Below are positions 1 through 64,000 of a stretch of 64,000 nucleotides of DNA, in pieces. Origin of the DNA: Thermoplasmatota archaeon (lineage in GTDB: Archaea; Thermoplasmatota; Thermoplasmata; UBA10834); the NCBI GenBank assembly GCA_040751795.1, contig JBFMHR010000001.1, positions 337,357-401,356 of the forward strand, in the 5' to 3' direction. How positions within the stretch are numbered: the first letter of the stretch is position 1; each line of letters opens with the position of its first letter. Made by a program: the position numbers and the translations under genes. The notes below the pieces were generated by a model. That model was not told the DNA's origin. It made no database searches and saw only the letters and a program-made list of their open reading frames with translations.

Positions 1-804
1 GCGCGAGTAGAGCTCGTCGAGGGGCTCCCCGTTGGTGCTCGTGGAGCGGCCGTAGGGCGGGTCCGTGGCTATCCCGTCGACGTCGCCGACGACGCCGTCT
101 ATCGCCCCCACGTCGCACACGCGCGTGACGGCGCTCGCCCCGATGTGACGCAGGTTGGCCCTCGCCCCCTCGACCATCCTCTCCGAGATGTCCGTCCCCA
201 CCGCCTTGAGTCCGGCCATGTGCGCCTCGGCCAGGATCGCCCCCGTCCCGCAGAAGGGGTCGAGGACGGTGCCCCCGTCCGGCACCCTGGTCAGGTTGAC
301 GAGCGCCCTGGCGAACTTGGGGTGGAGCGAGACGGGGCAGTGGAACGGGAGGTGCTTGTTCATCCGCTTCTCGAACGAGGTCCTGTCGACCGAACCGAGG
401 AGCCTCCCCGCGTGGACCTTCCCTGAGAAGACGAGCCTCACCTCGGAGGCCGGCGAGTGGAGGTCGACGCCCCTGGACCGGCCTATCAGGCCGCCCGCGC
501 GGCGCGTGGCCGCGGCCAGGTCCACGTCCCTGTGCGCCTCGCCGACCCTGGTGGACCGCACCCTGATCGGGCCCGGGACCTCCACCCCCTCGACGAGCGC
601 GTCGAGCCCCCTCAGGTCCGAGGACCCGAGGGACTCGGAGACCTTGTGGCAGAGCCCCAGCCTTCCGAGGAGCGCGAGCGGGTCCGCCCGCGTGGACATC
701 ACCATGACGCCGGCGTCGGAGCCGAGGACCTTCGGCTCGCCCCCGAGGGCGGCCGCGGCGCTCAGCGCCTCCGCCCTGGCGAGGGGCTCGCACTCCATGG
801 ACAG
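1..804 (-). CDS. THUMP-domain SAM-dependent tRNA/rRNA methyltransferase (Trm11 / Trm-G10-like), 5'-partial in window
   Basis: The ORF track misses it because it runs off the left edge. The minus-strand translation from the ATG near 804 reads MECEPLARAEAL... It contains FCGTGAIL (SAM motif I) and DPPYG (motif IV) near position 20-35. Confidence 0.75.
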   Translation of the reverse strand, partial: MSMECEPLARAEALSAAAALGGEPKVLGSDAGVMVMSTRADPLALLGRLGLCHKVSESLGSSDLRGLDALVEGVEVPGPIRVRSTRVGEAHRDVDLAAATRRAGGLIGRSRGVDLHSPASEVRLVFSGKVHAGRLLGSVDRTSFEKRMNKHLPFHCPVSLHPKFARALVNLTRVPDGGTVLDPFCGTGAILAEAHMAGLKAVGTDISERMVEGARANLRHIGASAVTRVCDVGAIDGVVGDVDGIATDPPYGRSTSTNGEPLDELYSR

Positions 805-861
805 CTCTAGAAGGAGCTTCACGCACCCTCCAGCCGCGGGGACGGTCATTAATGCATCGGC

Positions 862-1803
862 TCAGTCGCCTATGCCCGCCTCGGAGACCTGGAAGACCGC
901 CTCGGCCTCGGGGAGGTTGGGCGAGTCTATGAGCCGGGCGATCCTCTTGCCGCCCTTGCTCTTCCTGAGGTAGATCCTGAAGGTCGCCGTGTGGCCGACT
1001 ATGTGGCCACCTATCGGCCGCGTCGGGTCGCCGAAGAAAGCGTCCGGCTTGGCCGCGACCTGGTTGGTCACGGCTATGACGGCGTTGTTGAGGTCGCCGA
1101 ACCTGAGGAGGTCGTGCATGTGCTTGTTGAGCATCTGCTGCCTCTCGGCCAGGGCCCCCCTGCCTATGTACTCCGCCCTGAAGTGGGCCGTGAGTGAGTC
1201 GACCACGAGCAGGCGGACGGGGTACTCCTTCGCCAGCTCCGCCGCCTTGTCGACCAGGAGCGTCTGGTGGTGGCTGTTGAAGGCCCTCGCGACGTGTATC
1301 TTCTTGAGCACCTCGTCCGGGTCCAGCTCCAGCGCTTCCGACATCTGGACTATCCTCTCCGGCCTGAAGGTCTGCTCGGTGTCGATGATCATGGTGTGCC
1401 CCTCGAGCCCGCCCTCGTCGAGCGGCCTCTGGCAGTTGACGGCGAGCTGGTGGCAGAGCTGGGTCTTGCCGGAGCCGAACTCGCCGAAGAACTCGGTTAT
1501 GGCGCGGCTCTCGAACCCCCCGCCCATGAGCTCGTCCAGGGACTTCGAGCCGGAGCCGAGCTTGGCGACGGTCTTCCTCCTCTCCAGGAGGACGTCCCCG
1601 GTCTCGAAGCCGCCGACGTCCGCGGCCTTCTTCGCGGCCGCGATGATCTTGGCCGCGGTCGGCTCGCCTATCTCAGCGAGCTCCGCGAGGTTCTTCGGCG
1701 AGTCGACTGCGATCATCATGATGTCGGTGTACCCGGCCTCCTTCAGCTTCTCCATTATCGCGGGCCCGACGCCTGGGAGCTTGGAAATCTCCTCCTCCGT
1801 CAT
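862..1803 (-). CDS. radA: DNA repair and recombination protein RadA
   Basis: 313 aa with an N-terminal HhH region ([13 protein letters not shown]), Walker [10 protein letters not shown], and the full Rad51/RadA core. Confidence 0.95.
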
Positions 1804-1955
1804 AGTCGCTCAGCACCTAGCGGTGTTCATGAGCCCTGGCCGCTGATATAAGCATGCCGATTGGAGGTAGGCGAAAGTGGTCTGGCCGGCGCGCGCGACG
1901 CCACCAGAGGCCTCCCCAAAAGGTATTAAATAGGCCCAACTCTTCGAGGGCCAGA

Positions 1956-2708
1956 ATGGCCAAGAAGAGGAAGAAGGAGAAAGAGGAGAAGGAGGAGTAC
2001 GAGTTCACGCCTCCTGACTTCGACGAGAGGGAGTTCCTGCTCAAGGAGCTCAGGGACACCAAGACCGTCCTGTTCACCGTGGGGTACGCCGCCCTCTTCG
2101 GCGTCGCCGCGGGCCTCATCTCCAACCTGGACGAGGGGCTCGTGATTGTCGGCCTCGCGCTCGTCCTCGGCGGACTCCTCTCCCTCAGGTACTTCTACCC
2201 GCTGATGAGGATAGACGTCTCCGAGTTCCATAAGAAGAACTGGGCGGGGAACATCGCGTGGTTCTTCTTCACGTTCCTCGCCATCTGGGTCCTGACGTTC
2301 AACTTCCCGTTCGCGGACCACGCGAAGCCGTCCATCGGCAGCGTCACGGTCTGGGTCGACAGCGGCACGAACTTGACCGCCCTCGACTACGAGTACGTGG
2401 ACTCCGTGGGCGGGTACGTCTGGGTCGGGCGCTGGGGCGAGGACCCCGGGGCGACGATCTACGCGTCCGGCTCGTACACGATGAACATCACGGCGACCGT
2501 CGCCGACAACGCCGAGCTCACCACCGTGCGCATATCGGTCAACGGCGGGGAACTCGCGTACATGGCCGCCGAGGGGGACCACAGGTTCGGCCACACCCTC
2601 ACGGGCGACCAGATAGCCGGAGGGAGCCTGACCTTCACGATCTCAGCATGGGACGAGGCCGGCCACGAGGCCGTCTTCACGCCCGCGAGCGCCATACCGG
2701 TGAACTGA
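1956..2708 (+). CDS. hypothetical membrane protein (Lys/Glu-rich N-terminus, 3 TM segments, extracytoplasmic beta-rich C-terminal domain)
   Basis: ORF 1854-2708. The likely start is the internal MAKKRKKEKEE at 1956. It has hydrophobic helices and no recognisable family. Confidence 0.55.
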   Translation: MAKKRKKEKEEKEEYEFTPPDFDEREFLLKELRDTKTVLFTVGYAALFGVAAGLISNLDEGLVIVGLALVLGGLLSLRYFYPLMRIDVSEFHKKNWAGNIAWFFFTFLAIWVLTFNFPFADHAKPSIGSVTVWVDSGTNLTALDYEYVDSVGGYVWVGRWGEDPGATIYASGSYTMNITATVADNAELTTVRISVNGGELAYMAAEGDHRFGHTLTGDQIAGGSLTFTISAWDEAGHEAVFTPASAIPVN

Positions 2709-4034
2709 TCACCGCTCCCAGGGCGTCCTCTCGTCGAAGTGGTTCGTCAGCGCCTCCAGGTGCTCCTCGGACAGCATCTCCGGGCCCGTGAGGACCTCGA
2801 TCTCCCCGACCTTCTTGACGTCCTTGCCGAGGCTCAGTCCGCGCAGGTTCTCGCGGAGCAGGTCCCCGGCCACCGGGAACTCCCTCTCGGCGACGACGTA
2901 CCACCGGCCGCGCTCCACGTAGGGCGGCGACAGCCCCTTGGCCTTCCACTTGGCCAGGAACTCACGCGCGTTCTCGGACTCCTCCGGCGGGCCCCTGTGG
3001 AGCCTCTCACGGGGGAGCCTGGCGGACGCCACCTCGACCAGCAGGTGGGCCAGGCCGTCGACGTGGACGCTCGTGCGCTCGACCTCGAACTCGTTCCTCT
3101 CGAGGAGGGCGACCGCCGCGGCGAGGGACTTCCTCAGCTGCGGGTAGACGACGTCGTCTATGAGGTCGATCCTCGGGAAGGACATCGAGACGAGGTTGTC
3201 CAGCCTCGGGCCCGCGGCCTGCCTGACCTTCGCCGGGGGCCACGCCCTCCTGTCCGGGGGGAAGAAGAAGGCCTCGGAGGGCGAGCGCAGGTACTCCCTG
3301 GATGCGCGGATGAACAGCAGGAGGGTCTCCAGCGACACGGCGGAGGCCACGTTCCTCGAGCCGTCCACCGGGTCTATGAACGTGAGGGGCTCCCGGAACT
3401 CCTTGCCCTCGTGGCCCTCGAGCTCGATGTGCTCGCCCCGCTTCCAGGCGGACGCGGCCTCCAGCACCTCCCTGAAGCCTCCGAAGCGCATGACCAGGAG
3501 CTCGCACAGGTACCCGGAGAAGCCCTGGACCTTCGCCTCAGCGCCGTAGCAGCCCACGCCCTTCATGAACCTCTTGAGGAGCCGGACCTGGTCGGCCCTC
3601 CCCCTGCCCAGGTTCTCCTTGACGTACCGGGTGTGGAAGGGGGTCCTGTCGACGGCGCTCATCTTCCTCCTGGTGTCCCTGACCTTGAAGCACGGCACGA
3701 GGTCCACCTGGAAGCCCTTGAACTCCCCGCGGACGTAGGGGTGCTGGGCGTAGTGCTCCCTGCCCCCCAGGACGGCCTTGCCGATCGCGAGCCCCTTCTC
3801 CTTGAGCACCTCCGGCTCCGTGCTCTCCGGGAAGAGCATGAACAGGTCGATGTCCGGGTCCGTGAGGTGGGTGCCCTTGGCCACCGACCCCACGAGCATC
3901 AGCTCGACGTGGGCGTCGGCGCGCCTCGCCTCCCTTGAGACCTTCGCCTCGAGGGCCTTGACGGCGGACATGACCTTGGCGTCCTCGGCCTTGGTCGGCT
4001 TGACCCTCCTGAGGACATCCTCCTCGACGGGCAT
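2709..4034 (-). CDS. cca: CCA-adding tRNA nucleotidyltransferase, archaeal class I
   Basis: GSVAKGTHLTDPDIDLFMLF nucleotidyltransferase motif and overall class I Cca similarity. The true start is M32 (MPVEEDVL...) of the 472-aa ORF. Confidence 0.9.
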   Translation of the reverse strand: MPVEEDVLRRVKPTKAEDAKVMSAVKALEAKVSREARRADAHVELMLVGSVAKGTHLTDPDIDLFMLFPESTEPEVLKEKGLAIGKAVLGGREHYAQHPYVRGEFKGFQVDLVPCFKVRDTRRKMSAVDRTPFHTRYVKENLGRGRADQVRLLKRFMKGVGCYGAEAKVQGFSGYLCELLVMRFGGFREVLEAASAWKRGEHIELEGHEGKEFREPLTFIDPVDGSRNVASAVSLETLLLFIRASREYLRSPSEAFFFPPDRRAWPPAKVRQAAGPRLDNLVSMSFPRIDLIDDVVYPQLRKSLAAAVALLERNEFEVERTSVHVDGLAHLLVEVASARLPRERLHRGPPEESENAREFLAKWKAKGLSPPYVERGRWYVVAEREFPVAGDLLRENLRGLSLGKDVKKVGEIEVLTGPEMLSEEHLEALTNHFDERTPWER

Positions 4035-4334
4035 CGGGTGGGGGATTCGCACGTGAGGTAATAAATTGGGAGGCACGGGGCAGCTGAACGACGTGCGACG
4101 ATAATCGGAGTCGCGCGCGGAGCGCAACAGCGCGCACGCGCAAGAGGACGGAGGAAGGAGGGCTGAGGTGTCTTTCGGTTGGTGTGGTGGGGATTGTTAG
4201 AATCTATGCTTAGGAGGAAAGTTGAGCCACCAACCTAAGACACCATCAATGCCCAGCCTGGTCTTGCTATATGATGGTTTCCAGGATACCATCCAGCGTG
4301 ACGGCGAGGGGGCCCCCGGCCGTCGGCCGGGTGG

Positions 4335-4691
4335 TCAGAGCCCGTCCCGGATTGAGGATGACTGGATGTTGTAGGAGGCTATGGTGTCCTCGAGGTCCTG
4401 GAGGAAGACCTCGTCGGTCTCGGAGAGGCTTACGAGTTCCGTACGCCCACCTCCGATATACAGCACGACGAGCATTTTCCCGTTCGAATATAGTTCGGCG
4501 AATCCGAAATCCGCGGAGGGGGAGGACATGTTCCTCCCGAAGGAGAGGCCGCACTCCCGCGCAATGTCGTCGAACAGCGGCCTGAGGGCGGCGGGCGCCT
4601 CGCGGGTGCGTATGACCGCCAAGGACATCCTCGACCTCCCGCAGAACGCCTTGACCTTCTCGAGGTCCTCCCTGCTCAGCTCCGGGGCCAT
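4335..4691 (-). CDS. hypothetical protein (118 aa, possibly roadblock/LC7-like alpha/beta)
   Basis: Clean composition; no recognised motif. Confidence 0.45.
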   Translation of the reverse strand: MAPELSREDLEKVKAFCGRSRMSLAVIRTREAPAALRPLFDDIARECGLSFGRNMSSPSADFGFAELYSNGKMLVVLYIGGGRTELVSLSETDEVFLQDLEDTIASYNIQSSSIRDGL

Positions 4692-4962
4692 GCGCCGCGC
4701 CTATCCCCGACGCCTTAGATAACCGTATCGCAGTCCCCGTGGGGTGCGCGGGCGTGCGCCGCCCGCACACGATATTCTTATTACCTGACATGCCGATTGC
4801 TGCGCAGTCAGGGATGGGAAAGGATGTGTTCTGAGAAGGACTGCCAGATATTCCGCGGCATGATCACCGCGTGCGACATGTGCAGGAAGATGCCCAACGC
4901 CTCGTCACCGAGGCTCCTCTCCGCCTGCGACGCGCCCGCGCCGCCCGGCCCCCGCTGAGGCG

Positions 4963-5775
4963 CTACTTCTCCGGCACCGGCTTCAGCCTGTCCAGGACCT
5001 CGATCCCGTCCTTCCCGAACTCGAGGCACATGTAGTCTCGGGCCGCCACGGTCCTCACGCCCGAGCTCTCCTCGATCCACTTCGCCTGCGTCTCCGGGTT
5101 CTCCTGGATGACCCGCATGCCGAAGTGCGTGATGACCGCGAGCTCCGGCTTGACCTTCTCGATCAGGTAGCCGGCGTCCTCCGTGCTCAGGTGGTGCGGG
5201 ATGCGCTGGCCCAGCGGCCTCGTCACGCACGCGACCAGTATCCGCGCCTTCTTGTGAGCCTTGATCACTGGCTCGAGCAGCTGGGTGTCGGAGACGTAGG
5301 ACAGCATCCCGCCCGAGGTCTGGATCCTGAAGCCCACGGAGGTGGAGTCGGAGTGCGCCGAGGGCGTCGCCCAGACCTCCAGGGGCTTCAGCGTTACCTT
5401 CGAGAACGGCTCCATGACCTTGACGTACTTGGGCTTCGACTGGTGGTACTTCGATATCGCCGGGCCGTAGCCGTCTCCGCCCTCGATGACGCTCTTGCTC
5501 CCTATCAGGAGGCCCTGCCTCCTCGTCCCCCCTTCCGTCATCGCCTCTATGAGTATCTCCGCGTCCATGTAGTGGTCCGGGTGGCAGTGCGACACGAGTA
5601 TGGCGTGGGTCTGCAGCGGGTCGATGCCTATCGAGCGCATCCTCACCAGCGCCCCGGGCCCCGGGTCGATGTGGAGGTTCCTCTCGTCCTCGACGTATAT
5701 GCCCCCGGTCGCCCGCGCCTGGTATATGGTGGCGAACCGTCCCCCGCCAGTCCCCAGGAACGTAATCCTGACCAT
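4963..5775 (-). CDS. MBL-fold metallo-hydrolase
   Basis: HCHPDHY (HxHxDH) metal-binding motif. The start is probably MVRITFLGTGGG. Confidence 0.8.
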   Translation of the reverse strand: MVRITFLGTGGGRFATIYQARATGGIYVEDERNLHIDPGPGALVRMRSIGIDPLQTHAILVSHCHPDHYMDAEILIEAMTEGGTRRQGLLIGSKSVIEGGDGYGPAISKYHQSKPKYVKVMEPFSKVTLKPLEVWATPSAHSDSTSVGFRIQTSGGMLSYVSDTQLLEPVIKAHKKARILVACVTRPLGQRIPHHLSTEDAGYLIEKVKPELAVITHFGMRVIQENPETQAKWIEESSGVRTVAARDYMCLEFGKDGIEVLDRLKPVPEK

Positions 5776-5916
5776 GGCCGACAAACCTTAATGACCGGTC
5801 CCCTTAATACCCTTCCGCAGCCAGAGGGGTGAGCCCGACTGTCCTCGACACTCATCAGGAACGGCCTCGTCGTCACTCAGAACGCGCGCAGGGAGGTCCT
5901 GAAGGCGGACGTCCTC

Positions 5917-7134
5917 GTGAACGGGACGAGGGTCGAGCAGGTGGGCGAGGTCAGGGGCGAGGCGGACGAGGTCGTCGACGCGTCCGGCTGCCTGGTCATG
6001 CCCGGGCTGATCAACTGCCACGCGCACGTCGCGATGGCGGCCATGAGGAGCGTGGCCGACGACCTGAGGCTCGACGGGTTCCTCGAGCGCACTTTCGCCA
6101 TCGATGCGAAGAGGACCGACGCCGACATTGCGGCGGGGGCCGCGCTCGGGTGCCTCGAGATGGCCAGGACCGGGACCACGACCTTCCTCGACCTCTACTA
6201 CGCCCAGGACGTCATAGCGAGGAGCTCGGAGGAGGCGGGCCTGAGGGCCTACCTGGGCTGGGCCGTTCTCGACCAGGAGTTCACCACCCAGAAGGGCGAC
6301 CCGGTCAAGAACTGCGAGAGGTTCATCATGGCCCACAGGGGGAGGCCGCTGGTGAAGCCGGTGGTCGCGCCCCAGGGCGTATACGTCTGCTCGGACGAGA
6401 CCCTCAGGAGGGCCAGGGAGCTCGCGAAGAGGGAGGGCACCTTCTGCCACTACCACCTGTCGGAGACGAGGCGGGAGGTCTACGAGTTCCAGTCGAAGGC
6501 CGGGAAGAGGCCGGCCGAGCACCTCGCGGAGACGGGGTTCATGTCGAAAGGGGACGTGGCCGCGCACGGGGTCTGGCTCACCATGAACGAGGTCCGCGCG
6601 CTGGCGAAGGCCGGGGCCTCGGTCGCCCACTGCCCAACGAGCAACATGAAGCTCGCCAGCGGAGGTTGCGCGCCTCTCCCCGAGATGTATGCGAGCGGCG
6701 TCAACGTCTGCCTCGGGACCGACGGCGCGTCGTCGAACAACTCCCTCGACATGTTCCTGGAGATGAAGTTCGCGTCGCTCATGCACAAGAACAACAGATG
6801 GGACGCGACGGTCGTGCCGGCGCAGAGGGCCCTGGACATGGCGACGGTCGACGCGGCCGCCGCCCTCGGCGCGGCTGAGGACCTCGGATCCATAGAGCCG
6901 GGCAAGAGGGCCGACCTGGTCGTCGTCGACTGCGAGGCCCCCGGGATGACCCCCACGACGGCGGAGAACGCCGTGGCGAACCTGGTCTACGCCTCCCCCA
7001 GCCACTCGGTGAGGGACACGATGGTCGACGGCAGGTTCGTGGTCAGGGGCCGGAGGGCCGTCACGGTCGACGAGGCGAAGGTCCTCGCGGACGCAAGGGA
7101 GCAGGCGGCGGCGCTGCTCTCGAGGTCGGGATGA
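5917..7134 (+). CDS. amidohydrolase, MTA/SAH deaminase (MtaD/DadD)-like; 5' end unresolved
   Basis: GLINCHAHVAM HxH motif, downstream HYHLSE and DGASSNN motifs. The in-frame upstream extension STLIRNGLVVTQN (from 5833) looks like the genuine N-terminus but has no ATG/GTG/TTG. Confidence 0.8.
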   Translation: MNGTRVEQVGEVRGEADEVVDASGCLVMPGLINCHAHVAMAAMRSVADDLRLDGFLERTFAIDAKRTDADIAAGAALGCLEMARTGTTTFLDLYYAQDVIARSSEEAGLRAYLGWAVLDQEFTTQKGDPVKNCERFIMAHRGRPLVKPVVAPQGVYVCSDETLRRARELAKREGTFCHYHLSETRREVYEFQSKAGKRPAEHLAETGFMSKGDVAAHGVWLTMNEVRALAKAGASVAHCPTSNMKLASGGCAPLPEMYASGVNVCLGTDGASSNNSLDMFLEMKFASLMHKNNRWDATVVPAQRALDMATVDAAAALGAAEDLGSIEPGKRADLVVVDCEAPGMTPTTAENAVANLVYASPSHSVRDTMVDGRFVVRGRRAVTVDEAKVLADAREQAAALLSRSG

Positions 7135-7171
7135 AAAGCGCGGAAGCGGTTTGAGGGGTTCGGGCCCGGGC

Positions 7172-8275
7172 TCACTTCTCGAGCTTCGAGGCGGTCTTGT
7201 CCTTCTTGGCGATCTCGGCGATCTGCTCCGCCTCGATCTTCTCCCTGGCCATGAGGTCCTCGACGGCCTTCATCTCCCTCCGGAGCTCCTCCGGCCTCGG
7301 TATGGGGCCGAGGACGTCGTCGGCCTTGCCGACGGACCTCTCTATGTCCGCGAGGTTGACGACCTCCCTCTGCGGGGTCTGCCTGCCGACGCCGAGGTAC
7401 TCCGATGCGCCCTCGACCAGCCTGGTCAGCTCGAACGGGAATATGATCTTCGTAGCCTGGCCGTTGCCCACGGACTTGAGGGTGTCGAGCGACAGGACCG
7501 TCAGCGCCTTGGAGTCGAGCGGGGCCGCGCCCACCGCGAGGACGCGCAGCTTCTGCGCCTCGCCCTGGGCCTCGAGTATGATCGCGAGACGCGAGCCCTC
7601 GGCCTCGAGGATCTTGGCCTGCCTCAGGCCCTCGGCCTGCAGGATGCGGGACTGCTTGTCGCCCTCGGCGTTCAGGATGGCGGCCCTCTTCTGCCCGTCG
7701 GCCTTCAGGATCGCGGCCCTCCTCAGCCTCTCGGCCGAGGTCTGGTCCTCCATGGCGTCCTTGACCTTGCCGGCGGGGTCGACCTCCCTGATCTCGACCG
7801 CCTCGACCTTGACGCCCCACTTGTCCGTCGCCTCGTCGAGCACGTCCCTCAGGTGGAGGTTGATCTTCTCCCTGTTGGACAGGATCTCGTCGAGCTCCAT
7901 GTCGCCGATGATGGACCTGAGCGTGGTCTGCGCCAGGTATATCGTCGCGGTGCGGTAGTTGGTGACCTCGAAGAAGGCCTTCTTCGGGTCGATGACCTTG
8001 ATGTATATGATGGCGTCCACGTTCGTGGGCGAGTTGTCCTTGGTGATGACCTCCTGCCTCGGGACGTCCATGACCTGCGTCCTCAGGTCGATCTTTATGA
8101 CCTCGTTTATGAGCGGGCGGACGTAGTTGAAGCCCGGGTTCAGGAGCCTCATGAACCTGCCCAGGCTCATGTATATGCCCTGCTCGTAGGGCCTCACGAT
8201 CTTGATGCCGGTGGTCATGATCGCGAACCCCGCGATCAGCACCAGTATCGCCAGCGCAGTCAATCCTGGATCCAT
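7172..8275 (-). CDS. SPFH/band 7 family protein (stomatin/prohibitin-like)
   Basis: N-terminal TM segment, SPFH core, and an Ala/Glu-rich coiled-coil tail. Confidence 0.9.
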   Translation of the reverse strand: MDPGLTALAILVLIAGFAIMTTGIKIVRPYEQGIYMSLGRFMRLLNPGFNYVRPLINEVIKIDLRTQVMDVPRQEVITKDNSPTNVDAIIYIKVIDPKKAFFEVTNYRTATIYLAQTTLRSIIGDMELDEILSNREKINLHLRDVLDEATDKWGVKVEAVEIREVDPAGKVKDAMEDQTSAERLRRAAILKADGQKRAAILNAEGDKQSRILQAEGLRQAKILEAEGSRLAIILEAQGEAQKLRVLAVGAAPLDSKALTVLSLDTLKSVGNGQATKIIFPFELTRLVEGASEYLGVGRQTPQREVVNLADIERSVGKADDVLGPIPRPEELRREMKAVEDLMAREKIEAEQIAEIAKKDKTASKLEK

Positions 8276-8303
8276 TTCCTCTCCTCCTCCTTCGTTCAGT
8301 CGC

Positions 8304-8768
8304 CTACTTGGAGCCCTGCTCCGGGAGCTCCTCCACCTTCACATGCACGCCCTCGCTCGCCTTGACTATGACCCTCCTGCCCGCGGGTATGGCCACGGTC
8401 GAGGTCGCGCTCCATGTGTCGTTCGCTATCCGGACCTTGCCCCTCATGCTGTCGGGCAGGACCTCCTTCTCGACAAAACCCGTCTGCCCCACGAGGGAGC
8501 TCGCCACCGTGGTCTCGGGCGGCACCGGGGGCGCGAGCTTCTGGTACATCCTGATGGTGATGAAGAACATCGGCACGACCACTATCGCGGCCGTCACGGG
8601 GGCGTACCAGGTCAGGAGCCACTCCGGGAAGACCAGGCCGATCCCGCCCAGGACCAGCAGGACCGTGGCGGGCACGAGTATGAACGACCCCGGGGACGCG
8701 GCCTCGGCCAGCAGCATGAGTATGCCTATGATCACGAATGCGAGCGCCAGTTCCGTGCCCAGAGCCAT
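8304..8768 (-). CDS. NfeD-family membrane protein (stomatin operon partner)
   Basis: Multi-TM N-terminal half plus a C-terminal OB-fold-like region. It sits immediately upstream of the SPFH gene on the same strand. Confidence 0.8.
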   Translation of the reverse strand: MALGTELALAFVIIGILMLLAEAASPGSFILVPATVLLVLGGIGLVFPEWLLTWYAPVTAAIVVVPMFFITIRMYQKLAPPVPPETTVASSLVGQTGFVEKEVLPDSMRGKVRIANDTWSATSTVAIPAGRRVIVKASEGVHVKVEELPEQGSK

Positions 8769-8875
8769 GGTTTACACAAAGGCTAGTCCGTATATTAGCC
8801 TTCTGTCGGAAGGCCCCGGACGTCGCGCACGCTGGTACATCCTCCTGAACGCTGGCCAATTCCCCCGACCGCGGC

Positions 8876-9256
8876 TCACCTGAGCCTCATCCTGGCGATG
8901 TGGTAGCACCAGAGCCCGTTCCTCATGAGTGCATCGTTGGTGTTCTGGACCGTGATCCTCTGCGGCTCGGTCCTGTACCTCAGCACCTCTTCTATCGGGT
9001 ACCCCACGTAGTCGGAGAGCTTCAGAAGCCGCTCGTACGGGAACGGCTGCTCGCCGACGAGTATCTGCCGCACGCTCCACCCAGGGTGGATGCGCGACCG
9101 GTACCCCATCTCCCGCGCGAGCCTGTTTATGCTCCCCGCCTTCTCTATACCCGTCTTTATGAACGGGACCCGGAAGGAAGACGCGATCCATATCCGGGTG
9201 TCCGCGTTATGAGCCCGGTTCGCAAGGTTGCTACCGTATCCGTCCGTTGAGCTCAT
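8876..9256 (-). CDS. hypothetical protein with possible HTH
   Basis: 126 aa. The SINRLAREMGYRS stretch resembles an HTH. Confidence 0.4.
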   Translation of the reverse strand: MSSTDGYGSNLANRAHNADTRIWIASSFRVPFIKTGIEKAGSINRLAREMGYRSRIHPGWSVRQILVGEQPFPYERLLKLSDYVGYPIEEVLRYRTEPQRITVQNTNDALMRNGLWCYHIARMRLR

Positions 9257-9414
9257 ATGAGGGGGTCTATTGTAGGCATATATTATATTTCTTGCCTTGA
9301 AGTGTCACGCCGGGAGGGTACCTACCGGCCCCTGCTGGCATCCCCCGTTGGTACAACCTTCGAAGGGTTGCCATCTTTATCACTTCCGATACCGATACCC
9401 CTAGCGGTGTCCGG

Positions 9415-9837
9415 GTGAGCGTTTTCAACAGGAGCATCGCGCTGGAGACCGCCGCGAGGGACGAGGTCGTCGACGTCACCGAGAGGGTGCAGGGCGTCGT
9501 GTCGGATTCGGGCGTACGCGACGGGCTCGCGTGCGTGTTCGTCGTGGGCTCCACCGCGGCCGTGACCACGGTTGAGCACGAGCCAGGGCTGGTCGCGGAC
9601 CTCAGGGCCGCCATGGACAGGCTGTACCCCAGGGGCGGGGAGTACGAGCACCACCGGCGCTGGGGGGACGGGAACGGCCACTCTCACGTGAGGGCCTCGT
9701 TCATCGGCCCCTCCCTGACCGTCCCGGTGGTCGACGGGAGGCTGCTCCTGGGCACCTGGCAGCAGATCGTGTTCCTGGAGCTGGACGTACGGCCCAGGTC
9801 CAGGCAGCTGGCGGTCCAGGTCGTCGGGGAGCCGTGA
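9415..9837 (+). CDS. YjbQ/UPF0047 family protein (secondary thiamine-phosphate synthase-like)
   Basis: EYEHH, GTWQQIV and VVGE signatures match the YjbQ family. Confidence 0.85.
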   Translation: MSVFNRSIALETAARDEVVDVTERVQGVVSDSGVRDGLACVFVVGSTAAVTTVEHEPGLVADLRAAMDRLYPRGGEYEHHRRWGDGNGHSHVRASFIGPSLTVPVVDGRLLLGTWQQIVFLELDVRPRSRQLAVQVVGEP

Positions 9838-9897
9838 GAGGGCGCTGGTCGCAGGGACAACCATATTATACGCGAGGGCGTTGGCCTGCCGATAGCG

Positions 9898-11127
9898 ATG
9901 GAGTGCGAGTTCCTGGGGGGCGGGCACGAGGTGGGCCGGCTCGGCCTCCTCATGAAGACGGACAAGGCGAGGCTGCTGTTCGACTACGGCATGTCAGCGA
10001 CGGACCCGCCGAAGTACCCTGCGCCAGCGCCGGCGGTCGACCTCATGTTCCTCACCCACTCGCACCTGGACCACTGCGGGATGATCCCGTGGGTCACCTC
10101 CAGGTACGACATCGACGTCACCGCCACCTCGACCACCAAGAAGGTCGCAGGGCTCCTCATGGAGGACAGCATCAAGGTCGCGGCCGCCGAGGGCTACCCC
10201 GAGATGTACGGCAAGACGGAGGTCAAGCAGGCCCTGGGCAGGTTCAACGAGGTGGAGTTCGGCGACACCCTCACCAAGCACTCGGTCCACGTGAGGATGC
10301 ACTCCGCCGGGCACATCCCCGGCGCGACGATGTACGAGGTGACGGGGAAGAGGACCACGCTCGTCACCGGCGACCTGCACACCCTCGACACGAGGCTGGT
10401 CTCGGGGGCCAAGCCGGTCAAGTGCGACAACCTGGTCATGGAGTCGACCTACTCCGGCAGGAACCACCCTGACAGGCTCAAGACCGAGTACGCCTTCCTC
10501 AAGAAGGTCCACGAGGTCGTCGCCAGGGGCGGGAAGGCCATCGTCCCGGCGTTCGCGGTCGGCAGGACCCAGGAGATCCTCCTCCTCCTCAAGGACAGCA
10601 AGCTCGACTACTGGCACGACGGCATGGGCAAGTCCGTCAACAAGCTGTACCTGGAGGAGCCGCAGCACCTCCGCTCCGCGAAGAGGCTGAGGCAGGCCGT
10701 CACCAGGGGCAGGGAGGTCAAGAACTTCCAGGCGCGGCAGAGGGCGCACGACGGCGAGGTCATTGTCACGACGAGCGGGATGCTGGACGGCGGCCCCGTC
10801 GTGAGCTACATAGAGCAGGCGAAGGACGACCCGAGGAGCGCCATCCTCCTCACGGGCTACCAGGTCGAGGGGTGCAACGGGAGGAAGCTGCTCGACACCG
10901 GCACGATGCAGTTCCACGGCGTGGTCGAGAAGGTCGAGTGCGAGGTCATGAAGTTCGACTTCTCCGCTCACGCGGGCCACGACGAGCTGGTGGCCTTCGC
11001 CAAGGGGTGCTCCCCGGAGAAGATCGTGCTCATGCACGGGGACAACCGCGAGCCGCTCGCCCTGAGCCTCAGGAAGGAGGGTTTCGAGGTCCTCCTACCC
11101 ATGAACGGCGAGAAGTTCGCGCTGTGA
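9898..11127 (+). CDS. beta-CASP ribonuclease (aCPSF2 / RNase J-like, MBL fold)
   Basis: HSHLDHCG MBL motif followed by the beta-CASP and C-terminal His motifs (MHGD). Confidence 0.85.
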   Translation: MECEFLGGGHEVGRLGLLMKTDKARLLFDYGMSATDPPKYPAPAPAVDLMFLTHSHLDHCGMIPWVTSRYDIDVTATSTTKKVAGLLMEDSIKVAAAEGYPEMYGKTEVKQALGRFNEVEFGDTLTKHSVHVRMHSAGHIPGATMYEVTGKRTTLVTGDLHTLDTRLVSGAKPVKCDNLVMESTYSGRNHPDRLKTEYAFLKKVHEVVARGGKAIVPAFAVGRTQEILLLLKDSKLDYWHDGMGKSVNKLYLEEPQHLRSAKRLRQAVTRGREVKNFQARQRAHDGEVIVTTSGMLDGGPVVSYIEQAKDDPRSAILLTGYQVEGCNGRKLLDTGTMQFHGVVEKVECEVMKFDFSAHAGHDELVAFAKGCSPEKIVLMHGDNREPLALSLRKEGFEVLLPMNGEKFAL

Positions 11128-11169
11128 CCCAGATACACTTATTAGGTCCGAGTCCGCTTTTGCGCGCGC

Positions 11170-11994
11170 ATGCGCCCGAAGATGCACGAATTCCTGGTAG
11201 AGGACATCGGCTCAGGCGACGTCACGTCCGAGCTCCTGGTCCCCGCGGAGATGAGGGCGAGGGGGAGCATAGCCGCCAAGCAGAGGTGCGTCCTCGCCGG
11301 CGCGGCGGAGGCGTGCGAGGTCTTCGAGGGGCTCGGCGCGAGCCCCGTCGCCAAGCGAAAGGACGGCTCGGCCGTGAAGAAGGGCGACGTCGTGATCACT
11401 GTCACCGGCCCGGCCAGGGCGCTCCTGGCGGGCGAGAGGCTGGCCCTGAACTTCATCATGAGGATGAGCGGCATCGCGACCGCCACGAACGACCTCGTCG
11501 GGAGGTGCAGGAAGGCGAACCCCGAGGTGAGGGTGGCTGCGACGAGGAAGACCGTCCCCGGCTTCAGGGAGTTCGAGAAGAGGGCGGTCGTGCTCGGGGG
11601 CGGGGACCCCCACAGGTTCGGCCTGGACGACGCGATACTGATCAAGGACAACCACATCCGCCTCGCGGGGGGCGTGGCCGAGGCCCTGAGGAGGGCGAGG
11701 GCCTCGAGCTTCACCAAGAAGGTCGAGATCGAGGTCGAGTGCGAGGAGGACGCCTTCGCGGCCCTGGAGGGGGGCGCCGACATAGTCATGCTGGACAACT
11801 TCGCCCCCGCGGCCGCGAGGAGGCTCTACGCTGAGCTGAAGGCGAGGTGCCCCGAGGTGGTCGTGGAGGTATCCGGGGGCATCACCCCGGACAACATCGA
11901 GGGCTACGCCAAGGCGGCGGACGTGATATCCGTCGGGTGGATCACGCACTCGGTGCGGGCGGCCGACTTCTCCATGACCATAGAACGGGCCTGA
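11170..11994 (+). CDS. nadC: nicotinate-nucleotide pyrophosphorylase (quinolinate phosphoribosyltransferase)
   Basis: Full-length similarity, including the LDNF and GGI conserved regions. Confidence 0.9.
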   Translation: MRPKMHEFLVEDIGSGDVTSELLVPAEMRARGSIAAKQRCVLAGAAEACEVFEGLGASPVAKRKDGSAVKKGDVVITVTGPARALLAGERLALNFIMRMSGIATATNDLVGRCRKANPEVRVAATRKTVPGFREFEKRAVVLGGGDPHRFGLDDAILIKDNHIRLAGGVAEALRRARASSFTKKVEIEVECEEDAFAALEGGADIVMLDNFAPAAARRLYAELKARCPEVVVEVSGGITPDNIEGYAKAADVISVGWITHSVRAADFSMTIERA

Positions 11995-12042
11995 GGGCCC
12001 ATCAGATATTTCTATCGGCCAGGCGCTCCGTGATGCGTTGAC

Positions 12043-12720
12043 ATGAGGGCGGAGCAGGCATGGGGCGCGTTCACGCTCGTCTTCGCGCTCGCAACCACCG
12101 CGGTCGCCGCGACCCTCTTCAGCCTGGGCCACGACCCGTACCTCGCGGCGTCGACGGCCGCGGTGGCGGTGATGGTCTACCTCTACGTCGTGTACAAGAG
12201 GTACCACATCGAGCTCGTGACGGAGGGGGACATAGCCCTCTTCACCGACCCGGACGACCTCGGGATACTCTGCGACATATACGGCCTCGGGAGCACCGGG
12301 AAGCCGGTGGTGGACAGGCAGAGGCTGAGGGGGTTCGTGCGGGCCCACCCCGACAGCGCCTTCGTGTGGGTCGCCCCGCGCCCCGTCAGCTCGGTCGGCT
12401 CCGCCCTCGCGATGCCCCAACAGCCGGCGGAGGAGGAGATGACGGTGCCGGCGATGATGAAGAAGCTCCTCTCCGACGAACCGTCCGAGGCCTCCCTGAC
12501 CGGCCCGCTCTTCGGAGGGGTGGAGAGGTCGAAGGCGAGGCTGGCGGCGCTTACCAGGTGCCCCGTGTGCGACTCCCCGACAGGGAGGTCCGGGGGGATA
12601 TGCCTCAGGTGCGGCGCCGACCTGGAGTTCTACTCGGTCCTCGCCGGGTCCAGGGTCGGGAGGAGGCTCATATCGCGGAAGACGGGGGCGAGGGTGCGGA
12701 AGCTTAGATATCCGAGGTAG
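12043..12720 (+). CDS. hypothetical membrane protein with C-terminal zinc ribbon
   Basis: Two N-terminal TM helices and CPVCDSPTGRSGGICLRCG. Confidence 0.5.
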   Translation: MRAEQAWGAFTLVFALATTAVAATLFSLGHDPYLAASTAAVAVMVYLYVVYKRYHIELVTEGDIALFTDPDDLGILCDIYGLGSTGKPVVDRQRLRGFVRAHPDSAFVWVAPRPVSSVGSALAMPQQPAEEEMTVPAMMKKLLSDEPSEASLTGPLFGGVERSKARLAALTRCPVCDSPTGRSGGICLRCGADLEFYSVLAGSRVGRRLISRKTGARVRKLRYPR

Positions 12721-12746
12721 CCGATGCCCCGGCACCGGGTGACGAC

Positions 12747-12917
12747 ATGAAGGAAGGGGAGAGGTGCGAGATCTGCGGCAAGCCCGCGACCAGGTTCCTG
12801 TTCGCGTCGTTCCTGTGCGACGACGAGGAGTGCATCCAGAAGGCGAGGGAGCGGAGGGGCGGCCCCGGCGGCCACCAGAAGCAGAAGATGTTCGGATGGG
12901 CGCCCAGGGAGGAGTAG
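12747..12917 (+). CDS. small zinc-ribbon protein (56 aa)
   Basis: ATG at 12747, TAG at 12915. Protein reads MKEGERCEICGKPATRFLFASFLCDDEECIQKARERRG... with CxxC...CxxxC. Below the ORF-track size cutoff. Confidence 0.4.
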   Translation: MKEGERCEICGKPATRFLFASFLCDDEECIQKARERRGGPGGHQKQKMFGWAPREE

Positions 12918-12957
12918 CCCGGCAAGTATTTTCACCCGTCCGCGTTTCCGGTGCCAC

Positions 12958-14124
12958 ATGACGAGGCGCGCGTTCGCAGGGCTCTTCATCATCGAGGTCC
13001 TGCTCGCGTTCGGCAACACCTTCGCAGGGTCGTTCAACATCGTCTACCTGTACAACGAGATGGACATGCCCCTATGGGCGGGGCCCACATACCTCTGCAT
13101 CGGCTTCGGAATAGCCATCCTCGTCAGCCTCTGGATGTCCTGGAGGCCGCGCATGGACCCGAGGAACGCGATGGTCTTCGGGCTCGCGTGCCTGATAGTC
13201 GAGTACTCCGCGTTCCTGCTGCTGGACGACGGATGGGTGATCGGGGCGGTGGTCGGCGTGGCGTTCGGCCTCTTCTACCCGTTCTTCTGGACGCCGTTCA
13301 ACATACTCATGGCGCAGATGACCCAGAAGAACGACAGGGGGGTCAAGTACGGGGTGTTCTTCTTCGTCTGGCCCCTGGCGGCGTTCTTCGCGCCGTTCCT
13401 GGGCGGGCTCGTCATCGGCTTCATCAACTACATGGCGCTCTTCGCCATCGGGATAGGGATCATAGTCGCGACGGCGGTCACCATAGTCGCGTACAGGGAC
13501 TACATCCCCAAGGACCAGGTCATGCGCATCAGGCTCGGCGCGATAGGGAGGAGGAACGTCGTCGCCCTCCTCGGGGAGGGCGGGTTCGAGGGGGTCTTCT
13601 GGGTGGACGTCACCCTCGTCGCCTACACCTTCTCACAGGACGAGGTCTCCCTCGGGGTGCTCTTCTCGCTCTTCGGCCTCAGCGCCGGGATAATGGGCAT
13701 CATACTCGGGAAGCTCTCTGACAGGATCCAGAACCGGGGCCTCTTCCTGAAGCTGAGCGCGCTGGGCTCCATCCCCTGCATCGTCCTCATCTGGATGTCC
13801 GGGACCCTGGAGGAGTACGCCCTCACCAACGGCCTCCTCGAGTTCGCGTCGTTCGTCCTCCCGGTCTTCCTCTTCGCCATCCTGACTGACAAGCTGGAGG
13901 AGGAGAAGAACGACTCTGTGGTCACGAGGGAGTACCTCCTCGACATGGGGAGGGCCGCGTCGATAGCGGCGCTCATAGCGCTCCTCTACCTCGGGGCGAC
14001 GCCCCAGGAGTGCTTCCTCCTGGCGATACCGTTCCTGGTGATGGTCCTGGTGGCGCACGAGCCCGGGAAGGAGGGGCTCGCGGCCGCGGCGAAGCGGCTG
14101 CTCCGCCTCAGAACGAGGACCTGA
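12958..14124 (+). CDS. MFS-type transporter
   Basis: About 12 hydrophobic helices and MFS-like loop motifs. Confidence 0.7.
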   Translation: MTRRAFAGLFIIEVLLAFGNTFAGSFNIVYLYNEMDMPLWAGPTYLCIGFGIAILVSLWMSWRPRMDPRNAMVFGLACLIVEYSAFLLLDDGWVIGAVVGVAFGLFYPFFWTPFNILMAQMTQKNDRGVKYGVFFFVWPLAAFFAPFLGGLVIGFINYMALFAIGIGIIVATAVTIVAYRDYIPKDQVMRIRLGAIGRRNVVALLGEGGFEGVFWVDVTLVAYTFSQDEVSLGVLFSLFGLSAGIMGIILGKLSDRIQNRGLFLKLSALGSIPCIVLIWMSGTLEEYALTNGLLEFASFVLPVFLFAILTDKLEEEKNDSVVTREYLLDMGRAASIAALIALLYLGATPQECFLLAIPFLVMVLVAHEPGKEGLAAAAKRLLRLRTRT

Positions 14125-15322
14125 GCAGCTCCATCAGGTCCGTCATCCTCAGCTTCGATCCCTTGGCGTCGATGGACGCCCTGAGGCTCTGGTAGCAGAA
14201 CGGGCACGAGGTGGTCAGTATGTCCGCGCCGGCCCTCTCCGCGTCCTCGACCCTCATCATCGAGATCTTGGACGCGAGGTCCGGGAACGCCGTCTTGACG
14301 CCTCCGCCCGCGCCGCAGCACCTCGCCTCCTCCCTGTTCCTCTCCATCTCGACAAGCTTGAGGCCGGGCACCGACTGGAGTATCCTCCTCGGCTCGTCGT
14401 AGAGGAGGTTGTGCCTGCCGAGGTGGCACGGGTCGTGGAATGTCACCGTGCCCTCGACCCTCTTCGTCGGCGCGAGCCTCCCCGACCTGAGCAGTTCGTC
14501 GACGAACGTGGTGATGTGCACGACCTTCGCGGGAAGCTTCCCCACCTTGGGGTAGTCCTGCCTGAGGGTCTTGTAGCAGCCCGCGCAGCTGGTGAGTATC
14601 ACGGACGGCGCCGCCCTCTCGAACCTCTCGATGTTCCTCTCGGCCATGCCCCTGGCCTGCTCGAGCAGGCCGGTCCTCAGGAGCGTCGAGCCGCAGCACC
14701 CCTCGTCGTTCCCGAGGGTCCCGAAGTCCACGCCAGCCTTCGACAGCACCGTGGCTGTGTCGAGGGCCATGCTCTTGATGTTGGGGTCGTACGCGGCGGT
14801 GCAGCCCACGAAGTACAGGACGTCGCAGTGCTCCTTGAGGGCGTCCTTGACCTTGACGTCCTTGTCCAGCTTCCTCGCCCACCTCGAGCGCTGTGTCCTC
14901 GGCTGCATCCAGGGGTTGTCGTAGTTCTCGATGCTCTTGACTATCTGCTGGTGCTCCGGCATCGGGCCGACGCCGTTCGCCACCAGGAACTCGCGCATGT
15001 TCTCCCACATCGCTATGGTGTCGAGGTGCGCCGGGCACACGGTCTTGCACTGGCCGCATATGGTGCACTCGTAGGCGCGGGAGGACAGCTCCTTCATCGC
15101 GCCCTCCGGGAGCTCCCTGGGACCGAGGAGGAGCGACCTCAACCCGTACTGGGACTTGTAGAGTTCCTTCAGCCGGAGTATCTTCCCCCGGGGCGTGACC
15201 ATCTCGACGTCCTGCGCCTCGCCCCCGGTCGGGCATGTTGCGGTGCACTCGCCGCAGCGGGTGCACGCGTCGAACCGCATCAGGGAGGCTACGTCCAGTT
15301 TGGAGATGTCGAGCCTCCTCAC
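14108..15322 (-). CDS. HdrD-like Fe-S oxidoreductase (two 4Fe-4S ferredoxin motifs plus two CCG domains)
   Basis: CxxCxxCxxxCP motif x2 (CTRCGECTATCP, CTICGQCKTVCP) and CCG motifs (FVGCTAA..., RCCGAGG). GTG start. Confidence 0.85.
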   Translation of the reverse strand: MRRLDISKLDVASLMRFDACTRCGECTATCPTGGEAQDVEMVTPRGKILRLKELYKSQYGLRSLLLGPRELPEGAMKELSSRAYECTICGQCKTVCPAHLDTIAMWENMREFLVANGVGPMPEHQQIVKSIENYDNPWMQPRTQRSRWARKLDKDVKVKDALKEHCDVLYFVGCTAAYDPNIKSMALDTATVLSKAGVDFGTLGNDEGCCGSTLLRTGLLEQARGMAERNIERFERAAPSVILTSCAGCYKTLRQDYPKVGKLPAKVVHITTFVDELLRSGRLAPTKRVEGTVTFHDPCHLGRHNLLYDEPRRILQSVPGLKLVEMERNREEARCCGAGGGVKTAFPDLASKISMMRVEDAERAGADILTTSCPFCYQSLRASIDAKGSKLRMTDLMELLRSSF

Positions 15323-16230
15323 GCTCCCCCCTCCTCGGACATGAGGCCCTCAAGCTCCATCGCTATCGGGGTGGCGATCATGTGGAACAGCTTGCTGAAC
15401 GGGATGTAGGCGATGAGGAGGGCGCTCATGACGCCGTGGACGAGCCATGCGGCGTCGTACCAGTCGCCCGAGGAGGCCGGGAGCGCCAGGGATATCGCAT
15501 ACCCGACGAACGAGTACTCGACGTCCTGGGTGTGCCCCGGGATGCCTCCAGCGATGCCCATGCCCTCTAGGACGAAGCCGCCCAGGACGACGGCGAGCAG
15601 GAACACGATCGAGGCCGCGTCGGGCAGCTCGGTCCGGACGATCTTGGGCCTGAGCGCGAACCTGCGGACCGCGGCGATGCTGAGCCCGACCAGCATCATC
15701 GCGCCCGCGACCTCGAATCCGATGTCGCGGAAGAGGAGCTTGGCCCAGCCACCCTCCTCTATCATGGGACCGTACCCGAGTATGTCCATCGAGAGGGTGA
15801 CGAGGAGGTCGAGCGCGAACATCAGGAGGAAGCCGCCGAGGATCATCAGGTGCATGAACCACCTGGAGATGCTCCGGCCCTTCAGCTTGGAGAGGTAGAG
15901 GGCGTCACGGGCGAGGACGCCGAGCGCCCTTGCGAACATCCTGCTCGCGAGGAGCCTGGCCGCCCTCCAGACTAGCCTGACCAGCCGCCCCTCAGGGCTG
16001 CCGACGAGGCCCTTGCCCCGCATCCAGAGGAGCATGTTGTAAAGGGTGCCCAGGAGGAAGACCGCGGTGCAAACGACGATGGTGACAAGGAACAGCGACA
16101 GGTAGGCCCTGTCGCGCACGTAGACCGTGTCGTACGGGAGCACCAGTATGACGGCGGAGATGAGCAGGACGGCCGCGAAGAACGGAACGTAGAGCCGCGC
16201 CCTCTCGCTCAGGTACCCGCCCTCAGGCAT
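15319..16230 (-). CDS. NarI-family cytochrome b membrane subunit (HdrE-like)
   Basis: 303 aa with five TM segments and conserved His residues. The true start, MPEGGYLSE, lies ~25 nt downstream of a ttttata element. The ORF track extends it spuriously to 17073. Its stop overlaps the HdrD-like start by 4 nt. Confidence 0.75.
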   Translation of the reverse strand: MPEGGYLSERARLYVPFFAAVLLISAVILVLPYDTVYVRDRAYLSLFLVTIVVCTAVFLLGTLYNMLLWMRGKGLVGSPEGRLVRLVWRAARLLASRMFARALGVLARDALYLSKLKGRSISRWFMHLMILGGFLLMFALDLLVTLSMDILGYGPMIEEGGWAKLLFRDIGFEVAGAMMLVGLSIAAVRRFALRPKIVRTELPDAASIVFLLAVVLGGFVLEGMGIAGGIPGHTQDVEYSFVGYAISLALPASSGDWYDAAWLVHGVMSALLIAYIPFSKLFHMIATPIAMELEGLMSEEGGA

Positions 16231-16262
16231 GGGTGCTCGAATGATGATGGCCGAGTATAAAA

Positions 16263-17333
16263 TCATCCCCTCAGCGCCCTGAAGTGGCTGTTGGCGCAGA
16301 GCCTGGCGGCCTCGACGAGCAAACCCGGCGCGGAGTCGGTGTCCGCAGCCATTGCAGGCCCCTGGGAGAGCAGCTCCTCCCTCGCCCTGTCGAGGAGTTC
16401 GGCGACATGCCGGGCCTCGTCCCGCCCGAGCGACGACCTCCTCTTCCCCACCGCGCCCGCCAGCTCCAGCATCCTCCCGCCGTCCCAGAGCTTCGCGCCT
16501 ACCAGGAACGACTCGCGCTCCATGCCGAGGACCGCGACCTTCAGGTCGGCCAGCGGCCTGTCGAGCTCCGAGGCGGCTCCGCCGCGCTGCGACGGCGCAG
16601 GCCGGGGCCTGTTGACGCATGGGACCTGGATGATGCGGGTCAGGAAGCCGTTCGCCTCCGGGTAGTCCGGGTGCTCCAGGTGCGGGCCTGCCAGGACCAT
16701 CGTGCCGTCCCCGACGCGGCAGGAGACGACCGCGGGCGCGCCCATGACCATCTCCTCGGCCCTCCTGCGGTCGGTCTGGAGAATCGTCCTCTGAGTGAAC
16801 GACATGTACCTCAACACGACCCGGTCGTCCTCCGGCTCCTTGAACACCGGACCTCCGTAGACGGGGGCCCTGAAGGCCCCGGCCCCGTCCCCGACCTCCA
16901 CCTCGCCCCTGAACGGGTGGATGATGCTGCACGAACCGTACCTGACCCCCTCCCTCGGGGAGTGCGCGGGGACCTCGCCGAGCTCCCCGATGTTCCTGAT
17001 CCTGGTCGATGAGAGGTTGAACCTGTCGAACGGCTCCATCCTGGAGGGGAGGGGGAGGTACGCGCCCGCGCACGCGCCTAGATACATACCACCCTGCCTC
17101 ACGTGCCTCTCGATGGCTTTGAACGCGCGCGGCGCGAGGGCGGCCGCGATCTCGAACCCGTCGCCCCCCGACACGACCACCAGGGACGCCCCGTCCCCGA
17201 TCCCCCTGACCAGGCCCTCGGCGTCAACGAACTCGCAGTCGGACGCGCCTCGGGCCTCGAGCAGGTCCGCCGTCCACGTCCACGAGTGGGACGAGCCCCT
17301 GCCGGCGTAGACCAGGATCCTCCCGGGGAGCAT
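16263..17333 (-). CDS. hypothetical protein with class I glutamine amidotransferase-like (BPL_N-like) domain
   Basis: 356 aa. LVYAGRGSSHSW...VVSGGDGFEIAAAL resembles the BPL N-terminal/GATase1-like fold. Confidence 0.55.
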   Translation of the reverse strand: MLPGRILVYAGRGSSHSWTWTADLLEARGASDCEFVDAEGLVRGIGDGASLVVVSGGDGFEIAAALAPRAFKAIERHVRQGGMYLGACAGAYLPLPSRMEPFDRFNLSSTRIRNIGELGEVPAHSPREGVRYGSCSIIHPFRGEVEVGDGAGAFRAPVYGGPVFKEPEDDRVVLRYMSFTQRTILQTDRRRAEEMVMGAPAVVSCRVGDGTMVLAGPHLEHPDYPEANGFLTRIIQVPCVNRPRPAPSQRGGAASELDRPLADLKVAVLGMERESFLVGAKLWDGGRMLELAGAVGKRRSSLGRDEARHVAELLDRAREELLSQGPAMAADTDSAPGLLVEAARLCANSHFRALRG

Positions 17334-17410
17334 CGACCACGGTCAACGGCGACGGCACGCATAAAACTAGCCCGTCCGGTTGCTGGCTCTGACGGGAAGG
17401 TATAGAAAGG

Positions 17411-17420
17411 GTTATAGAAC
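17411..17420 (+). promoter_or_regulatory. TATA-like element (gttatagaac) about 30 nt upstream of tRNA-Val
   Basis: AT-rich hexamer at the spacing expected for an archaeal TATA box. Confidence 0.35.
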
Positions 17421-17446
17421 CCCTTGCCTTATCTCGCCCCCTACAA

Positions 17447-17522
17447 GGGCCCATGGTCTAGTGGCTATGACATCTGCTTGACATGCAGAAGATCGCCGGT
17501 CCGAATCCGGCTGGGCCCACCA
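17447..17522 (+). tRNA. tRNA-Val(GAC): tRNA-Val (anticodon GAC), CCA encoded
   Basis: Hand-folded cloverleaf. Acceptor GGGCCCA/TGGGCCC, anticodon stem TCTGC/GCAGA with loop TTGACAT, T arm GCCGG-TTCGAAT-like-CCGGC, discriminator A, then CCA. Confidence 0.9.
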
Positions 17523-17614
17523 CCTCTTCTCCCGGATACGCCATCACGTCGGGCCGCCGCGGAGCGGGGCCACTGCGGCCGCGGGAAGCGGAGGATGGTC
17601 GGTCCCTCTGCGCG

Positions 17615-18067
17615 TCAGAACGTCATGATCACGCCGAATATCACCATGAGCGATATGAGGGGGATGATGACGCCCACGACCACGCCTATTATGAGGCATG
17701 TCCTCCCGACGCGCTTGTAGTCGGGCTCCGGCTTCATCATGAATATGATCCCGATGACGATGCCCGCGAGGGGGACCAGCACGGAGAGCACGTACAGCAG
17801 TATGCGCATCGTGTCGCTCATGGTCTCCGGCCGCATCGCCTGCTGGGTGGACCACCTGAAGTCGTGCCCGCAGTACGGGCAAACGTAGGCATCGAACGGG
17901 ATCGTGCGCCCGCACGATGTGCAGAACCTCGGCCCGGAGGCGGGGGGCGGCGCCTGGGCGGGGATGCCCTTCCAGCCCGGCTCGGCCCTCGGGAGCTCCC
18001 TGGAGCAGCTGCTGCAGTAGTACGAGTAGTCGAGGTTCTCCGACCCACAGTTAGGGCACTTGACCAT
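17615..18067 (-). CDS. double zinc-ribbon membrane protein
   Basis: MVKCPNCGSENLDYSYYCSSCSRE plus FCTSCGRTIPFDAYVCPYCGHDF, then two C-terminal TM helices. True start is M41 of the ORF. Confidence 0.6.
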   Translation of the reverse strand: MVKCPNCGSENLDYSYYCSSCSRELPRAEPGWKGIPAQAPPPASGPRFCTSCGRTIPFDAYVCPYCGHDFRWSTQQAMRPETMSDTMRILLYVLSVLVPLAGIVIGIIFMMKPEPDYKRVGRTCLIIGVVVGVIIPLISLMVIFGVIMTF

Positions 18068-18200
18068 CGCCTTTCCCCGGACTGCGACGGGCCGGGACGG
18101 GCTTAAACCTATGCGTGGCCTCCCCGCGCCCCCGTCAACCGAAGCCTCTAAAACCGATGACCGCCCATCCGGTGCCGCGAGAACCACAGGTGGGGACCTG

Positions 18201-18737
18201 ATGACGTGGCTCTCTGACTGCTACAGCAAGCCCCCTCCGACGACGCTGACGGTAGGGGGCACCGAGGTGGGCATCGCCGGGCTCGAGGAGATCATGGAGG
18301 CGGCGCTCCAGAGGATGGACCGCCCCGACGAGGAGGTCAAGGACCTCCTCATGGACGAGCTGAGGGCGCGCAACTACGTCCCGTCCTCCGTCAGGGAGGA
18401 GTACAGGCAGGTCCTGTGGGCCGAGTACAGGAAGCTCAGGGTGCGCAGGAGGGACGAGGTCGAGGAGAGCTACAAGGGGATACCCAGGGAGGAGGTCCCG
18501 TGGTTCCCCAGGGTGGACAAGTCAAGGTGCGAGGGGTGCAGCTCCTGCGTCGAGTTCTGCTCGCAGAAGGTCTTCGAGTTCTTCGACGGGAAGTCGCAGG
18601 TGGTGAGGCCCAACAACTGCCTCGTGGGCAAGTCGAGCTGCAAGGCGTTCTGCCCGGACGGGGCGATCTCGTTCCCCACGAGGAACGAGCTGAGGGAGGC
18701 GCTGGGGAGGCTCAGGGCCGGCCGGGGCATCGAGTGA
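18201..18737 (+). CDS. 4Fe-4S ferredoxin-domain protein
   Basis: CEGCSSCVEFC ... CKAFCP cysteine motifs. Probable start at MTWLSDCYSK. Confidence 0.5.
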   Translation: MTWLSDCYSKPPPTTLTVGGTEVGIAGLEEIMEAALQRMDRPDEEVKDLLMDELRARNYVPSSVREEYRQVLWAEYRKLRVRRRDEVEESYKGIPREEVPWFPRVDKSRCEGCSSCVEFCSQKVFEFFDGKSQVVRPNNCLVGKSSCKAFCPDGAISFPTRNELREALGRLRAGRGIE

Positions 18738-18758
18738 GCCGGATACGGCGCAACGGTT

Positions 18759-19268
18759 ATGCCCTCCGCCGACGACGTGCGCCGCATGACGGAGAAGGCC
18801 GTCTTCGCGGCGGGCTGCTTCTGGGGCGTCGAGGCGTCGTTCATGAGGGTCAGGGGCGTCGTCTCCACCAGGGTGGGCTACACCGGGGGGAGGACGCGGG
18901 ACCCGACCTACGAGGACGTGTGCACCGACACAACCGGCCACGCCGAGGCGGTCGAGGTCGAGTTCGACCCCGCGGTCGTCTCGTACGGGCAGCTCCTGGA
19001 CGTGTTCTGGGGCATCCACGACCCGACCACCCTGAACAGGCAGGGCCCCGACAGGGGGACCCAGTACCGCTCGGCAATATTCCACATGTCGGAGCAGCAG
19101 AGGACCGAGGCGGAGGCTTCCAGGGACCGGCTCCAGGCGTCGGGGAGGCTGGGCAGGGCGAAGGCGGTCACGGAGATCGTCCCTGCCGGCACCTTCTACG
19201 AGGCCGAGGGGTACCACCAGAGGTACTTCGAGAAGCGCGGGGGCGGCGGCTGCAGGCTCTGCCGCTGA
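18759..19268 (+). CDS. msrA: peptide methionine sulfoxide reductase MsrA
   Basis: GCFWG active-site motif and full-length similarity. Confidence 0.9.
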
Positions 19269-19273
19269 CGCGC

Positions 19274-20668
19274 TCAGTGGTGGTGCTCCGGCTGGAAGTT
19301 CACCGGCCTGAGGGCGCCGAAGGCCCTCGCCAGCACCTCCGAGAGCGCCGGGTGTATGATCTGCGCCCTCACGAGCGGGGCGTAGGTCTGGTTCTCCGAG
19401 TACATCATGTTCACGACCTGCTGTATGAGCGTCGCGGCCTGGGGCCCGACGGCGGTGGCGCCCAGTATGCGCCTGCTCGGGTACTCGACCATGACCTTCA
19501 CGAACGCATCAGGGTCGCCGTAGGCGTAGCCCATGGCGGTGTCGGTGTACATCGCCTTCCCGACCATGGTCTTGCGCCCCTTGACCGCCTCGGCCTCCGT
19601 CATCCCGACCTGGCCCACCTGCGGGTCCGTGAAGACCGCGTGCGGCACGGCGTGGAGGTCCATGGCCATCCTCTGGGGGCTGTAGAGGTTGTGCCCCACT
19701 ATCGACGCCTGGTAGTTCGCGGTGTGCCTGTACATGTTCCTCCCGAGCGCGTCGCCGAGGGCGAATATGCCGGGCTTGGAGGTCTCCAGGAACTGGTCCG
19801 TCAGGATCCATCCTTTCTCGTCCGTCTTGACTCCGGAGTTCTCCGGCCTCAGCCAGTCGGTGTTGGGCCTGACGCCTGTCGCCACCAGGAGCTGCTTCCC
19901 GTCGACCTCCCTCTCGCCGCCCTCGGCGGGGTCCCTGATCGTGACGGAGAACGTCGTGGCCCTCTGGCTGACCGACAGCACCTCCGTCCCCGTGTGGACC
20001 TCCGCGTGCCTGGAGAGGCGGGCCTTGACGAGGGCGCTCGTCTCGGGCTCCTCGTGCGGGAGCAGGACGGGGTTCCTGCCGACGAGGACGACCTTGGTGC
20101 CTATGGCGGAGAAGAAGTGGGCGAACTCGCAGCCGATGTACCCGCCGCCGAGGATGACGATGCTCCTCGGCTGCTCCTCGATCTCGAACACGGTCCTGTA
20201 GGTGTGGTACTTGGCCCTCTCAAGGCCGGGTATGCCGGGCACGCTGGCCCTGGCCCCGGAGGCGATGACGACCTTCTTGCCACGCACGGTCTCCCCGCCG
20301 ACCTGGAGGGTGTGGTCGGAGACGAAGCTGCCAATCCCGCGGTACAGGTCGAGCCCGCGGGCGTGCTTCACCCCCTCCTCCATCTCTCTCCTGCCGTTCA
20401 GGACTATGTCCCACATCCGCCTCTTGATGGCGGGGTAGTCGACCTTCACCAGCTCCATGCTGACGCCGGCGGCGGCCGCGGCCTCGGCCTCCCTTATGGC
20501 GTCCGCCACGTGCACCAGGACCTTCGACGGTATGCATCCCCGGTTGAGGCAGGTCCCGCCGAGCGGCCCCTCCTCGACCACGGCGACCCTCTCCCCCCTC
20601 TGCAGCGGGAGGTCCACGAGGTTCATCCCCGCCCCCGACCCTATGACCACCAGGCCGTACTCCTTCAT
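19274..20668 (-). CDS. FAD-dependent pyridine nucleotide-disulfide oxidoreductase (dihydrolipoamide dehydrogenase / mercuric reductase class)
   Basis: VVIGSGAGM FAD motif, GGTCLNRGCIPSK redox-active disulfide, and a dimerisation domain. True start is MKEYGLVV (M91 of the ORF). Confidence 0.85.
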   Translation of the reverse strand: MKEYGLVVIGSGAGMNLVDLPLQRGERVAVVEEGPLGGTCLNRGCIPSKVLVHVADAIREAEAAAAAGVSMELVKVDYPAIKRRMWDIVLNGRREMEEGVKHARGLDLYRGIGSFVSDHTLQVGGETVRGKKVVIASGARASVPGIPGLERAKYHTYRTVFEIEEQPRSIVILGGGYIGCEFAHFFSAIGTKVVLVGRNPVLLPHEEPETSALVKARLSRHAEVHTGTEVLSVSQRATTFSVTIRDPAEGGEREVDGKQLLVATGVRPNTDWLRPENSGVKTDEKGWILTDQFLETSKPGIFALGDALGRNMYRHTANYQASIVGHNLYSPQRMAMDLHAVPHAVFTDPQVGQVGMTEAEAVKGRKTMVGKAMYTDTAMGYAYGDPDAFVKVMVEYPSRRILGATAVGPQAATLIQQVVNMMYSENQTYAPLVRAQIIHPALSEVLARAFGALRPVNFQPEHHH

Positions 20669-21381
20669 CTCGATCCCCGCCCTCGAAGCGCGTACGGGGG
20701 CAATAAACTTCGGGCGGACGCCCGCGCAGGCGCATCGTTTGTATAGAGGCGACGACACTACCTCGCCCGGTGACAGCGTGGGGAAGATAGAGCTGCCTAT
20801 GCCCGAGCTCGGGAGGGGGACCCAGTTCCTCAGCTCGTCCGCGGACAGGATGCAGGAGGACCTGAGGTCCAGGGTGCCGGAGAGGTTCAGGGCGTCCCTC
20901 GTCGTGAGGCCCTTCAAGAGGAGGGGCTCGACGGGCATATCCGTCGAGTACGACGACGCCGCCGAGTCGTACGTGCTGGCCGCGCTCGAGGAGAGCGCCA
21001 GGTGAGGGGGGGACAGGGCTGCCCTCGTCCCTCGAGCAGGGGAAGCGCACGGCCCCCCGGCAGCTGACCGAGAGGGAGCTCGCGATGCTCAGGACGCAGA
21101 GGGACCGGCAGGAGCGCTACATAAGGACGGCCCACTTCGTCCAGTCCAAGTGGTTCATGGTCGGCGGGGCGGTGGGCATAGCCCTGTTCTTGCTGATGAT
21201 AATACTGCTGGCGAGGTAGGCCTCACCTCTTCTTGTGGAGGGGGCAGGGGTAGCCCAGCCTGCAATACCTGCACTTCTCCGCCTTGACCGGAGCGATGGC
21301 CTTCCTCATGCGTCCGTACTTGCGCCTCGGCATGTCCCCGACGGGTGAGCGACCAGCGGTTAGATAAGAGCGACGGTCGGC

Positions 21382-23532
21382 TCAGCCCGACCTGGGGAGG
21401 AGCATGTTGAAGACGCACCCCTTGGACGGGTCCCTGGGCACTATGTCCGAGACCCACATCTTCCCGGAGTAGCGGTCCACTATGCTCTTGGCGGCGGCGA
21501 GGCCTATCCCGAAGCCGCCCGTGAGCTCCGAGCGCGAGCGCTTGGTCATCCTGAGCACCTCCCGCTTGAGGGCGTCCGGGACGGACCTGCCCGGGTCCTC
21601 CACCCTGACGAGCCACATGTCCCTCCGGCCCTCCTTCTGCTCCTCCGCAGAGACGGACATCCTGGTCTCCGGCCTCTTGGACGACCTCGACGCCGTCACG
21701 AAGAGGTTGACGAAGGCGTCCTTGAGCAGGGGGTCCGCGGTGACGAGGACCGGGCCCTGGGGGAGCGTCACGGTCACCTCTATCGGCCGGCCGGGGCTCC
21801 TGGCCCGCGCCTCGGCCACCGCCCCGTCCAGCACCTGGCGGAGGTCCGTCCTGGCGAGCTGGGGCAGGGCGTTCTCCCTCAGCCTGGCGAGGGTGCGGAC
21901 CGTGTCGACCAGGTAGACTATGTTGTCCACCTGGGAGTAGGCCTTCTCGACGGCCTGGGCGACCTCCGGGTCGAGGGTCTTCATCGCCCTGAGGGACTCG
22001 ATGTAGGCCATCACCGGGGTGGTGTAGTTCGCTATGTCGTGGGTGAGGAGGTCCATGTGCAGCTGCACCTGGTCCCTGGTGCTCGACACCTCGCCCAGCA
22101 GCCGGGCGTTCTCGACGGCCACGGCCGCGTGGTTTGCGAACATCGTGGCGACCTCCAGGTCCTCCTTCGTGAACACGTCCGGGGGGTACTTGAGGAGCTC
22201 CACGACCCCCAGCACCTCCTTCTTGCCCAGAATGGGCACCGCGAGCATCCGCGAGTGCGTCGCCGGCGTGCCGGGGATGTAGGAGCCCCGCCCGTCCTCC
22301 TCGGTGTCGAGGATTATCTCGGCCCTCTTCGTCCTGGCGACGTGGCCGACGTACCCCTCCTCCGCGGGGAAGTCCCTGTCCCCCATGACCTCGGAGGCGT
22401 AGGGGCCCGTGGCGTAGACCGGGTTCCCCACCTTCCTCGGCCAGTCGAACATGTAGAAGGCGAGCTCGTTGCACGGGATGAGCTCGGCCATCTTCTCCGA
22501 CACGATCCTGTAGATCTCGGAGCTCTCGATCTCCTTCTGGAGGTCCGCGGCCGTCTCTATGAGGGCGGTCTGCGCCCTCGACCTTATGCTGAGCTTCTCG
22601 AAGAGCTCGACGTTCTCCATGATCCTGACTATGTCCGCCCCGAAGTCCTCCGCGATGCTGACCTCGTCAGGGGTGAAGGGCGTCGGGCCGGAGGTGTCGC
22701 CTATGAACATGACCCCCAGGCGGGCGTCGCCCCTCAGGAGCGGCACGACCATGCAGTGGTCGAAGGACATCTGGCCCAGGATCTTCCTCTTCTGCCCGGC
22801 CGACCACGCGGGCGAGATGCACGTCCTCGGGGAGAGGTGCTCGAGCGCCTCCGCGGCCAGCGGGAACGAGTTCAGGAACATCCTGGAGTCCCTCGATATG
22901 GCCACCCCCTTCGCGGAGCAGCCTATGCACATGAGCTCCCCGGTGTCGGGGAGGTACCTGAAGACGGAGACGAAGTCGGCGTCGAAGTAGTCCATGGCGT
23001 TCCTGCAGAACATGGCGAAGGACTGCTCGAGCTCCGACCTGTCCCCGGGGCTGCACGAGAGGCACTTGAGCAGGATCGCCTGCATCTGGAGGTGCTCCTC
23101 CATGAGGAGGGCGATCTCCTCTATGCCCGCGTCCACGGCGAATGACGCCACCCTCCTGGCGCCGGTGGTGTTGGCGTCCGGGACCCTCTCCTGGACGAAG
23201 TCCACGAGTATCCGCCTCAGGATGAGCTGGTTGGCGATGACCCTGCTGAGGTCCATGGTCCTGAGGTGCTCGGACCTGATGACGCTCCGGAGGACCTCCC
23301 TGTTCTTCCTCGACGATGGGTCCTCCACGGAGTCCATGAGCGCGAGCAGGTAGGTCCTGAGCCTCTCCGCCCTCACCTGCGGGGCGGCGACCGACTCCGA
23401 CACGCGCGCGAACGGGACCCTGCCGACCTCGGCGGCCCACCGCTCGACGATGGCCGGCGCCTCGTCCCTGATGAGCCTGATGACCTTCGAGTCCGCGGGC
23501 CCGTTGACCACGGGCCCACGGGATGGATGCAC
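21382..23532 (-). CDS. sensor histidine kinase with GAF domains
   Basis: H-box LTHDIANYTTP and HATPase_c motifs (GGFGIGLAAAKSIV). Two GAF-like regions lie upstream. Confidence 0.85.
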   Translation of the reverse strand: MHPSRGPVVNGPADSKVIRLIRDEAPAIVERWAAEVGRVPFARVSESVAAPQVRAERLRTYLLALMDSVEDPSSRKNREVLRSVIRSEHLRTMDLSRVIANQLILRRILVDFVQERVPDANTTGARRVASFAVDAGIEEIALLMEEHLQMQAILLKCLSCSPGDRSELEQSFAMFCRNAMDYFDADFVSVFRYLPDTGELMCIGCSAKGVAISRDSRMFLNSFPLAAEALEHLSPRTCISPAWSAGQKRKILGQMSFDHCMVVPLLRGDARLGVMFIGDTSGPTPFTPDEVSIAEDFGADIVRIMENVELFEKLSIRSRAQTALIETAADLQKEIESSEIYRIVSEKMAELIPCNELAFYMFDWPRKVGNPVYATGPYASEVMGDRDFPAEEGYVGHVARTKRAEIILDTEEDGRGSYIPGTPATHSRMLAVPILGKKEVLGVVELLKYPPDVFTKEDLEVATMFANHAAVAVENARLLGEVSSTRDQVQLHMDLLTHDIANYTTPVMAYIESLRAMKTLDPEVAQAVEKAYSQVDNIVYLVDTVRTLARLRENALPQLARTDLRQVLDGAVAEARARSPGRPIEVTVTLPQGPVLVTADPLLKDAFVNLFVTASRSSKRPETRMSVSAEEQKEGRRDMWLVRVEDPGRSVPDALKREVLRMTKRSRSELTGGFGIGLAAAKSIVDRYSGKMWVSDIVPRDPSKGCVFNMLLPRSG

Positions 23533-23734
23533 TGCCGTGGAAGTACCCTCCAGCCTGAGCGGCTACGACCTCCTCAATATGCCCTTGCGGGTTCAAAAAC
23601 GCTTTGCCCTCGGAACGGGCCTCCCCCGGGCCCCCCGCGCGGCGCGGCCAGCACCCCCGGACAATGGGAGGTTTTAGGTCGAATAGCCTTATATTTCGGC
23701 ACCCGATAGCGACGTCCCGGAGTTGTGCCTACCA

Positions 23735-24757
23735 ATGACAACCCAACACGCTTCGGTCAAGACCCTGCTCCTCACGGGGAAGCAGGTCAAGAAGCTCCTT
23801 GATATGAAGGACGTGCTCGGCGCGGTCGAGGACGCCTTCAAGCACAAGGGGCTAGGCAAGGTGCAGATGCCCCCAAAGGTGTACCTCTTCTACGAGAAGT
23901 TCGACGGGGACCTGCGGACGATGCCCTCGTACGTCGAGGACATGGACGTCTCGGCGGTGAAGATCGTCAACGTGCACCCGCAGAACGCGAAGAACTACGG
24001 CATGAGGACCGTCATGGCCCTCCTGGTGCTCATCAACCCGCACACGGGGGCGCCCCTGGCGGTCATGGACGCGACCCACGTCACGGACATGAGGACCGGA
24101 GGGGCGAGCGCGATCGCCTCCAAGTACCTGGCGAGGCCGAACCCGAAGGTCGTCGGCATCATAGGCGCGGGGAACCAGGCGAGGACGCAGATGCTCGCGC
24201 TCCTGACCCAGTTCGGGCACTTCGACGAGGTCAGGGTGTTCGACATGTACCCTGAGAAGACGAAGGCGCTCGTGAGGGAGTTCAGGAGGCACTACAAGGA
24301 CAGGGTCGGCAAGTTCGCGGTCGCGAAGGAGGCCAAGGCCGCCGTCGTGGACTCGGACATAGTGGTCACGTGCACATCCGCGAGGTCGCCCATAGTGATG
24401 GACGAGTGGGTGAAGGACGGGACCCACTTCTGCTGCATAGGCGCCGACGCGCCGGGGAAGCAGGAGATGGACCCCAGGATACTCAAGAGGGGCCGCCTCG
24501 TCATAGACGACTGGGAGCAGGCGTCGCACTCCGGCGAGATCAACGTCCCGCTGGCGAAGGGCGAGCTCGTGCGCGAGGACGTCAACGCCGAGATAGGCGA
24601 GGTCGTCGCGGGGCTCAAGCCGGGCAGGGAGAACGACGAGCAGGTCACCATATTCTGCTCGACCGGGCTCGCGGTCCAGGACTGCCTCACGGCCAAGATC
24701 GTCTACGACCACGCCGTCAACCAGAAGGTCGGCAGGTCGATGCAGATCGTCCTCTGA
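23735..24757 (+). CDS. ornithine cyclodeaminase / mu-crystallin family protein (archaeal alanine dehydrogenase-like)
   Basis: GIIGAGNQA Rossmann motif and the OCD_Mu_crystall family layout. Confidence 0.85.
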   Translation: MTTQHASVKTLLLTGKQVKKLLDMKDVLGAVEDAFKHKGLGKVQMPPKVYLFYEKFDGDLRTMPSYVEDMDVSAVKIVNVHPQNAKNYGMRTVMALLVLINPHTGAPLAVMDATHVTDMRTGGASAIASKYLARPNPKVVGIIGAGNQARTQMLALLTQFGHFDEVRVFDMYPEKTKALVREFRRHYKDRVGKFAVAKEAKAAVVDSDIVVTCTSARSPIVMDEWVKDGTHFCCIGADAPGKQEMDPRILKRGRLVIDDWEQASHSGEINVPLAKGELVREDVNAEIGEVVAGLKPGRENDEQVTIFCSTGLAVQDCLTAKIVYDHAVNQKVGRSMQIVL

Positions 24758-24851
24758 GGCGCCCGAGAGGGCCGAGCCCTCCCCAAACCCCCAACCCCTT
24801 CCCCATCTTCTCCTCCCGCGCCCAGGTCGGCACCGCCCTGCCAACGGTTAA

Positions 24852-26102
24852 GTGCACGCCACGCCATACGAGGCGGGGGGCATGCGAGCGCGCACGGGGA
24901 GTTATCGAGAGGGCACTCATGGCCCCCTGGATGACATCGAAGGGGGAATAGGATTGGCACGGAGATCGATCGGACTAGTCGCAGCCCTGCTGGTGGCGAT
25001 GCCGTCGCTGCTGCTGGCTGCGCCAGCTGGTGCGGAGATCGTGCCGGACATGTGGACCGTCATGGTGTACATGGACGGCGACAACAACCTCGAGGCCGCG
25101 ACTGTGACGGACCTCGGGGAGATGATGGTGGCTGGGTCCACGGCGGACGTCAACATCGTGGTCCTCGTCGACACGCTCGACGGGCCCGCGGAGCTCGTCT
25201 ACGTGAACCAGGGGAGCACGACCACTGTCGCGGCCTGGGGCGAGGTCAACATGGGTGACCCCGCGACGCTGCAGGCGTTCATCGCCCAGTCGGCCGCGCT
25301 GTACCCGGCGGAGAACTACGTGCTCGACTTCTGGGACCACGGCGGGGGCATCATGGGCATATGCTGGGACGACACGTCCGGCTCGGACAAGCTGACCATG
25401 ACCGAGGTCAGGTCCGCGGTCGTCGGCGCGGGGGTCGTGATGGACGTCGTGATGTTCGACGCGTGCGACATGGCCCAGGCGGAGGTGGCCCACCTGTTCC
25501 AGGGCTACGCGGACTACGCCGTCTTCAGCCAGGAGACGATGTGGGGGCAGGGGTTCCCGTACGACGCCATACTCACGAGGCTCGTCGCGGAGCCGACCAT
25601 GACGGACAGGGCCTACGCGCTGATCGTCGGCGAGGAGTTCACAGTGTTCTACGACGCACTGGGCTGGAACCTGTGCACCATCAGCGTCTACGACATGTCG
25701 TACCTGACGGCGGTGTCGGGGTCCGTGGGCACGCTCGCGAGCGGGATGAGGGCGACGATGAGCACGGCCTACAAGACCTACAAGGCCTGCAGGCTGAGCG
25801 CGGAGGAGGCCGCCGGGGCGGTCGACCTGAAGGGCTTCGCGCAGCTCGTCGCGGCGAACTCGAAGGTGAGCACGTCCGTGAGGAGCGCCGCGGCCGCGGT
25901 GGTGACCGCCGTCGCCGGGGCCATCATCTACGAGTGGCACTCGGACGACTGCGACGGGATGAACGGGCTCGGGATATGGTTCCCGGTGAGCTCCGTGTCC
26001 TACTACTGGAGCCCGACCGTGGAGACCATGTACAGGGCGATGCCGTTCGACGCGGCGACGCACTGGGCGGACCTCCTCGACTCCTACTACGCGAAGGCGT
26101 GA
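24852..26102 (+). CDS. secreted clostripain-like cysteine peptidase (family C11), copy 1
   Basis: Signal peptide (...LLVAMPSLLLAAPAGA), MDGDNNLE, catalytic WDHGGG and MFDACDM motifs. The start may be an internal TTG/ATG (24882-24951). Confidence 0.8.
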   Translation: MHATPYEAGGMRARTGSYREGTHGPLDDIEGGIGLARRSIGLVAALLVAMPSLLLAAPAGAEIVPDMWTVMVYMDGDNNLEAATVTDLGEMMVAGSTADVNIVVLVDTLDGPAELVYVNQGSTTTVAAWGEVNMGDPATLQAFIAQSAALYPAENYVLDFWDHGGGIMGICWDDTSGSDKLTMTEVRSAVVGAGVVMDVVMFDACDMAQAEVAHLFQGYADYAVFSQETMWGQGFPYDAILTRLVAEPTMTDRAYALIVGEEFTVFYDALGWNLCTISVYDMSYLTAVSGSVGTLASGMRATMSTAYKTYKACRLSAEEAAGAVDLKGFAQLVAANSKVSTSVRSAAAAVVTAVAGAIIYEWHSDDCDGMNGLGIWFPVSSVSYYWSPTVETMYRAMPFDAATHWADLLDSYYAKA

Positions 26103-26135
26103 GGGGGAGCCGGAGGAGCCCGTGAAACGCCAAAC

Positions 26136-26172
26136 CCGGGGAGGCACGACGCCTCCCCGGAGTTGTTTCTTC
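26136..26172 (+). terminator. 10-bp perfect hairpin (CCGGGGAGGC-acgac-GCCTCCCCGG) followed by a T-rich tract
   Basis: Directly downstream of the C11 peptidase copy 1 stop. Confidence 0.35.
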
Positions 26173-26329
26173 CCCCCGGCCGCGAGCGCGGAAGACGGGG
26201 GGTCAGTGGCGCTGTGCCTCGGCAACGGTTAATACCCTGTTATATGATACTGACCGAGCCCTGCGGGCGCCCCGGAGGGGCCTCTGCCGGGCGAGCGTAT
26301 AGGGGGGCTTCTGACTGAGGAGAACGTAC

Positions 26330-27463
26330 ATGGGCCTTGCGGCCCTGCTGATGATACTGCCCGCGCTGGCGCTGTCCGCGCCGGCGAAGGCGGTCGACGT
26401 GCCGAACGAATGGACCGTGATGGTATACATGGACGGGGACAACAACGTCGAGTCCTACGCCCTGGCCGACCTGGCCGAGCTCGAGTTCGTGGGGTCCAGC
26501 ACCGACGTCGACTTCGTCGTGCTGCTAGACACCTACGGCGAGGGGGCGAACCTCCTCCACGTCGAGTACCCGGCCTCGACCGTCGTCGAGCCCTGGGGCG
26601 AGCCCGACATGGGCGACCCTGCCACGCTCACGCGCTTCATTGACACGGCCGAGGCAGCCTACCCGGCCGAGAGGTACGCGCTCGTGATGTGGGACCACGG
26701 CGGCGGCATACGCGGACTCTGCTGGGACGACGACAACGGCGGCGACTACCTGACCATGGCCGAGTACAGGCAGGGGCTTGTCGGCGGGGGCGTGTCCTTC
26801 GACCTGATCGTGCTCAACGCCTGCGTCATGGCCACGGCCGAGATAGCCCACCAGATGGTGGACTACGCGGACTACGTGGTCTTCAGCCAGGAGAACATGT
26901 ACGCGGTCGGGTTCCCGTACGACGACGTCGCTGGGAGCCTCGTCCAGACGCCCACGATGGACGCGAGGGACTTCGCCCAGATGATGGCCGACCACTACGT
27001 CGTGCAGTTCCAGGCCCTCGGGTGGGACGGCGTCACCATAAGCATCTACGACATGGCCCGGGTGGACGCGGTGGCCTCCGCGGTCAACGCCTTCGGCAGC
27101 GCCCAGAGGGCCACGATGGCGCAGTACTACATGGAGTACAAGACGCTGAGGAAGCTGACGCCCGCGCCCAACAACGCGGCGGACCTCATCGGCTACGCGA
27201 CCAAGGTCAGGGACAGCGCCGTCATCACCGACCCGGCGGTCAAGGCCTCCGCGCAGGCCGTGATCGACGCCGCCTCCGCGGCCATCGTGTTCGAGTGGGG
27301 CTCGGAGGACGTCGCGGACGAGACCGGCCTCGGGATCTGGTTCCCGACGAAGTCGGTCAAGTACTACTGGGGCGACTCGTACGAGGCCCTGTACAGGGGC
27401 CTCGTCTTCGACGGGGCCGCCCACTGGGCGGACTTCCTGGACACCTACTACAACAAGGGGTGA
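26330..27463 (+). CDS. secreted clostripain-like cysteine peptidase (family C11), copy 2
   Basis: Same motifs (MDGDNNVE, WDHGGG, LNACVM). Paralog of copy 1. Confidence 0.8.
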   Translation: MGLAALLMILPALALSAPAKAVDVPNEWTVMVYMDGDNNVESYALADLAELEFVGSSTDVDFVVLLDTYGEGANLLHVEYPASTVVEPWGEPDMGDPATLTRFIDTAEAAYPAERYALVMWDHGGGIRGLCWDDDNGGDYLTMAEYRQGLVGGGVSFDLIVLNACVMATAEIAHQMVDYADYVVFSQENMYAVGFPYDDVAGSLVQTPTMDARDFAQMMADHYVVQFQALGWDGVTISIYDMARVDAVASAVNAFGSAQRATMAQYYMEYKTLRKLTPAPNNAADLIGYATKVRDSAVITDPAVKASAQAVIDAASAAIVFEWGSEDVADETGLGIWFPTKSVKYYWGDSYEALYRGLVFDGAAHWADFLDTYYNKG

Positions 27464-27523
27464 ACGGGCCCTCCGGCCGCAAACACCTTCCACCAAACCC
27501 CAAGTCCCTTTTCAACGCATGGC

Positions 27524-29019
<1,496 letters not shown>

Positions 29020-29136
29020 CCGGGCCTGTGCGGGGAGGGGGCGCACCCGCGCCTGTTCGGGCGAGGCATGATTACCCCGGTCATGCGATTTCCCCCCCAG
29101 GCATAGGAGGGGTTCGTTCTGGCTGACACAAAAGAT

Positions 29137-29889
29137 GTGAGGTTCAAGAAGCTGAAGGATTTCAACATGGTGATGGGCTTTCTGCACCTGTTCCAGGGCG
29201 CGCTGATGCTGGTGCTGTGGCCGCCCTACGACGCCTCGGTGTACACCCGCTTCTTCGGGGTGGAGGACGGGGCCCCCGTGGTCGTCGAGGACCTGCTTGT
29301 GAAGATCCCGTTCGCGCCGATGGTGGCGTCGTTCCTGTTCGTCTCCGCCATAGCTCACTTCTCGCTGTCGACCTTCGCCAACAGGTGGTACGTCGAGAAC
29401 CTGAGCAAGGGGATGAACCCGGCCAGGTGGCTCGAGTACTCGATAAGCTCGTCGATCATGATCGTGCTGATCGCGTTCCTCGTCGGCATAGACGAGCTGG
29501 CGAGCCTGCTGCTGATCTTCACCCTGAACGCCACCATGAACCTGTTCGGCTGGATGATGGAGCTGCACAACCAGACCACGAAGAGGACCGACTGGACCGC
29601 CTACATATTCGGGTGCATCGCGGGCTTCGTCCCGTGGCTCGTCCTGGGCATCTACTTCTTCGGGGCGATACTGCAGAGCACCGACTCGGTGCCGACCTTC
29701 GTGTACGCGATATTCTTCATCCTGGCGGCGTTCTTCAACGTGTTCGCCATCAACATGGTGCTGCAGTACCGCGCCAAGGGGAGGTGGGCCGACTACCTCT
29801 ACGGCGAGAGGGTGTACATCATCCTCAGCCTGACGGCGAAGTCCGCCCTCGCGTGGCTGGTCTTCGGCGGGACATACAGGTTCACGTGA
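29137..29889 (+). CDS. heliorhodopsin
   Basis: 250 aa, 7 TM. Near-identical blocks to characterised heliorhodopsins: FNMVMGFLHLFQ, RWLEYSISSSIMIVLIA, NATMNLFGW, FGCIAGFVPW, YGERVYIILSLTAKSALAW (Schiff-base Lys). Confidence 0.85.
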   Translation: MRFKKLKDFNMVMGFLHLFQGALMLVLWPPYDASVYTRFFGVEDGAPVVVEDLLVKIPFAPMVASFLFVSAIAHFSLSTFANRWYVENLSKGMNPARWLEYSISSSIMIVLIAFLVGIDELASLLLIFTLNATMNLFGWMMELHNQTTKRTDWTAYIFGCIAGFVPWLVLGIYFFGAILQSTDSVPTFVYAIFFILAAFFNVFAINMVLQYRAKGRWADYLYGERVYIILSLTAKSALAWLVFGGTYRFT

Positions 29890-29944
29890 CCGGCCCGGGC
29901 GCCCAAACCCATTCACCAAACCCCTCATTCTCATCACAAGTGTT

Positions 29945-30730
29945 TTGGACGCCCACGCCGCTGCAGGTGCGATGGCCTGGACGCAGAAGGAGATGGACCG
30001 GCAGCTGTCGAGGCAGTCCATGTGGCTCAGGGAGTCCTGGATGTGGCTCCTGGAGCAGAGGGTACTCAAGGGTTGGAGGGGCCACCACAGGCCGACGGCC
30101 CTGGACGTGGGCTGCGGGCCCGGACACGTGATGGAGGCGCTGTGGGAGCTCCTGGACGTCCACGGCCTGGACATCGACCCCGCCGCCGTCGAGGAGGCCA
30201 AGGGGAGGGGCCTGGACGCGAGGGAGGGGGACGCGCACTCGTTGCCGTATGCGGACGGCTCATTCGACATCGTGTACTGCTCGTTCCTGCTACTCTGGGT
30301 GAAGGGACCGGCCAAGGCCCTGTCCGAGATGGCCCGCGTCTCCAGGGACTGGGTCGTGTGCCTTGCCGAGCCGGACCTCGGGGCCAGGATCGACTACCCC
30401 GAGGAGCTCGCGCCCGTCGCCAGGATGGTCGCGGACGGTGTCAGGGCGGAGGGCGGGGACCCCCTCATGGGGCGGAAGCTGAGGTCGGTGTTCCGGTCGG
30501 CTGGCCTGGACGCCGACATAGGGGTGCACCCCGGAGTCTGGGGGGTCGAGAAGCTGAGGGAGGAGTCCGAGGCGGAGTGGAGGTACCTTGAGCTCACGGC
30601 CGGCGACGCGGGGAGTTCCGAGGCGCTCGCCCGGCTGAGGCCCGTGTGGGACCGCGCGGTCCGCGACGGGACCCTATTCCAGCACAGCCCTGTGTTCTAC
30701 GCGTTCGCAAGGAAGCCGTCACATGGATGA
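29945..30730 (+). CDS. class I SAM-dependent methyltransferase
   Basis: LDVGCGPG motif I. The start may be M10 (29972). Confidence 0.75.
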   Translation: MDAHAAAGAMAWTQKEMDRQLSRQSMWLRESWMWLLEQRVLKGWRGHHRPTALDVGCGPGHVMEALWELLDVHGLDIDPAAVEEAKGRGLDAREGDAHSLPYADGSFDIVYCSFLLLWVKGPAKALSEMARVSRDWVVCLAEPDLGARIDYPEELAPVARMVADGVRAEGGDPLMGRKLRSVFRSAGLDADIGVHPGVWGVEKLREESEAEWRYLELTAGDAGSSEALARLRPVWDRAVRDGTLFQHSPVFYAFARKPSHG

Positions 30731-32071
30731 GTGCCTGTCGAGGCACACGTAGTCCCCGTGCTGGGCCGACAGCGGGCACCCGCCCCCGCAGAGCTGCAGC
30801 ATCTCGCACTTCCCGCACCTCTCGTCGACGTACTCCCTCCTCCTGATCCGCTCGCAGAGGGGGTGGGACCAGATCTTTTTCCAGTCGTCCCTCAGGACGT
30901 TGCCCAGGGGCTCGTAGTAGCTCTGGCACGGGATGACCGTCCCGTCAGGCTCGACGGCCATGTTGATGGAGCACGCGGTGCACTGCTTGATGCCCAGGCC
31001 CATGTTGACGGGGTTGAGCTCGCAGTAGGGCGTCGGCGAGTACCAGATGAGCCTCGTCCCTGTCTCGGATGCGACGTCCTTCAGGTCCTCGAGGAGGTCG
31101 GCCAGCTCCTGGAAGGTGACGCCCTCCGCCTCCGTCCCCTTGCCCGAGCGGATGACGCCGTTGAACGCGATGTTCTTCACGCCCAGCCCTGCGACGAACC
31201 TCATCGTATCGACGATCTGCGCGTGGTTGGACCTCATGATCGTCGTGTTGGTGCTGACGTACATGTCCTCGGCTACCGCGGCCTTCAGACCTTCCATGGT
31301 CTCCTTCCACGCCCCCTGCGCCCCGGCGAGCCGGTCGTGCGTGGCGGGGTCGTGCGAGAGCACGGTGACCTGGACGTGGTCCAGGCCCTTGGAAACGAGG
31401 GAACGGAGGTAGCCCGGCCTGCCCAGGGTCCTGCCGTTGGTGACGAGGCCCGTGACCTGCCCGTGGTGCTCCGAGCGCTCCACGAGCTCCTCGAGGCCTT
31501 CGTACAGGGTCGGCTCCCCGCCCGTGAACACGATGTGCGGCACCCCGACATCCCAGAGCCTGTCTATGATCGACTTCCACTCGGCGACGGAGAGCTCGGC
31601 CTTCTCCTTCGTCGCGTTGTAGCAGTGGCCGCACTCGTTCTGGCACCTGTATGTCAGTGCGAGGTCCATCCTGTAGGGGGAGGGCACGTTGTCCGCGCCC
31701 ACCGTCCGGGAGTCGGGGCCCATGACGTCCATGACCGTCTCCTCGCCGTGGACGAACCTCACGAGCCTCTCCCTCGTGGCTGCGAAGTCCTCCCTGGCCT
31801 CCGCCTTCTTCAGGTGCTTGTACCTGCGCCTCATGTACCTGTAGGCCGCGCCGGCGTCCTTGCCCTCCAGGATGCAGCGCACGTAGTCGAGGGCGGTGCC
31901 GTTCATGAACACGAGCTTCGACGCGTCGACCATCAGGACGCCCCTGCTCTCGGAGTCGACCCTGATGTGGAACCTGTGGTGCGCAAGGTCCCCGGACCCG
32001 TCGAACCTGTACGTCCCGGCCTGCAGCCCCAGATCCTCAGGGGACTGCGCCAGGAGCCTGATCCGCCTCAT
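30719..32071 (-). CDS. radical SAM enzyme with C-terminal SPASM domain and ~110-aa N-terminal extension
   Basis: CQNECGHCYN (CxxxCxxC) and a C-terminal Cys cluster (CTACS...CQSY...CGKCEMLQLCGGGCP). Start is ATG at 32071, overlapping the TGA of the upstream gene (ATGA). The ORF track extends it to 32113. Confidence 0.85.
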   Translation of the reverse strand: MRRIRLLAQSPEDLGLQAGTYRFDGSGDLAHHRFHIRVDSESRGVLMVDASKLVFMNGTALDYVRCILEGKDAGAAYRYMRRRYKHLKKAEAREDFAATRERLVRFVHGEETVMDVMGPDSRTVGADNVPSPYRMDLALTYRCQNECGHCYNATKEKAELSVAEWKSIIDRLWDVGVPHIVFTGGEPTLYEGLEELVERSEHHGQVTGLVTNGRTLGRPGYLRSLVSKGLDHVQVTVLSHDPATHDRLAGAQGAWKETMEGLKAAVAEDMYVSTNTTIMRSNHAQIVDTMRFVAGLGVKNIAFNGVIRSGKGTEAEGVTFQELADLLEDLKDVASETGTRLIWYSPTPYCELNPVNMGLGIKQCTACSINMAVEPDGTVIPCQSYYEPLGNVLRDDWKKIWSHPLCERIRRREYVDERCGKCEMLQLCGGGCPLSAQHGDYVCLDRHSSM

Positions 32072-33738
32072 CTGCCTCCCCCCGCGCAGGCGCACGCGCA
32101 GGCGCATGCGCACGCACAGCCGCCCCCTCCTCCGCCGAAGCCCCCCCTGCCCTTGAGGTAGGAGCCGCCGAGGGCTGAGGACCCGACTGGTATCGGGTTG
32201 GTGCTGCCGGTGACCTCGTTGGCGAGGCCTTTGAAGTTGGTGACGACGTTGTTGCTGGCGTTACGGACGCTCGACGCGTAGCTCGAAGCGAGGCTCTGTG
32301 GCGAAGCGGTGCCCGAGGACGCGGCCCTCCCGAGCGCGTAGTACCTCACCGGCACGTGGACGTATGGGAGCCCCGCGAAGTGGTCCTGCATGCGCCTGTC
32401 GTAGCGCCTGTCCAGCATCATCCACTCGTGCCTGTCCGACAGGGACGAGGCGAACTCCTCCGGGGTGCCCGCCTCCTTCACCTGGCGCCACGCGGCCCTG
32501 CAGATCTCCTCGTAGTAGGTCTTGGTGTGGTCGAAGTCGAAGCCCTCGAGCTTCTTCTCGGTGGCCTTGACGAGCGCGACGAGCGCGTCCCTCAGCTCGT
32601 CGCGGTCCACCCTGCCGTCGAGGTGCACGGCCTGGAGGTACGCGTTCTCGTAGGCGTGCTCCCCCTTCGCAGTGAGCTTGGTGATCGTCATTGGCTTCGC
32701 CTCCGAGTCGATCCTGACCATCCCCTTCTTGGCGAGCCCGAAGAGGATCATGGTGGCGACCATCTCGAGCGGCCTCTCGAGCACCACGGCGGCCTCCACC
32801 GCGGTGAGGTCCCGCCTCGGTCCGGCGCCGACGGTGCCCAGGGAGGGCTTGAAGTAGTCCTTCCTCCTCGCCGCCTTCGACGCCCTGTCTATGACGATCC
32901 CGAGGGTGAATATCCCGCCCATGACCACCACGGGGGCGCAGAGGCAGAGGAGGTCCGCGAACGACATGAGGAGGTCCGAGACCCTGTCCCAGACGGTGAA
33001 CTCCACGTATGAATCGACGTACTCGGAGGGGAACGCCGCCCCGAAGTCGTAGGTCCCCGAGGCCACGTCGGTCGGGTCCACGCCCAGCGCGCTCCACGTC
33101 GCGACCAGGTACCCGAGGTCCACGCCTATGCTGTCCCAGGGCTGCCCCTCGAGGTACAGCGCCTCGGAGGCGTCCGTGAACCCCTCCGGGAAGAACACGC
33201 GGACGGTGAGGTTCCCCACGAAGCCCGTCTGGAAGGAGGGCTCGAACCAGGTCGGCCTCATCGCGATGCCCACGGTGCCATCGGCCAGCTCGTTCTCGTA
33301 GACCATGTGCGGGTTGTTGATGTGGAAGTCGAGGGTGAACGTCGCCCCGCCCGTCTCGCTCACGAGGTCCATGACCTGGGACGTGAACTCCACCGCGACG
33401 CCGACGTCGATGTACGGCGACGCGCGGATCTGCGATGGGGCGTACTCAGTCCCCCCTATCGTGATGACCGCCTCCGCGGTGTCGAGGTCGTACCTGTCGT
33501 TGGGGAGGCCTATGTCCACGCCGTCGAGGTAGCCGTAGTTGGTGAAGAGGAACGAGTAGTCTATGTCTATGCTGCCGTCCTTCAGTATGTGTACGTCCAG
33601 GAACTCGTGCTGCACGAGGAAGCTGTACTCCTGGGCCGATGCGGACGCGGCCTGGATGCCGCTGGACCACGCGGAGGCCGCCATCAGGAGGAGGGCCGCG
33701 GAGGCCACGGAAGCGATCAGCGAGCGACGCCTGTTCAA
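32068..33738 (-). CDS. membrane protein with C-terminal Gly-rich (Cys-Ala)x6 tail; candidate rSAM substrate
   Basis: 556 aa: signal peptide, a ~250-aa exported domain, TM helix LLCLCAPVVVMGGIFTLGIVI, and a ~280-aa cytoplasmic domain ending GRGGFGGGGGGCACACACACACAGGGR. Protein-like composition throughout. Confidence 0.65.
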   Translation of the reverse strand: MNRRRSLIASVASAALLLMAASAWSSGIQAASASAQEYSFLVQHEFLDVHILKDGSIDIDYSFLFTNYGYLDGVDIGLPNDRYDLDTAEAVITIGGTEYAPSQIRASPYIDVGVAVEFTSQVMDLVSETGGATFTLDFHINNPHMVYENELADGTVGIAMRPTWFEPSFQTGFVGNLTVRVFFPEGFTDASEALYLEGQPWDSIGVDLGYLVATWSALGVDPTDVASGTYDFGAAFPSEYVDSYVEFTVWDRVSDLLMSFADLLCLCAPVVVMGGIFTLGIVIDRASKAARRKDYFKPSLGTVGAGPRRDLTAVEAAVVLERPLEMVATMILFGLAKKGMVRIDSEAKPMTITKLTAKGEHAYENAYLQAVHLDGRVDRDELRDALVALVKATEKKLEGFDFDHTKTYYEEICRAAWRQVKEAGTPEEFASSLSDRHEWMMLDRRYDRRMQDHFAGLPYVHVPVRYYALGRAASSGTASPQSLASSYASSVRNASNNVVTNFKGLANEVTGSTNPIPVGSSALGGSYLKGRGGFGGGGGGCACACACACACAGGGR

Positions 33739-33745
33739 GGATGGA

Positions 33746-34141
33746 TCACCACTTCGGGGCTTCCTGGAGGGCGAAGACGACGCCGCAGTACGGGCACTTG
33801 GCCATCAGGCCGCCCTGGACCGCGGTGACGTCCTTGTCGGCTATGGGGGCGCCGCACGACCTGCACACCATGTCCTTGGGGACCATGGTGCCCGAGCCCG
33901 ACATGGAGACGTTGAAGGTCTGCGAGATGAGCTTCGGTTTGGCCGCCTCGATCTTCTCGACCCTGTAGACGTAGTACATCAGCCCGGCGCCGATGAGGAC
34001 CATCGCGAGGCCCGCGACGGCGTTCTCGACGCTCCACGCGATTATGAATATCGCGCCCAGCAGGATGAGGCATATCCCCGCGAATGTGACTAAGGCCCCC
34101 ACTACCTTGTTCATGGCCGTCCCGACGGGGATGATTCCCAT
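33746..34141 (-). CDS. membrane protein with C-terminal zinc ribbon
   Basis: Two TM helices, then CRSCGAPI...CPYCG. Confidence 0.55.
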   Translation of the reverse strand: MGIIPVGTAMNKVVGALVTFAGICLILLGAIFIIAWSVENAVAGLAMVLIGAGLMYYVYRVEKIEAAKPKLISQTFNVSMSGSGTMVPKDMVCRSCGAPIADKDVTAVQGGLMAKCPYCGVVFALQEAPKW

Positions 34142-34197
34142 CGGGCATCATATAACCTTGTCGGGAGAAGCCCCGCCCGGGGCCTCCCCCGAGGCCC

Positions 34198-34716
34198 TCA
34201 CCTCGGGGCTTCCTGGGCTGACCTGAACTGGTCCGACGACTTGGCGATCAGTATGAGCCCGGGTATCCCGAAGAAGAACGCCAGCCCGAATATCGAGCAA
34301 GCGGCACCGAGGACCGCGAGCGGGAACGCCCTCTTCGCAAGCGCCATGAGGCCGCCCATTATGCCGAGGGCGGCGCAGGAGTAGAGCACGACCACCAGGG
34401 CCAGGGCCTCACCCTCGAGGTCCCCGCCGGCCGAGACCATGATGGACGTCAGGACTATGGAGAACACGCTCGCGACGATTGTGAGCACCCCGCCGACGAC
34501 CAGCTGGTCCTTCGACTGCTCCTTCGGCCTCGCCCTGAAGTCGTGGCCGCAGTACTGGCACACGTTCACGTCCCAAGAGATGACCCTGCCGCAGGAGACG
34601 CAGTGCCTCATCCTCGACTCGCCCGGCGTGACCGCCGGCGCCTCGGCCGGCCTGCCGCACATGTTGCAGAACCTCATCCCGGCGGGGTTGTCCGCCCCGC
34701 ACTGAGCGCACTTCAT
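34198..34716 (-). CDS. double zinc-ribbon membrane protein
   Basis: MKCAQCGADNPAGMRFCNMCG plus CVSCGRVISWDVNVCQYCGHDF, then 3-4 TM helices. True start is at 34716; the ORF track extends it to 35721. Confidence 0.6.
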   Translation of the reverse strand: MKCAQCGADNPAGMRFCNMCGRPAEAPAVTPGESRMRHCVSCGRVISWDVNVCQYCGHDFRARPKEQSKDQLVVGGVLTIVASVFSIVLTSIMVSAGGDLEGEALALVVVLYSCAALGIMGGLMALAKRAFPLAVLGAACSIFGLAFFFGIPGLILIAKSSDQFRSAQEAPR

Positions 34717-34769
34717 GTCCCTTCCTCCTGACCCGAATCGGGCCCGGGGGCCTTCAAGCCTTCGGCCGT

Positions 34770-36113
34770 TCAGCCGAGCTGCTTGCCCACGGCCTCGTCC
34801 AGGGCCGCCAGGAACTCCGCCTGCTTCTCCGCTGGGATGGTTGCGCCCGAGGCCACGGAATGGCCGCCGCCTATCCCCCCGACCCTCTCCGCGGACCTCT
34901 TGAGCGCGGAGGAGAGGTCCAGCCCCTTGGACACGAGGTACTTCGTCCCCCTGCTCGAGACCTTCACCTTCGCCCCCGCCTTCGAGAGGGCGATCGTGGG
35001 CTTGTTCTGGTCCAGTATGTACTGCATCGCGAGGCCGCACTGCGCCCCTGCCAGGGACGGGTCCGGCGCCTCGAAGTACTGGATGTGCTCCATCTGCTCG
35101 GCCCCGTCCTCCTCTATCGCCATGAGCCTCGCGAGTATCTTGGAGCCGTACTCCCTCCTCAGGCCGTTGGCCTCCTTCAGGGCCTCCCTGTCGCCGAGGC
35201 TCAGGGCGACCCCGAGGCCCTCGTGGTCCATCCTGCCGCAGGCGTTGAGGAGGTCCGCTAGGTCCGAGGCGCTGAGCTCCATCGAGGGTATCCACAGGAC
35301 GTCCGAGACCAGCTCCTCGACCGTCTCGGGCCTGCACCCCTGGCCCATCAGGCGCAGGGAGAGCATCGACGTGAGCTTCCTCCTGTAGACCTCGTCCAGC
35401 GAGCCCATGGGCGACTTCGGGTTGATCTTGACAGAGTCGAGGAACGCGACGACGTTCTCCTCCCTCCCCGACAGCCCGACGAAGTACGGGTCGACCGAGT
35501 TGGACAGGGTGTCGAGGACCGTGGTCCCCGTGAGGTTGAGGCCCCTCTGGACGGTGATGTGCTTCCTCTCGACGGCCTGCTCCAGGATCTGCTGGTTCAG
35601 GCCCTTCATCCCGCCCATGTGCTGCCTGTCGCCCACCACGCCCGCGAGGGCTATGGGCGAGAGGTCCCAGTTGGCCTGGTCCATGACCACCGACAGCAGG
35701 AGGCTCAGCGACGCCCCGCACGCCTCCGTCATGCCGTCCACGCCGTGGAAGTGCGGGTTGACCTGCAGTACCTTCCTCGACTTCCTTATGGGCTTGTGGT
35801 GGTCCAGCGCGACGACCTTCGCGTCCAGGGACTCCAGCCCGTCTATCTGGCCCGAGCCCATGTCCAGGAAGAGCACGTTCCCGTTCCCCTCCTTGGCTAT
35901 GCGCTCGACCGCCTCCGGCTCCAGCCCCCTGACCATGGATATGTGGAACTGCTTGCCCATGCGCCTCAGCGCGCCGGCCATGACCGAGGCCGCGGCGAGC
36001 CCGTCGGCGTCGTAGTGCGATATGACCCTGACGTTGTCCGCCTTGTCGATGGCCTTGGCCGCGTGCTTGACCGCGTCCGAGAAATCAGCCGGGAGTGCTA
36101 TGCTCCCGTTCAT
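34770..36113 (-). CDS. DHH-family phosphoesterase (archaeal RecJ-like)
   Basis: DHH motifs (HYDADG, LDHHKP) and a DHHA1-like C-terminal region (GGGHSVASG). Confidence 0.8.
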   Translation of the reverse strand: MNGSIALPADFSDAVKHAAKAIDKADNVRVISHYDADGLAAASVMAGALRRMGKQFHISMVRGLEPEAVERIAKEGNGNVLFLDMGSGQIDGLESLDAKVVALDHHKPIRKSRKVLQVNPHFHGVDGMTEACGASLSLLLSVVMDQANWDLSPIALAGVVGDRQHMGGMKGLNQQILEQAVERKHITVQRGLNLTGTTVLDTLSNSVDPYFVGLSGREENVVAFLDSVKINPKSPMGSLDEVYRRKLTSMLSLRLMGQGCRPETVEELVSDVLWIPSMELSASDLADLLNACGRMDHEGLGVALSLGDREALKEANGLRREYGSKILARLMAIEEDGAEQMEHIQYFEAPDPSLAGAQCGLAMQYILDQNKPTIALSKAGAKVKVSSRGTKYLVSKGLDLSSALKRSAERVGGIGGGHSVASGATIPAEKQAEFLAALDEAVGKQLG

Positions 36114-36120
36114 CTCGGCC

Positions 36121-36576
36121 TCACTCGACCTCGAGCGCCGCGCTCGCCATGGAGTAGTTCCAGGTCTGGGGGATCAGGCCCTCCCTCTTGTAGTACTTGG
36201 TGAGCCTGCGGATCTTCGACTCCACCAGGTGCAGCCCGCGCGCGTTGTGGAGGTCCTTCGGGTTGGCGGTGACGTGCTTGTTGATCTCGACCGCCCTCTT
36301 CATGAGGTTGGACAGGTCGTCGGGGAGCTCGGGCTTGATGCCCTTCTCCTCGAGGATCTCCTTCATGCTCATGCCCGTCGCGAGCCTGACGTTCGGCACC
36401 GCGTGCTGGTCCCTGAGGATGAGGCCTATCATGGCCATGTTCTTGCCCTCGCCCGCCAGCTTGGCCGCGAGCTCCTTGACCTCCTCCGCGGACTGGGTGA
36501 CCCACTCGGGGTTCTTGTCCACCAGGGGGCGCTTTGAGCCCGACGAGCCCTTCCTGCTCGAATGCATCCTTGACAT
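36121..36576 (-). CDS. rps15: 30S ribosomal protein S15 (S13e)
   Basis: Archaeal S15 N-terminal extension plus the conserved S15 helical core. Confidence 0.9.
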   Translation of the reverse strand: MSRMHSSRKGSSGSKRPLVDKNPEWVTQSAEEVKELAAKLAGEGKNMAMIGLILRDQHAVPNVRLATGMSMKEILEEKGIKPELPDDLSNLMKRAVEINKHVTANPKDLHNARGLHLVESKIRRLTKYYKREGLIPQTWNYSMASAALEVE

Positions 36577-36591
36577 CGTACTCTGTCTCCG

Positions 36592-37005
36592 TTAGGGGTT
36601 TGACCTGTGGCGAGGCAGGCCGACTATATTCTTCCCTCTTTTAAAGCTTTCGACCGCATGCTTCGCCTGGACGAGCATCTCCCTGTACTCCACAAGGGGG
36701 AAGGAGAGCTCCTGCGGGAGCTCCGTGAACAGCCGGACCTCCGAGATCTCGGCCGAGGGGGAGGGGCTGCAGCAGCGGGAGTGCACCAGACCCACTATGA
36801 CCTTGCCGCCCTCCACCTCCAGCGAACCTACGGGCTCCAGGGCCATGCCCGTCTCCTCCGAGAACTCCCTCACGGCGGCCTGCTCGTGGGTCTCCCCCGG
36901 CTCGAGCCTACCGCCGGGCATCTCCCACGCGCGGGCGCGGTGACGGACCATGACGAACGAGTCGCCCTCGAAGGCGATGGCGTACGCGAACTGCTCCGCG
37001 CTCAT
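36592..37005 (-). CDS. NUDIX hydrolase
   Basis: Nudix box GGRLEPGETHEQAAVREFSEETG. Confidence 0.85.
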   Translation of the reverse strand: MSAEQFAYAIAFEGDSFVMVRHRARAWEMPGGRLEPGETHEQAAVREFSEETGMALEPVGSLEVEGGKVIVGLVHSRCCSPSPSAEISEVRLFTELPQELSFPLVEYREMLVQAKHAVESFKRGKNIVGLPRHRSNP

Positions 37006-37673
37006 GGGCCCACCACGAAGGCGGCGTGGTCCTTCGCGTACTGCGATATGTCGACGGCCTCCCTGACCCTGAGCCCCTTGGAGGCCAGCTCCCGCCTCGT
37101 CTCGGCGTAGACGTCCCCGGGCTCCCTGTTGACGTCGACGCTCCGCGACTTGAGCATGAGGATGCCCCTCTCCACATCGAAGTGGCGCATGTTCCGGACG
37201 AACATCTCCGCCTGGTCCCTCTGGGCGATGTCCTGGTAGACGAGGTCCACGCCCTCGACCATGTGGGAGTAGTCCTCGGGCCGCGACGCGTCGGCCATGA
37301 TCGGGATCATGTTCCTCCTCGACTCGCAGACGCCCACGAGGTCCCTGAAGGACCTCTGGGACACCTCTACGCAGTACACCATGCCCGACGAGGCTATGTC
37401 GGAGACGTGGGACGCGGTGGTGCCTGAGGCCGCCCCGAGGTACAGGACCCTGCTCGACCTGTCGAGGCCGAGGTCCCTGCCCCCCAGGAGGATGAGGGCC
37501 GCGAGCTTCGACCGCATCGGATCCCAGGAGCGGTACTGCGTCCCCGCGAACTCGACCAGGCGCTCACCGTAGACGTTCACGCCGAGGGCGGCGTTCACGG
37601 TCATGAGGGTGCGCCCGGTCGTGTAGACGTTGGGCGAACCATCGACCTCCCTGAACGGGTTCACGGGCGCCAT
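37002..37673 (-). CDS. flpA: fibrillarin-like rRNA/tRNA 2'-O-methyltransferase
   Basis: Full-length fibrillarin similarity (VLYLGAASGTTASHVSD SAM motif). No Nop5 gene is adjacent. Confidence 0.9.
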   Translation of the reverse strand: MAPVNPFREVDGSPNVYTTGRTLMTVNAALGVNVYGERLVEFAGTQYRSWDPMRSKLAALILLGGRDLGLDRSSRVLYLGAASGTTASHVSDIASSGMVYCVEVSQRSFRDLVGVCESRRNMIPIMADASRPEDYSHMVEGVDLVYQDIAQRDQAEMFVRNMRHFDVERGILMLKSRSVDVNREPGDVYAETRRELASKGLRVREAVDISQYAKDHAAFVVGP

Positions 37674-37735
37674 GCGGCATGGCCTATGGGATACCTGATA
37701 AAAGAGTTATATGCCGCAACCCATACGAACGGCCG

Positions 37736-38227
37736 ATGCCGGAGGAGGACGTCAAGGAGCAGATAAAATCCCTGGCGGAGAAGATGGACGGCCTAGAGGA
37801 GTCCATGAGGATGGTCTCCGGGCCCTACTCGCAGCTCCTCGAGTACCTGGAGCGGTTCCAGAAGATATCGACGAGCTACTTCCGTCTCATAGACCTGTAC
37901 CAGAAGTACGGCGAGATCTCCCCCGACCTCCTGATGCCCGGCGTCAAGGACCACATCTCCAGGGAGATAGTCAAGATCCTCTTCGAGAGGGACGGGCAGA
38001 ACATAACGCAGATCACGGAGAAGCTCAAGGACAGGAGGGGCTCCGCGTCGAGGAGGATCGTGAGGGAGCGCCTCAAGGCGCTCAGGGAGAAGGGGGTCGT
38101 GACGGAGAAGGGGTCGGAGCGCTCGAGGGAGTACTGGCTAGCCGAGGGGTACGTGAGGAAGTGGTACGAGCTCCTGGGCATCGGCACCGGCGGCAAGGGA
38201 GGAGAGGGGCCCGAGGGGAAGTCCTGA
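37736..38227 (+). CDS. hypothetical winged-helix protein
   Basis: HTH-like ITQITEKLKDRRGSASRRIVRERLKALREKG. Start MPEEDVKEQ is ~25 nt downstream of gttatat. Confidence 0.5.
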   Translation: MPEEDVKEQIKSLAEKMDGLEESMRMVSGPYSQLLEYLERFQKISTSYFRLIDLYQKYGEISPDLLMPGVKDHISREIVKILFERDGQNITQITEKLKDRRGSASRRIVRERLKALREKGVVTEKGSERSREYWLAEGYVRKWYELLGIGTGGKGGEGPEGKS

Positions 38228-38280
38228 GCGCCCTCGTGATATATCCCTTTAGAGTGCACACAACCTCATTCGAATACTAG

Positions 38281-38290
38281 TTTATATATA
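38281..38290 (+). promoter_or_regulatory. TATA box (tttatatata) about 20 nt upstream of the Fic ATG, in an AT-rich patch
   Basis: Spacing is consistent with a leaderless archaeal transcript. Confidence 0.4.
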
Positions 38291-38307
38291 GAATATGCGT
38301 TTATGCA

Positions 38308-39210
38308 ATGATTGTGTCTGAACGCATACTCATGGCCCTCCGCGACGCGCTCATCACCAGGACCCCGCTTGAGGACCTGCCGGACGGGGTGTGGAGGAGG
38401 GCCGGCGCCCTCAACACCTGGGGCACGAACGCGATCGAGGGGAACACCCTCACATGGCGAGACGTCCAGGCGCTCCTCATCGAGGAGAGGAGCGTCGGCG
38501 GGAGGCCGCTGGGGGACGTCCTCGAGACGGTCCAGCACGAGAGGGCCTTCCGCGGGCTCCTGCGCAGGAAGGCCTCGCCCATCAGGCTGGAGACGGCCCT
38601 CGAGCTGCACGAGGAGGTCTTCAGGGGCGTCAAGGCCGACGCCGGCCAGTGGAGGCGCGTCAACGTCCGCATCACCGGCGTGAGGCACGTCCCGACCAGG
38701 ATGGAGAAGGTCGTCGGCGAGATGGAGGCCATGCTCAAGGAGTACGGGCGCAGGGACGTGGCGGGGGAGGACCCCCTCGCCCTCGGCGCCTGGTTCCATC
38801 ACGCGTTCGAATCGATACACCCCTTCAGCGACGGCAACGGCCGCGTGGGCAGGCTGCTCCTCAACCTCCACCTCCTGAGGCACAGCTGGCCCCCGGTGCA
38901 CTTCCTGCCCCAGGACAGGGAGAGGTACCTCGACGCGATGGGGGCGGGGCACGAGGGCGACCTCTCCGGCCTCGTGCTGCAGGTGGAGGAGCTCATGGGC
39001 CGCTCCCTGCTCGACCTGCTGGACCAGGTCGGGACACCCGAGGACGAGCTGAGGCCCCTGAAGAGGCTGGCTTCGAAGTCCGGCCACTCGGCGGAGTACC
39101 TCCGCCTCAGGGCGGGCCAGGGGAGGCTGCCGGCGCTGAAGAGGAACGGGGACTGGCACACGAGCGCCCGCGCCTTGGCGCTGTACCGGGAAGAGGTCGG
39201 GCGGGGCTGA
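38308..39210 (+). CDS. Fic/DOC family protein
   Basis: Canonical Fic motif HPFSDGNGRVGR. Confidence 0.85.
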   Translation: MIVSERILMALRDALITRTPLEDLPDGVWRRAGALNTWGTNAIEGNTLTWRDVQALLIEERSVGGRPLGDVLETVQHERAFRGLLRRKASPIRLETALELHEEVFRGVKADAGQWRRVNVRITGVRHVPTRMEKVVGEMEAMLKEYGRRDVAGEDPLALGAWFHHAFESIHPFSDGNGRVGRLLLNLHLLRHSWPPVHFLPQDRERYLDAMGAGHEGDLSGLVLQVEELMGRSLLDLLDQVGTPEDELRPLKRLASKSGHSAEYLRLRAGQGRLPALKRNGDWHTSARALALYREEVGRG

Positions 39211-39320
39211 GCCACGCCCCCGTGCGCGCCCGTCGGCCACTTTTTTCCACTTCCCTTAATAACGCGGACGGGGCTAGTGTGTGTCAGAAGGCCCGGGAAG
39301 GGCCGGGAACAGTGAGATGA

Positions 39321-39704
39321 ATGGGACACGACTACGATGACCCGGAGGAGCTGAAGCAGATACTGTCTGTCGTCTCGACCGAGATACCGAAGCTGATCGA
39401 GTCGATCACCAAGACGATGTACAACAAGGAGAACGCCGAGAACATGGCGAAGGCCGTCGCCGAGTTCTACAAGTCGATGAAGGACGTCGGCATGAACGAC
39501 TCCCAGGCGTTCGCCCTCACGAAGGAGTTCATGGCCAGCTTCAGCCTCGGCGGGATGCTGGGCAAGGCGTTCCAGGGCGCGGGCTCGCTGAGGGGCGACA
39601 GGGACGAGATAGACGACATGGTCGAGGAGAGCATCAGGGAGAAGATCCGCGAGAAGGCGAGGGAGAGGAAGGAGAAGTCGCATGAGCACGACGACGATGA
39701 CTGA
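39321..39704 (+). CDS. hypothetical acidic protein
   Basis: 127 aa with a charged C-terminus. Confidence 0.4.
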   Translation: MGHDYDDPEELKQILSVVSTEIPKLIESITKTMYNKENAENMAKAVAEFYKSMKDVGMNDSQAFALTKEFMASFSLGGMLGKAFQGAGSLRGDRDEIDDMVEESIREKIREKARERKEKSHEHDDDD

Positions 39705-39975
39705 TGCCAGGGACAGCAAGGAGAGGTCCGACATCCCCAGGATCGTCGCGATGGGCATCGCCTACGGCACCAGCGTCGGCCTCAGGGTCGGCTTCGACTA
39801 CCTCAGGCTCAAGCGGAAGGCCAGGAAGGCCTCCGCGACGTTCGTCAGGGAGCTGGAGCGCGGGGGCGTCCCCCCGGAGCTCGCCAGGGAGCTGGGGGAG
39901 GAGTACGGCTCCGAGGTCCGCGTCCGCAGCATAATGGACATGGTCGGGGGCGGGTTCTCCAAGTGGCTCCCGTAG
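39682..39975 (+). CDS. hypothetical protein
   Basis: 97 aa. Overlaps the previous gene. Confidence 0.4.
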   Translation: MSTTTMTDARDSKERSDIPRIVAMGIAYGTSVGLRVGFDYLRLKRKARKASATFVRELERGGVPPELARELGEEYGSEVRVRSIMDMVGGGFSKWLP

Positions 39976-40020
39976 CGATAGCCTCGCCGGGCAATTAATA
40001 TAGCCATCACGCCCGATACG

Positions 40021-40800
40021 ATGGCCGTGAAGGCCGAGCTGAACGCGATAGCGGACGAGGTGATGCGGAGGTACCGGGAGCTCCCCAAGGACTTCGCGGG
40101 GCACATACCCGTGGGGAGGGGGGCGAGCGGCTCCAACACCTCCAAGATCGACAAGTTCGCCGAGGACGCGGTCCTGGCGCTCTTGGACGAGAGGGGCACC
40201 GACCTGAACGTCCTGAGCGAGGAGGCCGGGTTCGTCGACAGGGGCGGGAAGAGGACCCTGGTCCTGGACCCCATCGACGGCACCCTGAACTGCGTCAGGG
40301 GCATCCCCTTCTTCTCGATATCCATGGCCGTGTGCTCTAAGAGCATGGCCGACGCGGAGGCCGCCCTGGTGAAGAACCTCTACTCGGGCGACACCTACTA
40401 CGCCCGCAGGGGCGGCGGGGCGGAGCTGAACGGCCACAGGATAGGCGTCTCGAAGTACAGCAGGGACGACTCCGTCTTCCTCATGTTCGACGGGAGGGAC
40501 GTCGCCCCGGAGACGGAGAAGGTCAAAGCCCTGGCCACCAGGGTCAGGACCATGGGGTGCGCCTCGCTCGAGATGTGCCTGGTGGCCCAGGGCTCGGCCC
40601 AGGCGCACTACATGAACTGCACCAACCGCTCGAGGATGATCAGGATCGTGGACATAGCCGCCTCGTGCCTCATACTGCGCGAGGCGGGAGGGGAGGTCGT
40701 GGACCTCCAGGGCGGGAAGCTGGACATGGGGCTCTCCCTGGACGACAGGAAGAACTTCCTCGCGTACGGCGACCCGAAGGTCAAGGAGCTGGTCCTATGA
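40021..40800 (+). CDS. inositol monophosphatase / fructose-1,6-bisphosphatase family protein
   Basis: LDPIDGT and WDxAA-like motifs. Confidence 0.85.
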   Translation: MAVKAELNAIADEVMRRYRELPKDFAGHIPVGRGASGSNTSKIDKFAEDAVLALLDERGTDLNVLSEEAGFVDRGGKRTLVLDPIDGTLNCVRGIPFFSISMAVCSKSMADAEAALVKNLYSGDTYYARRGGGAELNGHRIGVSKYSRDDSVFLMFDGRDVAPETEKVKALATRVRTMGCASLEMCLVAQGSAQAHYMNCTNRSRMIRIVDIAASCLILREAGGEVVDLQGGKLDMGLSLDDRKNFLAYGDPKVKELVL

Positions 40801-41624
40801 GGATAGGCGTGGCGGGAACCCCGGAGCTGAAGAACTTCAGGAAGGTCGCGCAGAAGGTCCTGCAGGAGCTGGAGGACGAGGACCTCGTGTTCGAGGAACG
40901 CACGGGCGAGGCGCTCGGCCTGGACGGGGTGCCGTTGAACAAGCTGAAGGCCGACGTTCTGGTGAGCATCGGCGGCGACGGCACCATACTCAGGAACATC
41001 CAGGCCACGTCGATACCGATACTCGGCGTCAACGCCGGAGTCCTCGGCTTCCTCACCGAGGTGCAGCCCGACGAGATCAAGGAGTCCATCGCGCAGCTCC
41101 TCAGGGGCGACTACAAGGTCGAGAGGAGGCTCAGGCTCAAGGTCGTCGTGGACGGCAAGAGGCTCAAGGACGCCACCAACGAGGCGGTGGTGCACACGGC
41201 CCACGTGGCCAAGATGAGGCACTTCGTCGTATCGATAGACCACAAGCCCGCGACGGACATGCGGGCGGACGGCATCATAGTCGCCACCCCCACGGGCACC
41301 ACGTGCTACGCCATGAGCGTGGGATCGTCCATCATAGACCCGCGGGTGGAGGCGCTGGTGATAGCCCCCATAGCGCCCTTCAGGCTCTCCTCGAGGCCGC
41401 TGGTCGTCCCGGCCAAGAGCTCCATATCCGTCACGCTCCACGAGCCGAAGGAGTGCGTCATGGTGGTGGACGGCCAGGAGGAGGTCTTCCTGGACGGGGA
41501 CGAGGAGATCGTCTTCTCCGCATCGGAGAAGAAGGCGCGGTTCGTCATACTCAAGAGCGAGTTCTACAAGAACCTCGAGGAGAAGCTGATGGCCTCCTCG
41601 CCCATGATAGGGCACAGGCACTGA
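40797..41624 (+). CDS. nadK: NAD(+) kinase
   Basis: GGDGT motif. ATGA overlap with the IMPase stop. Confidence 0.85.
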   Translation: MRIGVAGTPELKNFRKVAQKVLQELEDEDLVFEERTGEALGLDGVPLNKLKADVLVSIGGDGTILRNIQATSIPILGVNAGVLGFLTEVQPDEIKESIAQLLRGDYKVERRLRLKVVVDGKRLKDATNEAVVHTAHVAKMRHFVVSIDHKPATDMRADGIIVATPTGTTCYAMSVGSSIIDPRVEALVIAPIAPFRLSSRPLVVPAKSSISVTLHEPKECVMVVDGQEEVFLDGDEEIVFSASEKKARFVILKSEFYKNLEEKLMASSPMIGHRH

Positions 41625-41641
41625 GGTCGGAAGGGTCAGGG

Positions 41642-42172
41642 ATGCCGGCGGTTGCAGTAGGCGCGATGAGGATCGACTACCCGAAGCGGTGGTTCGCGAT
41701 AGGCTCGGCCGTCGACGCCGCGGCCATGGCGGCCATGCTCTGGATGGCCTACGGGTCGATAGAGGACTTCTCGAGGTACTTCTGGACCGCGTGCGCCCTC
41801 CTTGTCTGCGTCCCCATACTCCTGGTGCTGGTCCCTCCCCTGTTCACGGCCCACCACATCGGCGAGAAGGGCCTCAGGCTAAGGATGGGCCTGCTCATGA
41901 ACACGACCATCCCCTACAGGTACATCGCCGGCATCAGCGGCTCCAACGTGAACTACGGCCCCTTCACCGTCGGCATAGGCGTCAAGTACGTCCCCAAGAA
42001 GGGCACGGTGTTCGTGACATCGTCCTTCACGGGCCTCGTGGCCCTGCAGTTCCACGGGCCCCAGCAGCTCGGGGGCGTCCTGAGGCCCATGGTCACCCAG
42101 GTCGTCCTGAGCGTCAGGGACAGGGACGGGTTCGTCGCCCTCGTGAGGGACAGGGCCGGGCTGGAGGGGTGA
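41642..42172 (+). CDS. hypothetical membrane protein (possible bacterial-PH-like domain)
   Basis: Two TM helices, then a beta-rich domain. True start MPAVAV is at 41642. Confidence 0.5.
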   Translation: MPAVAVGAMRIDYPKRWFAIGSAVDAAAMAAMLWMAYGSIEDFSRYFWTACALLVCVPILLVLVPPLFTAHHIGEKGLRLRMGLLMNTTIPYRYIAGISGSNVNYGPFTVGIGVKYVPKKGTVFVTSSFTGLVALQFHGPQQLGGVLRPMVTQVVLSVRDRDGFVALVRDRAGLEG

Positions 42173-42174
42173 GG

Positions 42175-42573
42175 GTGCCCCTCTTCGACTTCACCAGGGG
42201 CATGGAGCCCGTCAGGGCCATCAGGAGGCGCACCCTGAAGATGATCCTGGAGGCGTCCAAGTCGCAGTACCCCAACGAGTTCGCGGCGATGCTCAAGGCG
42301 GACAAGGGCGTCATCAAGGAGCTCTGGCTCCTGCCTGGGACCGAGTCGGGCGAGACATCCGCGCTCTTCAGGCTGCACATGATGCCGTCTGAGCCGAAGG
42401 TCGTGGGGACCGTGCACTCGCACCCCTCTCCCAGCTGCAGGCCCTCCGACGCCGACCTAGACCTCTTCAACAGGTTCGGGTACTGCCACATCATCGTGTG
42501 CGAGCCCTTCGGCATGAGGAGCTGGGCCTGCTACGACGGGCACGGGGAGCGCAGGAAGCTCGAAGTGGTCTGA
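42175..42573 (+). CDS. JAMM/MPN+ metalloprotease-like protein
   Basis: JAMM motif HSHPSPSCRPSDAD (HxHx7SxxD). GTG start at 42175, or ATG at 42202. Confidence 0.8.
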   Translation: MPLFDFTRGMEPVRAIRRRTLKMILEASKSQYPNEFAAMLKADKGVIKELWLLPGTESGETSALFRLHMMPSEPKVVGTVHSHPSPSCRPSDADLDLFNRFGYCHIIVCEPFGMRSWACYDGHGERRKLEVV

Positions 42574-42589
42574 GGGAGCGCACAGAAAA

Positions 42590-42932
42590 AGCTGCAGCCC
42601 CCGGACGGATTATTGCCGGGCGCACCATTCCGGTGCCCACTATACCGTCCGGGACTTACCTGCATGTGTCCAAGACACGGCGGAGGATAAAAAGATATCC
42701 CGCAGATGTAGCCCCGACCGAGGCACAATCGACTCCCTGCCGCTGGCAGATTGGATCTCCCCTGACTCCCGACGGAGCGCGGCATGAGGGGACTGAGATC
42801 AGGGACGAAATGCAGACCCCGGACGGAGTTTTAGATGGGTACACCATTCCGGTGCCCGCTATACCGCCGGGACTTACCTGCACTTGCCCGAGGTGACGCG
42901 GCGGATAAATATGTATCTCACGGACGTAGCTG
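42590..42932. repeat. two imperfect direct copies (~125 bp each, start-to-start 219 bp) of a structured element in a convergent intergenic region
   Basis: Copy 1 spans 42590-42722 and copy 2 spans 42809-42932. Shared blocks are tgcag-ccccggacgg, caccattccggtgccc, ataccg(t)ccgggacttacctgca, and ggcgga-gataaa..tatc. Confidence 0.55.
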
Positions 42933-42943
42933 AGGCTCCCCCT

Positions 42944-44182
42944 CTACGGTCCGGGCCCTGACTTACCTCGGGACCGGGTCAGAACCACCGCCAGGACCAC
43001 GGCTATGACGATGACTATGGCCACCGCCGCAATGGCCGGCACGCTCAGGCCGAACACAATCTCCTCGCTGCGCTCCACCGACAATGACACGCCCCCGACG
43101 GTCACGGCCCCGTCGCTGTCCTTGAGCTCGTAGGTGATGTCCAGATGGTCCGGGTCCTCGAATGCCCTGGTCACGGTCTTGTCCGGCGACCAGTCCGTGT
43201 CCCATGTCCCGTCGGACTCCCAGTCCCATCTGACCATCACGTCCTCGGGGCGGTCCTCGACGTCGCAGCAGTTGAGCAGCTCGATCGTCACGACGTTGGA
43301 CGGGGAGCTCTCCCTGGTGATGAAGTTGCCGTGGTCGATCGGCGGCGTGTTGACGTAGGCGTCGTTCCCCTCGACGGTGAAGGACGCGATGCCCGCGAAC
43401 GGGGATATGGGCGTGTAGACGACGTAGTCCCCGTCTGGGTACCCCGAGGCGTTCAGGGCCTTGGGCTCGAAGACGACCACCTCGCCAGGGGAGACGGGCT
43501 TGATCGAGGATATGAGGACCGTGTCCATCGGCTTGAATGTGCAGCCGTTCTCCCTGACTACGACCATGTGCCAGAAGTCCTCGACCGAGCCCACGATGCT
43601 GACCTCAGTGTCCCTGTTGTTCGTCAGGACGCACGAGACCTCGTACATGAGCGGCGAGGTCTCCTCCACGGTGACATCGAGGCTCACGCCTTCCCACTCG
43701 GCCATTTCCACGAGGCGGAAGGTCTCGGGCATCAGGCCAACCATGGAGTTGAGCTTGAACACGACGGACCGGTTGACCGCGGATCCGACCGCACTGAGCT
43801 CGAGCACGGGCGGGGTCGAGTTGGTGCTGCGAGCGTCAGGGTACTCGTCGACCATGGTCCAGAACCCCTCAGCCTCCATGGAGGCCAGGACGTCTTCGAA
43901 GAGTCCTGTCTCGGTCTGGATCCACTCCGAGTAGTTCAGAGGGAAGTAGGTCGGGTCCTTGCTGCCGACGTGGACGAAGGCCGACCCGTTCGGGTACAGG
44001 GTCGTGCCCCAGCAGACGGCGGCGGAGCCGTTGAGGTAGTGCTCCGCGCCGCTCAACGACAATATATCCACCTCCGGCGACGACATTGGTACAGCTGCGC
44101 GGTCTGCAGACGGCTGAGAAACCATGGAGGCGACCAGCATCAGCACGGACAGTGCGAGCAAGGACAGTACCACTCGGGACAC
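42944..44182 (-). CDS. secreted surface protein with C-terminal membrane anchor
   Basis: Signal peptide, N-glycosylation sequons, a C-terminal TM helix, and a basic tail. Confidence 0.6.
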   Translation of the reverse strand: MSRVVLSLLALSVLMLVASMVSQPSADRAAVPMSSPEVDILSLSGAEHYLNGSAAVCWGTTLYPNGSAFVHVGSKDPTYFPLNYSEWIQTETGLFEDVLASMEAEGFWTMVDEYPDARSTNSTPPVLELSAVGSAVNRSVVFKLNSMVGLMPETFRLVEMAEWEGVSLDVTVEETSPLMYEVSCVLTNNRDTEVSIVGSVEDFWHMVVVRENGCTFKPMDTVLISSIKPVSPGEVVVFEPKALNASGYPDGDYVVYTPISPFAGIASFTVEGNDAYVNTPPIDHGNFITRESSPSNVVTIELLNCCDVEDRPEDVMVRWDWESDGTWDTDWSPDKTVTRAFEDPDHLDITYELKDSDGAVTVGGVSLSVERSEEIVFGLSVPAIAAVAIVIVIAVVLAVVLTRSRGKSGPGP

Positions 44183-44267
44183 GGCATTTCCCCCGGATGT
44201 GAATCCCGCCGGGACGATATGAACCCTTGCGCCCCCTCCGCGAGACGGACGGTGATGCGCTGGCCGT

Positions 44268-45494
44268 CTAGAATACCTTGCTCCCCGGGGCGATGGTGCC
44301 CTTCGCCAGCGCGCCCATGCCTATGAAGGAGTTCTCGCCGATGATCGTCCCGACGTCGATCGTCGCGTTTATCCCGGTCTTGACGTCGTCGCCTATGATG
44401 GCGCCGAGCTTCCTCCTGCCGGAGCCGGTCTTCCTGCCGTCGACGACGACCATGACCTCCTTCTCGTCCAGGCGGAGGTTGGCGATCTTGGTCCCCGCGC
44501 CGAGGTTGCACCTCTCGCCTATGACGCTGTCGCCCACGTAGCTCAGGTGCGGCACCTTGGTCCCGTCCATGATTATTGAGTTCTTGACCTCGACGGAGTT
44601 GCCGACCCTGCACCCGTCGCCTATGGAGGTCGAGGGGCGGATGTAGGCGTTGGGGCCGATCTTGCAGTCCCTCCCGATGATGGCAGGGCCGACGATGTAG
44701 CTCCCCGGGAGGACCTCCGAGCCCTCCCCGACCTGGATGTCCCCCACTACGGTAGCCTTGTCCGATACGGTGCCCTCCACCTTCGCCTCGAGCCCCTCCA
44801 TGAGTATCCTGTTCGCCTCGAGGAGGTCCCACGGCCTCGCGACGTCCATCCACTCGCCTGTGAGGAGGTGGGTGTAGAGGTGCGACTTGGCCATCATGAT
44901 CCTGAATGAGTCGGTGATCTCGTACTCGCCCCTGACGGACTTCTTGGTCTCGGCTATGGCGTCGAATATCGCGGGCTCGAGGACGTACGCTCCAGCGTTC
45001 ACCAGGTTGCCCTCGGGCACCTCCGGCTTCTCGGCTATGTCCGCGACCACGCCGTCCTGGACCCTGATGCACCCGTACCTCCTCGGGTCCTCCACGGATG
45101 TAAGGGCCATCACGGAGCCCTTGACCTTCCTGTGGTGCGCGACGAGGCCCTTGACGCTCTCGTGGGTGAGGACCACGTCCCCGTACAGGCAGAAGAACGC
45201 GGAGTCCACCCTGTCCCTGATCATGCTGATGGCGTGGGCGGTGCCGAGCCTCTCCTTCTGCTCGACGTACTCTATCCTGACGCCGAACGCGGAGCCGTCC
45301 CCGAAGTGCTCCCTGATCCGGTTGGCCTTCCAGCCTATGAGGAGTATGACGTCCTTGATGCCCGCGGCCTTGAGCGCGTCGATGTTGTGCTCCAGGAACG
45401 GCTTTCCCGCGACTGGGAGCAGGGGCTTCGGGATGTTGGACGTGAGGGGCCTCATCCTGAGGCCCTCGCCAGCGGCGAGTATGTAGCCCTTCAC
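44268..45494 (-). CDS. bifunctional sugar-1-phosphate nucleotidylyltransferase / acetyltransferase (GlmU-like)
   Basis: LAAGEGLRMRP nucleotidyltransferase motif plus left-handed beta-helix hexapeptide repeats. GTG start overlaps the upstream TGA (GTGA). Confidence 0.85.
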   Translation of the reverse strand: MKGYILAAGEGLRMRPLTSNIPKPLLPVAGKPFLEHNIDALKAAGIKDVILLIGWKANRIREHFGDGSAFGVRIEYVEQKERLGTAHAISMIRDRVDSAFFCLYGDVVLTHESVKGLVAHHRKVKGSVMALTSVEDPRRYGCIRVQDGVVADIAEKPEVPEGNLVNAGAYVLEPAIFDAIAETKKSVRGEYEITDSFRIMMAKSHLYTHLLTGEWMDVARPWDLLEANRILMEGLEAKVEGTVSDKATVVGDIQVGEGSEVLPGSYIVGPAIIGRDCKIGPNAYIRPSTSIGDGCRVGNSVEVKNSIIMDGTKVPHLSYVGDSVIGERCNLGAGTKIANLRLDEKEVMVVVDGRKTGSGRRKLGAIIGDDVKTGINATIDVGTIIGENSFIGMGALAKGTIAPGSKVF

Positions 45495-46795
45495 TTCACG
45501 CACCTCCTGACCGCATCGGACATGCACTTCATTATCCCTTTGGCCCGGGCGGCGTCCCTGGCCTCGGCGACGATCCTGACCTTGGGCTCGGTCCCGGAGG
45601 GCCTCACGAGCGCCCACCCGTCCTCGAACCGGTGCCTGAAGCCGTCCATGGTCAGGAGCTCCTCGGAGTCGATGGACCCCATCTCCGCCTTGAGCCTCTT
45701 GAGGACCCTCGCCTTGTCCTCCGCCTTGAACGTGATGCCCGCCCTGAGCGTCGGGTAGACTGGGATCGCCTTCCTCAGCTCCGACAGCCTCTTCCTCGAG
45801 GCGATCTCCGCCAGCCTCGCGGCCGCCAGAACGCCGTCCGGGCAGAATATCTGGTCCGGGAAGATCCAGGTGCCGGAGGGCTCGCCCCCGAAGTCGGCCT
45901 TGGACCTCTTGACCTCCTCGCTCACGAACACATCGCCCACGCGCGTGCGCACGACCTTGGCGTCGATGCAGTCCTCCACGGCCATGGAGGCGTCGACCGT
46001 GACGACGACCTTCCTCTTGCCGTAGCGCTTCGCGAACAGAGCCAGGAGCTGGTCCCCGCCGAGGAACTGGCCCCTGTCGTCGATGGCGACCATCCTATCC
46101 GCGTCGCCGTCATGGGCTATGCCCATGTCGGCCTTCATCGAGACGACAGCGTTCCTCAGGTCCCCGAGGTTCTCCTCCGTCGGCTCGGGCATCCTCCCGG
46201 GGAAGTGCCCGTCCGGGTTGGAGTTGATCGTGACGACCTTGCAGCCCATGCGCTGGAGCACGATGGGCGTGACATTGAAAGCGGGGCCGTTGGCACAGTC
46301 GACCACGACCTTCAGCTTGGCCTTCCCCACGCCCCTGAGTATTCGCTGGGCGTGCATCTCGGGCATGTCCGAGAGGACATGCCTCTGTCCGACCCCGTCC
46401 CAGGGCTTGAGCTTGAACTTCCTGGATGACACCAGTTTCTCGATCCTCTCCGACTGCTCGACGCCGAACCCCGACCCGTCCGGGTTCCAGAGCTTGATGC
46501 CCGCATACTCCGGAGGGTTGTGGCTCGCCGTGAGCATGACCCCGGCGTCCATGCACCTGGTGGCCTCGGCCAGGGTGGGGGTGGTGACGAGCCCGCAGGA
46601 GTAGACCTGGCACCCGCAGGCCATGAGTCCCGAGGAGACCGCGGCCTCCATCATCGGGCCGGAGGTCCTCGAGTCGGTGCCTATGACGACGTTCCTGGCG
46701 CCCGAGCCGACGGCCATGCCTATGCGGCATGCGAGCTCGGGGGTCACACCGCTGTTCACGACCCCGCGGACCCCTGAAGAGCCGAAGAGCGACAT
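45491..46795 (-). CDS. glmM: phosphoglucosamine mutase / phosphohexomutase
   Basis: TASHNPPEY active-site loop. Start is MSLFGSSGVRG. Confidence 0.85.
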   Translation of the reverse strand: MSLFGSSGVRGVVNSGVTPELACRIGMAVGSGARNVVIGTDSRTSGPMMEAAVSSGLMACGCQVYSCGLVTTPTLAEATRCMDAGVMLTASHNPPEYAGIKLWNPDGSGFGVEQSERIEKLVSSRKFKLKPWDGVGQRHVLSDMPEMHAQRILRGVGKAKLKVVVDCANGPAFNVTPIVLQRMGCKVVTINSNPDGHFPGRMPEPTEENLGDLRNAVVSMKADMGIAHDGDADRMVAIDDRGQFLGGDQLLALFAKRYGKRKVVVTVDASMAVEDCIDAKVVRTRVGDVFVSEEVKRSKADFGGEPSGTWIFPDQIFCPDGVLAAARLAEIASRKRLSELRKAIPVYPTLRAGITFKAEDKARVLKRLKAEMGSIDSEELLTMDGFRHRFEDGWALVRPSGTEPKVRIVAEARDAARAKGIMKCMSDAVRRCVK

Positions 46796-46818
46796 CCGAC
46801 GAGACCTCTCCTGTCTGA

Positions 46819-48084
46819 ATGACGCACCCTGATATATTACAGGTACGGGGACGGCTTCCCCCGGCAATGTTCATAACGGGCCTTGGCCATGCACGCACCC
46901 GCAGGCGGCGGGGCGGGGACTTGGGCGATCCGGGCAGTTGTCCTGAGGGGTTCGTCGGCGCGTTCTACCAGGCGCTGAACAGGAGGCCCCTGCGGCACAG
47001 GGCGTCGACATACAGGAAGCTGATACTGATCGGGTACGCGTTCGCGTGCCTCGAGCTCGCGCTCCTGGCGGTGATGTACCGGGAGCCCTGGGACGTCGCC
47101 TGGACCCTCTACGGCATGGCGGCCGGGGGCTCGGTGGGGGCGCTGACCGTGCTCGTCGACGCCGCGCTCCTCCGCGACAGGCCGAAGCGGGAGTGGGCCG
47201 TGCGGCTGGGGTTCGGCGGCACCCTGTACCTCTGGCTGAAGCTCTACGTCGAGCCCATGATGGACACCAGGGAAGGGGAGTTCATCCTGGTGGGGGTCCT
47301 GCTCGGCGTCACCCTCGGCCTGGCGCTGCCGGGGAACATCTACTACAGGTACAAGCTCGCGGTCGAGAGGGCGGACGAGGGCAGGCCTGCGCCTGAGCGC
47401 GACGAGTGGGCCGAGAGGATGGAGGCTCTGGCGGAGGCCGTGTGCCAGGAGGAGAGGAGGGTGCTCATCCGGGGGAACCTTCTCAAGGCCTCCGCCGTCG
47501 CCATCGGGGCGTCGGCGGGCATAATGATCTGGGCAGCGACAGACATGGCGGTGGACCCTGAGTTCGACACCCTTACCGGCATCGCCGTCTGGTACCCCCT
47601 GATGGGGGCGGCGCTCGTCGCGCTGCTCCTCGGGCTGGTGAGGGGCGAGTGCAGGCTCATGCTCATCGCCGGCACCCTCGCAGGGTTCAGCTTCCTCGGG
47701 CCTCTGGCGGTGGCCGGACAGCTCCTGCTCTGGGCGGACCACAGGAGGTTCGGGCTCCCCTGGAAGGCCGGCGACGGGGACGATGCGGCCCGGAGGCTCG
47801 AGGAGCGGTGGACCGCCGAGATGAGGGCCTTCAGGGAGGCAACGGCCGGCAGGTTCAGGGACCTCGGGGTCATGCTGGAGGTCTGGGGCCCGCGGCCCAA
47901 TATCATCCAGAAGGAGGCGTCGCTGATGAGGAGAGACTTGGAGCGGGTGGAGGTGCTCCTGCTGGCCCTGCCGAAGGAGGACCCCCGGGGGGAGGCCGGA
48001 CGCCTCGAGCGGGTCGCGGGGCTCATCGAGGTCGCGAAGAGGATCGAGTCGTCCGACTTGTTCCGGAACGACTCTCTCCTCTAG
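46819..48084 (+). CDS. hypothetical polytopic membrane protein
   Basis: Multiple TM helices. The start is uncertain. Confidence 0.45.
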   Translation: MTHPDILQVRGRLPPAMFITGLGHARTRRRRGGDLGDPGSCPEGFVGAFYQALNRRPLRHRASTYRKLILIGYAFACLELALLAVMYREPWDVAWTLYGMAAGGSVGALTVLVDAALLRDRPKREWAVRLGFGGTLYLWLKLYVEPMMDTREGEFILVGVLLGVTLGLALPGNIYYRYKLAVERADEGRPAPERDEWAERMEALAEAVCQEERRVLIRGNLLKASAVAIGASAGIMIWAATDMAVDPEFDTLTGIAVWYPLMGAALVALLLGLVRGECRLMLIAGTLAGFSFLGPLAVAGQLLLWADHRRFGLPWKAGDGDDAARRLEERWTAEMRAFREATAGRFRDLGVMLEVWGPRPNIIQKEASLMRRDLERVEVLLLALPKEDPRGEAGRLERVAGLIEVAKRIESSDLFRNDSLL

Positions 48085-48170
48085 GGCCATCCGACCTCGT
48101 TCGACTCGTCCTATTCTGCATGGTCCGCCGAACGGCTGAGACGGCGAGGAGGGCCTACGGAGGGCGGAGG

Positions 48171-50276
48171 TCAGCCCGCCTTGTCATCGCCCTTGCCCCT
48201 GAGCCGCATGTACATGAGGGCCATCACGGCCGCCACGGCCAGCGTCCCCACGAGGCCCGCGATGAGCAGGACATTCATCGTGTCGGAGGCGTCGAGGTCG
48301 TCCTCTGCCGCCGCGAGCTGCTCCTCGACCTCGGCGAGCTCCTGCTCGGCCCCGGCCAGGTCAGCCTCGGCCGAGGTCATGTTAGCCACGGCCGCGGCGA
48401 GGTCGAACTGCAGCGAGAGGATGTCCGCCTCCGAGTCGTCGAGCTGCGCCTCGACTTCGGCCAGGTCCGCGAGGGCGTCGGCGAGCTCGTCCTCCGCCGC
48501 CAGCAGGGCCGCCTCGGCAGCCGCCAGCTGGGCCTCGAGGGACGCGACGTCGTCCTCCGCCGCGTCCAGCTGCGCCTGCAGGTCGGCCAGGTCGGCCAGC
48601 GCCGCGTCCAGGTCCGCCTGGAGCGCATCGATCTGCGCCAGGGCGTCGGCGAGCTCCGCCTCGACCGCCGCCAGGGGGTCGACGTAGGTTACGGTGACGG
48701 AGGCGTTCGCGGAGTTGCTCCAGAGGTCGACCGCCGTCGCGGTGACGGTGTTCTCCCCCTCCTCCAGGAGGACAACGCACGAGAAGGAGCCGTCGGCCTC
48801 GACCACCGCAGACATCCCGTTGACCGTGAGGGACGCGCCCGGCTCGGCCGTGCCCGAGACCGTGATCGCCGGGACATCGACAGTCGTCCCGTCGGCCGGG
48901 CTCGATATGGACACATGGGGCGGGGTCGTGTCAGGGACGGTGTACATGTTCGCCCAGACGTTGTACCTGAGGCCGTCGAACTGCAGCCACGCAGCGAAGA
49001 CGTTCCCGGACCCGTCGAGCGCCGCGTCCACGCCGACCGACGACTGGTTGCCGGTGGTGGAGGCCAGTTCCATGGGCATCCAGCCCTCGCCCGCCAGGTA
49101 CCGGCCCGAGCAGATGTTCCTGCGCTCGCCGTCCCACTGCTCCCACAGGGCGGTGCCGTTGCCCGTCCCGTCGAAGACGACCCTGGGGAGCGTCGCGAAG
49201 TCGTCGCTGTCCTCGACCGTCCCCGCGGTCCCCCAGCCCTCTCCGTGGACGTACAGGTTCGACCATATGCTTGCGATGCCGGCGTCGGCCTGCTGCCATA
49301 CGGCCAGGGCGTTCCCCGCGCCGTCGCAGGCCACGCGGACGCCGCTGGCGTCATAGGAGTCGTCGTCCTCGAGGATCTCGGCCTCCCCCCAGCCCTCGCC
49401 GACGGTGTACCGGTTGGACCAGATGCTGTAGAGGCCGTCTCCGAGGTCGTACTGGTACCAGACGGCGGTCGCGTCGCCCGAGGGACCGACGGCCACCTTG
49501 GGCTCCGACACGTCGCCGGTGGCGTTGCCGCCGATAGTCACGGCGGTGCCCCAGCCCTCCCCCGGGACGTACCTGTTGGCGGAGACGTTGACGGCGGAGA
49601 CGCCGACCTGGCACCACACCGCGACGACGCAGCCCGCGCCGTCCACGGCGACGTCCAGGGAGTACGCGCTCTCGACGTACTGCTCGGCCTCCTCCTCGAC
49701 CCCCCACCCGTCGCCGGCCACGTACCTGTTGGACCAGATGTGGCCGTAGCCGTCCTTGAACTGGGACCATACGGCGGTGGCGTTGCCCGACCCGTCGACC
49801 ACCACCTGCGCGAGGCCCGCCTCGTCCGCCTGGCCCTCTATGAGCTCGGCGGCCCCCCAGCCCTCGCCGGGGACGTAGCGGCTCGCCCACACGCTGCTGA
49901 CCGATGAGGTGTACCTCTGCCAGACGGCGATGGCGTTGCCGGACGCGTCGAATGCCACCCTGGGGTTGTAGCAGTTGTCGGTCCCGACGGAGTCGATCGA
50001 CGCGGCCCCGGTCCAGCCCGCGCCGGCGACGTACCTGTTGGCGAACACGTTGTTCCTGTACCCGTCGTGCTGGTCCCAGACGGCGAACGCGTTCCCCGAG
50101 GCGTCAGCCGCTATGAACGGGTAATCGGCCTCCGCCGAGTCCAGGGACTCGATCATGACGGAGTCGCCCCAGCCCGGGACCGGGGCGGCGGCCTGGGCCT
50201 CCTGGGGGACGCTGCCCACGGACAACAGACATGCGAACACTGACACACAGTACAGGGCTGTAAGGGACCTCCTCAT
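48171..50276 (-). CDS. large surface protein: signal peptide, eight ~45-aa tandem repeats, Ig-like region, long Ala/Asp/Leu coiled coil, C-terminal TM anchor
   Basis: Repeats of (D[AG]SGNAxAVWxQ...IWSNRYVxGEGWG). Start MRRSLTALY is at 50276. Confidence 0.65.
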   Translation of the reverse strand: MRRSLTALYCVSVFACLLSVGSVPQEAQAAAPVPGWGDSVMIESLDSAEADYPFIAADASGNAFAVWDQHDGYRNNVFANRYVAGAGWTGAASIDSVGTDNCYNPRVAFDASGNAIAVWQRYTSSVSSVWASRYVPGEGWGAAELIEGQADEAGLAQVVVDGSGNATAVWSQFKDGYGHIWSNRYVAGDGWGVEEEAEQYVESAYSLDVAVDGAGCVVAVWCQVGVSAVNVSANRYVPGEGWGTAVTIGGNATGDVSEPKVAVGPSGDATAVWYQYDLGDGLYSIWSNRYTVGEGWGEAEILEDDDSYDASGVRVACDGAGNALAVWQQADAGIASIWSNLYVHGEGWGTAGTVEDSDDFATLPRVVFDGTGNGTALWEQWDGERRNICSGRYLAGEGWMPMELASTTGNQSSVGVDAALDGSGNVFAAWLQFDGLRYNVWANMYTVPDTTPPHVSISSPADGTTVDVPAITVSGTAEPGASLTVNGMSAVVEADGSFSCVVLLEEGENTVTATAVDLWSNSANASVTVTYVDPLAAVEAELADALAQIDALQADLDAALADLADLQAQLDAAEDDVASLEAQLAAAEAALLAAEDELADALADLAEVEAQLDDSEADILSLQFDLAAAVANMTSAEADLAGAEQELAEVEEQLAAAEDDLDASDTMNVLLIAGLVGTLAVAAVMALMYMRLRGKGDDKAG

Positions 50277-50590
50277 CAGAACCACTCCGGGCACGGTCGG
50301 CGGGCCAACGGGACCCGATGACAATCTGGCCTGATGAACCTTTTCGCCTCGGTCCGCGTCGCGCGGGAGGGAGGGGGAGCATGGGGGACCCCGCATCCAG
50401 GCCCTCTGGGCGCACCCTGGCCAGGAGCCAGCTATGCTGGCTCCCGCGCATGCGGCCCCGACGCGCGCTGAGCCAGATACCGCTCCCCGGAGAGCCAGCA
50501 TTAGCAAACGCTTATATATCGTAAATCATGATACATATCTGGGTCATGCCTGGACGGTGTGGCCAGAAGGACACACGGAGGGATGAACGA

Positions 50591-50824
50591 ATGGTAATGG
50601 AGCCCATAAGCGTAGAGAAGGCCATGGAGATTGCCAAGAAGAAGGGAATCAAGCCCGGCCGCGTAAAGGGCACGAAGGGTGTGCAGTTCACCAAGGGAAG
50701 GAACCCGAGACTCGAGACCATCGACTGGGAGGAGTTCAAGGGGACCCTCGCCAAGAGGAAGCTGTCGGTCTTCGAGAGCGGCGGCTGGATGAAGATAATG
50801 AAGGCCAAGAAGGGCAAGAAGTAG
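50591..50824 (+). CDS. small basic protein (~77 aa), paralog of 56464-56712
   Basis: AKKKGIKPGRVKGTKGVQF...IDWEEF...GGWMKIMKAKKG. AT-rich upstream region. Confidence 0.5.
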   Translation: MVMEPISVEKAMEIAKKKGIKPGRVKGTKGVQFTKGRNPRLETIDWEEFKGTLAKRKLSVFESGGWMKIMKAKKGKK

Positions 50825-50939
50825 GACAACCTGCTCCAGGCCGATCTTCCCAAACCCCTTCGCAAACTCCACTTTTGATTCTAAACGGATGGGCGGGCCA
50901 CGTCCGAAGGCGGACGGGCCGCGCGGATGATCAGGTCCC

Positions 50940-52268
50940 TCAAGGTTTGAGGCGGAAGCCGCAGCCCCTGCAGAACAGGTAGTCGCCAGAGACGGCGCTG
51001 CCGCACTTGGGGCAGTTCGCGGACTGCCAGCCCTCCGGGGGAGGGGGGAGGTCCTCGGCCTGCGCCGGGGCAGCGGGGGCCTGCCACGCGGGCGCCTGCG
51101 GCACGGAGGGGGCCTGGGCGGTCATGAGGTTCTGCGGGAACCCGGGCGCGCCCCTGAGCTCCATCGGCTTCCTAAGCGGCGTCCCGTTCACCGCCAGGAC
51201 GCGCTTGGCCTCGGGGACCAGCGTCACGGTCGCGGGGACGCCCTCTGCCACGAGGCCCTTCGCCTCGCCGGCCCTGTTGAAGTGGAACGCGCCGAAGTCC
51301 CAGGCGCCGGACCTGAGGGACGGGACGTGGCGCCACTCGACCGCGGCGCCCCTGTCGAGGGCGCGCGCGAGCGAGGACGATAAGCTCCTCGCCTGGAAGG
51401 CTACCCCGAGGCTCATGGCCCCGAAGAAGAGGGGCATGATCAGCGCCACGGGCTCCTCCACGAAGTTGATCATGACCGCCATGGCCATGGACATGACGGC
51501 GAGGCCGACGGCGTTAACCTTCGGTGACCGGGTGATGCCCTTGAGGGCCTCGCGCTCGGCGGCGCTCAGGGGCCTCTCGTTGGGGTAGTGCAGCCCGACC
51601 CCGCCGACAGGGGTGCCCACGCCCGGGCCCGGGGGCTGCGGGTACGGGCCCGTGGTCCACTGCTGGGACGGCACGGGCTGCTGGGCGTAGGGGGCGCTCG
51701 TGGTGCCCGTCTGGAACCCCTTCGGCACCTTCGGGGGCGAGACGGCAACGACTATCGCGACGATGGCGAGGGTGATGCCTATGGCAGATACGATCGGGTT
51801 GATGCCCCCGACGGCGAAGAGGCCGCCCCTCTGGAGGTCGAAGTAGCCGTTGATCGTGACGCCGACGTTGAGGTACGAGCCGCTGCCGTACATGAGGTCG
51901 CCGTCGACGGTGAGGGCGTAGGTGGCCTGGCAGTAGCTGACGCCGTCCCAGCCCCACTGGAGCGTCATCATGAAGGTGGAGCCGTCGAAGGCCCCCCAGA
52001 CGGCGTAGCTCTGGGAGCCGACCGTCAGGGTGCCGGAGACGTCGGTGCCCGAGGAGGAGACGTCGAGGTCCGCGTCGAATGAGTCGGTGATCGTGCCCCC
52101 GTACGGGCCGAGGTAGGTCTGGGTGTAGCCCTCGCCGGAGATCCTGGAGGTCCAGCTGCCGTCGACCGATGCGGCGGAGGCGTTCTCGCTAGCTGCCGAT
52201 ATCGTGAATGCCGTGGTCCCTGTCACCAGGAGTGAGAGGACCAGGGCCCGTGCCCATGTTGCCTTCAT
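50940..52268 (-). CDS. membrane protein with exported N-terminal domain, Pro/Gln-rich linker and C-terminal zinc ribbon
   Basis: Signal peptide, TM helices, and CPKCGSAVSGDYLFCRGCG at the C-terminus. Confidence 0.55.
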   Translation of the reverse strand: MKATWARALVLSLLVTGTTAFTISAASENASAASVDGSWTSRISGEGYTQTYLGPYGGTITDSFDADLDVSSSGTDVSGTLTVGSQSYAVWGAFDGSTFMMTLQWGWDGVSYCQATYALTVDGDLMYGSGSYLNVGVTINGYFDLQRGGLFAVGGINPIVSAIGITLAIVAIVVAVSPPKVPKGFQTGTTSAPYAQQPVPSQQWTTGPYPQPPGPGVGTPVGGVGLHYPNERPLSAAEREALKGITRSPKVNAVGLAVMSMAMAVMINFVEEPVALIMPLFFGAMSLGVAFQARSLSSSLARALDRGAAVEWRHVPSLRSGAWDFGAFHFNRAGEAKGLVAEGVPATVTLVPEAKRVLAVNGTPLRKPMELRGAPGFPQNLMTAQAPSVPQAPAWQAPAAPAQAEDLPPPPEGWQSANCPKCGSAVSGDYLFCRGCGFRLKP

Positions 52269-52412
52269 CTCTTCACCTTGCCCTTGCCAACGCCCCGGGG
52301 GAGGGGCGCCGCCAGTGCGTTCAGGCGCTGTGTGAGTAGTGAGACATGGGCAGGCCCTATTTAGTCCTCGTAACGTACAATGACACGCGGCGCTCCCGGA
52401 CGCAGCGTGGCC

Positions 52413-53072
52413 CTAGACCCGCTCGCCCCTATGGTACCCGCACCGCGGGCACATGAGGGAGCCGCGGGGCCATATCATGCCGCACCTGGGACAGGCCACG
52501 CCGAAGCCGCAGCCCTCGCAGAAGCACGTCCCCCGGGCCATCGTCCTGCCGCAGTTGGGGCACTTCTCCGCCGCGGGCGCCCTCGGCTGCGGATCACCCT
52601 CGACGTAGCCCCTCCCTCCGCAGCCGGGGCACACCATGGAGCCCGAGGGGCCGGGGAGGACGCCGAGGCCGCGGCAGGCGGGGCACTTCTCGGTGCCCAG
52701 GCACCTGGGGCACTTGCCGGTGCCCCCGCAGAAGGGGCAGGCGCTCAAGGAGCCCCCTTTGCCCTTCCCCTTGCAGGCGTAGCAGTAGCCGTTGACGCAG
52801 TAGGAGACGGAGCCGTAGGCGAGGATGGATGTGAAGTCGTTGTGGCCGTGTGCGTTTGAGGAGACGCTCCATGTGCACTTTCCCGAGCCGCCGCAGGCTT
52901 TGCAGACGTCGATCCTCCCGAAGCCGTCGCAGACCTTGCACTCGGTCCTGCCGCGGCCTATTATGACCTGGGTGCCGCAGTACATGCAGTGGGCCTTGTC
53001 GAGGTCGGCGGGGAACCTGAGGCTGGAGCCGCACTTGGGGCAGACGGCTGCTATGAGCTCGACCTCGGCCAT
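52413..53072 (-). CDS. cysteine-rich protein with zinc ribbons and DnaJ-type CxxCxGxG repeats
   Basis: Start MAEVELIAAVCPKCG. About 13 CxxC pairs, several as CxxCxGxGK (CKVCDGFG, CKACGGSG, CPFCGGTG, CPGCGGRG). Confidence 0.55.
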   Translation of the reverse strand: MAEVELIAAVCPKCGSSLRFPADLDKAHCMYCGTQVIIGRGRTECKVCDGFGRIDVCKACGGSGKCTWSVSSNAHGHNDFTSILAYGSVSYCVNGYCYACKGKGKGGSLSACPFCGGTGKCPRCLGTEKCPACRGLGVLPGPSGSMVCPGCGGRGYVEGDPQPRAPAAEKCPNCGRTMARGTCFCEGCGFGVACPRCGMIWPRGSLMCPRCGYHRGERV

Positions 53073-53225
53073 CCCCTTCACCCTCAGTTGGGGCGGGATT
53101 GGCGGGACGGTATTATATGGTTTCACGGGGGAGTCCACCCTGCCCTGACGGGAGGGGTGAGGAGAAGGAGGCCGGACGGAAGGGTTATTTATACGGCGAC
53201 AATCATGGGCCCTCGCAACCATCGG

Positions 53226-53310
53226 GCAGGGATAGCCAAGCCTGGCCAACGGCGATAGATTCAGGGTCTATTCGCGAAGGCGTCCGCCGGTTCAAATCCG
53301 GCTCCCTGCA
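53226..53310 (+). tRNA. tRNA-Leu(CAG): tRNA-Leu (anticodon CAG), class II with long variable arm, CCA not encoded
   Basis: Hand-folded: acceptor GCAGGGA/TCCCTGC, D arm GCC-AAGCCTGGCCAAC-GGC, anticodon stem ATAGA/TCTAT with loop TTCAGGG, variable stem CGC-GAAG-GCG, T arm GCCGG-TTCAAAT-CCGGC. Confidence 0.9.
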
Positions 53311-53370
53311 CATCGCGACATCTGGCTATTTTCAAATCAGAGGGTTTTTGTCTGCTGGCACCCCCCCTGG

Positions 53371-54570
53371 CTACGGCTTTTCCGCGAACGCTTCCTCGAG
53401 CTCCCGGAAGGCGTCTTCGGACCGTATCCGCGCGTAGTAGAGTTCGGTCGTTCTCGTCGTTCTGTGCCTCAGCGCCTTGGACACAGACTCGATCGACGCG
53501 CCCCGGTCCTTGCACATCTGCCCGAAGGTCGCTCGCAGATATTGCACCCGGAAGGGTATCCCCGCGTGCTTCTGCGCATCATCCTTCATGCTGCCCCACA
53601 TGCCGTCGGTCCAATAATCTACTCGGCCGTCCCTGTAGATCCGGGGCACAAGGGGCTCACATTCGCCCACGCCGTTCTCAGTCAGGTACTTCGTCCTCGC
53701 CTTGAGGAAGTCGAGCACCGTCTGTCGGGCGGGCTGCAGGATCGGCGCTGTGCCTGCGGAGGCATAGCGCGTCTCTCCCTTCGGGTGGCTCACGAGGACT
53801 CTCCACTTGGAGATGTCTATGTCCTGCAGTCGGGCCTTGCGCAGCTCAGACCGTCTGAGCCCTGTGTACGCGTACATCGCGACGGCGAAGCGGGCCACCT
53901 CGCCGTCCCAGCCGGGCATGTTCGCCAACTTGGCCCGTAGTTCCTCCACAGTGGTCTGCTCCAGGGTCCTGATCTCCGGGGAGACCTTCTGAGGGAACCG
54001 GACGTAGTGTAGCGCTCGCATCCGGTTCATGACCGGGTTCTCGCATATCAACAGCATCTCGGCCAGGAATGCAAGGTAGTTCGCCTGCGTTGCTGGCCTC
54101 AAGCCGATTCCGGTCTTGGTCTTGCGGTCCTTCATCCACTGGAGGAATGCTTCGATGTCGGCCTGAGTCATCTTCCTCGGGTTGATGGTCGACACCTTGC
54201 CCTTCTTCCTGAGCGCCTTGAACGCGTCTCCGATGACCTTCAGGCCCCTCGTGATGGTCCTGTGGGTCGATGCCGCGTAATAGGGCCGTACGGCCTCTAG
54301 GAAGGCGTTGGCGCAGGGGTTGAACGGGTTGCGCCCACCCACAGACCTCGCCCTCCTCGGACGGCCTCTTCTCGTTCTGCGCGGGGGGTTTTGCTCCGAG
54401 CGGTTATTGGTTCGGCTGCTCTTGCTGTTGGCATCCGGCACCGCTCCGGAGGCGAGTTGTCTACCACCATGTGGTAGTATCCTCTCCTCAAGAACGGTAT
54501 TCCTCTCCGGAGCCGTTAATGCTTCGCCCCGGGCGACTCCCATGTGGGAGTCGGACACCTTCTCCTCCAT
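53371..54570 (-). CDS. tyrosine-type site-specific integrase
   Basis: C-terminal catalytic region with R...LRHRTTRTTELYYAR (HxxxR...Y) and an N-terminal SAM-like/core-binding domain. Confidence 0.85.
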   Translation of the reverse strand: MEEKVSDSHMGVARGEALTAPERNTVLEERILPHGGRQLASGAVPDANSKSSRTNNRSEQNPPRRTRRGRPRRARSVGGRNPFNPCANAFLEAVRPYYAASTHRTITRGLKVIGDAFKALRKKGKVSTINPRKMTQADIEAFLQWMKDRKTKTGIGLRPATQANYLAFLAEMLLICENPVMNRMRALHYVRFPQKVSPEIRTLEQTTVEELRAKLANMPGWDGEVARFAVAMYAYTGLRRSELRKARLQDIDISKWRVLVSHPKGETRYASAGTAPILQPARQTVLDFLKARTKYLTENGVGECEPLVPRIYRDGRVDYWTDGMWGSMKDDAQKHAGIPFRVQYLRATFGQMCKDRGASIESVSKALRHRTTRTTELYYARIRSEDAFRELEEAFAEKP

Positions 54571-54636
54571 CTCTCAACCCCCCCGCCGCAAAGTGGGGCC
54601 GACCTCGGTCGGCCCGGTTTTCTATGGTTTTGCGGC

Positions 54637-54816
54637 TTACTCTTCGTCCTCTTCCTCCCGATCGTCGCTCTCAGACTCGTCCGAGGAGTAGTACTCCTCG
54701 AGGTAGTCCAGCAGGATGTGCATCGCCAATTCCTGCGTCGTGAGCCCTTGCTCTTTGGCGATGGCGTTCAGCTGTCGAGCCGTCTCCCCTCTTGCCTCAA
54801 TCACCTGGGCATCCAC
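54637..54816 (-). CDS. small acidic-tailed protein (59 aa, possible RHH/excisionase-like regulator)
   Basis: GTG start. Reads MDAQVIEARGETARQLNAIAKEQGLTTQELAMHILLDYLEEYYSSDESESDDREEEDEE. Just upstream of the integrase on the same strand. Confidence 0.3.
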   Translation of the reverse strand: MDAQVIEARGETARQLNAIAKEQGLTTQELAMHILLDYLEEYYSSDESESDDREEEDEE

Positions 54817-54970
54817 TTCTTCACCTCCGCATCAGGTCGGCCGGGAGACCCCCCCCCCAGCCGCCTAATGTCTACCATTGTATACATTATACTGACTCAT
54901 AAATCTTTTCATGCCATGCATATAGGCCACAACATTGATATCCGGCTGTAGACATTCAACCACGATACCC

Positions 54971-55672
54971 ATGGCGAAGAAGAATCCCCCCGCGTCCACT
55001 GGCAGCCTTGAGAAGTCCAAGGAGTTGCTCGTCCTGGCATACTTCCTATTCACCGGCAACAAACCCGCATCTGCCGACAGGGTGGTCGAGTACTGGTCCC
55101 CTGAGGGAACCGGGGTGAAGGAGGAGGTGCTTCCCGAAGGCGTCGGACCAGACGAACGGAGTCTCTCGAGAGCAGGTGCGGCCAAGATCTGCAAGCGCCT
55201 AGTCAGTGAAGGACTTCTATTCAAGAGGGAGCGACTGGGATACAGGAACAAGATGGTCAACGAGTACTACCTCCCATCTGGTTCGGAATTCCTGATGGTC
55301 GGCGAGAGGATCATGAAGACCTACCCGATGCTGGCACTCAGAAGCGACTACGGGAAGGAATGGCTCCGAACCAGTGCCATTCCCAGACTGTGCAGAACCC
55401 TCAGAATCGACCTGAAACCCTGGCTAGGTGACATTGAATGGGTGGCGGGGAGATCACCGACTGTGTTCACCATGATGACTGACGATACGATTAAACATGG
55501 CTCCGCTGCACGCCTCGAATCCGAGAAAGAGAGGATCTCCGCATTTCTTGAATTCCTCATATGCGCGGTGAAGGTGGACATGATGTCGGGAGCAAAGGGG
55601 CTGCTGCTTGACGGAGAGACCTCGCGAGAAGTCACAGACCGGCTCAGAGATACAATCAAAGGATTCACCTGA
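54971..55672 (+). CDS. hypothetical protein (island cargo)
   Basis: 234 aa, no motif recognised. Lower GC. Confidence 0.45.
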   Translation: MAKKNPPASTGSLEKSKELLVLAYFLFTGNKPASADRVVEYWSPEGTGVKEEVLPEGVGPDERSLSRAGAAKICKRLVSEGLLFKRERLGYRNKMVNEYYLPSGSEFLMVGERIMKTYPMLALRSDYGKEWLRTSAIPRLCRTLRIDLKPWLGDIEWVAGRSPTVFTMMTDDTIKHGSAARLESEKERISAFLEFLICAVKVDMMSGAKGLLLDGETSREVTDRLRDTIKGFT

Positions 55673-55833
55673 TGTTGTTGACTGGGCGTGCCATCTGCTT
55701 CATCGAGACTGATACCGAGCAGGGCATGTTGATGAGACTCTCCTTGACGGAGACCCGCTTCCGAGGTGTATTCTTGGTGAGATGAGAATCATATTCTGAC
55801 GTAGCCGTTTGAGTCCGATTCGCTGATATCTTC

Positions 55834-56361
55834 ATGGTGACGCACGCGAATGCGCGAATTATGATTAACTGGAAATTCTACCCGTTGGCCGAGAGGATTC
55901 CTCCCCATCTCGTGAAGGTCATCGAGGTTCTCGAGGGCAAGTCGGATCACATCTCTTCATCCGATCATGAGCTGAACAGCAACGATGTACTCGCGACGTT
56001 GAGAGAAGATCTCGAACACCTGGGATACATAGTCGAGAGAGGATCCAAAGACAGGATCAGAATGCCCGTCCTATACGGAGAGAACGGAAAGGTGGAGAAA
56101 TCCTTCGACGTCGATGCCTACGATGAGTCGACCGGAACAGTCATCGAGGTAGAGGCCGGAAGGGGAGTGACGAATCATCAGTTCCTGAAGGATTTCTTCG
56201 AAGCATGTACGATGCATGATGTGGAGTACTGCACGATTGCCGTTCGGAACACCTACCTACGGCGCTCGGATTTCAAAGCTGTCGCCTCGTTCATGGATGC
56301 CCTGTACGCGAGCGGCAGAATCTCACTGCCGCTGAAGGGTCTACTCGTGATCGGATATTGA
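55834..56361 (+). CDS. hypothetical protein, possible PD-(D/E)xK-type nuclease
   Basis: FDVDAYDESTGTVIEVEAGRG...K resembles a D...ExE/K nuclease core. Weak. Confidence 0.4.
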   Translation: MVTHANARIMINWKFYPLAERIPPHLVKVIEVLEGKSDHISSSDHELNSNDVLATLREDLEHLGYIVERGSKDRIRMPVLYGENGKVEKSFDVDAYDESTGTVIEVEAGRGVTNHQFLKDFFEACTMHDVEYCTIAVRNTYLRRSDFKAVASFMDALYASGRISLPLKGLLVIGY

Positions 56362-56463
56362 ACATGTTCTAAGACAGGTCCACCGTCGTCGAGAATATCT
56401 GCTATTTTCACGCTGCCCGGGCAACCCTCATATAAGTGAATAGCCGATTCTCGAGATGGTGAA

Positions 56464-56712
56464 ATGATGACCGTGGGACGAGATCTTCGGATGTACTCAT
56501 CGGACGAAGTCAGGAAGTGGGCAAAGAAGAAGAAACTGAGCCCCGGAAAGGTAAGAGGCACAAAGGATGGAATCCAATTCGTTGCGATCGGTGGCAGCGA
56601 CAAGATCGAGGAAATTGAGTGGGAACTCTTCGATGCGGTGCTCAAGAAGAAGCGACTCGCTGTCTATGGCACGAGAGAGGGTTGGATGCGCATAATGAGG
56701 AGAAAGACCTAG
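56464..56712 (+). CDS. small basic protein (82 aa), island-borne paralog of 50591-50824
   Basis: AKKKKLSPGKVRGTKDGIQF...IEWELF...EGWMRIMRRKT. Confidence 0.5.
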   Translation: MMTVGRDLRMYSSDEVRKWAKKKKLSPGKVRGTKDGIQFVAIGGSDKIEEIEWELFDAVLKKKRLAVYGTREGWMRIMRRKT

Positions 56713-56755
56713 AATCGTGGACTGAAGAAGTCTAATATGCCCTCATTGCATTGGG

Positions 56756-58912
56756 ATGTGCAGAATGCCTGTGCCAGCAAGTTCGACAGAGGCGGTCGTT
56801 CAGCAGTCGTTTCCGACAGAGCATGGATCTGTGGAAGGACTTCGTTGTGAGTCTAGGTGCAAGACGCACAAGCACGACCCCTGGGGCAAGTGGCCATCCA
56901 CCACGAAGATCGTGATCCCCATTCTTGCAGAGCACCCCTGTTATGACCGCACCTGGGGCCTGGAACCCAGAGACGGACGCTGGAAGACCAGGCTTGCCGA
57001 CTCCATCGAGCGTCGTAGGAGACGCATCCCGTCTGGAACAAGGGATCGTCAGGAGATCCTCGATGCTATCGACAGAGTGACCCTCAGGACGTATCATGCA
57101 GCTAGAGTACTGCAGACCCATTTCAACAACCCGTCGCATGAGAACTACCGGGATCCATTTCTCGAGACAATGTACATAATGCTCACTTGGAGGACCAGGA
57201 TCCCCGACGCCAGAGCCCGTTTGAGGGACATAATGGACTCCTTCAAGGGCCCGCGTGCGCTCCTCAGCGAAGATGGACTCCTGCTCCTCAGGAACATCAT
57301 CAAGAGGTCAGGTTTCTCTGGAAAGAGACCTGAGATGATTACGGAACTGACGAGACGATTCATCGAAGAGTTCCCTGACGGCGACACGCAGGTGATGAGA
57401 GCCTGGAAGGACGACGAGATCATCCGGTTCCTGACAAGCATGCCAGGGATCGGTTTGAAGTCTGCCCTTTGCGTGATGATGTACTCCCTAGATAGAGATC
57501 GATTTCCGATAGACACCCACGTTGGACGTGTGCTCAAGAGAACTCAGATGCTCAGAGAGCTTGTCACGGTGGGACAGGACACGGATCACAAGACCGTCCA
57601 GGCAACGGCAGAATTCGCGGCGCCTCCGAGCGCGAGGATGGCGATTCATGCAGGATTGGTGTCACTCGGTCAGACGATATGCAGAGTCGGTACACCGTCT
57701 TGCGGCAAGTGCCCGATCAGACATGTCTGTGAGTATTACAGAATGATGACCATTGAGAACACTGAGGGTGCGCTCTACAGTCACGTCGACCTATTCTGCG
57801 GGGCCGGAGGCTTCTCTGAGGGGTTCTCGAAGGAGAGGTTCAGGACGGTTCTCGCTGTTGACTTCGACCAAGACGCGTGCGAGACGTTCAGAATGAACCA
57901 TCCGGGGATTCCCGAAGAGAACGTTGTGTGCGAGGATCTGGCCCGACGCCAAGTGAAGACATTCATCAAGAATCACATCAGAGGACGCGAACAACTCAGA
58001 CCGGGAGCTGTCGACGTTCTCACAGCAGGAATTCCTTGTCAGGGATTCAGCAAGGCTGGCTACAGGTCACGACCCGGTCTGAGATATGAACCACTCAAAG
58101 ATCCAAGGAATCTACTCTACAGGCGCGTGCTTCTCTGGATTCGGGATCTCAAACCGAGATACATCGTTCTGGAGAACGTCCCCGAGATCAGATCAGCAGG
58201 TGGCAAAGAGGCTAGCATTCTCGACACGATCTGCCGTTCCCTGGGCAAGCTTGGGTACCGGGTAGACAGCGGCGTCGTCAATGCTCGAGACCATCGGGTC
58301 CCGCAGACGAGGTACCGCATGATTGTCATTGCATCCCATCAGTCGGTTCCCGAGGTGAAGATAGAGGATCTAGGAGGACACGGAAAGAAGGGATCGACCC
58401 TCGGAAGAGCGATAGGAGATCTCCCTCCGCTGACCGACAGTGGGAACCCATACTATCTCAACTGGTCTGGCTCAGTCCTGACAGGTCATGTTTCCAGATC
58501 CAACAATGATGATGACCTAGAGATATTCGAGGCCCTTGAACCGGGGGAGAAGTACCAAGACTTCGCGAAGAGAAGAAAGGATATACTGCAGGCCAGGCGA
58601 AGACGCGGGAAGCATGCAGTCTACGGTACCAGGAGCTTCGAAGACAAGTACTACAAGCTCGATCCAGATAGTCCATCAAGAACCATCGTCGCCCATCTGC
58701 ACAAGGATGGAAACGGCTACATCCACCCATTCCAAACACGGTCGATCTCAATCCGTGAGGCAATGCGCCTCCAAGGATTCCCCGATGACTACATATTCTG
58801 TGGAAGCGCCACCAGACAGTATATCCAGATCGGAAATGCTGTCCCCCCGCCTCTGGCAAGAGATATCGCGCGCCTCCTAGCCCAGAATCTCAACTCCGCA
58901 TGGAGAGTGTGA
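56756..58912 (+). CDS. fusion protein: HhH-GPD DNA glycosylase with [4Fe-4S] cluster loop (N-terminal) plus DNA (cytosine-5)-methyltransferase (C-terminal)
   Basis: N-terminal HhH (MPGIGLKSA), catalytic Asp (IDTHVGRV), and Cx6Cx2Cx5C (CRVGTPSCGKCPIRHVC). C-terminal m5C MTase motifs: I FCGAGGFSEGF, IV GIPCQGFS, VI ENVPE, VIII QTRYR. Confidence 0.85.
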   Translation: MCRMPVPASSTEAVVQQSFPTEHGSVEGLRCESRCKTHKHDPWGKWPSTTKIVIPILAEHPCYDRTWGLEPRDGRWKTRLADSIERRRRRIPSGTRDRQEILDAIDRVTLRTYHAARVLQTHFNNPSHENYRDPFLETMYIMLTWRTRIPDARARLRDIMDSFKGPRALLSEDGLLLLRNIIKRSGFSGKRPEMITELTRRFIEEFPDGDTQVMRAWKDDEIIRFLTSMPGIGLKSALCVMMYSLDRDRFPIDTHVGRVLKRTQMLRELVTVGQDTDHKTVQATAEFAAPPSARMAIHAGLVSLGQTICRVGTPSCGKCPIRHVCEYYRMMTIENTEGALYSHVDLFCGAGGFSEGFSKERFRTVLAVDFDQDACETFRMNHPGIPEENVVCEDLARRQVKTFIKNHIRGREQLRPGAVDVLTAGIPCQGFSKAGYRSRPGLRYEPLKDPRNLLYRRVLLWIRDLKPRYIVLENVPEIRSAGGKEASILDTICRSLGKLGYRVDSGVVNARDHRVPQTRYRMIVIASHQSVPEVKIEDLGGHGKKGSTLGRAIGDLPPLTDSGNPYYLNWSGSVLTGHVSRSNNDDDLEIFEALEPGEKYQDFAKRRKDILQARRRRGKHAVYGTRSFEDKYYKLDPDSPSRTIVAHLHKDGNGYIHPFQTRSISIREAMRLQGFPDDYIFCGSATRQYIQIGNAVPPPLARDIARLLAQNLNSAWRV

Positions 58913-59091
58913 CCGTCAAGCGATGATGGATTGACTGCATGATTCGTTCTCCGTCATAACACTGTTGTTTTACTCACTGAAATCAATATATCAGACTAGG
59001 CGATACGGGAGATGGTCGAACATGAAGACCGGCGGAGTGGTCTGGTCACCATACCTGCTACGCGGTCCGTGGGAGCCAATGAAGGGGGAAT

Positions 59092-60603
59092 ATGGCAGAG
59101 TACGAGGAGATACCTCCGAGAGCAGATGCGATGGTCGCGTCAATGCGAGCTATCGGATACGACCTCTCAATGGCCATCGCAGATATCATAGACAATAGCA
59201 TCTTCGCCGGAGCCAAGAACATACAAGTCGATTTTGACTGGGCAGATGGGAGCCCCTGGATACGAATCACAGATGACGGAAGGGGCATGAGTGACGAAGA
59301 GCTGCGCGAGGCCATGCGCCTTGGAGGCAAGGGCCCGAATGACATCAGAGATCCTGAGGATCTTGGAAGGTTCGGTCTCGGACTCAAGACTGCCTCATTC
59401 TCACAGTGCCGGATCCTCACCGTCAGCACCAAGGTAGCAGGCGGGAGAACATCGACAAGGTGCTGGGACCTTGACGTTATAGAACACACAAAGAAGTGGC
59501 AGCTCAGGCTCCTGCCACCAGAAGACGCGGAGCCACTGCTAGACGACCTGCTCGAAGTGGATAGCGGTACCGTTGTCCTCTGGCAGAGGCTCGACAGGGT
59601 CATCGATGGGCCCGACGATATCACCGATGGTGAGACAATCTTCCGGAAGAAGTTCATCGATGTTGGCAGACATCTCGAGATGGTCTTCCATAGATACCTG
59701 AGCGGGCCTGGTAAAATGGATATCTCGATAGGGAGGACCCCTCTGAGGCCATGGGATCCGTACCTTCTCACCAACCAATTCACACAGGAACTCTCGACCG
59801 AGAAGTACGAAGATGGCTCCATAAGGATCATTCCATACGTCCTTCCGCATGTGTCTAAACGGACTGCAACCGAGACGGCAGCCGGGGCCGGAGTGAAGGG
59901 TTGGAACGCACAGCAGGGATTCTACGTATACAGGAATCGTCGGATGATAATCTCAGGAGGCTACCTCGACTTCGACATAAAGCCCGAGGAACACTACAAA
60001 CTTGCCAGAATCATGGTAGACCTGAAGAATAACATGGATAGCGAATGGAGGATCGACGTGCGCAAGGCAGTGGCCATCCCTCCAGACCGGCTCAGATCAC
60101 AGCTCGAGAAGGTAGCCAGAGCAGCAAGAGAAGAGGCGGTCAAGGTCTACAGGGCAAGAACTGGCCGAGGTAGGAAAGCTGCGCGAACGAACACGCAGGA
60201 AGTATGGATCAAAAGGCGAAGAGGTGACAAAATCATCTACGAGATCAACCGTGAGAACGAGGCAACCAAGAGGATCCTTGCGGAGATCTCTCCGCCGGAG
60301 CGTTGGGTGAAGAAACTCTTCGGGACAATCGAACGAACAGTACCACACAGGGAAATCATCATAGACTCGTGTGACAACGAGGACTGTCATGTGGATCTGC
60401 CTCCCGAGACAAGCCCACCAGATCGAGGTCTCATCGACATGTGCATCGAGATCTACGAAGAGATGAAAGCGAACGGGAGATCTCATGAGGAAGCGTCGGA
60501 ATATGTTCTTTCTATAGAGCCATTCAATACACATCCATCATTCAGAGCGACTCTGGACAGTCTCGCAGAGGAGGCAAGCTTACGAACACAAAGAACGAGA
60601 TGA
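59092..60603 (+). CDS. GHKL-superfamily ATPase (MORC / MutL-like, HATPase_c_3 type)
   Basis: Bergerat-fold motifs: N box DIIDNS, G1 DDGRGM, G2 GRFGLGLK. Confidence 0.8.
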   Translation: MAEYEEIPPRADAMVASMRAIGYDLSMAIADIIDNSIFAGAKNIQVDFDWADGSPWIRITDDGRGMSDEELREAMRLGGKGPNDIRDPEDLGRFGLGLKTASFSQCRILTVSTKVAGGRTSTRCWDLDVIEHTKKWQLRLLPPEDAEPLLDDLLEVDSGTVVLWQRLDRVIDGPDDITDGETIFRKKFIDVGRHLEMVFHRYLSGPGKMDISIGRTPLRPWDPYLLTNQFTQELSTEKYEDGSIRIIPYVLPHVSKRTATETAAGAGVKGWNAQQGFYVYRNRRMIISGGYLDFDIKPEEHYKLARIMVDLKNNMDSEWRIDVRKAVAIPPDRLRSQLEKVARAAREEAVKVYRARTGRGRKAARTNTQEVWIKRRRGDKIIYEINRENEATKRILAEISPPERWVKKLFGTIERTVPHREIIIDSCDNEDCHVDLPPETSPPDRGLIDMCIEIYEEMKANGRSHEEASEYVLSIEPFNTHPSFRATLDSLAEEASLRTQRTR

Positions 60604-63404
60604 TCATTGGCATGTCCCATGCCTGGTTCAGGGACAAGAATGTCGGACAGCAGGAGATCAGGGACTTCATCGTTAAGATGAGGGGTCTCTTCCCAGATCA
60701 TGACTTGGACGAGGAATCACTTTTCAGGCAACTCGAGTCGATCCACTCCGTCAGGATTGGACGAGAGACCACACTTGACGACAAGAGGGACCACGTTGAA
60801 TGGTTGAACCCGTCGACGGGAGAGGGACTGAAACGAGAGATTGACTGGCACTTCTGGGGCCATTACAGTGACTACCTCTCGGTTGCCAAGGGATGGCCAA
60901 GAAACATGGTTCACAGTATCGATAGTCTATCTAGCCAGGTCTTGTCTAGACTTGAGGATCCTCAGAGACCCGGCCCATGGGACCGCCGAGGGATGGTCAT
61001 GGGGAGTGTCCAATCCGGGAAGACCGCCAATTACACTGCACTCATCACGAAGGCCGCCGACGCAGGCTACAAGTTCATCGTAGTCCTCGCAGGCGTGCAC
61101 GACAGTCTGAGAAGTCAGACCCAGACGAGACTGAACGAGGAATTCCTCGGCTACGACATTGACAGAGTGAGGAAGCTCACGGGAGGCGAACGACGGATCG
61201 GCGTCCGCGAGATGTTCCCGAATCACAATCCAGTCTACACGCTTACGAGCAGTGACCAGAAGGGCGACTTCAGCAAGGTGGTTGCGTCACAGAGCGGCAT
61301 CTTTCCGAGCGTTGATGGCCACCCGATAATTCTCGTCATAAAGAAGAACGTCAGCATCCTTCGCAATCTCTACACATGGATACCTTCGGTCATCAGCCAG
61401 ACAGACACCACAGGGCGGAAACTCATAAGGGACATCCCACTGCTACTCATCGACGACGAATGTGATTTCGCGTCAATCAACACGAAGCAGCCGGAGAAGG
61501 ACGAGAACGGGAAGATAATCGAAGAATGGGATCCCACTGCCATCAACCGGCTCATACGGCAGCTGCTGCGCCTCTTCGACAAGTGTTCATACGTAGGCTA
61601 CACCGCAACACCCTATGCCAATGTCTTCATCCACATTGATGATACTCACCCCCGCTATGGAGAAGACCTCTTCCCGAGAAGCTTCATCGTCAGCCTGCCG
61701 CAGCCAAGCAACTACATGGGCCCGGAGAAGGTATTCGGCTTCGATGAGGCCGACCGGGCCGTGACTGCATCCGAACCACTGCCCCTTGTGCGCCTTGTCG
61801 ACGATCAATCTGCGTGCATACCCGAGGGACACGACAAGGAGCTCATCGTGGAGGATCTGCCTCACAGCCTCAAGCTCGCCATGAGATACTTCCTGCTCAG
61901 TTGTGCGGAGCGACGACTCCGCGCTGAGGGAGTGCCACACAATTCGATGCTGATCCATGTCACGAGATTCACAGCGGTTCAACAGCAGATCAAGGATCTT
62001 GTCGACAGAGAACTGAAAGAGCTGGCATCAAGAATAATGAGCAGAGACCCGCTCGCGGACTTCCGCGAGATATGGGATAATGACTTCATCCCGACCTCAC
62101 GTGAGATGACAGATCGTGGATACAGAGACTCATCGACCCACGACTGGGATGACATCGAGAAGAGCCTCGGAGTCATCGCGAGAGTCATGAATGTCAGATT
62201 GATAAACGGAACCGTGAGAGATGCGCTTGACTACAAGGACGCCGAGATCGCAGCCACCAGCCGTAGAAGAAGTGGCGAGGAGGTCCCATGGGAGGAGAGA
62301 GGCCTGAGCACCATCGTAATTGGAGGCGACAAACTCTCAAGAGGACTGACACTCGAGGGACTCACGGTGAGCTACTACCTCAGAGCTTCAACCCTGTACG
62401 ACACACTGATGCAGATGGGAAGGTGGTTTGGATACAGGAGAGGATACTCCGATCTCTGCAGGATATTCACGACGGAGGAACTGGTGTCATCATACCAACA
62501 CATCGCGCTAGCTACAAGGGAACTCAGGGAGGATATCGAGTACATGTCGGAGCTCAGACTCACCCCGAGTGAGTTCGGCCTCAAGGTCAGGAGCCATCCT
62601 GGTCGACTAGCCGTGACATCATTGGGGAAGTCGAGGAACAAACAGAAAGTCTCCCTCTCCTACGAGGGACATATATCCGAGACGGTTGCTTTCAACCCGA
62701 GGAATTCACGAACCAACGTCCAGTCTCTCACCAGACTGATATCCGACATTGACAGGAAACCTGACTTCGAACATGACACGAAGAGGAGATACCACTGGAC
62801 GGATGTTCCTCCCGAGAGAGTGCTTTCATTCCTCGGCAGGTACAAGAGTCACTCGGTGGGGACGAGACTCGTCGATCCCAGGGCTATTGCAGGGTACATC
62901 GAGAAGCAGAACCTCCAAGGTGAGCTCGTCACATGGAATGTCGTGGTCGTCTCGAAGGAAGTTGCCAGCGGACCCGATGACGAGGACGCGACGCACTTTC
63001 TCTCAGTCGGAGGCTATGACGTGACCTGCGTGACGAGGAAAGCACTGAAGGTGAGTGCTGACAAGATATCGATCCGCAGGCTCGTCAGTCCAGCCGACGA
63101 GGCGCTCGATCTGTCCCGAGATGAAATCGAGAAGGCGAGGATCATCGACGGGGCGAAGTCAGGGAAGCAGCCCTCCGAGATTGGCCTCCCATCTGGGCCG
63201 TCGATCAGACAGGCGAGACCAAAGGAACGAGGTCTGCTGCTAGTCTATGTCATCTCTGGAAGAGATGATGCGGGTACAATCTACGGCGACGAGGGGCACG
63301 AGGTTGTGGGTTTCGCCGTCAGTTTCCCCAAGAGCATGACCGCGGAGCCAATTGAGTACTGGGTCAACCCTGTATATCAGGAAGAGGACCAGCACTACAC
63401 CTGA
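60600..63404 (+). CDS. Z1-domain P-loop NTPase protein
   Basis: 934 aa with Walker A GSVQSGKTANYTA and Walker B-like LLLIDDECD. Architecture matches the Z1 family found in predicted restriction systems. ATGA overlap with the GHKL gene. Confidence 0.75.
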   Translation: MIIGMSHAWFRDKNVGQQEIRDFIVKMRGLFPDHDLDEESLFRQLESIHSVRIGRETTLDDKRDHVEWLNPSTGEGLKREIDWHFWGHYSDYLSVAKGWPRNMVHSIDSLSSQVLSRLEDPQRPGPWDRRGMVMGSVQSGKTANYTALITKAADAGYKFIVVLAGVHDSLRSQTQTRLNEEFLGYDIDRVRKLTGGERRIGVREMFPNHNPVYTLTSSDQKGDFSKVVASQSGIFPSVDGHPIILVIKKNVSILRNLYTWIPSVISQTDTTGRKLIRDIPLLLIDDECDFASINTKQPEKDENGKIIEEWDPTAINRLIRQLLRLFDKCSYVGYTATPYANVFIHIDDTHPRYGEDLFPRSFIVSLPQPSNYMGPEKVFGFDEADRAVTASEPLPLVRLVDDQSACIPEGHDKELIVEDLPHSLKLAMRYFLLSCAERRLRAEGVPHNSMLIHVTRFTAVQQQIKDLVDRELKELASRIMSRDPLADFREIWDNDFIPTSREMTDRGYRDSSTHDWDDIEKSLGVIARVMNVRLINGTVRDALDYKDAEIAATSRRRSGEEVPWEERGLSTIVIGGDKLSRGLTLEGLTVSYYLRASTLYDTLMQMGRWFGYRRGYSDLCRIFTTEELVSSYQHIALATRELREDIEYMSELRLTPSEFGLKVRSHPGRLAVTSLGKSRNKQKVSLSYEGHISETVAFNPRNSRTNVQSLTRLISDIDRKPDFEHDTKRRYHWTDVPPERVLSFLGRYKSHSVGTRLVDPRAIAGYIEKQNLQGELVTWNVVVVSKEVASGPDDEDATHFLSVGGYDVTCVTRKALKVSADKISIRRLVSPADEALDLSRDEIEKARIIDGAKSGKQPSEIGLPSGPSIRQARPKERGLLLVYVISGRDDAGTIYGDEGHEVVGFAVSFPKSMTAEPIEYWVNPVYQEEDQHYT

Positions 63405-63408
63405 TGGG

Positions 63409-64000
63409 GTGGCGGAAACGTTGCGTGATCTCGAATCAATCTGGAAGGAACTTGAGGGTCGATATGCCGGGGAAGATGGGGTCTATCGAAGACTCGATCT
63501 CGCACACGAAACAGGAATAAGAATGGCGGTACTCCATCCTGGTCGGACGTGGGCCATCTTGGTCGAAGTATCTCCAGAGGATGTCACCTCACTGATTCCA
63601 CCTCGATGGCGTGGCATGGGGGTGAGCGTGCTGCCACACACGGGCCCGGTGCCGTCCATGAAACACATCTGCCTCTATGTGGAGGCGTTGGAGCATAGGC
63701 CAGTATTCACCGCCTTGTGTACCGACATAATCAGGACCCTTGAATCGTCTTCCGTCGCGCAACGCATGGAAAATCTCCAACAGTGTTTTCTCCGCTGGTC
63801 AAGATTCTTCGAGAGGTGGAACCAGGAGGGAATGACGCTTGAAAGACAACGTGGACTGCTGGGTGAGCTCGAATTTCTCGACATGCTTCTGAGGCGTCAG
63901 ATACCGATCTTCACATCAGTGTCCTCGTGGAAAGGGTGCGATGGAGGCGTACACGATTTTGCGCTCGGAAGGAATGCTATCGAAGTCAAGACCACGGTGA
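63409..64000 (+). CDS. PD-(D/E)xK nuclease-like protein (possibly AIPR-type), 3'-partial
   Basis: ORF runs off the window. GTG at 63409 (or ATG at 63523). The C-terminal part visible reads ...GCDGGVHDFALGRNAIEVKTTV (D...EVK motif). Confidence 0.5.
   Translation, partial: MAETLRDLESIWKELEGRYAGEDGVYRRLDLAHETGIRMAVLHPGRTWAILVEVSPEDVTSLIPPRWRGMGVSVLPHTGPVPSMKHICLYVEALEHRPVFTALCTDIIRTLESSSVAQRMENLQQCFLRWSRFFERWNQEGMTLERQRGLLGELEFLDMLLRRQIPIFTSVSSWKGCDGGVHDFALGRNAIEVKTTV

Follow-up and report, generated by a model that had tools for sequence, protein, structure and literature searches.

An intact TaHeR-like heliorhodopsin gene from an uncultured, high-GC Thermoplasmata lineage with a putative promoter of its own

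The open reading frame (ORF) described here encodes a typical, ordinary archaeal heliorhodopsin (HeR), intact and full-length; heliorhodopsins are membrane proteins that sense light by means of retinal. It lies in an archaeal DNA stretch of 64 kb that was analysed as a whole (the window), and all positions are numbered along that stretch. Taken together, the evidence makes it very probable that the gene specifies a functional, TaHeR-like HeR of an uncultured, high-GC Thermoplasmata lineage, that the protein would act by a light-signal mechanism, that the gene forms its own transcription unit, and that the genes beside it are not its partners. The ORF and the codons of four key residues are as follows.

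29137–29889, forward strand: heliorhodopsin (HeR) ORF, 250 amino acids, GTG start, TGA stop at 29887–29889
29185–29187, forward strand: codon CAC of H17 (48C12 H23)
29356–29358, forward strand: codon of H74, partner of H17 (48C12 H80, TaHeR H82)
29434–29436, forward strand: codon GAG of E100, Schiff-base counterion, helix C (48C12 E107, TaHeR E108)
29839–29841, forward strand: codon AAG of K235, retinal Schiff-base lysine, helix G (48C12 K241, TaHeR K238)

The ORF matches the Pfam Heliorhodopsin family PF18761 over profile positions 1–241 of 242 (E = 2.6e-94, 315.5 bits; cutoff 26.7 bits) and the NCBIfam equivalog NF038020, 'heliorhodopsin HeR', at 325 bits (cutoff 100 bits). All six of its PDB matches are heliorhodopsins, the best being TaHeR (6is6, E = 1.3e-71), followed by 48C12 (6su3, E = 4.3e-54). 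These full-length matches bear out the initial annotation, which had identified the ORF as a heliorhodopsin, and the sequence SLTAKSALAW that it had given as the context of the Schiff-base lysine is found at residues 231–240. Homologs number 7317 at E < 1e-20, and the nearest of them in the searched collections are proteins of Thermoplasmata metagenome-assembled genomes (MAGs), at no more than 89% identity. Third-position GC is 0.95, like that of other real genes in this window of 66% GC. Codon alignments against five orthologs contain no gaps and give a dN/dS of 0.22–0.27, and a ratio of about 0.25 indicates purifying selection on the gene.

Residues were mapped with HMMER alignments, for which 31 structurally important residues of 48C12 served as the checklist (Kovalev et al. 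2020, PMC7049168). Identity is found at 29 of the 31 positions, and at the two exceptions (I142, here N135, and Q213, here M207) HeR carries the residue of TaHeR. The initial annotation had proposed an alignment to 48C12 and TaHeR for the lysine, the counterion and the histidine pair; in that alignment K235, E100 and H17/H74 are all there, and these four are invariant across the 38-sequence alignment A1. The counterion-stabilising serines are S70, S104 and S231 (48C12 Ser76, Ser111 and Ser237), the Schiff-base cavity has N10, Y85, N94, R97, Y101 and E224 (48C12 N16, Y92, N101, R104, Y108 and E230), and the 48C12 cluster E149/Q216/Y226/W105 is present as E142, Q210, Y220 and W98. Further residues identical to 48C12 are P166 (P172, the proline bulge of helix E), W240, S236 and Q20. 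The lateral fenestration motif, of which the residue set was taken from bioRxiv 10.1101/2025.11.27.691015, consists of Y156, C160, G163, F200, N201 and A204 and follows the TaHeR pattern. Judged by these correspondences in sequence, all elements of the retinal site and of an internal proton-accepting cavity are encoded in HeR. The positions of natural colour tuning in heliorhodopsins are those of 48C12 Q213 and A240 (Kim et al., PMC7807009), which are here Met207 (Q213 to M) and Ala234 (A240 to A). As the combination of Met207 and Ala234 occurs in heliorhodopsins that absorb below ∼545 nm, a green maximum near 540 nm is predicted for HeR.

An AlphaFold2 model of moderate confidence (pLDDT 75, pTM 0.70), made from 38 homologs, has seven long transmembrane helices, with an additional short one (81–90) in the B–C loop, and a long A–B β-hairpin with strands at 32–43 and 46–58. 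In a Foldseek search of the PDB with this model the first ten chains are all heliorhodopsins (TM 0.80–0.86), the best superposition being that on TaHeR (7u55/6is6, TM 0.86), and type 1 rhodopsins enter the list only from E ∼1e-3 upward. The N-terminus and the B–C, D–E and F–G loops carry 13 Lys and Arg residues versus three on the opposite side, a charge distribution that fits a cytoplasmic N-terminus and thus the inverted topology that defines the family.

Among characterised heliorhodopsins, TaHeR (Thermoplasmatales archaeon SG8-52-1; 6IS6, 7U55 and 7CLJ) is 54% identical to HeR over 242 aligned residues. It has the same network of Lys, Glu, His pair, Ser and Arg, and residues specific to it recur in HeR, namely N135 (the Asn in MNL of TaHeR), M207 and the fenestration residue Y156; its host likewise belongs to the class Thermoplasmata, and no retinal pathway is seen nearby in either. 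The two proteins differ in the E–F loop, which is five residues longer in HeR (FFGAILQSTDS versus IP-----LISAES) and near that of 48C12 in length, in the divergent sequence of the A–B hairpin, and in Thr233, two residues before the lysine, where TaHeR has Val; the lineage of HeR, which is high in GC, and its genomic context also differ from those of TaHeR. HeR-48C12, from a freshwater actinobacterial fosmid (6SU3 and 6UH3), is 45% identical and has the same fold (TM ∼0.80). It departs from HeR at I142 (N135) and Q213 (M207), the latter change predicting a slightly blue-shifted maximum for HeR (PMC7807009), and its host is bacterial, whereas that of HeR is archaeal.

Two further groups were considered. 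The Znf-HeRs (Bulzu 2021, PMC8612252) are Thermoplasmatales proteins in which a zinc ribbon is fused to the N-terminus of the heliorhodopsin. They likewise come from Thermoplasmata, and stand-alone zinc-ribbon membrane proteins are encoded near HeR; in its relatives the gene for one such protein lies directly downstream of HeR and convergent to it. A zinc-ribbon fusion of HeR is excluded by an in-frame TAG (29104–29106) upstream of the start, 11 codons before GTG 29137. The notion that the downstream zinc-ribbon membrane protein is the other half of a split Znf-HeR was dropped, at least seven such proteins being scattered over the window, and because they are abundant throughout it their proximity to HeR carries little weight. 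Assignment to the proton-transporting viral subfamily 2 (e.g. V2HeR3) was rejected as well: the nearest relatives of HeR are TaHeR-like archaeal proteins, and that subfamily lacks the fenestration/carotenoid-site motif, of which HeR has Y156/C160/G163/F200/A204.

The region immediately upstream of HeR contains the following features.

28003–29019, forward strand: Kae1/TsaD (KEOPS t6A synthase; TIGR03722 arch_KAE1, 481 bits)
29054–29078, forward strand: putative archaeal promoter TGTTCGGGCGAGGCATGATTACCCC, ∼60–80 nt before the start codon, proposed from sequence conservation only
29106–29112, forward strand: Shine–Dalgarno-like GGAGGGG, upstream of CTG 29119 by 6 nt and of GTG 29137 by 24 nt

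The relatives of HeR are 255–257 amino acids long and begin with MADxEDVKFKK, the start being TTG, GTG or ATG after a GGAGG box that is conserved at the same place. Their start position reads CTG (29119–29121) in the window, six codons upstream of GTG 29137, and the six in-frame residues that follow it, ADTKDV, are still homologous to the relatives; HeR is therefore either 256 amino acids (CTG) or 250 amino acids (GTG) long. It is possible that CTG 29119 itself is used as the start, that translation begins at GTG 29137, a codon that is GTG also in L002, L003, L004 and L081, or that the CTG is a one-base assembly error. No functional consequence is expected of this choice, as the segment concerned is an unstructured cytoplasmic N-terminus.

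The 117-bp spacer between Kae1 and HeR contains the promoter-like block (29054–29078), which combines TTCGGG with a purine-rich, BRE-like stretch and a TATA-like ATGATTAC box, and which is followed after ∼30–40 nt by the GGAGG box. Sixteen Thermoplasmata loci keep the block before HeR, with TTCGGG/TTCTGG, purine-rich sequence and an A/T-rich box of the form ATTAA, ATTAT or TTTAT; among the 16 are L054, L008 and L021, in which the upstream gene differs. As the BRE/TATA-like block stays with HeR when the upstream gene changes, it is putatively HeR's own promoter, and HeR would be a transcription unit of its own. No clear oligo-T terminator was found after Kae1, and transcription may read through from Kae1 into HeR.

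The box reads ATGATTAC in the window and ATGATTAAC in the closest relatives, so that it is one base (an A) shorter, and expression of HeR could be weakened by this difference together with the CTG at the relatives' start position. These same two traits are what favours the view that HeR is a degenerate or non-retinal-binding homolog that is being lost. Against it stand the intact ORF with its gapless alignment, the dN/dS of the gene, the in-frame GTG six codons downstream that four relatives share, and the retention of the His pair and the cavity network; above all, the Schiff-base lysine and the counterion are both kept, for which reason HeR is not taken to be degenerate. We regard such decay as extremely unlikely and HeR as a functional member of its family.

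The neighbourhood of HeR invites other readings, and the window proteins were therefore set against 80 HeR loci, one genome per species, by tblastn. Kae1 flanks HeR as the initial annotation had stated, on the arch_KAE1 match listed above; it is not fused to Bud32, since its match to the 535-position Kae1–Bud32 fusion model covers no more than the first 326 positions, and Bud32 is not adjacent to it in the window either. In 13 genome loci (L001–L007, L009–L013 and L023) Kae1 directly precedes HeR on its strand at a distance of 92–123 bp, and the same adjacency is seen in L081, the closest metagenome contig. The gene order in this clade is collinear where the fetched sequence extends, with a pyridine-nucleotide disulfide oxidoreductase (PNDR), a GAF histidine kinase, alanine dehydrogenase and Kae1 before HeR, and a zinc-ribbon membrane protein, RecJ, S15, NUDIX and fibrillarin after it; the part from alanine dehydrogenase to fibrillarin reads as a conserved block of housekeeping genes. 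The other 65–66 loci, which include other Thermoplasmata, Methanomassiliicoccales, Chloroflexota, Saccharibacteria and Actinomycetota, gave no Kae1/TsaD within 10 kb of HeR by tblastn; in L054 a 5.4-kb insertion parts Kae1 from HeR, and L008, whose HeR is 76% identical, is without Kae1 nearby. Since a single collinear Thermoplasmata clade accounts for every case of the adjacency, it is best described as inherited synteny. Operon-partnered heliorhodopsins have been reported, AbHeR with glutamine synthetase, TfHeR with photolyase and OcHeR with the ABC transporter OmrDE (PMC9529153, PMC9769723 and PMC11109279), and HeR, a member of the same family, likewise has a same-strand gene directly upstream. 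These precedents for control of a neighbour's product would suit HeR as a light-dependent regulator of Kae1, as would an adjacency that survives changes in the genes before Kae1 and a Kae1 that is without its usual fused Bud32 partner. Apart from the synteny, the loci without Kae1 and the split pair of L054, such regulation is opposed by the promoter-like element between the two genes, which goes with HeR and apparently gives it, in distinction to the three reported systems, a promoter of its own. Kae1 is also outside the reported partner classes, in that the ten recurrent classes of HeR neighbours given by Shim et al. (PMC11109279) do not include it, and Bulzu et al. (PMC8612252) make no mention of it as a neighbour. 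Regulation of Kae1 by HeR thus appears very unlikely, and a physical coupling of the two by which light would tune KEOPS t6A tRNA modification is hardly to be expected; were it true, it would constitute a new HeR partner class and link light sensing to translation fidelity.

The region downstream of HeR, and the GAF histidine kinase upstream of Kae1, bear on the remaining candidates.

29972–34141, both strands: four-gene cassette, independent of HeR and given as context
29945/29972–30730, forward strand: class I methyltransferase (MTase), probable start 29972
30719–32113, reverse strand: radical-SAM/SPASM (rSAM) gene, convergent to MTase
32068–33738, reverse strand: 556-amino-acid protein with CACACACACAGGGR tail, no Pfam match
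33746–34141, reverse strand: small membrane protein of 131 amino acids with transmembrane segment and CxxC Zn-ribbon
21382–23532, reverse strand: GAF/HATPase_c histidine kinase, 5.6 kb upstream of HeR

A class I MTase downstream of HeR on the same strand and a convergent rSAM gene had both been proposed, and both are confirmed at 29972–30730 and 30719–32113. A joint function of HeR with these two enzymes, in chromophore or cofactor chemistry or as a co-regulated operon, is suggested by the position of MTase, which is encoded downstream of HeR in the same orientation at a distance of ∼80 bp in the window and of 134 bp in L081 and likewise comes after HeR in L005, where the sequence ends within MTase, and by the occurrence of the cassette beside HeR, on either side, in the window, L001, L005, L054 and L081. 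The association is loose, and the HeR-free cassettes largely refute it: L082, L083 and L085 have the same order of small protein, 550-amino-acid protein and rSAM/SPASM, with the convergent MTase in two of the three, and no heliorhodopsin within 8 kb. L004, L006, L007 and L009–L012 have HeR but not the cassette, and in them a Zn-ribbon gene and RecJ come directly after HeR; in L001 a 750-amino-acid surface protein gene intervenes between HeR and MTase, and in L054 the cassette, with a Fic-family gene, is found after Kae1 and ahead of the HeR promoter. MTase, moreover, pairs with the rSAM gene, with which it is convergent and shares overlapping stops, and not with HeR. We therefore treat the cassette as independent of HeR, being missing at some HeR loci, on the other side in L054 and HeR-free elsewhere, and a partnership between them is barely credible. 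For L054, movement of HeR within the neighbourhood was rejected in favour of the simpler reading in which a HeR-plus-promoter unit has the cassette on its other side, and a second HeR copy between Kae1 and MTase was sought there and not found, the gap containing the Fic-family gene. Considered across all 80 HeR loci and L081, the same neighbour was not found beside HeR in independent lineages, Kae1 being restricted to one clade and MTase/rSAM variable. The flanking Kae1 and SAM-dependent enzymes, whose mention in the title of the initial annotation implied that they are informative for HeR, find no support in that role, given the one-clade synteny, the promoter-like block that HeR has for itself and the independence of the cassette; they appear to adjoin HeR through descent or chance. 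Signalling from HeR to the GAF histidine kinase, with a role in a light-induced oxidative stress response, has rather more to recommend it and is still unlikely. The kinase is encoded 5–10 kb upstream of HeR together with a pyridine-nucleotide disulfide oxidoreductase and MsrA, it is 2.4–5.6 kb from HeR in relatives, and MsrA is found within 6 kb of HeR in unrelated lineages; in addition, a statistically significant association of heliorhodopsins with histidine kinases and redox proteins has been reported, Thermoplasmatota being among the groups concerned (Bulzu 2021, PMC8612252). The proximity is accounted for by clade-wide collinearity, though, and the kinase is on the opposite strand with two to five unrelated genes between; it has no adjacent transducer-like or response-regulator gene and, at only 46–48% identity in L006–L012, may not be a strict ortholog there. 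The candidates for a signalling partner are accordingly, in falling order, an unlinked protein, the GAF histidine kinase, Kae1 and the cassette enzymes.

Within the cassette, the 556-amino-acid protein ends in a G-rich stretch followed by the CACACACACAGGGR Cys–Ala repeat, and this C-terminal tail is almost invariant among 112 homologs that are otherwise 25–64% identical. The protein that bears it is a more unusual object than HeR.

By analogy with TaHeR and 48C12, to which it is 45–54% identical, HeR would bind all-trans retinal and absorb green light near 540 nm. Light would isomerise the bound retinal, the Schiff-base proton would pass to the internal cavity of His, Glu and water with no net transport, and the resulting long-lived state would serve as a light signal to a partner. 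A 2025 preprint puts forward a carotenoid-antenna, light-harvesting role instead of sensing, and the fenestration residues of HeR are compatible with such a role. As to the supply of retinal, the initial annotation had seen no blh or crt gene in the window; Pfam scans of its ∼70 ORFs agree, with no match to a carotenoid or retinal biosynthesis family (BCD/Blh, RPE65, SQS_PSY, Amino_oxidase/CrtI or lycopene cyclase). The host of TaHeR has been reported to be without means of making retinal, and its fenestration was proposed as the entry for exogenous retinal (PMC9385722); a missing retinal pathway near HeR is consequently not new, having already been postulated for that host. With no gene for carotenoid or retinal synthesis close by, HeR probably acquires its retinal from the surroundings via the fenestration.

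The window is marked as part of an archaeal chromosome by RadA, an archaeal CCA-adding enzyme, fibrillarin, arch_KAE1 and archaeal RecJ. Thermoplasmata/Thermoplasmatota MAGs, recovered from sediment, wetland and soil sites and from a hot spring, supply all of the closest HeR loci. We infer from the archaeal markers that the host is monoderm (single-membrane), as is expected for heliorhodopsin hosts. An Rfam scan of the whole window gave no RNA element near HeR, the sole match being a tRNA at 17447. The low-GC end of the window was tried as an rRNA operon and rejected, and is instead an integrated element at tRNA-Leu; this element carries a Mza-type defence system.

HeR adds one TaHeR-like member from an uncultured Thermoplasmata lineage, which in itself matters little. 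What it illustrates is that an intact, selected photoreceptor gene is kept in such archaea while the 64-kb window has no retinal pathway gene. Kae1, MTase and the radical SAM enzyme are tempting neighbours that are not to be read as HeR partners, in agreement with the published view that heliorhodopsins have no consistent gene neighbourhood. Finally, the BRE/TATA-like block that is conserved before HeR across contexts may provide a handle for finding a shared regulator.

Downstream of the heliorhodopsin gene (HeR, 29137–29889, +) lies a conserved cassette of four genes (29972–34141), which is also present at L081 (the closest metagenome contig with HeR), at the HeR loci L054 and L001 of other genomes, and at L082, L083 and L085, where no HeR lies within 8 kb. 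The cassette and the other features of the window discussed here are:

12043–12720, zinc-ribbon protein with hydrophobic segments
17615–18052, zinc-ribbon protein with hydrophobic segments
18759–19268, MsrA (peptide methionine sulfoxide reductase)
21382–23532, −, 716-aa protein with three GAF domains and HATPase_c
24852–27463, two tandem clostripain-family (C11) peptidases, between alanine dehydrogenase and Kae1
27524–27928, zinc-ribbon protein with hydrophobic segments
29972–30730, +, MTase (cassette)
30719–32113, −, rSAM/SPASM (cassette)
32068–33738, −, 556-aa protein (cassette)
33746–34141, −, 131-aa protein (cassette), zinc-ribbon with hydrophobic segments
34198–34710, zinc-ribbon protein with hydrophobic segments
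50940–52268, zinc-ribbon protein with hydrophobic segments
52413–53249, zinc-ribbon protein with hydrophobic segments
53226–64000, integrated element region, from tRNA-Leu(CAG) to the window end
53226–53311, tRNA-Leu(CAG)
53371–54570, −, tyrosine integrase, next after the tRNA
56756–58912, C5 DNA methylase
59092–60603, MzaB-like GHKL ATPase (PADLOC E 5e-86)
60600–63404, MzaC/Z1-domain protein (E 6e-183)

HeR orthologs start at TTG, GTG or ATG behind GGAGG, where the window has CTG (29119); the six codons that follow are in frame and retain homology to the orthologs, and the first canonical start is GTG 29137. The CTG may be a natural near-cognate start, the start may have moved to the downstream GTG, or a single base may have been lost in assembly (TTCTTGG>TTCTGG). 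Assembly frameshift errors are suggested at L054, since several of its genes, among them those for alanine dehydrogenase, Kae1, HeR and the 556-aa protein, are broken into separate frames. At that locus (4580–10000) the cassette, together with a Fic-family gene, sits between Kae1 and the HeR promoter and not downstream of HeR. The C11 peptidase pair, both members of which carry N-terminal hydrophobic segments, is found in some close relatives (L003, L004, L023, L054) yet is missing from L006–L012, which makes it a second variable insertion of the gene block around HeR.

The GAF/HATPase_c gene, in whose product no HisKA domain was detected, keeps a distance of 2.4–5.6 kb upstream of HeR throughout the clade, with a protein identity of just 46–48% in more distant members. 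MsrA lies 0.5–6 kb from HeR in several unrelated lineages spanning Saccharibacteria, Thermoplasmatota and Methanomassiliicoccales (L046, L052, L053, L074, L075, L016, L080), and in Saccharibacteria it is directly upstream on the same strand. This proximity fits the oxidative-stress link of heliorhodopsins proposed by Bulzu 2021 (PMC8612252), the main text of which does not mention MsrA itself.

At least seven proteins spread across the 64-kb window have both hydrophobic segments, predicted to lie in the membrane, and zinc-ribbon or double-zinc-ribbon motifs; that at 34198–34710 is the conserved convergent HeR neighbour in relatives without the cassette. Just upstream of two Thermoplasmatales HeRs (L022 4830–4960, L025 5300–5430) the motif CPKCKTDG is encoded, probably in frame, and these appear to be zinc-ribbon-fused Znf-HeRs as described by Bulzu 2021 (PMC8612252). 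Past the tyrosine integrase, GC falls from 0.66 to 0.54 through to the window end; this low-GC island at tRNA-Leu(CAG), which includes the C5 DNA methylase, is an element that has integrated there and carries a defence system of the Mza type.

The ~550-aa cassette protein has no match in Pfam or NCBIfam and only 112 homologs, from Thermoplasmata, Methanomassiliicoccales, Anaerolineae and Bathyarchaeia. Nearly all full-length members end in a glycine-rich stretch followed by CACACACACAGGGR (variants CACACACAGCACACAGGGR and, in Bathyarchaeia, CVCACASCACACACVSCACACAHGGAR), a tail that is kept although members share just 25–64% identity overall. Because the gene immediately after that for the ~550-aa protein encodes the rSAM/SPASM enzyme, and the two genes often overlap by 4 bp, the Cys-Ala tail is probably the substrate modified by that enzyme. 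The ~550-aa protein and its cassette look more novel than the heliorhodopsin.

Follow-up and report, generated by a model that had tools for sequence, protein, structure and literature searches.

To our knowledge, almost all products of RRE-dependent radical SAM/SPASM enzymes are small secreted peptides and cofactors. The RRE is an N-terminal PqqD-like winged helix, built of a three-stranded sheet and three helices, which binds a recognition sequence in the substrate. The SPASM part of these enzymes is defined by a C-terminal motif of seven cysteines (CX9-15GX4C ... CX2CX5CX3C ... C), which serve two auxiliary clusters. The maturases SkfB, CteB, AlbA and PapB, which cross-link Cys-rich peptides through Cys thioethers, share one architecture of RRE, radical SAM and SPASM/twitch domains; in sacti- and ranthipeptide systems, the substrate is a short leader-core peptide, its Cys-rich C-terminal target is coded directly upstream of the enzyme, and the characterised cores are unlike a strict alternation of Cys and Ala. 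PapB reportedly acts iteratively on a repeated motif. PqqE/PqqD/PqqA and MftC/MftB/MftA combine RRE/PqqD-type recognition with modification of residues near the C-terminus, the target in MftA lying at the extreme C-terminus, and the Lys-Trp cyclases StrB and SuiB act on streptide precursors, which are short secreted peptides. Precedent for SPASM enzymes acting on the Cys of real proteins comes from QhpD/QhpC, QhpC being a small soluble subunit cross-linked to Asp/Glu, and from anSME, which lacks an RRE and requires the sequence C/S-x-P/A-x-R in its substrate.

At the locus described here, machinery of the RRE-radical SAM/SPASM type is apparently coupled to a conserved bitopic membrane protein through its cytoplasmic tail. 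We propose, at a probability of about 0.6, that four conserved genes, joined in bacteria by a paralog of the enzyme without Fe-S clusters, form a membrane-associated protein-maturation cassette with this tail as its substrate. The window (the whole stretch analysed, 64,000 nt from a Thermoplasmatota archaeon) holds four minus-strand open reading frames at 34716-34198, 34141-33746, 33738-32068 and 32071-30719, separated by intergenic gaps of 56, 7 and -4 nt. They encode, in this order, a 172-aa double-zinc-ribbon protein (172 aa inside a longer ORF), a 131-aa small membrane protein (ZR2), the 556-aa bitopic membrane protein, which has a TTG start, and a radical SAM/SPASM enzyme of 450 aa counted from its ATG. 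This ATG overlaps the stop codon of the tail-protein gene (ATGA), and a plus-strand gene for a 261-aa class I SAM-dependent methyltransferase (29945-30730) is convergent with the enzyme gene, with a 12-nt 3' overlap. The initial annotation had described the four minus-strand genes with their gaps, the ATGA overlap, a mixed-codon (CA)6-GGGR end and an enzyme with CQNECGHC and SPASM cysteines, and each of these was recovered at the same coordinates; the methyltransferase gene and the bacterial cysteine-less paralog were not listed there. A 464-aa alternative reading of the enzyme (GTG at 32113), which crosses the Cys-Ala repeat in another frame, is probably spurious.

Hydropathy gives the 556-aa protein a signal or anchor segment at aa 5-25 and a single hydrophobic block at aa 253-286; its parts are a beta-sandwich ectodomain (aa 40-237), a TM segment at about aa 262-286, a cytoplasmic winged-helix plus helical domain (aa 313-452) and further helices (aa 480-513). 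The tail is placed in the cytoplasm, as had been suggested, because an odd number of TM segments follows the exported domain and the side rich in Lys and Arg comes after the TM segment (6 such residues after vs. 1 before). The C-terminus reads GRGGFGGGGGG-CACACACACACA-GGGR, that is, a flexible Gly-rich linker (aa 530-540; 32119-32151, minus strand), whose composition is kept among members while its sequence varies, followed by the tail itself (aa 541-556; 32071-32118, minus strand), the proposed modification site. Linker and tail are predicted to be disordered (pLDDT <50 at aa 517-556 in AF2). The tail is written in the codons TGT GCG TGC GCA TGC GCC TGC GCG TGC GCC TGC GCG GGG GGA GGC AGA TGA, and in the six-frame translation of the window a (CA)>=3 run occurs only once, at 32083-32118, where the chance expectation is ~8e-12.

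The prediction that orthologs keep the tail holds for essentially all full-length members, in which it carries the highest per-position information of the protein (3.9 bits, the rest lying at 1-3.3, among 174 members). Columns C545-G555 are invariant in an alignment of 26 diverse members with a mean column identity of 36%; among full-length homologs from Thermoplasmata, Chloroflexota and Bathyarchaeia, nearly all end in (CA)n...GGGR, as do 128 of 138 further representatives, the remaining 10 being truncated fragments. The terminus is GGGR in 166/173 members, and the number of Cys per core ranges from 3 to 10, a variability more readily explained by a repeat that is modified iteratively than by a fixed metal site. 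A metagenome sample scanned for DNA coding CACACAGGGR and a stop yielded 127 tails; compared with the family after removal of the tail, all ORFs that were intact (no contig-end cut, no frameshift) were members of the tail-protein family. At 50% identity, the family divides into at least 1367 clusters, and at least 366 species genomes have a member. These include Methanomassiliicoccales among other Thermoplasmata, as well as Bathyarchaeia, Chloroflexota and a number of candidate phyla.

The enzyme (30719-32071) matches Pfam Radical_SAM (PF04055; E 3e-22, 80 bits vs. a cut-off of 29.5) and, at aa 364-423, Pfam SPASM (PF13186; E 8e-10, 39 bits vs. a cut-off of 21.5). It belongs to the radical SAM superfamily, whose CX3CX2C motif carries the SAM-cleaving [4Fe-4S] cluster inside a partial TIM barrel, by the motif CQNECGHC (C143/C147/C150; 31622-31645, minus strand), which is 100% kept in 65 orthologs and missing from 32 pseudo-paralogs, and by a barrel fold that matches many radical SAM structures. 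Among its auxiliary-cluster cysteines (30743-31024, minus strand), C350 (94%), C364, C382, C419, C422, C428 and C432 are universal, so that the SPASM patterns C364-x12-G-x4-C382 and C419-x2-C422-x5-C428-x3-C432 are present throughout; C367 and C443 are mainly archaeal, and C443, the last Cys, is kept in only 28% of orthologs. An AF2 model (pTM 0.78) is aligned by Foldseek with SkfB, SuiB and CteB over 410-462 columns, in each case along its whole length, and the radical SAM core and the SPASM part also match anSME structures in fold. SkfB is the best match by both sequence and fold (top PDB sequence match in phmmer at 1.4e-18, followed by PqqE at 7e-18).

Upstream of the core lies an N-terminal domain (aa ~15-110; 31742-32029, minus strand) for which AF2 predicts four strands followed by three helices (aa 19-107, pLDDT 71-93). 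This ~110-aa extension does look like the RRE that had been suggested, in its predicted fold and in the full-length superposition of the model on RRE-bearing maturases, and is a putative peptide-binding domain. No Pfam PqqD match to the region was found at E up to 1; in the cysteine-less paralog, the equivalent region matches the model of the lasso-peptide PqqD chaperone (E 8e-4, under the cut-off), and the motif HLR..G.G.L..NA....HLN.TA is common to true enzymes and cysteine-less paralogs.

No chemistry can be transferred to the enzyme by homology, because it scores under the cut-off of every NCBIfam family. Membership in the curated sacti- and ranthipeptide maturase families was rejected on scores of 78.5 bits vs. 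300 for SkfB, 83 vs. 625 for StsB and 69 vs. 850 for AlbA. The top NCBIfam match is PqqE (TIGR02109), at 125 bits vs. a cut-off of 381; this identity was discarded as well: around the enzyme lie the genes for tail protein, zinc-ribbon protein and methyltransferase, neither PqqA/B/C nor Mft genes occur nearby, and the label "PqqE" on some database entries for the enzyme is a misannotation. Identity with anSME was likewise set aside: the tail has no Cys four residues before its Arg, and the enzyme has an extra N-terminal domain.

ZR2 (33746-34141, minus strand) has two TM helices followed by a cytoplasmic zinc ribbon (CRSC...CPYC) and ends in ...EAPKW; among its orthologs, a PKW terminus is found in 77/78 and CxxC...CxxC in 77/78, the family end being given as an invariant ...EEPKW. 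A ZR2 homolog stands directly upstream of the tail gene at 78/80 genome loci and at 60/64 metagenome loci with enough upstream DNA. The 172-aa protein (34716-34198, minus strand) has a double zinc ribbon (DZR, E 1.5e-10) and three TM helices; its gene is present in a 96%-identical relative only, missing from an 81%-identical one, and was found in 0/204 loci compared. Thus, although the genes and gaps of the four-gene operon drawn in the initial annotation stand, that operon is not the conserved unit; the 172-aa gene, considered as part of the system, was rejected as a lineage-specific insertion. The conserved unit is the 131-aa zinc-ribbon protein, the tail protein, the radical SAM enzyme and the class I methyltransferase.

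The methyltransferase is assigned to class I (Rossmann-fold, SAM-binding) and matches Pfam Methyltransf_11 (E 7e-20, 72 bits vs. 21.2) and Methyltransf_25 (62 bits vs. 27); its best NCBIfam model, the DVU_1556 family, gives 56 bits vs. a cut-off of 155 and hence no equivalog membership, and its closest solved structure, LahSB (E 1.2e-8), matches over the Rossmann core only. A homolog is present in the flanking DNA retrieved for 51/80 genome loci and at 31/46 metagenome loci having at least 4 kb downstream, the gene being convergent in archaea and co-directional in Chloroflexota. Bacterial cassettes keep, in addition, a paralog of the enzyme without CX3CX2C and without any SPASM Cys, in which the SPASM segment is entirely lost and the RRE-like domain retained. 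It resembles the dead radical SAM proteins of TIGR04347 (pseudo-SAM/SPASM) but scores only 39 bits vs. a cut-off of 525. In one protein (P0353), such a paralog is fused to a tail protein, a possible Rosetta-stone fusion that would favour the proposed relation.

Co-occurrence of the enzyme's homologs with a tail-bearing partner was seen in both search directions. Of 73 genome loci whose downstream DNA is long enough, ~66 have a true radical SAM enzyme with CX3CX2C, in most cases as the next gene after the tail gene, and this order is seen in Thermoplasmata, Bathyarchaeia, Chloroflexota and further phyla; an independent, tail-seeded metagenome sample has it adjacent at 57/84 and within the locus at 73/84; and look-ups seeded with the enzyme all give the same cassette with the 4-nt overlap. 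This synteny is repeated in more than 150 loci, and one locus (L146) has the same gene set despite rearrangement. Tail conservation, co-occurrence and topology were each conditions on which the initial annotation let its idea stand or fall, and none of them refuted it. A point against it is that some loci with 4-8 kb of downstream DNA keep the tail with no such enzyme nearby, namely L024, L025, L039 and L074 and several tandem-paralog loci of the metagenome sample, e.g., L085, L091, L094 and L129. The cassette, which archaea and bacteria share, lies among housekeeping genes, and no recurring peptidase, protease, transporter or exporter, or further tailoring gene was found in the cassette; a cassette with neither protease nor exporter is consistent with modification of a protein.

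Set beside the described systems, the cassette resembles those of sacti- and ranthipeptides in gene order and enzyme architecture, and its repeated target recalls PapB; it differs from them in that what is presumably modified here is the tail of a bitopic membrane protein of ~550 aa, in lacking a leader peptidase or exporter, and in its strictly alternating core. A PQQ- or mycofactocin-like pathway differs in the same way, since the substrate here would be a membrane protein and the cassette has no peptidase, and the QhpD/QhpC and anSME systems are without the repeat tail, the zinc-ribbon partner or the methyltransferase. SuiB aligns over the whole length of the enzyme, at an identity of only 16%, and Lys-Trp, the pair linked by such cyclases, is also the invariant end of ZR2.

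From gene neighbourhood and architecture we infer that the tail is the substrate of the radical SAM enzyme. The tail protein would insert with its beta-sandwich domain outside the cell and its C-terminal half inside, where the flexible Gly-rich linker would offer the (Cys-Ala)n-GGGR end to the cytoplasmic enzyme. The enzyme would dock through its RRE-like domain; the probable docking site is a conserved helical/TNP-P segment that precedes the tail by about 25-75 residues and would serve as a built-in leader. It would modify the repeat iteratively by 5'-deoxyadenosyl radical chemistry supported by the SPASM clusters. Sacti- and ranthipeptide synthases are defined by making Cys S-to-C(alpha/beta/gamma) thioether bonds in a cognate precursor, and the enzyme resembles them through its best PDB matches, SkfB and CteB. 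Cross-links from Cys sulfur to the carbon of neighbouring Ala or Gly would be the most likely chemistry; thioether formation is nevertheless put forward as a leading guess only, by analogy with these two enzymes, and the formylglycine or dehydro products that the initial annotation also named would be conjectural as well. A counterpoint is that the alternating core gives only Ala and Gly as acceptors. The methyltransferase might then cap or decorate the product, and the cysteine-less paralog might act as a substrate-holding partner. Docking site, type of chemistry and methyltransferase role are all parts of the model that we infer.

The tail might instead remain unmodified and serve as an element for redox chemistry or for binding a metal, Fe-S or persulfide, while the enzyme, as part of the same membrane module, acts on some other target, such as a lipid, cofactor or different protein. 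The Cys-X-Cys repeat is a classic source of thiolate ligands for metals, and the metallothionein-like spacing, the cytoplasmic position behind a flexible linker, the zinc ribbon of the partner protein and the few loci with a tail and no nearby enzyme all suit such an element; the spread of 3-10 Cys among orthologs, however, is awkward for a defined cluster, and a peptide-maturase architecture with an RRE-like domain, the catalytically dead RRE-bearing paralog kept by bacteria and the conserved stop-start overlap between tail and enzyme genes speak for the tail as substrate, so that we regard a purely metal-binding tail as unlikely. ZR2 raises a counterpoint of its own, since its invariant EEPKW end could be the substrate or a second one, carrying a StrB/SuiB-like Lys-Trp link or a staple from tail Cys to Lys/Trp that joins both proteins. 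The near-universal PKW terminus, a linkage of ZR2 to the cassette as tight as that of the enzyme, the place of SuiB among the best structural matches and the presence in bacteria of two RRE-bearing proteins, each of which could hold one substrate, favour this; yet translational coupling ties the enzyme gene to the tail gene rather than to the zinc-ribbon gene, the tail is more conserved and more repetitive, and we know of no inter-protein cross-link made by a radical SAM/SPASM enzyme, which counts against the staple. Modification of the EEPKW end therefore seems to us quite unlikely.

Cleavage of a modified (CA)n-GGGR end from a tail protein that is only its scaffold, giving a small sulfur-rich peptide or cofactor as PqqA gives PQQ and MftA gives mycofactocin, would agree with the target at the extreme C-terminus, the accompanying methyltransferase and the rank of PqqE as nearest NCBIfam model and second among solved structures. 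It is, however, very improbable: the PqqE score falls far under its cut-off, peptidase, transporter and further tailoring genes do not recur in the cassette, and a 550-aa bitopic protein with conserved ecto- and cytoplasmic domains would be an implausibly costly single-turnover precursor. GC-rich genomes are rich in simple repeats, and TGCGC-type repeats could arise by slippage, but the idea of a low-complexity artefact beside accidentally adjacent genes is already refuted by the conservation data, namely a tail that does not vary between phyla of two domains of life and the repeated synteny, and by the mixed synonymous codons of a run that is the only one of its kind in the window.

Across hundreds of archaeal and bacterial species, the tail protein almost always has these gene neighbours, and this points to a protein-modification system not described before. 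Neither a Pfam or NCBIfam model nor a paper in the searchable literature covers the cassette, in agreement with the initial annotation, in which the arrangement had not been recognised as a known system. It is possible, if doubtful, that this is a widespread and hitherto unrecognised post-translational modification system acting on a full-size membrane protein in Archaea and Bacteria, which would turn the tail into a new kind of structure at the functional heart of a housekeeping membrane complex. The structure could be a poly-thioether ladder, a sulfur-rich rod that is alternating D/L or otherwise rigidified, or a covalent staple to the EEPKW end of the zinc-ribbon partner. If the tail is the substrate, the cassette would define a novel class of protein modification in which a real protein incorporates the logic of RiPPs; it would supply a simple, repetitive and easily synthesised substrate for mechanistic work, and a first handle on a membrane module (ectodomain, zinc-ribbon partner, methyltransferase and dead paralog) that is currently annotated as "hypothetical" or mislabelled "PqqE".

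In its layout of beta-sandwich ectodomain, TM segment and Gly-rich C-terminal tail, the 556-aa protein is similar to DUF2207-type proteins, in which Gly-rich C-terminal regions are common, and one member from Bathyarchaeia (P0109) bears the DUF2207 name in NCBI as given by the source. Membership in DUF2207 (PF09972) was rejected: none of the Pfam models, that of DUF2207 among them, matches any of 26 diverse members at E up to 0.01. Unlike DUF2207 proteins, the tail-protein family is specifically marked by its (CA)n-GGGR end and its linkage to a radical SAM enzyme.

The 556-aa membrane protein encoded at positions 33738-32068 (minus strand, TTG start) ends in ...GRGGFGGGGGG-CACACACACACA-GGGR, a (Cys-Ala)n tail (CA tail) written in mixed codons (TGT/TGC and GCG/GCA/GCC), and its TGA stop is overlapped by the ATG of a 450-aa enzyme (rSAM; 32071-30719, minus strand) with Pfam matches to Radical_SAM and SPASM. 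Upstream on the same strand lie the genes of a 131-aa zinc-ribbon partner (34141-33746) and of a 172-aa protein (34716-34198) with a Pfam double zinc ribbon and three TM helices; the gaps between these four open reading frames (ORFs) are 56, 7, and −4 nt. The initial annotation had read the four genes as one operon, and the ORF calls reproduce its layout and gaps, as well as the mixed-codon tail, the ATG/TGA overlap, and the domain assignments of the rSAM and the 172-aa protein. What did not survive is the inclusion of the 172-aa gene in the system: such a gene is carried by 0 of 204 compared loci (0 of 80 genome loci). It was seen only in a 96%-identical relative (L205) and is missing from an 81%-identical relative (L207), a distribution that marks it as a recent insertion, confined to this lineage, that separates the DHH/RecJ-like gene from the cassette, by which we mean the 131-aa partner, the tail protein, the rSAM, and a class I methyltransferase (29945-30730, plus strand).

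A word-indexed search recovered 112 homologs of the tail protein from Thermoplasmata/Methanomassiliicoccales, Anaerolineae, and Bathyarchaeia, and virtually every full-length homolog bears the (CA)n...GGGR end. The tails take the form CACACACACA-GGGR in archaea, CACACACAGCACACA-GGGR in Chloroflexota, and CVCACASCACACACASCACACA-SGGAG in Bathyarchaeia; cores contain 3-10 Cys, and the GGGR end is present in 166 of 173. C545 to G555 are among the invariant columns of a 26-member alignment with a mean column identity of 36%, and over 174 members the tail holds 3.9 bits per position, followed by the winged-helix motif GLTAVEAA.LLE.PL..V.TMILFGL.KKG (2.9-3.3 bits) and the remainder of the protein (1-2.6 bits). 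When 1.84 billion representatives were searched with a profile, 1367 tail-protein clusters passed E ≤ 1e-3 and 427 passed E ≤ 1e-30; the CA tail is on 128 of 138 new representatives, the other 10 being C-terminally truncated fragments. In the converse test, metagenome contigs were scanned for DNA encoding CACACAGGGR-stop, giving 127 tails; all ORFs uncut by a contig end or frameshift match the tail-protein family even when a tail-less query is used, and in this metagenome sample the CA tail is exclusive to that family.

The AF2 model of the tail protein (pLDDT 79) begins with a signal/anchor helix and a beta-sandwich predicted with confidence (aa 40-237). Past the TM helix come a domain made of a winged helix and further helices (aa 313-452) and a pair of helices (aa 480-513), and everything from aa 517 onward is disordered. 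Six K/R residues follow the TM helix and one precedes it; hydropathy and this charge distribution together predict that the C-terminal half is cytoplasmic. In those bacterial variants whose hydrophobic block is longer there appear to be three TM helices, still an odd number. Some representatives (P0233, P0235, P0238, P0246, and P0250; 766-838 aa) have the beta-sandwich ectodomain duplicated ahead of the normal architecture. Neither the tail protein nor the 131-aa partner, in archaeal or bacterial version, belongs to a Pfam or NCBIfam family, and comparison of the two halves of the tail protein with Pfam at E up to 1 returned nothing meaningful.

Relatives were present in at least 366 genomes of a one-genome-per-species scan, from which 80 loci were kept and their neighbours scored by targeted tblastn with the proteins of the window. 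The 131-aa zinc-ribbon protein is directly upstream of the tail gene in 78 of the 80 loci, a true rSAM (with CX3CX2C) is found in ~66 of 73 with enough downstream DNA, mostly beginning right after the tail gene, and the methyltransferase is found in 51 of 80. Among the phyla represented are Methanomassiliicoccales, other Thermoplasmatota, Chloroflexota, Zixibacteria, Cloacimonadota, Fermentibacteria, Aminicenantes, Acidobacteriota, and contigs labelled delta proteobacteria. In an independent, tail-seeded metagenome sample, among 84 tails with at least 1.7 kb downstream the rSAM is adjacent in 57 and within the locus in 73, the zinc-ribbon partner accompanies 60 of 64 tails with enough upstream DNA, and the methyltransferase accompanies 31 of 46 with at least 4 kb downstream. 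When the look-up was seeded with rSAM homologs of 58-96% identity, one identical layout was returned every time (a 122/131-aa gene, a 549-554-aa gene, a 450-aa rSAM overlapping it by 4 nt, and a methyltransferase in convergent orientation), including an 81%-identical relative on a contig labelled Thermoplasmata with synteny as in the window. The order in Chloroflexota (locus L045) is zinc-ribbon protein, tail protein, rSAM, a second rSAM-like gene, and methyltransferase, and in L146 the set is kept in changed order with two tandem tail genes. Conservation of the tail in orthologs, its cytoplasmic placement, and co-occurrence of rSAM homologs with a CA-tailed partner had been named beforehand as tests of the proposal that the tail is an rSAM substrate, and none of the three refuted it, co-occurrence being seen in both the tail-seeded and the rSAM-seeded direction.

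Tandem gene pairs characterize a subfamily found at L085, L091, L094, L115, L146, L162, and L175, whose members (620-720 aa, about three TM helices) have the tail CACACAGCACACACAGGGR, preceded by "GDIF.AL" and not "TNPPP"; at these loci the rSAM is often non-adjacent and the methyltransferase adjacent.

The rSAM belongs to the radical SAM superfamily and the SPASM subfamily; membership of PqqE, of a curated sactisynthase family, or of anSME was rejected. It reaches the cut-off of no NCBIfam rSAM family (best PqqE, 125 bits vs. 381) and falls far short of those of the SkfB, StsB, AlbA, mycofactocin, NirJ, and AhbD models; some database entries are mislabelled PqqE. The nearest solved sequences are SkfB (1.4e-18) and PqqE (7e-18). 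The AF2 model (pLDDT 77, pTM 0.78) places four strands and three helices in an N-terminal module (aa 19-107) that precedes the barrel and the SPASM region. Foldseek aligned it along its full length (410-462 columns) to SkfB, SuiB, and CteB, all of which are peptide maturases bearing a RiPP recognition element (RRE). The isolated N-terminal 110 aa gave nothing meaningful against Pfam at E up to 1; they contain the motif ...HLN.TA......LEG, which resembles the PqqD signature. Across 65 orthologs C143/C147/C150 and C350, C364, C382, C419, C422, C428, and C432 are conserved, and C443 is retained in just 28%, so that in most orthologs one auxiliary cluster may be ligated by no more than three Cys. 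Many database entries are 464-466 aa, 14-16 residues longer; their extension, MRMRLRVRLRGGRQ (32071-32113, minus strand), is the CA-repeat DNA in another frame, so the longer starts are probably mis-called.

Bacterial cassettes contain, in addition, a cysteine-less rSAM paralog, found at L045 (11057-12226, plus strand) and at 32 further bacterial loci; archaeal cassettes are without it. All 32 paralogs examined are devoid of the conserved Cys (including CX3CX2C) and of the SPASM segment and keep the RRE-like N-terminal domain, which shares the ...HLN.TA......LEG motif with the rSAM and weakly matches the lasso-peptide PqqD model (E 8e-4). Assignment to the TIGR04347 pseudo-SAM family was rejected, the score being far under the cut-off. 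In one representative, P0353 (948 aa), such a paralog seems to be joined to the N-terminus of a complete tail protein, from signal-anchor through ectodomain, TMs, and cytoplasmic domain to the CA tail. The order makes topological sense; P0353 could be a Rosetta-stone fusion, but it could also have arisen as an artefact of gene calling.

The 131-aa partner has two TM helices, a cytoplasmic CxxC...CPYC ribbon, and an extreme C-terminus, ...E(E/A)PKW, that is invariant in 77 of 78 orthologs (L001-L080); two of the cassette's proteins thus have invariant C-termini, and that of the 131-aa partner may be a further substrate or take part in a cross-link. Pfam identifies the methyltransferase as a generic class I enzyme; its score is far below the cut-off of the DVU_1556 methyltransferase family, an assignment that was rejected. 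Its closest solved relative (E 1.2e-8, Rossmann core only) is LahSB, a C-terminal carboxyl methyltransferase of lanthipeptides (PMC11285071), a likeness to be taken as a weak lead and not as evidence.

Whatever goes beyond gene content, conservation, fold, and topology we infer, and the best-supported reading, to which we assign a probability of roughly 60%, is that the neighbouring rSAM, a SPASM enzyme with a putative RRE, takes the cytoplasmic (CA)n-GGGR tail as its substrate. A built-in leader would be supplied by the conserved segment (helices at aa 480-513 and the VT..TNP.P motif) that precedes the Gly-rich linker, and accessory roles would fall to the methyltransferase and, in bacteria, to the dead paralog. 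A repeat number that varies is in keeping with iterative modification. For the chemistry, thioether formation is the leading guess, given that SkfB and CteB come closest among structural relatives and that only Cys offers a reactive side chain; it is put forward tentatively, with about half the weight of the reading as a whole; epimerisation, Cys oxidation, or an inter-protein link may occur instead. Loci L024, L025, L039, and L074 have an intact CA tail and no true rSAM within 4-8 kb of downstream DNA, the dead paralog being the only rSAM-type gene in view at L074; a tail that stays unmodified and binds metal or acts in redox is nevertheless unlikely. Slightly less likely again is that the partner's EEPKW end is the substrate or cross-link partner, and it is improbable that the tail protein is a scaffold from which a small product is released. 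That the tail or the cassette is an artefact has a negligible probability: the initial annotation had argued from the mixed codons that the repeat is no DNA artefact, and in a window of ~66% GC only one (CA)≥3 run occurs in any frame, against a chance expectation of ~8e-12.

Reading the CA tail as the substrate makes the proposed mode of action resemble Cys modification of the sacti/ranthipeptide or QhpD type. It departs from those systems in several respects. The substrate would be a large membrane protein whose core repeats Cys-Ala strictly. The cassette adds a zinc-ribbon partner, a methyltransferase, and a dead paralog, is without a peptidase or exporter, and spans both prokaryotic domains beside housekeeping genes. 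Queries on the CA tail and cassette in literature outside subscription journals returned only DNA primers or unrelated papers, and no family model covers the tail protein or partner; within that scope the earlier view that the arrangement is not a described system stands. The cassette is a widespread unannotated module, and the substrate hypothesis is sharp and cheap to test.

Around the cassette, the window encodes housekeeping functions of archaeal type: Kae1/TsaD, ribosomal protein S15, a DHH/DHHA1 RecJ-like protein, and a Nudix protein. A heliorhodopsin gene (29137-29889, plus strand; PF18761, E 2.6e-94) between Kae1/TsaD and the methyltransferase was rejected as a cassette member because its synteny is limited to close relatives; it is syntenic in the close Thermoplasmata relative L207 and missing from the other 204 loci. 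A scan for sigma-70 promoters and terminators was set aside as uninformative for an archaeon. Elsewhere, a 278-aa protein (52413-53249, minus strand) adjoining an integrase has many CxxC pairs, forming multiple zinc ribbons (DZR match, E 1e-6), and the single tRNA gene (17447-17519, plus strand) is the sole Rfam match in the window.

What the first reader, a model, noticed from the sequence alone, without database searches (positions are those of the whole stretch)
42590..42932. Duplicated ~125-bp structured element in a 370-bp convergent intergenic gap: candidate ncRNA pair
A JAMM gene (+) and a surface-protein gene (-) converge on this gap. Between them lie two imperfect direct copies starting at 42590 and 42809. 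Each copy contains an outer stem (cccggacgg ... ccg(t/c)ccggg), an inner perfect hairpin (gcacc-attcc-ggtgc), and a third hairpin (ggata-aaaag-atatcc or ggata-aatatg-tatc). Differences between the copies preserve the pairings. Archaeal terminators are normally simple T-tracts, so a conserved, duplicated, hairpin-rich unit is unexpected here. It is more consistent with a small RNA gene or tandem sRNAs, or a miniature repeat element.
Basis: seen in the sequence. Interest (0 to 1): 0.55.

Follow-up and report, generated by a model that had tools for sequence, protein, structure and literature searches.

The report
Orphaned small-RNA gene pair, DUF3800-X type
The duplicated element is two copies of a ~72-nt structured small-RNA gene on the opposite strand, a diverged archaeal branch of the known but functionally unexplained 'DUF3800-X' RNA family, left here without its usual partner nuclease gene, which was probably deleted by recombination between RNA-gene copies.

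Summary
Two ~121-nt direct copies (42593-42712 and 42811-42930, 78% identical) fill the JAMM/surface-protein gap. Each copy is a small-RNA gene on the MINUS strand. It has a ~72-nt three-helix rod (cores 42593-42664 and 42811-42882), a BRE/TATA box at -34..-23 and a 10-nt upstream motif. Copy A ends in a T5 tract; copy B has only T3. About 35 distinct homologues in Thermoplasmata/Methanomassiliicoccales metagenomes support the fold (97% of cells paired, 7-9 covarying pairs, controls far lower). G.U pairs fit only the minus strand. In about two thirds of distinct loci the RNA lies tail-to-tail, 1-15 nt from a DUF3800 gene, whose product I modelled as a type-2 RNase H fold. Distant DUF3800 homologues carry Rfam DUF3800-X (RF02984) at the same position. 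That family shares the architecture and the invariant GUAAG loop, but the Rfam model misses this branch. A 95%-identical relative (L066) has JAMM> <RNA-C DUF3800> <RNA-A <RNA-B. The window's state fits deletion of DUF3800 by RNA-C/RNA-A recombination. Function is unknown; most likely an RNA partner or regulator of the nuclease. Verdict: a real ncRNA pair and a new variant of a known orphan RNA class.

The parts
42593..42664 (-). sRNA gene A, 72-nt core: P1 UGCAG/CUGCA, GUAAG loop, P2 UCCCGGACGG/CCGUCCGGGG, internal loop, P3 hairpin with GGAAU loop
   Evidence: CM R1 84 bits, E 3e-21. 72/72 identical to RNA-A of L066. Structure supported by covariation.
42686..42701 (-). BRE/TATA-like promoter box of gene A (TTTTTATC at about -29..-22).
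   Evidence: Family-wide A/T is 83-100% at -29..-23 (except -24, 67%), and A is 75% at -32. The hairpin is not conserved.
42703..42712 (-). Conserved upstream motif GCTACATCTG (-48..-39) of gene A; role unknown, possibly a regulator site
   Evidence: Position-specific conservation in 36 genes.
42586..42590 (-). T5 tract 2 nt after gene A; archaeal terminator-like. This flank derives from RNA-C of the ancestral arrangement.
   Evidence: A T-run of >=4 lies within 20 nt downstream in 44% of genes vs 2.7% of control windows. Flank origin.
42591..42597 (.). Recombination junction (shared GCTGCAG block). Left of it the sequence matches the RNA-C flank of L066; right of it, RNA-A.
   Evidence: Segment identities: left flank 35/36 to C vs 13/36 to A; body about 97/99 to A. 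blastn overlap.
42713..42807 (.). Spacer between the two genes; no recognisable feature; conserved only in the closest relative
   Evidence: 95.9% identical to L066/L067 and no match elsewhere.
42808..42810 (-). Short T3 tract after gene B (weak terminator; read-through toward gene A is possible)
   Evidence: Read from sequence.
42811..42882 (-). sRNA gene B, 72-nt core; same fold as A, with one bulged U in P2 instead of the A-U pair
   Evidence: CM R1 75.3 bits, E 8.5e-19. 71/72 identical to RNA-B of L066.
42905..42911 (-). TATA-like box of gene B (TATTTAT)
   Evidence: Same position as the family-wide A/T peak.
42921..42930 (-). Conserved upstream motif GCTACGTCCG of gene B
42172..42573 (+). 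JAMM/Prok-JAB gene (context; about 133 aa, start approximate)
   Evidence: Pfam PF14464, E 3.7e-11. Homologues are 132-134 aa.
42944..44182 (-). 412-aa predicted surface protein gene (context; fast-evolving)
   Evidence: ORF and translation. 84% nt identity to L066, against 95% for the upstream genes.

Best explanation
The gap holds two paralogous, independently transcribed small-RNA genes on the minus strand.

SHOWN BY COMPARISON:
- Each gene has a 10-nt upstream motif, a BRE/TATA box, a 21-26-nt non-conserved spacer and a ~72-nt RNA. The RNA folds as a rod: a 5-bp terminal helix, an invariant GUAAG loop opposite a single-nucleotide bulge, a 10-bp helix that starts with an invariant U.G pair, a large internal loop and a 7-bp apical hairpin. 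A T-tract follows (T5 for A, T3 for B).
- The RNA belongs to a family spread through Thermoplasmata and Methanomassiliicoccales.
- The family is normally encoded tail-to-tail, 1-15 nt from the stop codon of a DUF3800 gene, whose product is a ~212-aa type-2 RNase H-fold protein.
- The family shares architecture, the GUAAGUCC motif, the partner protein and its position with Rfam DUF3800-X (RF02984). It is therefore a diverged branch of that motif.
- A 95%-identical relative carries JAMM> <RNA-C DUF3800> <RNA-A <RNA-B <412-aa gene. The window's gene A is an RNA-C-flank/RNA-A-body recombinant and the ~0.85-kb DUF3800 segment is absent. Another relative (L001) retains a single RNA-C-body/RNA-B-promoter recombinant.

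INFERRED:
- The three-gene arrangement is ancestral, and the other two states arose by deletion between the direct RNA-gene repeats.
- The RNA acts in trans as the bound partner of the DUF3800 nuclease, docking through the invariant P1/GUAAG/P2 platform.
- It most likely restrains or directs the nuclease, as an antitoxin-like or msDNA-like partner (roughly 40% likely). Being a guide or a substrate is less likely.
- The window's two genes are either orphans still under constraint or serve a DUF3800 copy encoded elsewhere in the genome.

The confidence given (0.7) is for the identity: minus-strand sRNA genes of a DUF3800-X-like family, orphaned by loss of DUF3800. The mechanistic part is much less certain.
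For: - Duplication and uniqueness.
- Homologues.
- Structure: 97.1% of 589 cells pair, 7 pairs change on both sides, and the covariation score is 0.227 vs 0.111 in shuffles (0/500) and <=0.064 for slid partners. On 35 distinct sequences there are 9 such pairs. Copies not selected by my search pattern add compensatory changes in helix 2.
- Strand: 97.1% paired on minus vs 87.8% on plus, with 62 G.U cells. CM score is 84 bits on minus vs 13.6 on plus.
- Promoter and terminator.
- DUF3800 adjacency: the neighbour is present in 21 of the 41 listed loci (about two thirds of distinct loci). The arrangement is convergent with a 1-15 nt gap in 18 of the 22 neighbour ORFs listed; L011/L029 are divergent. 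Pfam PF12686 assignment.
- Protein-side test free of RNA-pattern bias: 5 of 5 DUF3800 loci have a hit just after the stop codon on the opposite strand. Two of those are weak with my model (13 bits) but are confirmed as RF02984 DUF3800-X at 72 and 64 bits, with the same architecture.
- Deletion history.
- Constraint: RNA cores 143/144 identical between window and L066, vs 95.1% for upstream genes (P = 0.006) and 84% for the 412-aa gene.
- DUF3800-associated RNAs as a known class: PMC5737381.
Against: - There are no transcript data, so the transcription start, the 3' end and expression itself are inferred from sequence signals.
- Copy B has only a T3 tract and alone folds no better than shuffles.
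- No DUF3800 homologue exists anywhere in the 64-kb window, so the window's copies may have no partner.
- The Rfam DUF3800-X model does not detect this branch even at E<=10, and my model hits true DUF3800-X members only weakly (13 bits, E about 0.2). Common descent therefore rests on architecture, a short motif and the homologous partner protein.
- My collection scans required the 5' block, so part of its apparent invariance is ascertainment.
- The direction of the rearrangement (deletion rather than insertion in L066) is an inference.
- The mechanism (protein binding, antitoxin-like role) is untested for any DUF3800 RNA.
Confidence: 0.7

Rival explanations
1. The RNA works mainly as a cis-antisense regulator. 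It is convergent and 1-15 nt from the DUF3800 stop codon, so a DUF3800 mRNA that reads through would carry a 3' tail perfectly complementary to the sRNA, as in type I toxin-antitoxin pairs that overlap at their 3' ends. In the window, with DUF3800 gone, the genes would have no target.
For: The tail-to-tail arrangement with a 1-15 nt gap holds in 18 of the 22 neighbour ORFs listed. No T-tract is evident on the DUF3800 strand beyond the stop codon in the cases read. The RNA persists without the protein, but the protein was never seen without the RNA in my sample.
Against: Strong covariation maintains a specific fold, and an invariant internal loop is kept rather than mere complementarity. Extra paralogous copies lie upstream or farther away and are only about 78% identical. 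One genome has the divergent arrangement, 203 nt away. [quoted passage not shown]
Confidence: 0.15
2. The window's two copies are non-functional relics. After loss of DUF3800 they are decaying leftovers, and their conservation only reflects how recent the deletion is.
For: No DUF3800 gene is in the window. Copy B has a weak T3 terminator and a bulge in helix 2. The L001 lineage has already lost a further copy.
Against: The cores are 143/144 identical to L066, while the flanking genes differ by 5-16%. Both promoters and all helices are intact, and CM scores (84 and 75 bits) are as high as in loci with DUF3800. About a third of distinct loci in other lineages also keep the RNA without DUF3800.
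Confidence: 0.12
3. The element acts at the DNA level. It would be a single-stranded DNA hairpin or recombination site recognised by the RNase H-fold protein, i.e. the ends of a small mobile or cassette-like unit rather than an RNA gene.
For: Copies flank cargo genes: RNA-C/DUF3800/RNA-A in L066, RNA/AAA_14-DUF4143/RNA in L030, and inverted copies around DUF3800 in L063 and L068. Recombination between copies has remodelled the locus. RNase H-fold enzymes include transposases and integrases.
Against: A BRE/TATA box at a fixed distance and T-tracts mark a transcription unit. Flanking copies are diverged full genes with their own promoters, not identical att-like or TIR duplications. The locus sits at the same chromosomal position (NTP-transferase ... 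JAMM) in distantly related genomes. The four archaeal reference genomes hit have one locus each. The best structural matches of the protein are RNase H2/H3, not transposases.
Confidence: 0.06
4. The hairpins are 3'-end or terminator structures of the converging JAMM or surface-protein mRNAs, or a dispersed MITE-type repeat.
For: The location is a convergent gap. The plus-strand fold of copy A is stable (z = -3.95).
Against: The family occurs next to unrelated genes. It has its own promoter. G.U pairs fit the minus strand only, and relative to the 412-aa gene on that strand the units lie downstream of the stop codon but behind their own promoters. Relatives L004-L010 have 41-111-nt gaps at this position with no element. 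Only two copies exist in 64 kb.
Confidence: 0.02

Closest known systems
DUF3800-X RNA motif (Rfam RF02984; Weinberg et al. 2017, PMC5737381)
   Same: Size is about 73 nt. The architecture matches: a terminal helix, a GUAAG internal loop opposite a single-nucleotide bulge, a second helix beginning U.G/C-G/C-G (uCC...GGg), a large two-sided internal loop and an apical hairpin. The partner is the same, a homologous ~210-aa DUF3800 protein (profile E 1e-40 to 1e-44). The position is the same, immediately after the DUF3800 stop codon on the opposite strand. TATA-like boxes are visible upstream by inspection.
   Different: The Rfam model does not detect the window copies or any of the Thermoplasmata-branch copies tested. 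Helix 2 is 10 rather than 8 bp and has a different sequence. The 5' side of the internal loop is 6 rather than 12 nt. The apical helix is 7 rather than 5 bp. A subclass carries an extra hairpin. In this window the DUF3800 gene is absent.
The wider set of DUF3800-associated RNA motifs (DUF3800-I to -XI), drum and skipping-rope RNAs
   Same: These are structured RNAs defined by genomic association with DUF3800 genes, often with terminators. They are not in 5' UTRs, a UAA trinucleotide is common, and their function is unknown. The invariant loop here contains UAA.
   Different: Those motifs are structurally unrelated to each other and, apart from -X, to this RNA. Most are bacterial.
Retron type VII (RT + msr/msd ncRNA + DUF3800 effector; Mestre et al. 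2020, PMC7736814)
   Same: A DUF3800/RNase H2-like protein is genetically coupled to a structured non-coding nucleic acid. This suggests by analogy that the nucleic acid holds or controls the nuclease.
   Different: There is no reverse transcriptase here, no msr/msd features, and the lineage is archaeal. The analogy is a lead, not a test.
Type III (ToxIN-like) and 3'-overlapping type I toxin-antitoxin systems
   Same: A small structured RNA is encoded next to a nuclease gene, and multiple RNA copies occur. In my sample the RNA can persist without the protein but not the reverse.
   Different: There are no tandem short repeats processed from one precursor. Each RNA has its own promoter. Toxicity and neutralisation are untested, and only one member gives a weak PADLOC hit (PDC-M04A, E 1.7e-5).

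Membership tests
Rfam RF02984 DUF3800-X RNA | Scores at or above the family's gathering threshold (38.2 bits) with the Rfam covariance model | tested here: not met
   No hit at gathering, nor at E<=10, on window 42400-43100. No hit for other branch members at E<=5 or E<=10 or at gathering. True members L070 and L071 score 72.1 and 63.7 bits in the same run.
Rfam RF02984 DUF3800-X RNA | Consensus architecture: P1, GUAAG loop opposite a single-nucleotide bulge, P2 starting uCC/GGg, large internal loop, apical hairpin, about 73 nt | tested here: met
   The Rfam consensus and structure line printed were compared with the covariation-supported structure of this family. GUAAGUCC is invariant in all 27 aligned members and is kept as GUAA(G/A)(U/G)CC in copies not selected by the search pattern.
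Rfam RF02984 DUF3800-X RNA | Encoded next to a DUF3800 (PF12686) gene | tested here: inconclusive
   Met for the family: 21 of 41 listed loci (about two thirds of distinct loci), plus 5 of 5 loci chosen from the protein side. Not met in the window, where tblastn finds no DUF3800 in 64 kb. A 95%-identical relative (L066) has the gene at this very spot, and the window shows a recombination junction there.
Rfam RF02984 DUF3800-X RNA | Reciprocal detection: a model built from this branch finds bona fide DUF3800-X members | tested here: inconclusive
   R1 hits the L070 and L071 DUF3800-X RNAs at exactly their coordinates and strand, but only at 12.9 and 13.2 bits (E 0.27 and 0.21).
Independent archaeal small-RNA gene | BRE/TATA promoter about 25-30 nt upstream of the conserved 5' end | tested here: met
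   A/T is 83-100% at -29..-23 (except -24, 67%), with consensus TTTATnT. A is 75% at -32. The spacer between box and RNA is non-conserved.
Independent archaeal small-RNA gene | Oligo-T terminator after the 3' end | tested here: inconclusive
   A T-run of >=4 lies within 20 nt in 44% of 36 genes vs 2.7% of controls; a run of >=3 in 72% vs 12%. Window gene A has T5; gene B has only T3.
Independent archaeal small-RNA gene | A discrete transcript of the predicted size and strand | not testable with these tools
MITE / dispersed repeat | Many near-identical copies dispersed through a genome, with TIRs and target-site duplications | tested here: not met
   Only two copies, both local, occur in 64 kb. 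A whole-genome pattern scan of reference genomes gave one locus per genome in all four archaeal genomes hit. Paralogues are 78% identical and carry promoters.
Archaeal H/ACA or C/D box guide sRNA | ACA box 3' of the lower stem with a K-turn or K-loop; or C (RUGAUGA) and D (CUGA) boxes | tested here: not met
   By inspection of the alignment there is no ACA after helix 2, no tandem G.A pairs, and no C or D boxes in the core. No Rfam snoRNA-type hit approaches threshold.
RNA-antitoxin / nuclease-toxin pair (type III-like) | The protein is toxic and is neutralised by direct binding of the RNA | not testable with these tools
   Only circumstantial evidence: adjacency, the RNA surviving without the protein but never the reverse in my sample, and AbiE-type neighbours in L032 and L071.

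The most novel reading that the evidence does not exclude
The GUAAG-loop RNA and the DUF3800 RNase H2-like protein form a two-component RNA-nuclease system, a new kind of RNA-controlled (antitoxin-like) or RNA-directed nuclease module in archaea. The RNA genes can outlive the nuclease gene. The natural series full (L066), nuclease-deleted (this window) and single-RNA (L001) would then record the permitted order of loss in such a system.
Probability: 0.3. Interest if true: 0.75.

Novelty: new variant of a known kind. Interest (0 to 1): 0.45.

Why it matters
DUF3800-associated RNAs were flagged in 2017 as candidates for 'sophisticated biochemical function', and their role has remained unexplained. 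The DUF3800 protein has since turned up as a retron type VII effector and as a Cas12a2/a3 accessory.

This locus adds several things:
- An archaeal branch that the Rfam model misses, so the family is wider than catalogued.
- Archaeal promoter and terminator signals plus G.U asymmetry. These fix the strand and boundaries and argue that the motif is a free-standing ~72-nt RNA rather than DNA or a UTR.
- A very tight tail-to-tail coupling to the nuclease gene.
- Three closely related haplotypes showing that the nuclease gene can be absent while the RNA genes stay intact and conserved.

Together these give a concrete, testable hypothesis: the RNA is a bound controller of an RNase H2-like nuclease. 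They also give defined constructs (the L066 locus) for testing it.

Tried and rejected
- **Rfam on the window and gap:** nothing matched.
- **tRNA or tmRNA:** none in the gap.
- **Bacterial-type promoter/terminator scan:** nothing found, and not applicable to archaea.
- **Exact look-ups of the window's own JAMM and 412-aa proteins:** not on record.
- **Coding potential of the copies:** rejected by inspection. There are two single-base indels 40 nt apart, conservation comes in blocks rather than codon periodicity, and the gap ORFs are typical high-GC artefacts.
- **H/ACA and C/D box sRNA:** considered because of the stem / internal loop / hairpin shape, and rejected because no ACA, K-turn or boxes are present.
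- **Plus-strand RNA:** rejected by G.U/A.C asymmetry and CM score.
- **Bacterial hits of the 19-nt pattern (L012-14, L016, L018-21):** chance matches that share nothing beyond the seed.
- **Origin of the 93-nt spacer:** no match except in the closest relative.
- **Single-sequence DUF3800 homology search:** returned only 4 hits, so it was repeated with an alignment.
- **PADLOC:** one weak hit only (PDC-M04A).
- **Supplementary files of Weinberg 2017:** not held, so the taxonomic range of DUF3800-X could not be read from the source.
- **Resemblance of the 5' block (AGGUAAGUCC) to RNase P RNA CR-I (GAGGAAAGUCC):** recalled from memory and not tested. No RNase P model hit appeared at E<=10.

Full report
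**1. Observation**

The gap between the JAMM gene (+, ends 42573; Pfam Prok-JAB) and a 412-aa predicted surface-protein gene (-, ends 42944) is 370 nt. It contains two direct copies, 42593-42712 and 42811-42930. They are 77.7% identical over 121 nt, with a 42-nt central block at 95%. The shared blocks are absent from 100 shuffles and from the rest of the window. Rfam and ARAGORN find nothing in the gap. On the plus strand copy A folds well (z = -3.95), but copy B does not (z = -1.05).

**2. Relatives**

JAMM homologues identify the organism as an uncultured Thermoplasmata archaeon. The closest contigs first found (L001-L003, JAMM 95% identical) have a 147-nt gap with a single copy. More distant relatives (L004-L010) have 41-111-nt gaps and no element.

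I scanned reference genomes and metagenomes with the most conserved block. This returned 4 archaeal genome loci and 41 metagenome loci. Eight bacterial hits share only the seed, which fits the number expected by chance.

**3. It is a gene on the minus strand**

Lined up on the window's minus strand, all archaeal instances share one layout:
- a 10-nt motif GCTACATCYG at -48..-39
- an A-rich, BRE-like stretch (A is 75% at -32)
- a TATA-like box, 83-100% A/T at -29..-23 (except -24, 67%), consensus TTTATnT
- a length-conserved but sequence-variable spacer
- a conserved core of 69-76 nt (about 90 nt in a subclass with an extra hairpin)
- a T-rich tract in many cases: a T-run of >=4 within 20 nt in 44% of 36 genes, against 2.7% of control windows

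In the window the cores are 42593-42664 (gene A, followed by T5) and 42811-42882 (gene B, followed by T3).

**4. Structure**

I aligned 27 distinct short-class sequences (A3) and specified three helices. The result was 97.1% of 589 cells forming standard pairs and 7 pairs with changes on both sides. The covariation score was 0.227, against 0.111 in shuffles (0/500) and <=0.064 when partners are slid. RNAalifold independently recovered the same rod.

A covariance model (R1) found 55 instances in the loci held. Clusters of 2-3 copies occur in the window, L017, L022, L030 and L063. On the resulting 35 distinct sequences, 9 pairs covary.

My scans forced the 5' block, so its invariance is partly ascertainment. 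However, copies found only by the model keep GCAGGUAA and add compensatory changes in helix 2, for example UCCUGG/CCAGGG.

Two results fix the strand. First, 62 G.U cells, including an invariant U.G, give 97.1% pairing on minus against 87.8% on plus. Second, R1 scores 84 bits on minus against 13.6 on plus.

An unfiltered scan of all 64 kb finds only the two copies.

**5. Partner gene**

I clustered the neighbouring ORFs. A ~212-aa protein lies next to the RNA in 21 of the 41 listed loci, about two thirds of distinct loci. Of the 22 neighbour ORFs listed, 18 are convergent with the RNA with only 1-15 nt between the RNA's 3' end and the stop codon; L011/L029 are divergent.

The protein is Pfam DUF3800 (PF12686). 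It has an invariant DESGD motif and further conserved acidic residues.

I then started from the protein side, which is free of RNA-pattern bias. All 5 DUF3800 homologues sampled across the family have a hit immediately after the stop codon on the opposite strand.

**6. Relation to known RNAs**

Weinberg et al. 2017 described 11 structurally unrelated RNA motifs (DUF3800-I to -XI) beside DUF3800 genes. Their function is unknown, and no later functional study is in the library.

The RNAs beside the two most distant DUF3800 homologues I fetched are bona fide Rfam DUF3800-X (RF02984), at 72.1 and 63.7 bits (L070, from a Halobacteriota MAG, and L071).

The DUF3800-X consensus has the same architecture as the window's RNA. 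It has a terminal helix, a GUAAG loop opposite a single-nucleotide bulge, a helix starting uCC/GGg, a large internal loop and an apical hairpin, in about 73 nt.

The Rfam model nevertheless misses every member of the Thermoplasmata branch tested. My model reaches DUF3800-X only weakly (13 bits).

I therefore class the window's RNA as a diverged variant of DUF3800-X rather than a member by the Rfam criterion.

**7. History of this locus**

L066 (GCA_974322095.1) is 94.6% identical to the window over the upstream 2.4 kb. It carries JAMM> <RNA-C DUF3800> <RNA-A <RNA-B <412-aa gene.

Segment-wise identities show that the window's gene A has RNA-C's 3' flank (35/36) joined to RNA-A's body and promoter (about 97/99) at the shared TGCAG block. 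The ~0.85-kb segment carrying RNA-C's body and DUF3800 is absent. L001's single gene is RNA-C's body joined to RNA-B's promoter.

I read this as deletion by recombination between direct RNA-gene repeats. The direction of the event is an inference.

No DUF3800 homologue is present anywhere in the window.

The RNA cores are the best-conserved part of the region. They are 143/144 identical, against 95.1% for the upstream genes (P = 0.006) and 84% for the 412-aa gene.

**8. Mechanism**

*Shown:* this is a structured RNA gene family tightly linked to an RNase H2-like gene.

*Inferred:* the RNA is a trans-acting partner that docks on the protein through the invariant P1/GUAAG/P2 platform, and it controls or directs the nuclease.

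I favour an antitoxin-like or msDNA-like restraining role, at about 40%, for four reasons:
- DUF3800 is the effector in type VII retrons.
- In my sample the RNA often survives without the protein (about a third of distinct loci), but the protein was never found without the RNA.
- There are 1-3 RNA genes per nuclease gene.
- Neighbours are often accessory or defence-type genes. Examples are AbiEii in L032 and L071, AAA_14/DUF4143 flanked by two RNA copies in L026/L030, and DUF4325 in L056.

The rivals are cis-antisense control, relic status of the window's copies, a DNA-level element, and terminator or MITE readings. They are weighed in their own section of this report.

**9. Verdict**

The element is a new variant of a known, functionally orphan RNA class. 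Interest is moderate. It rises if the RNA-nuclease partnership proves to be a new RNA-controlled nuclease system.

Noticed in passing
window 42703-42712 and 42921-42930 (minus strand); same position in most family members: A conserved 10-nt motif GCTACATCYG (variant CTGATTCCGC in one clade) sits at -48..-39, upstream of the BRE/TATA box of the RNA genes. It could be a binding site for a dedicated regulator. Nothing explains it yet.
   Followed up: partly
L026 1814-1905, L030 35-124 and 1619-1710, L036 1299-1389, L050 3177-3268, L056 311-401, L064 3164-3249: A subclass of the RNA (about 90 nt) carries an extra hairpin inserted in the 5' side of the internal loop, which makes a three-way junction. 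It scores only 27-49 bits with the short-class model.
   Followed up: partly
L030 (RNA, AAA_14/DUF4143 gene, RNA); L032 1118-2071; L056 443-763; L071 440-1798: Where DUF3800 is missing, the gene beside the RNA is often an accessory or defence-type gene. Examples are an AbiEii toxin (convergent, 45 nt away), an AAA_14+DUF4143 ATPase flanked by two RNA copies, and a DUF4325 STAS-like protein. L071 has AbiEii/AbiEi just upstream of DUF3800.
   Followed up: partly
L068 1796-3864; L063 1766-2942: L068 has two tandem DUF3800 paralogues, each followed by its own convergent RNA gene, plus an extra RNA copy upstream in the same orientation as the protein gene. L063 has one DUF3800 gene with three RNA copies arranged likewise. 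The RNA copies therefore bracket the nuclease gene as inverted repeats.
   Followed up: no
window 42944-44182 (minus strand): The 412-aa predicted surface protein gene is only 84% identical in DNA to its L066 ortholog, while the upstream housekeeping genes are 95-96% identical. It is absent from more distant relatives. It appears to be a fast-evolving or variable surface gene next to the RNA locus.
   Followed up: no
window 53226-53311 (+): ARAGORN calls a tRNA-Leu(CAG) here, but the Rfam tRNA model reported only the tRNA-Val at 17447-17519 at gathering threshold. The discrepancy was not examined.
   Followed up: no
window 42655-42664 and 42873-42882 (minus strand); family 5' block: The invariant 5' block AGGUAAGUCC(C)GG resembles the universally conserved CR-I/P4 5' strand of RNase P RNA (GAGGAAAGUCCGG). 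This is recalled from memory and not tested. No RNase P model hit appeared at E<=10, and it may be coincidence.
   Followed up: no
window 41689-42573 vs 41303-42172 (+): The mechanical 294-aa ORF that contains the JAMM domain overlaps another long ORF. Homologues are 132-134 aa, so the real JAMM gene probably starts near 42172-42202. The preceding ~176-aa gene, conserved in all relatives, has no Pfam family on record in the relatives' annotations.
   Followed up: partly
window 22363-22411 (+): This is the weakest-but-one hit of the RNA model (16.2 bits, E 0.048, 49 nt, 73% GC). It is most likely noise from GC-rich hairpin potential.
   Followed up: no
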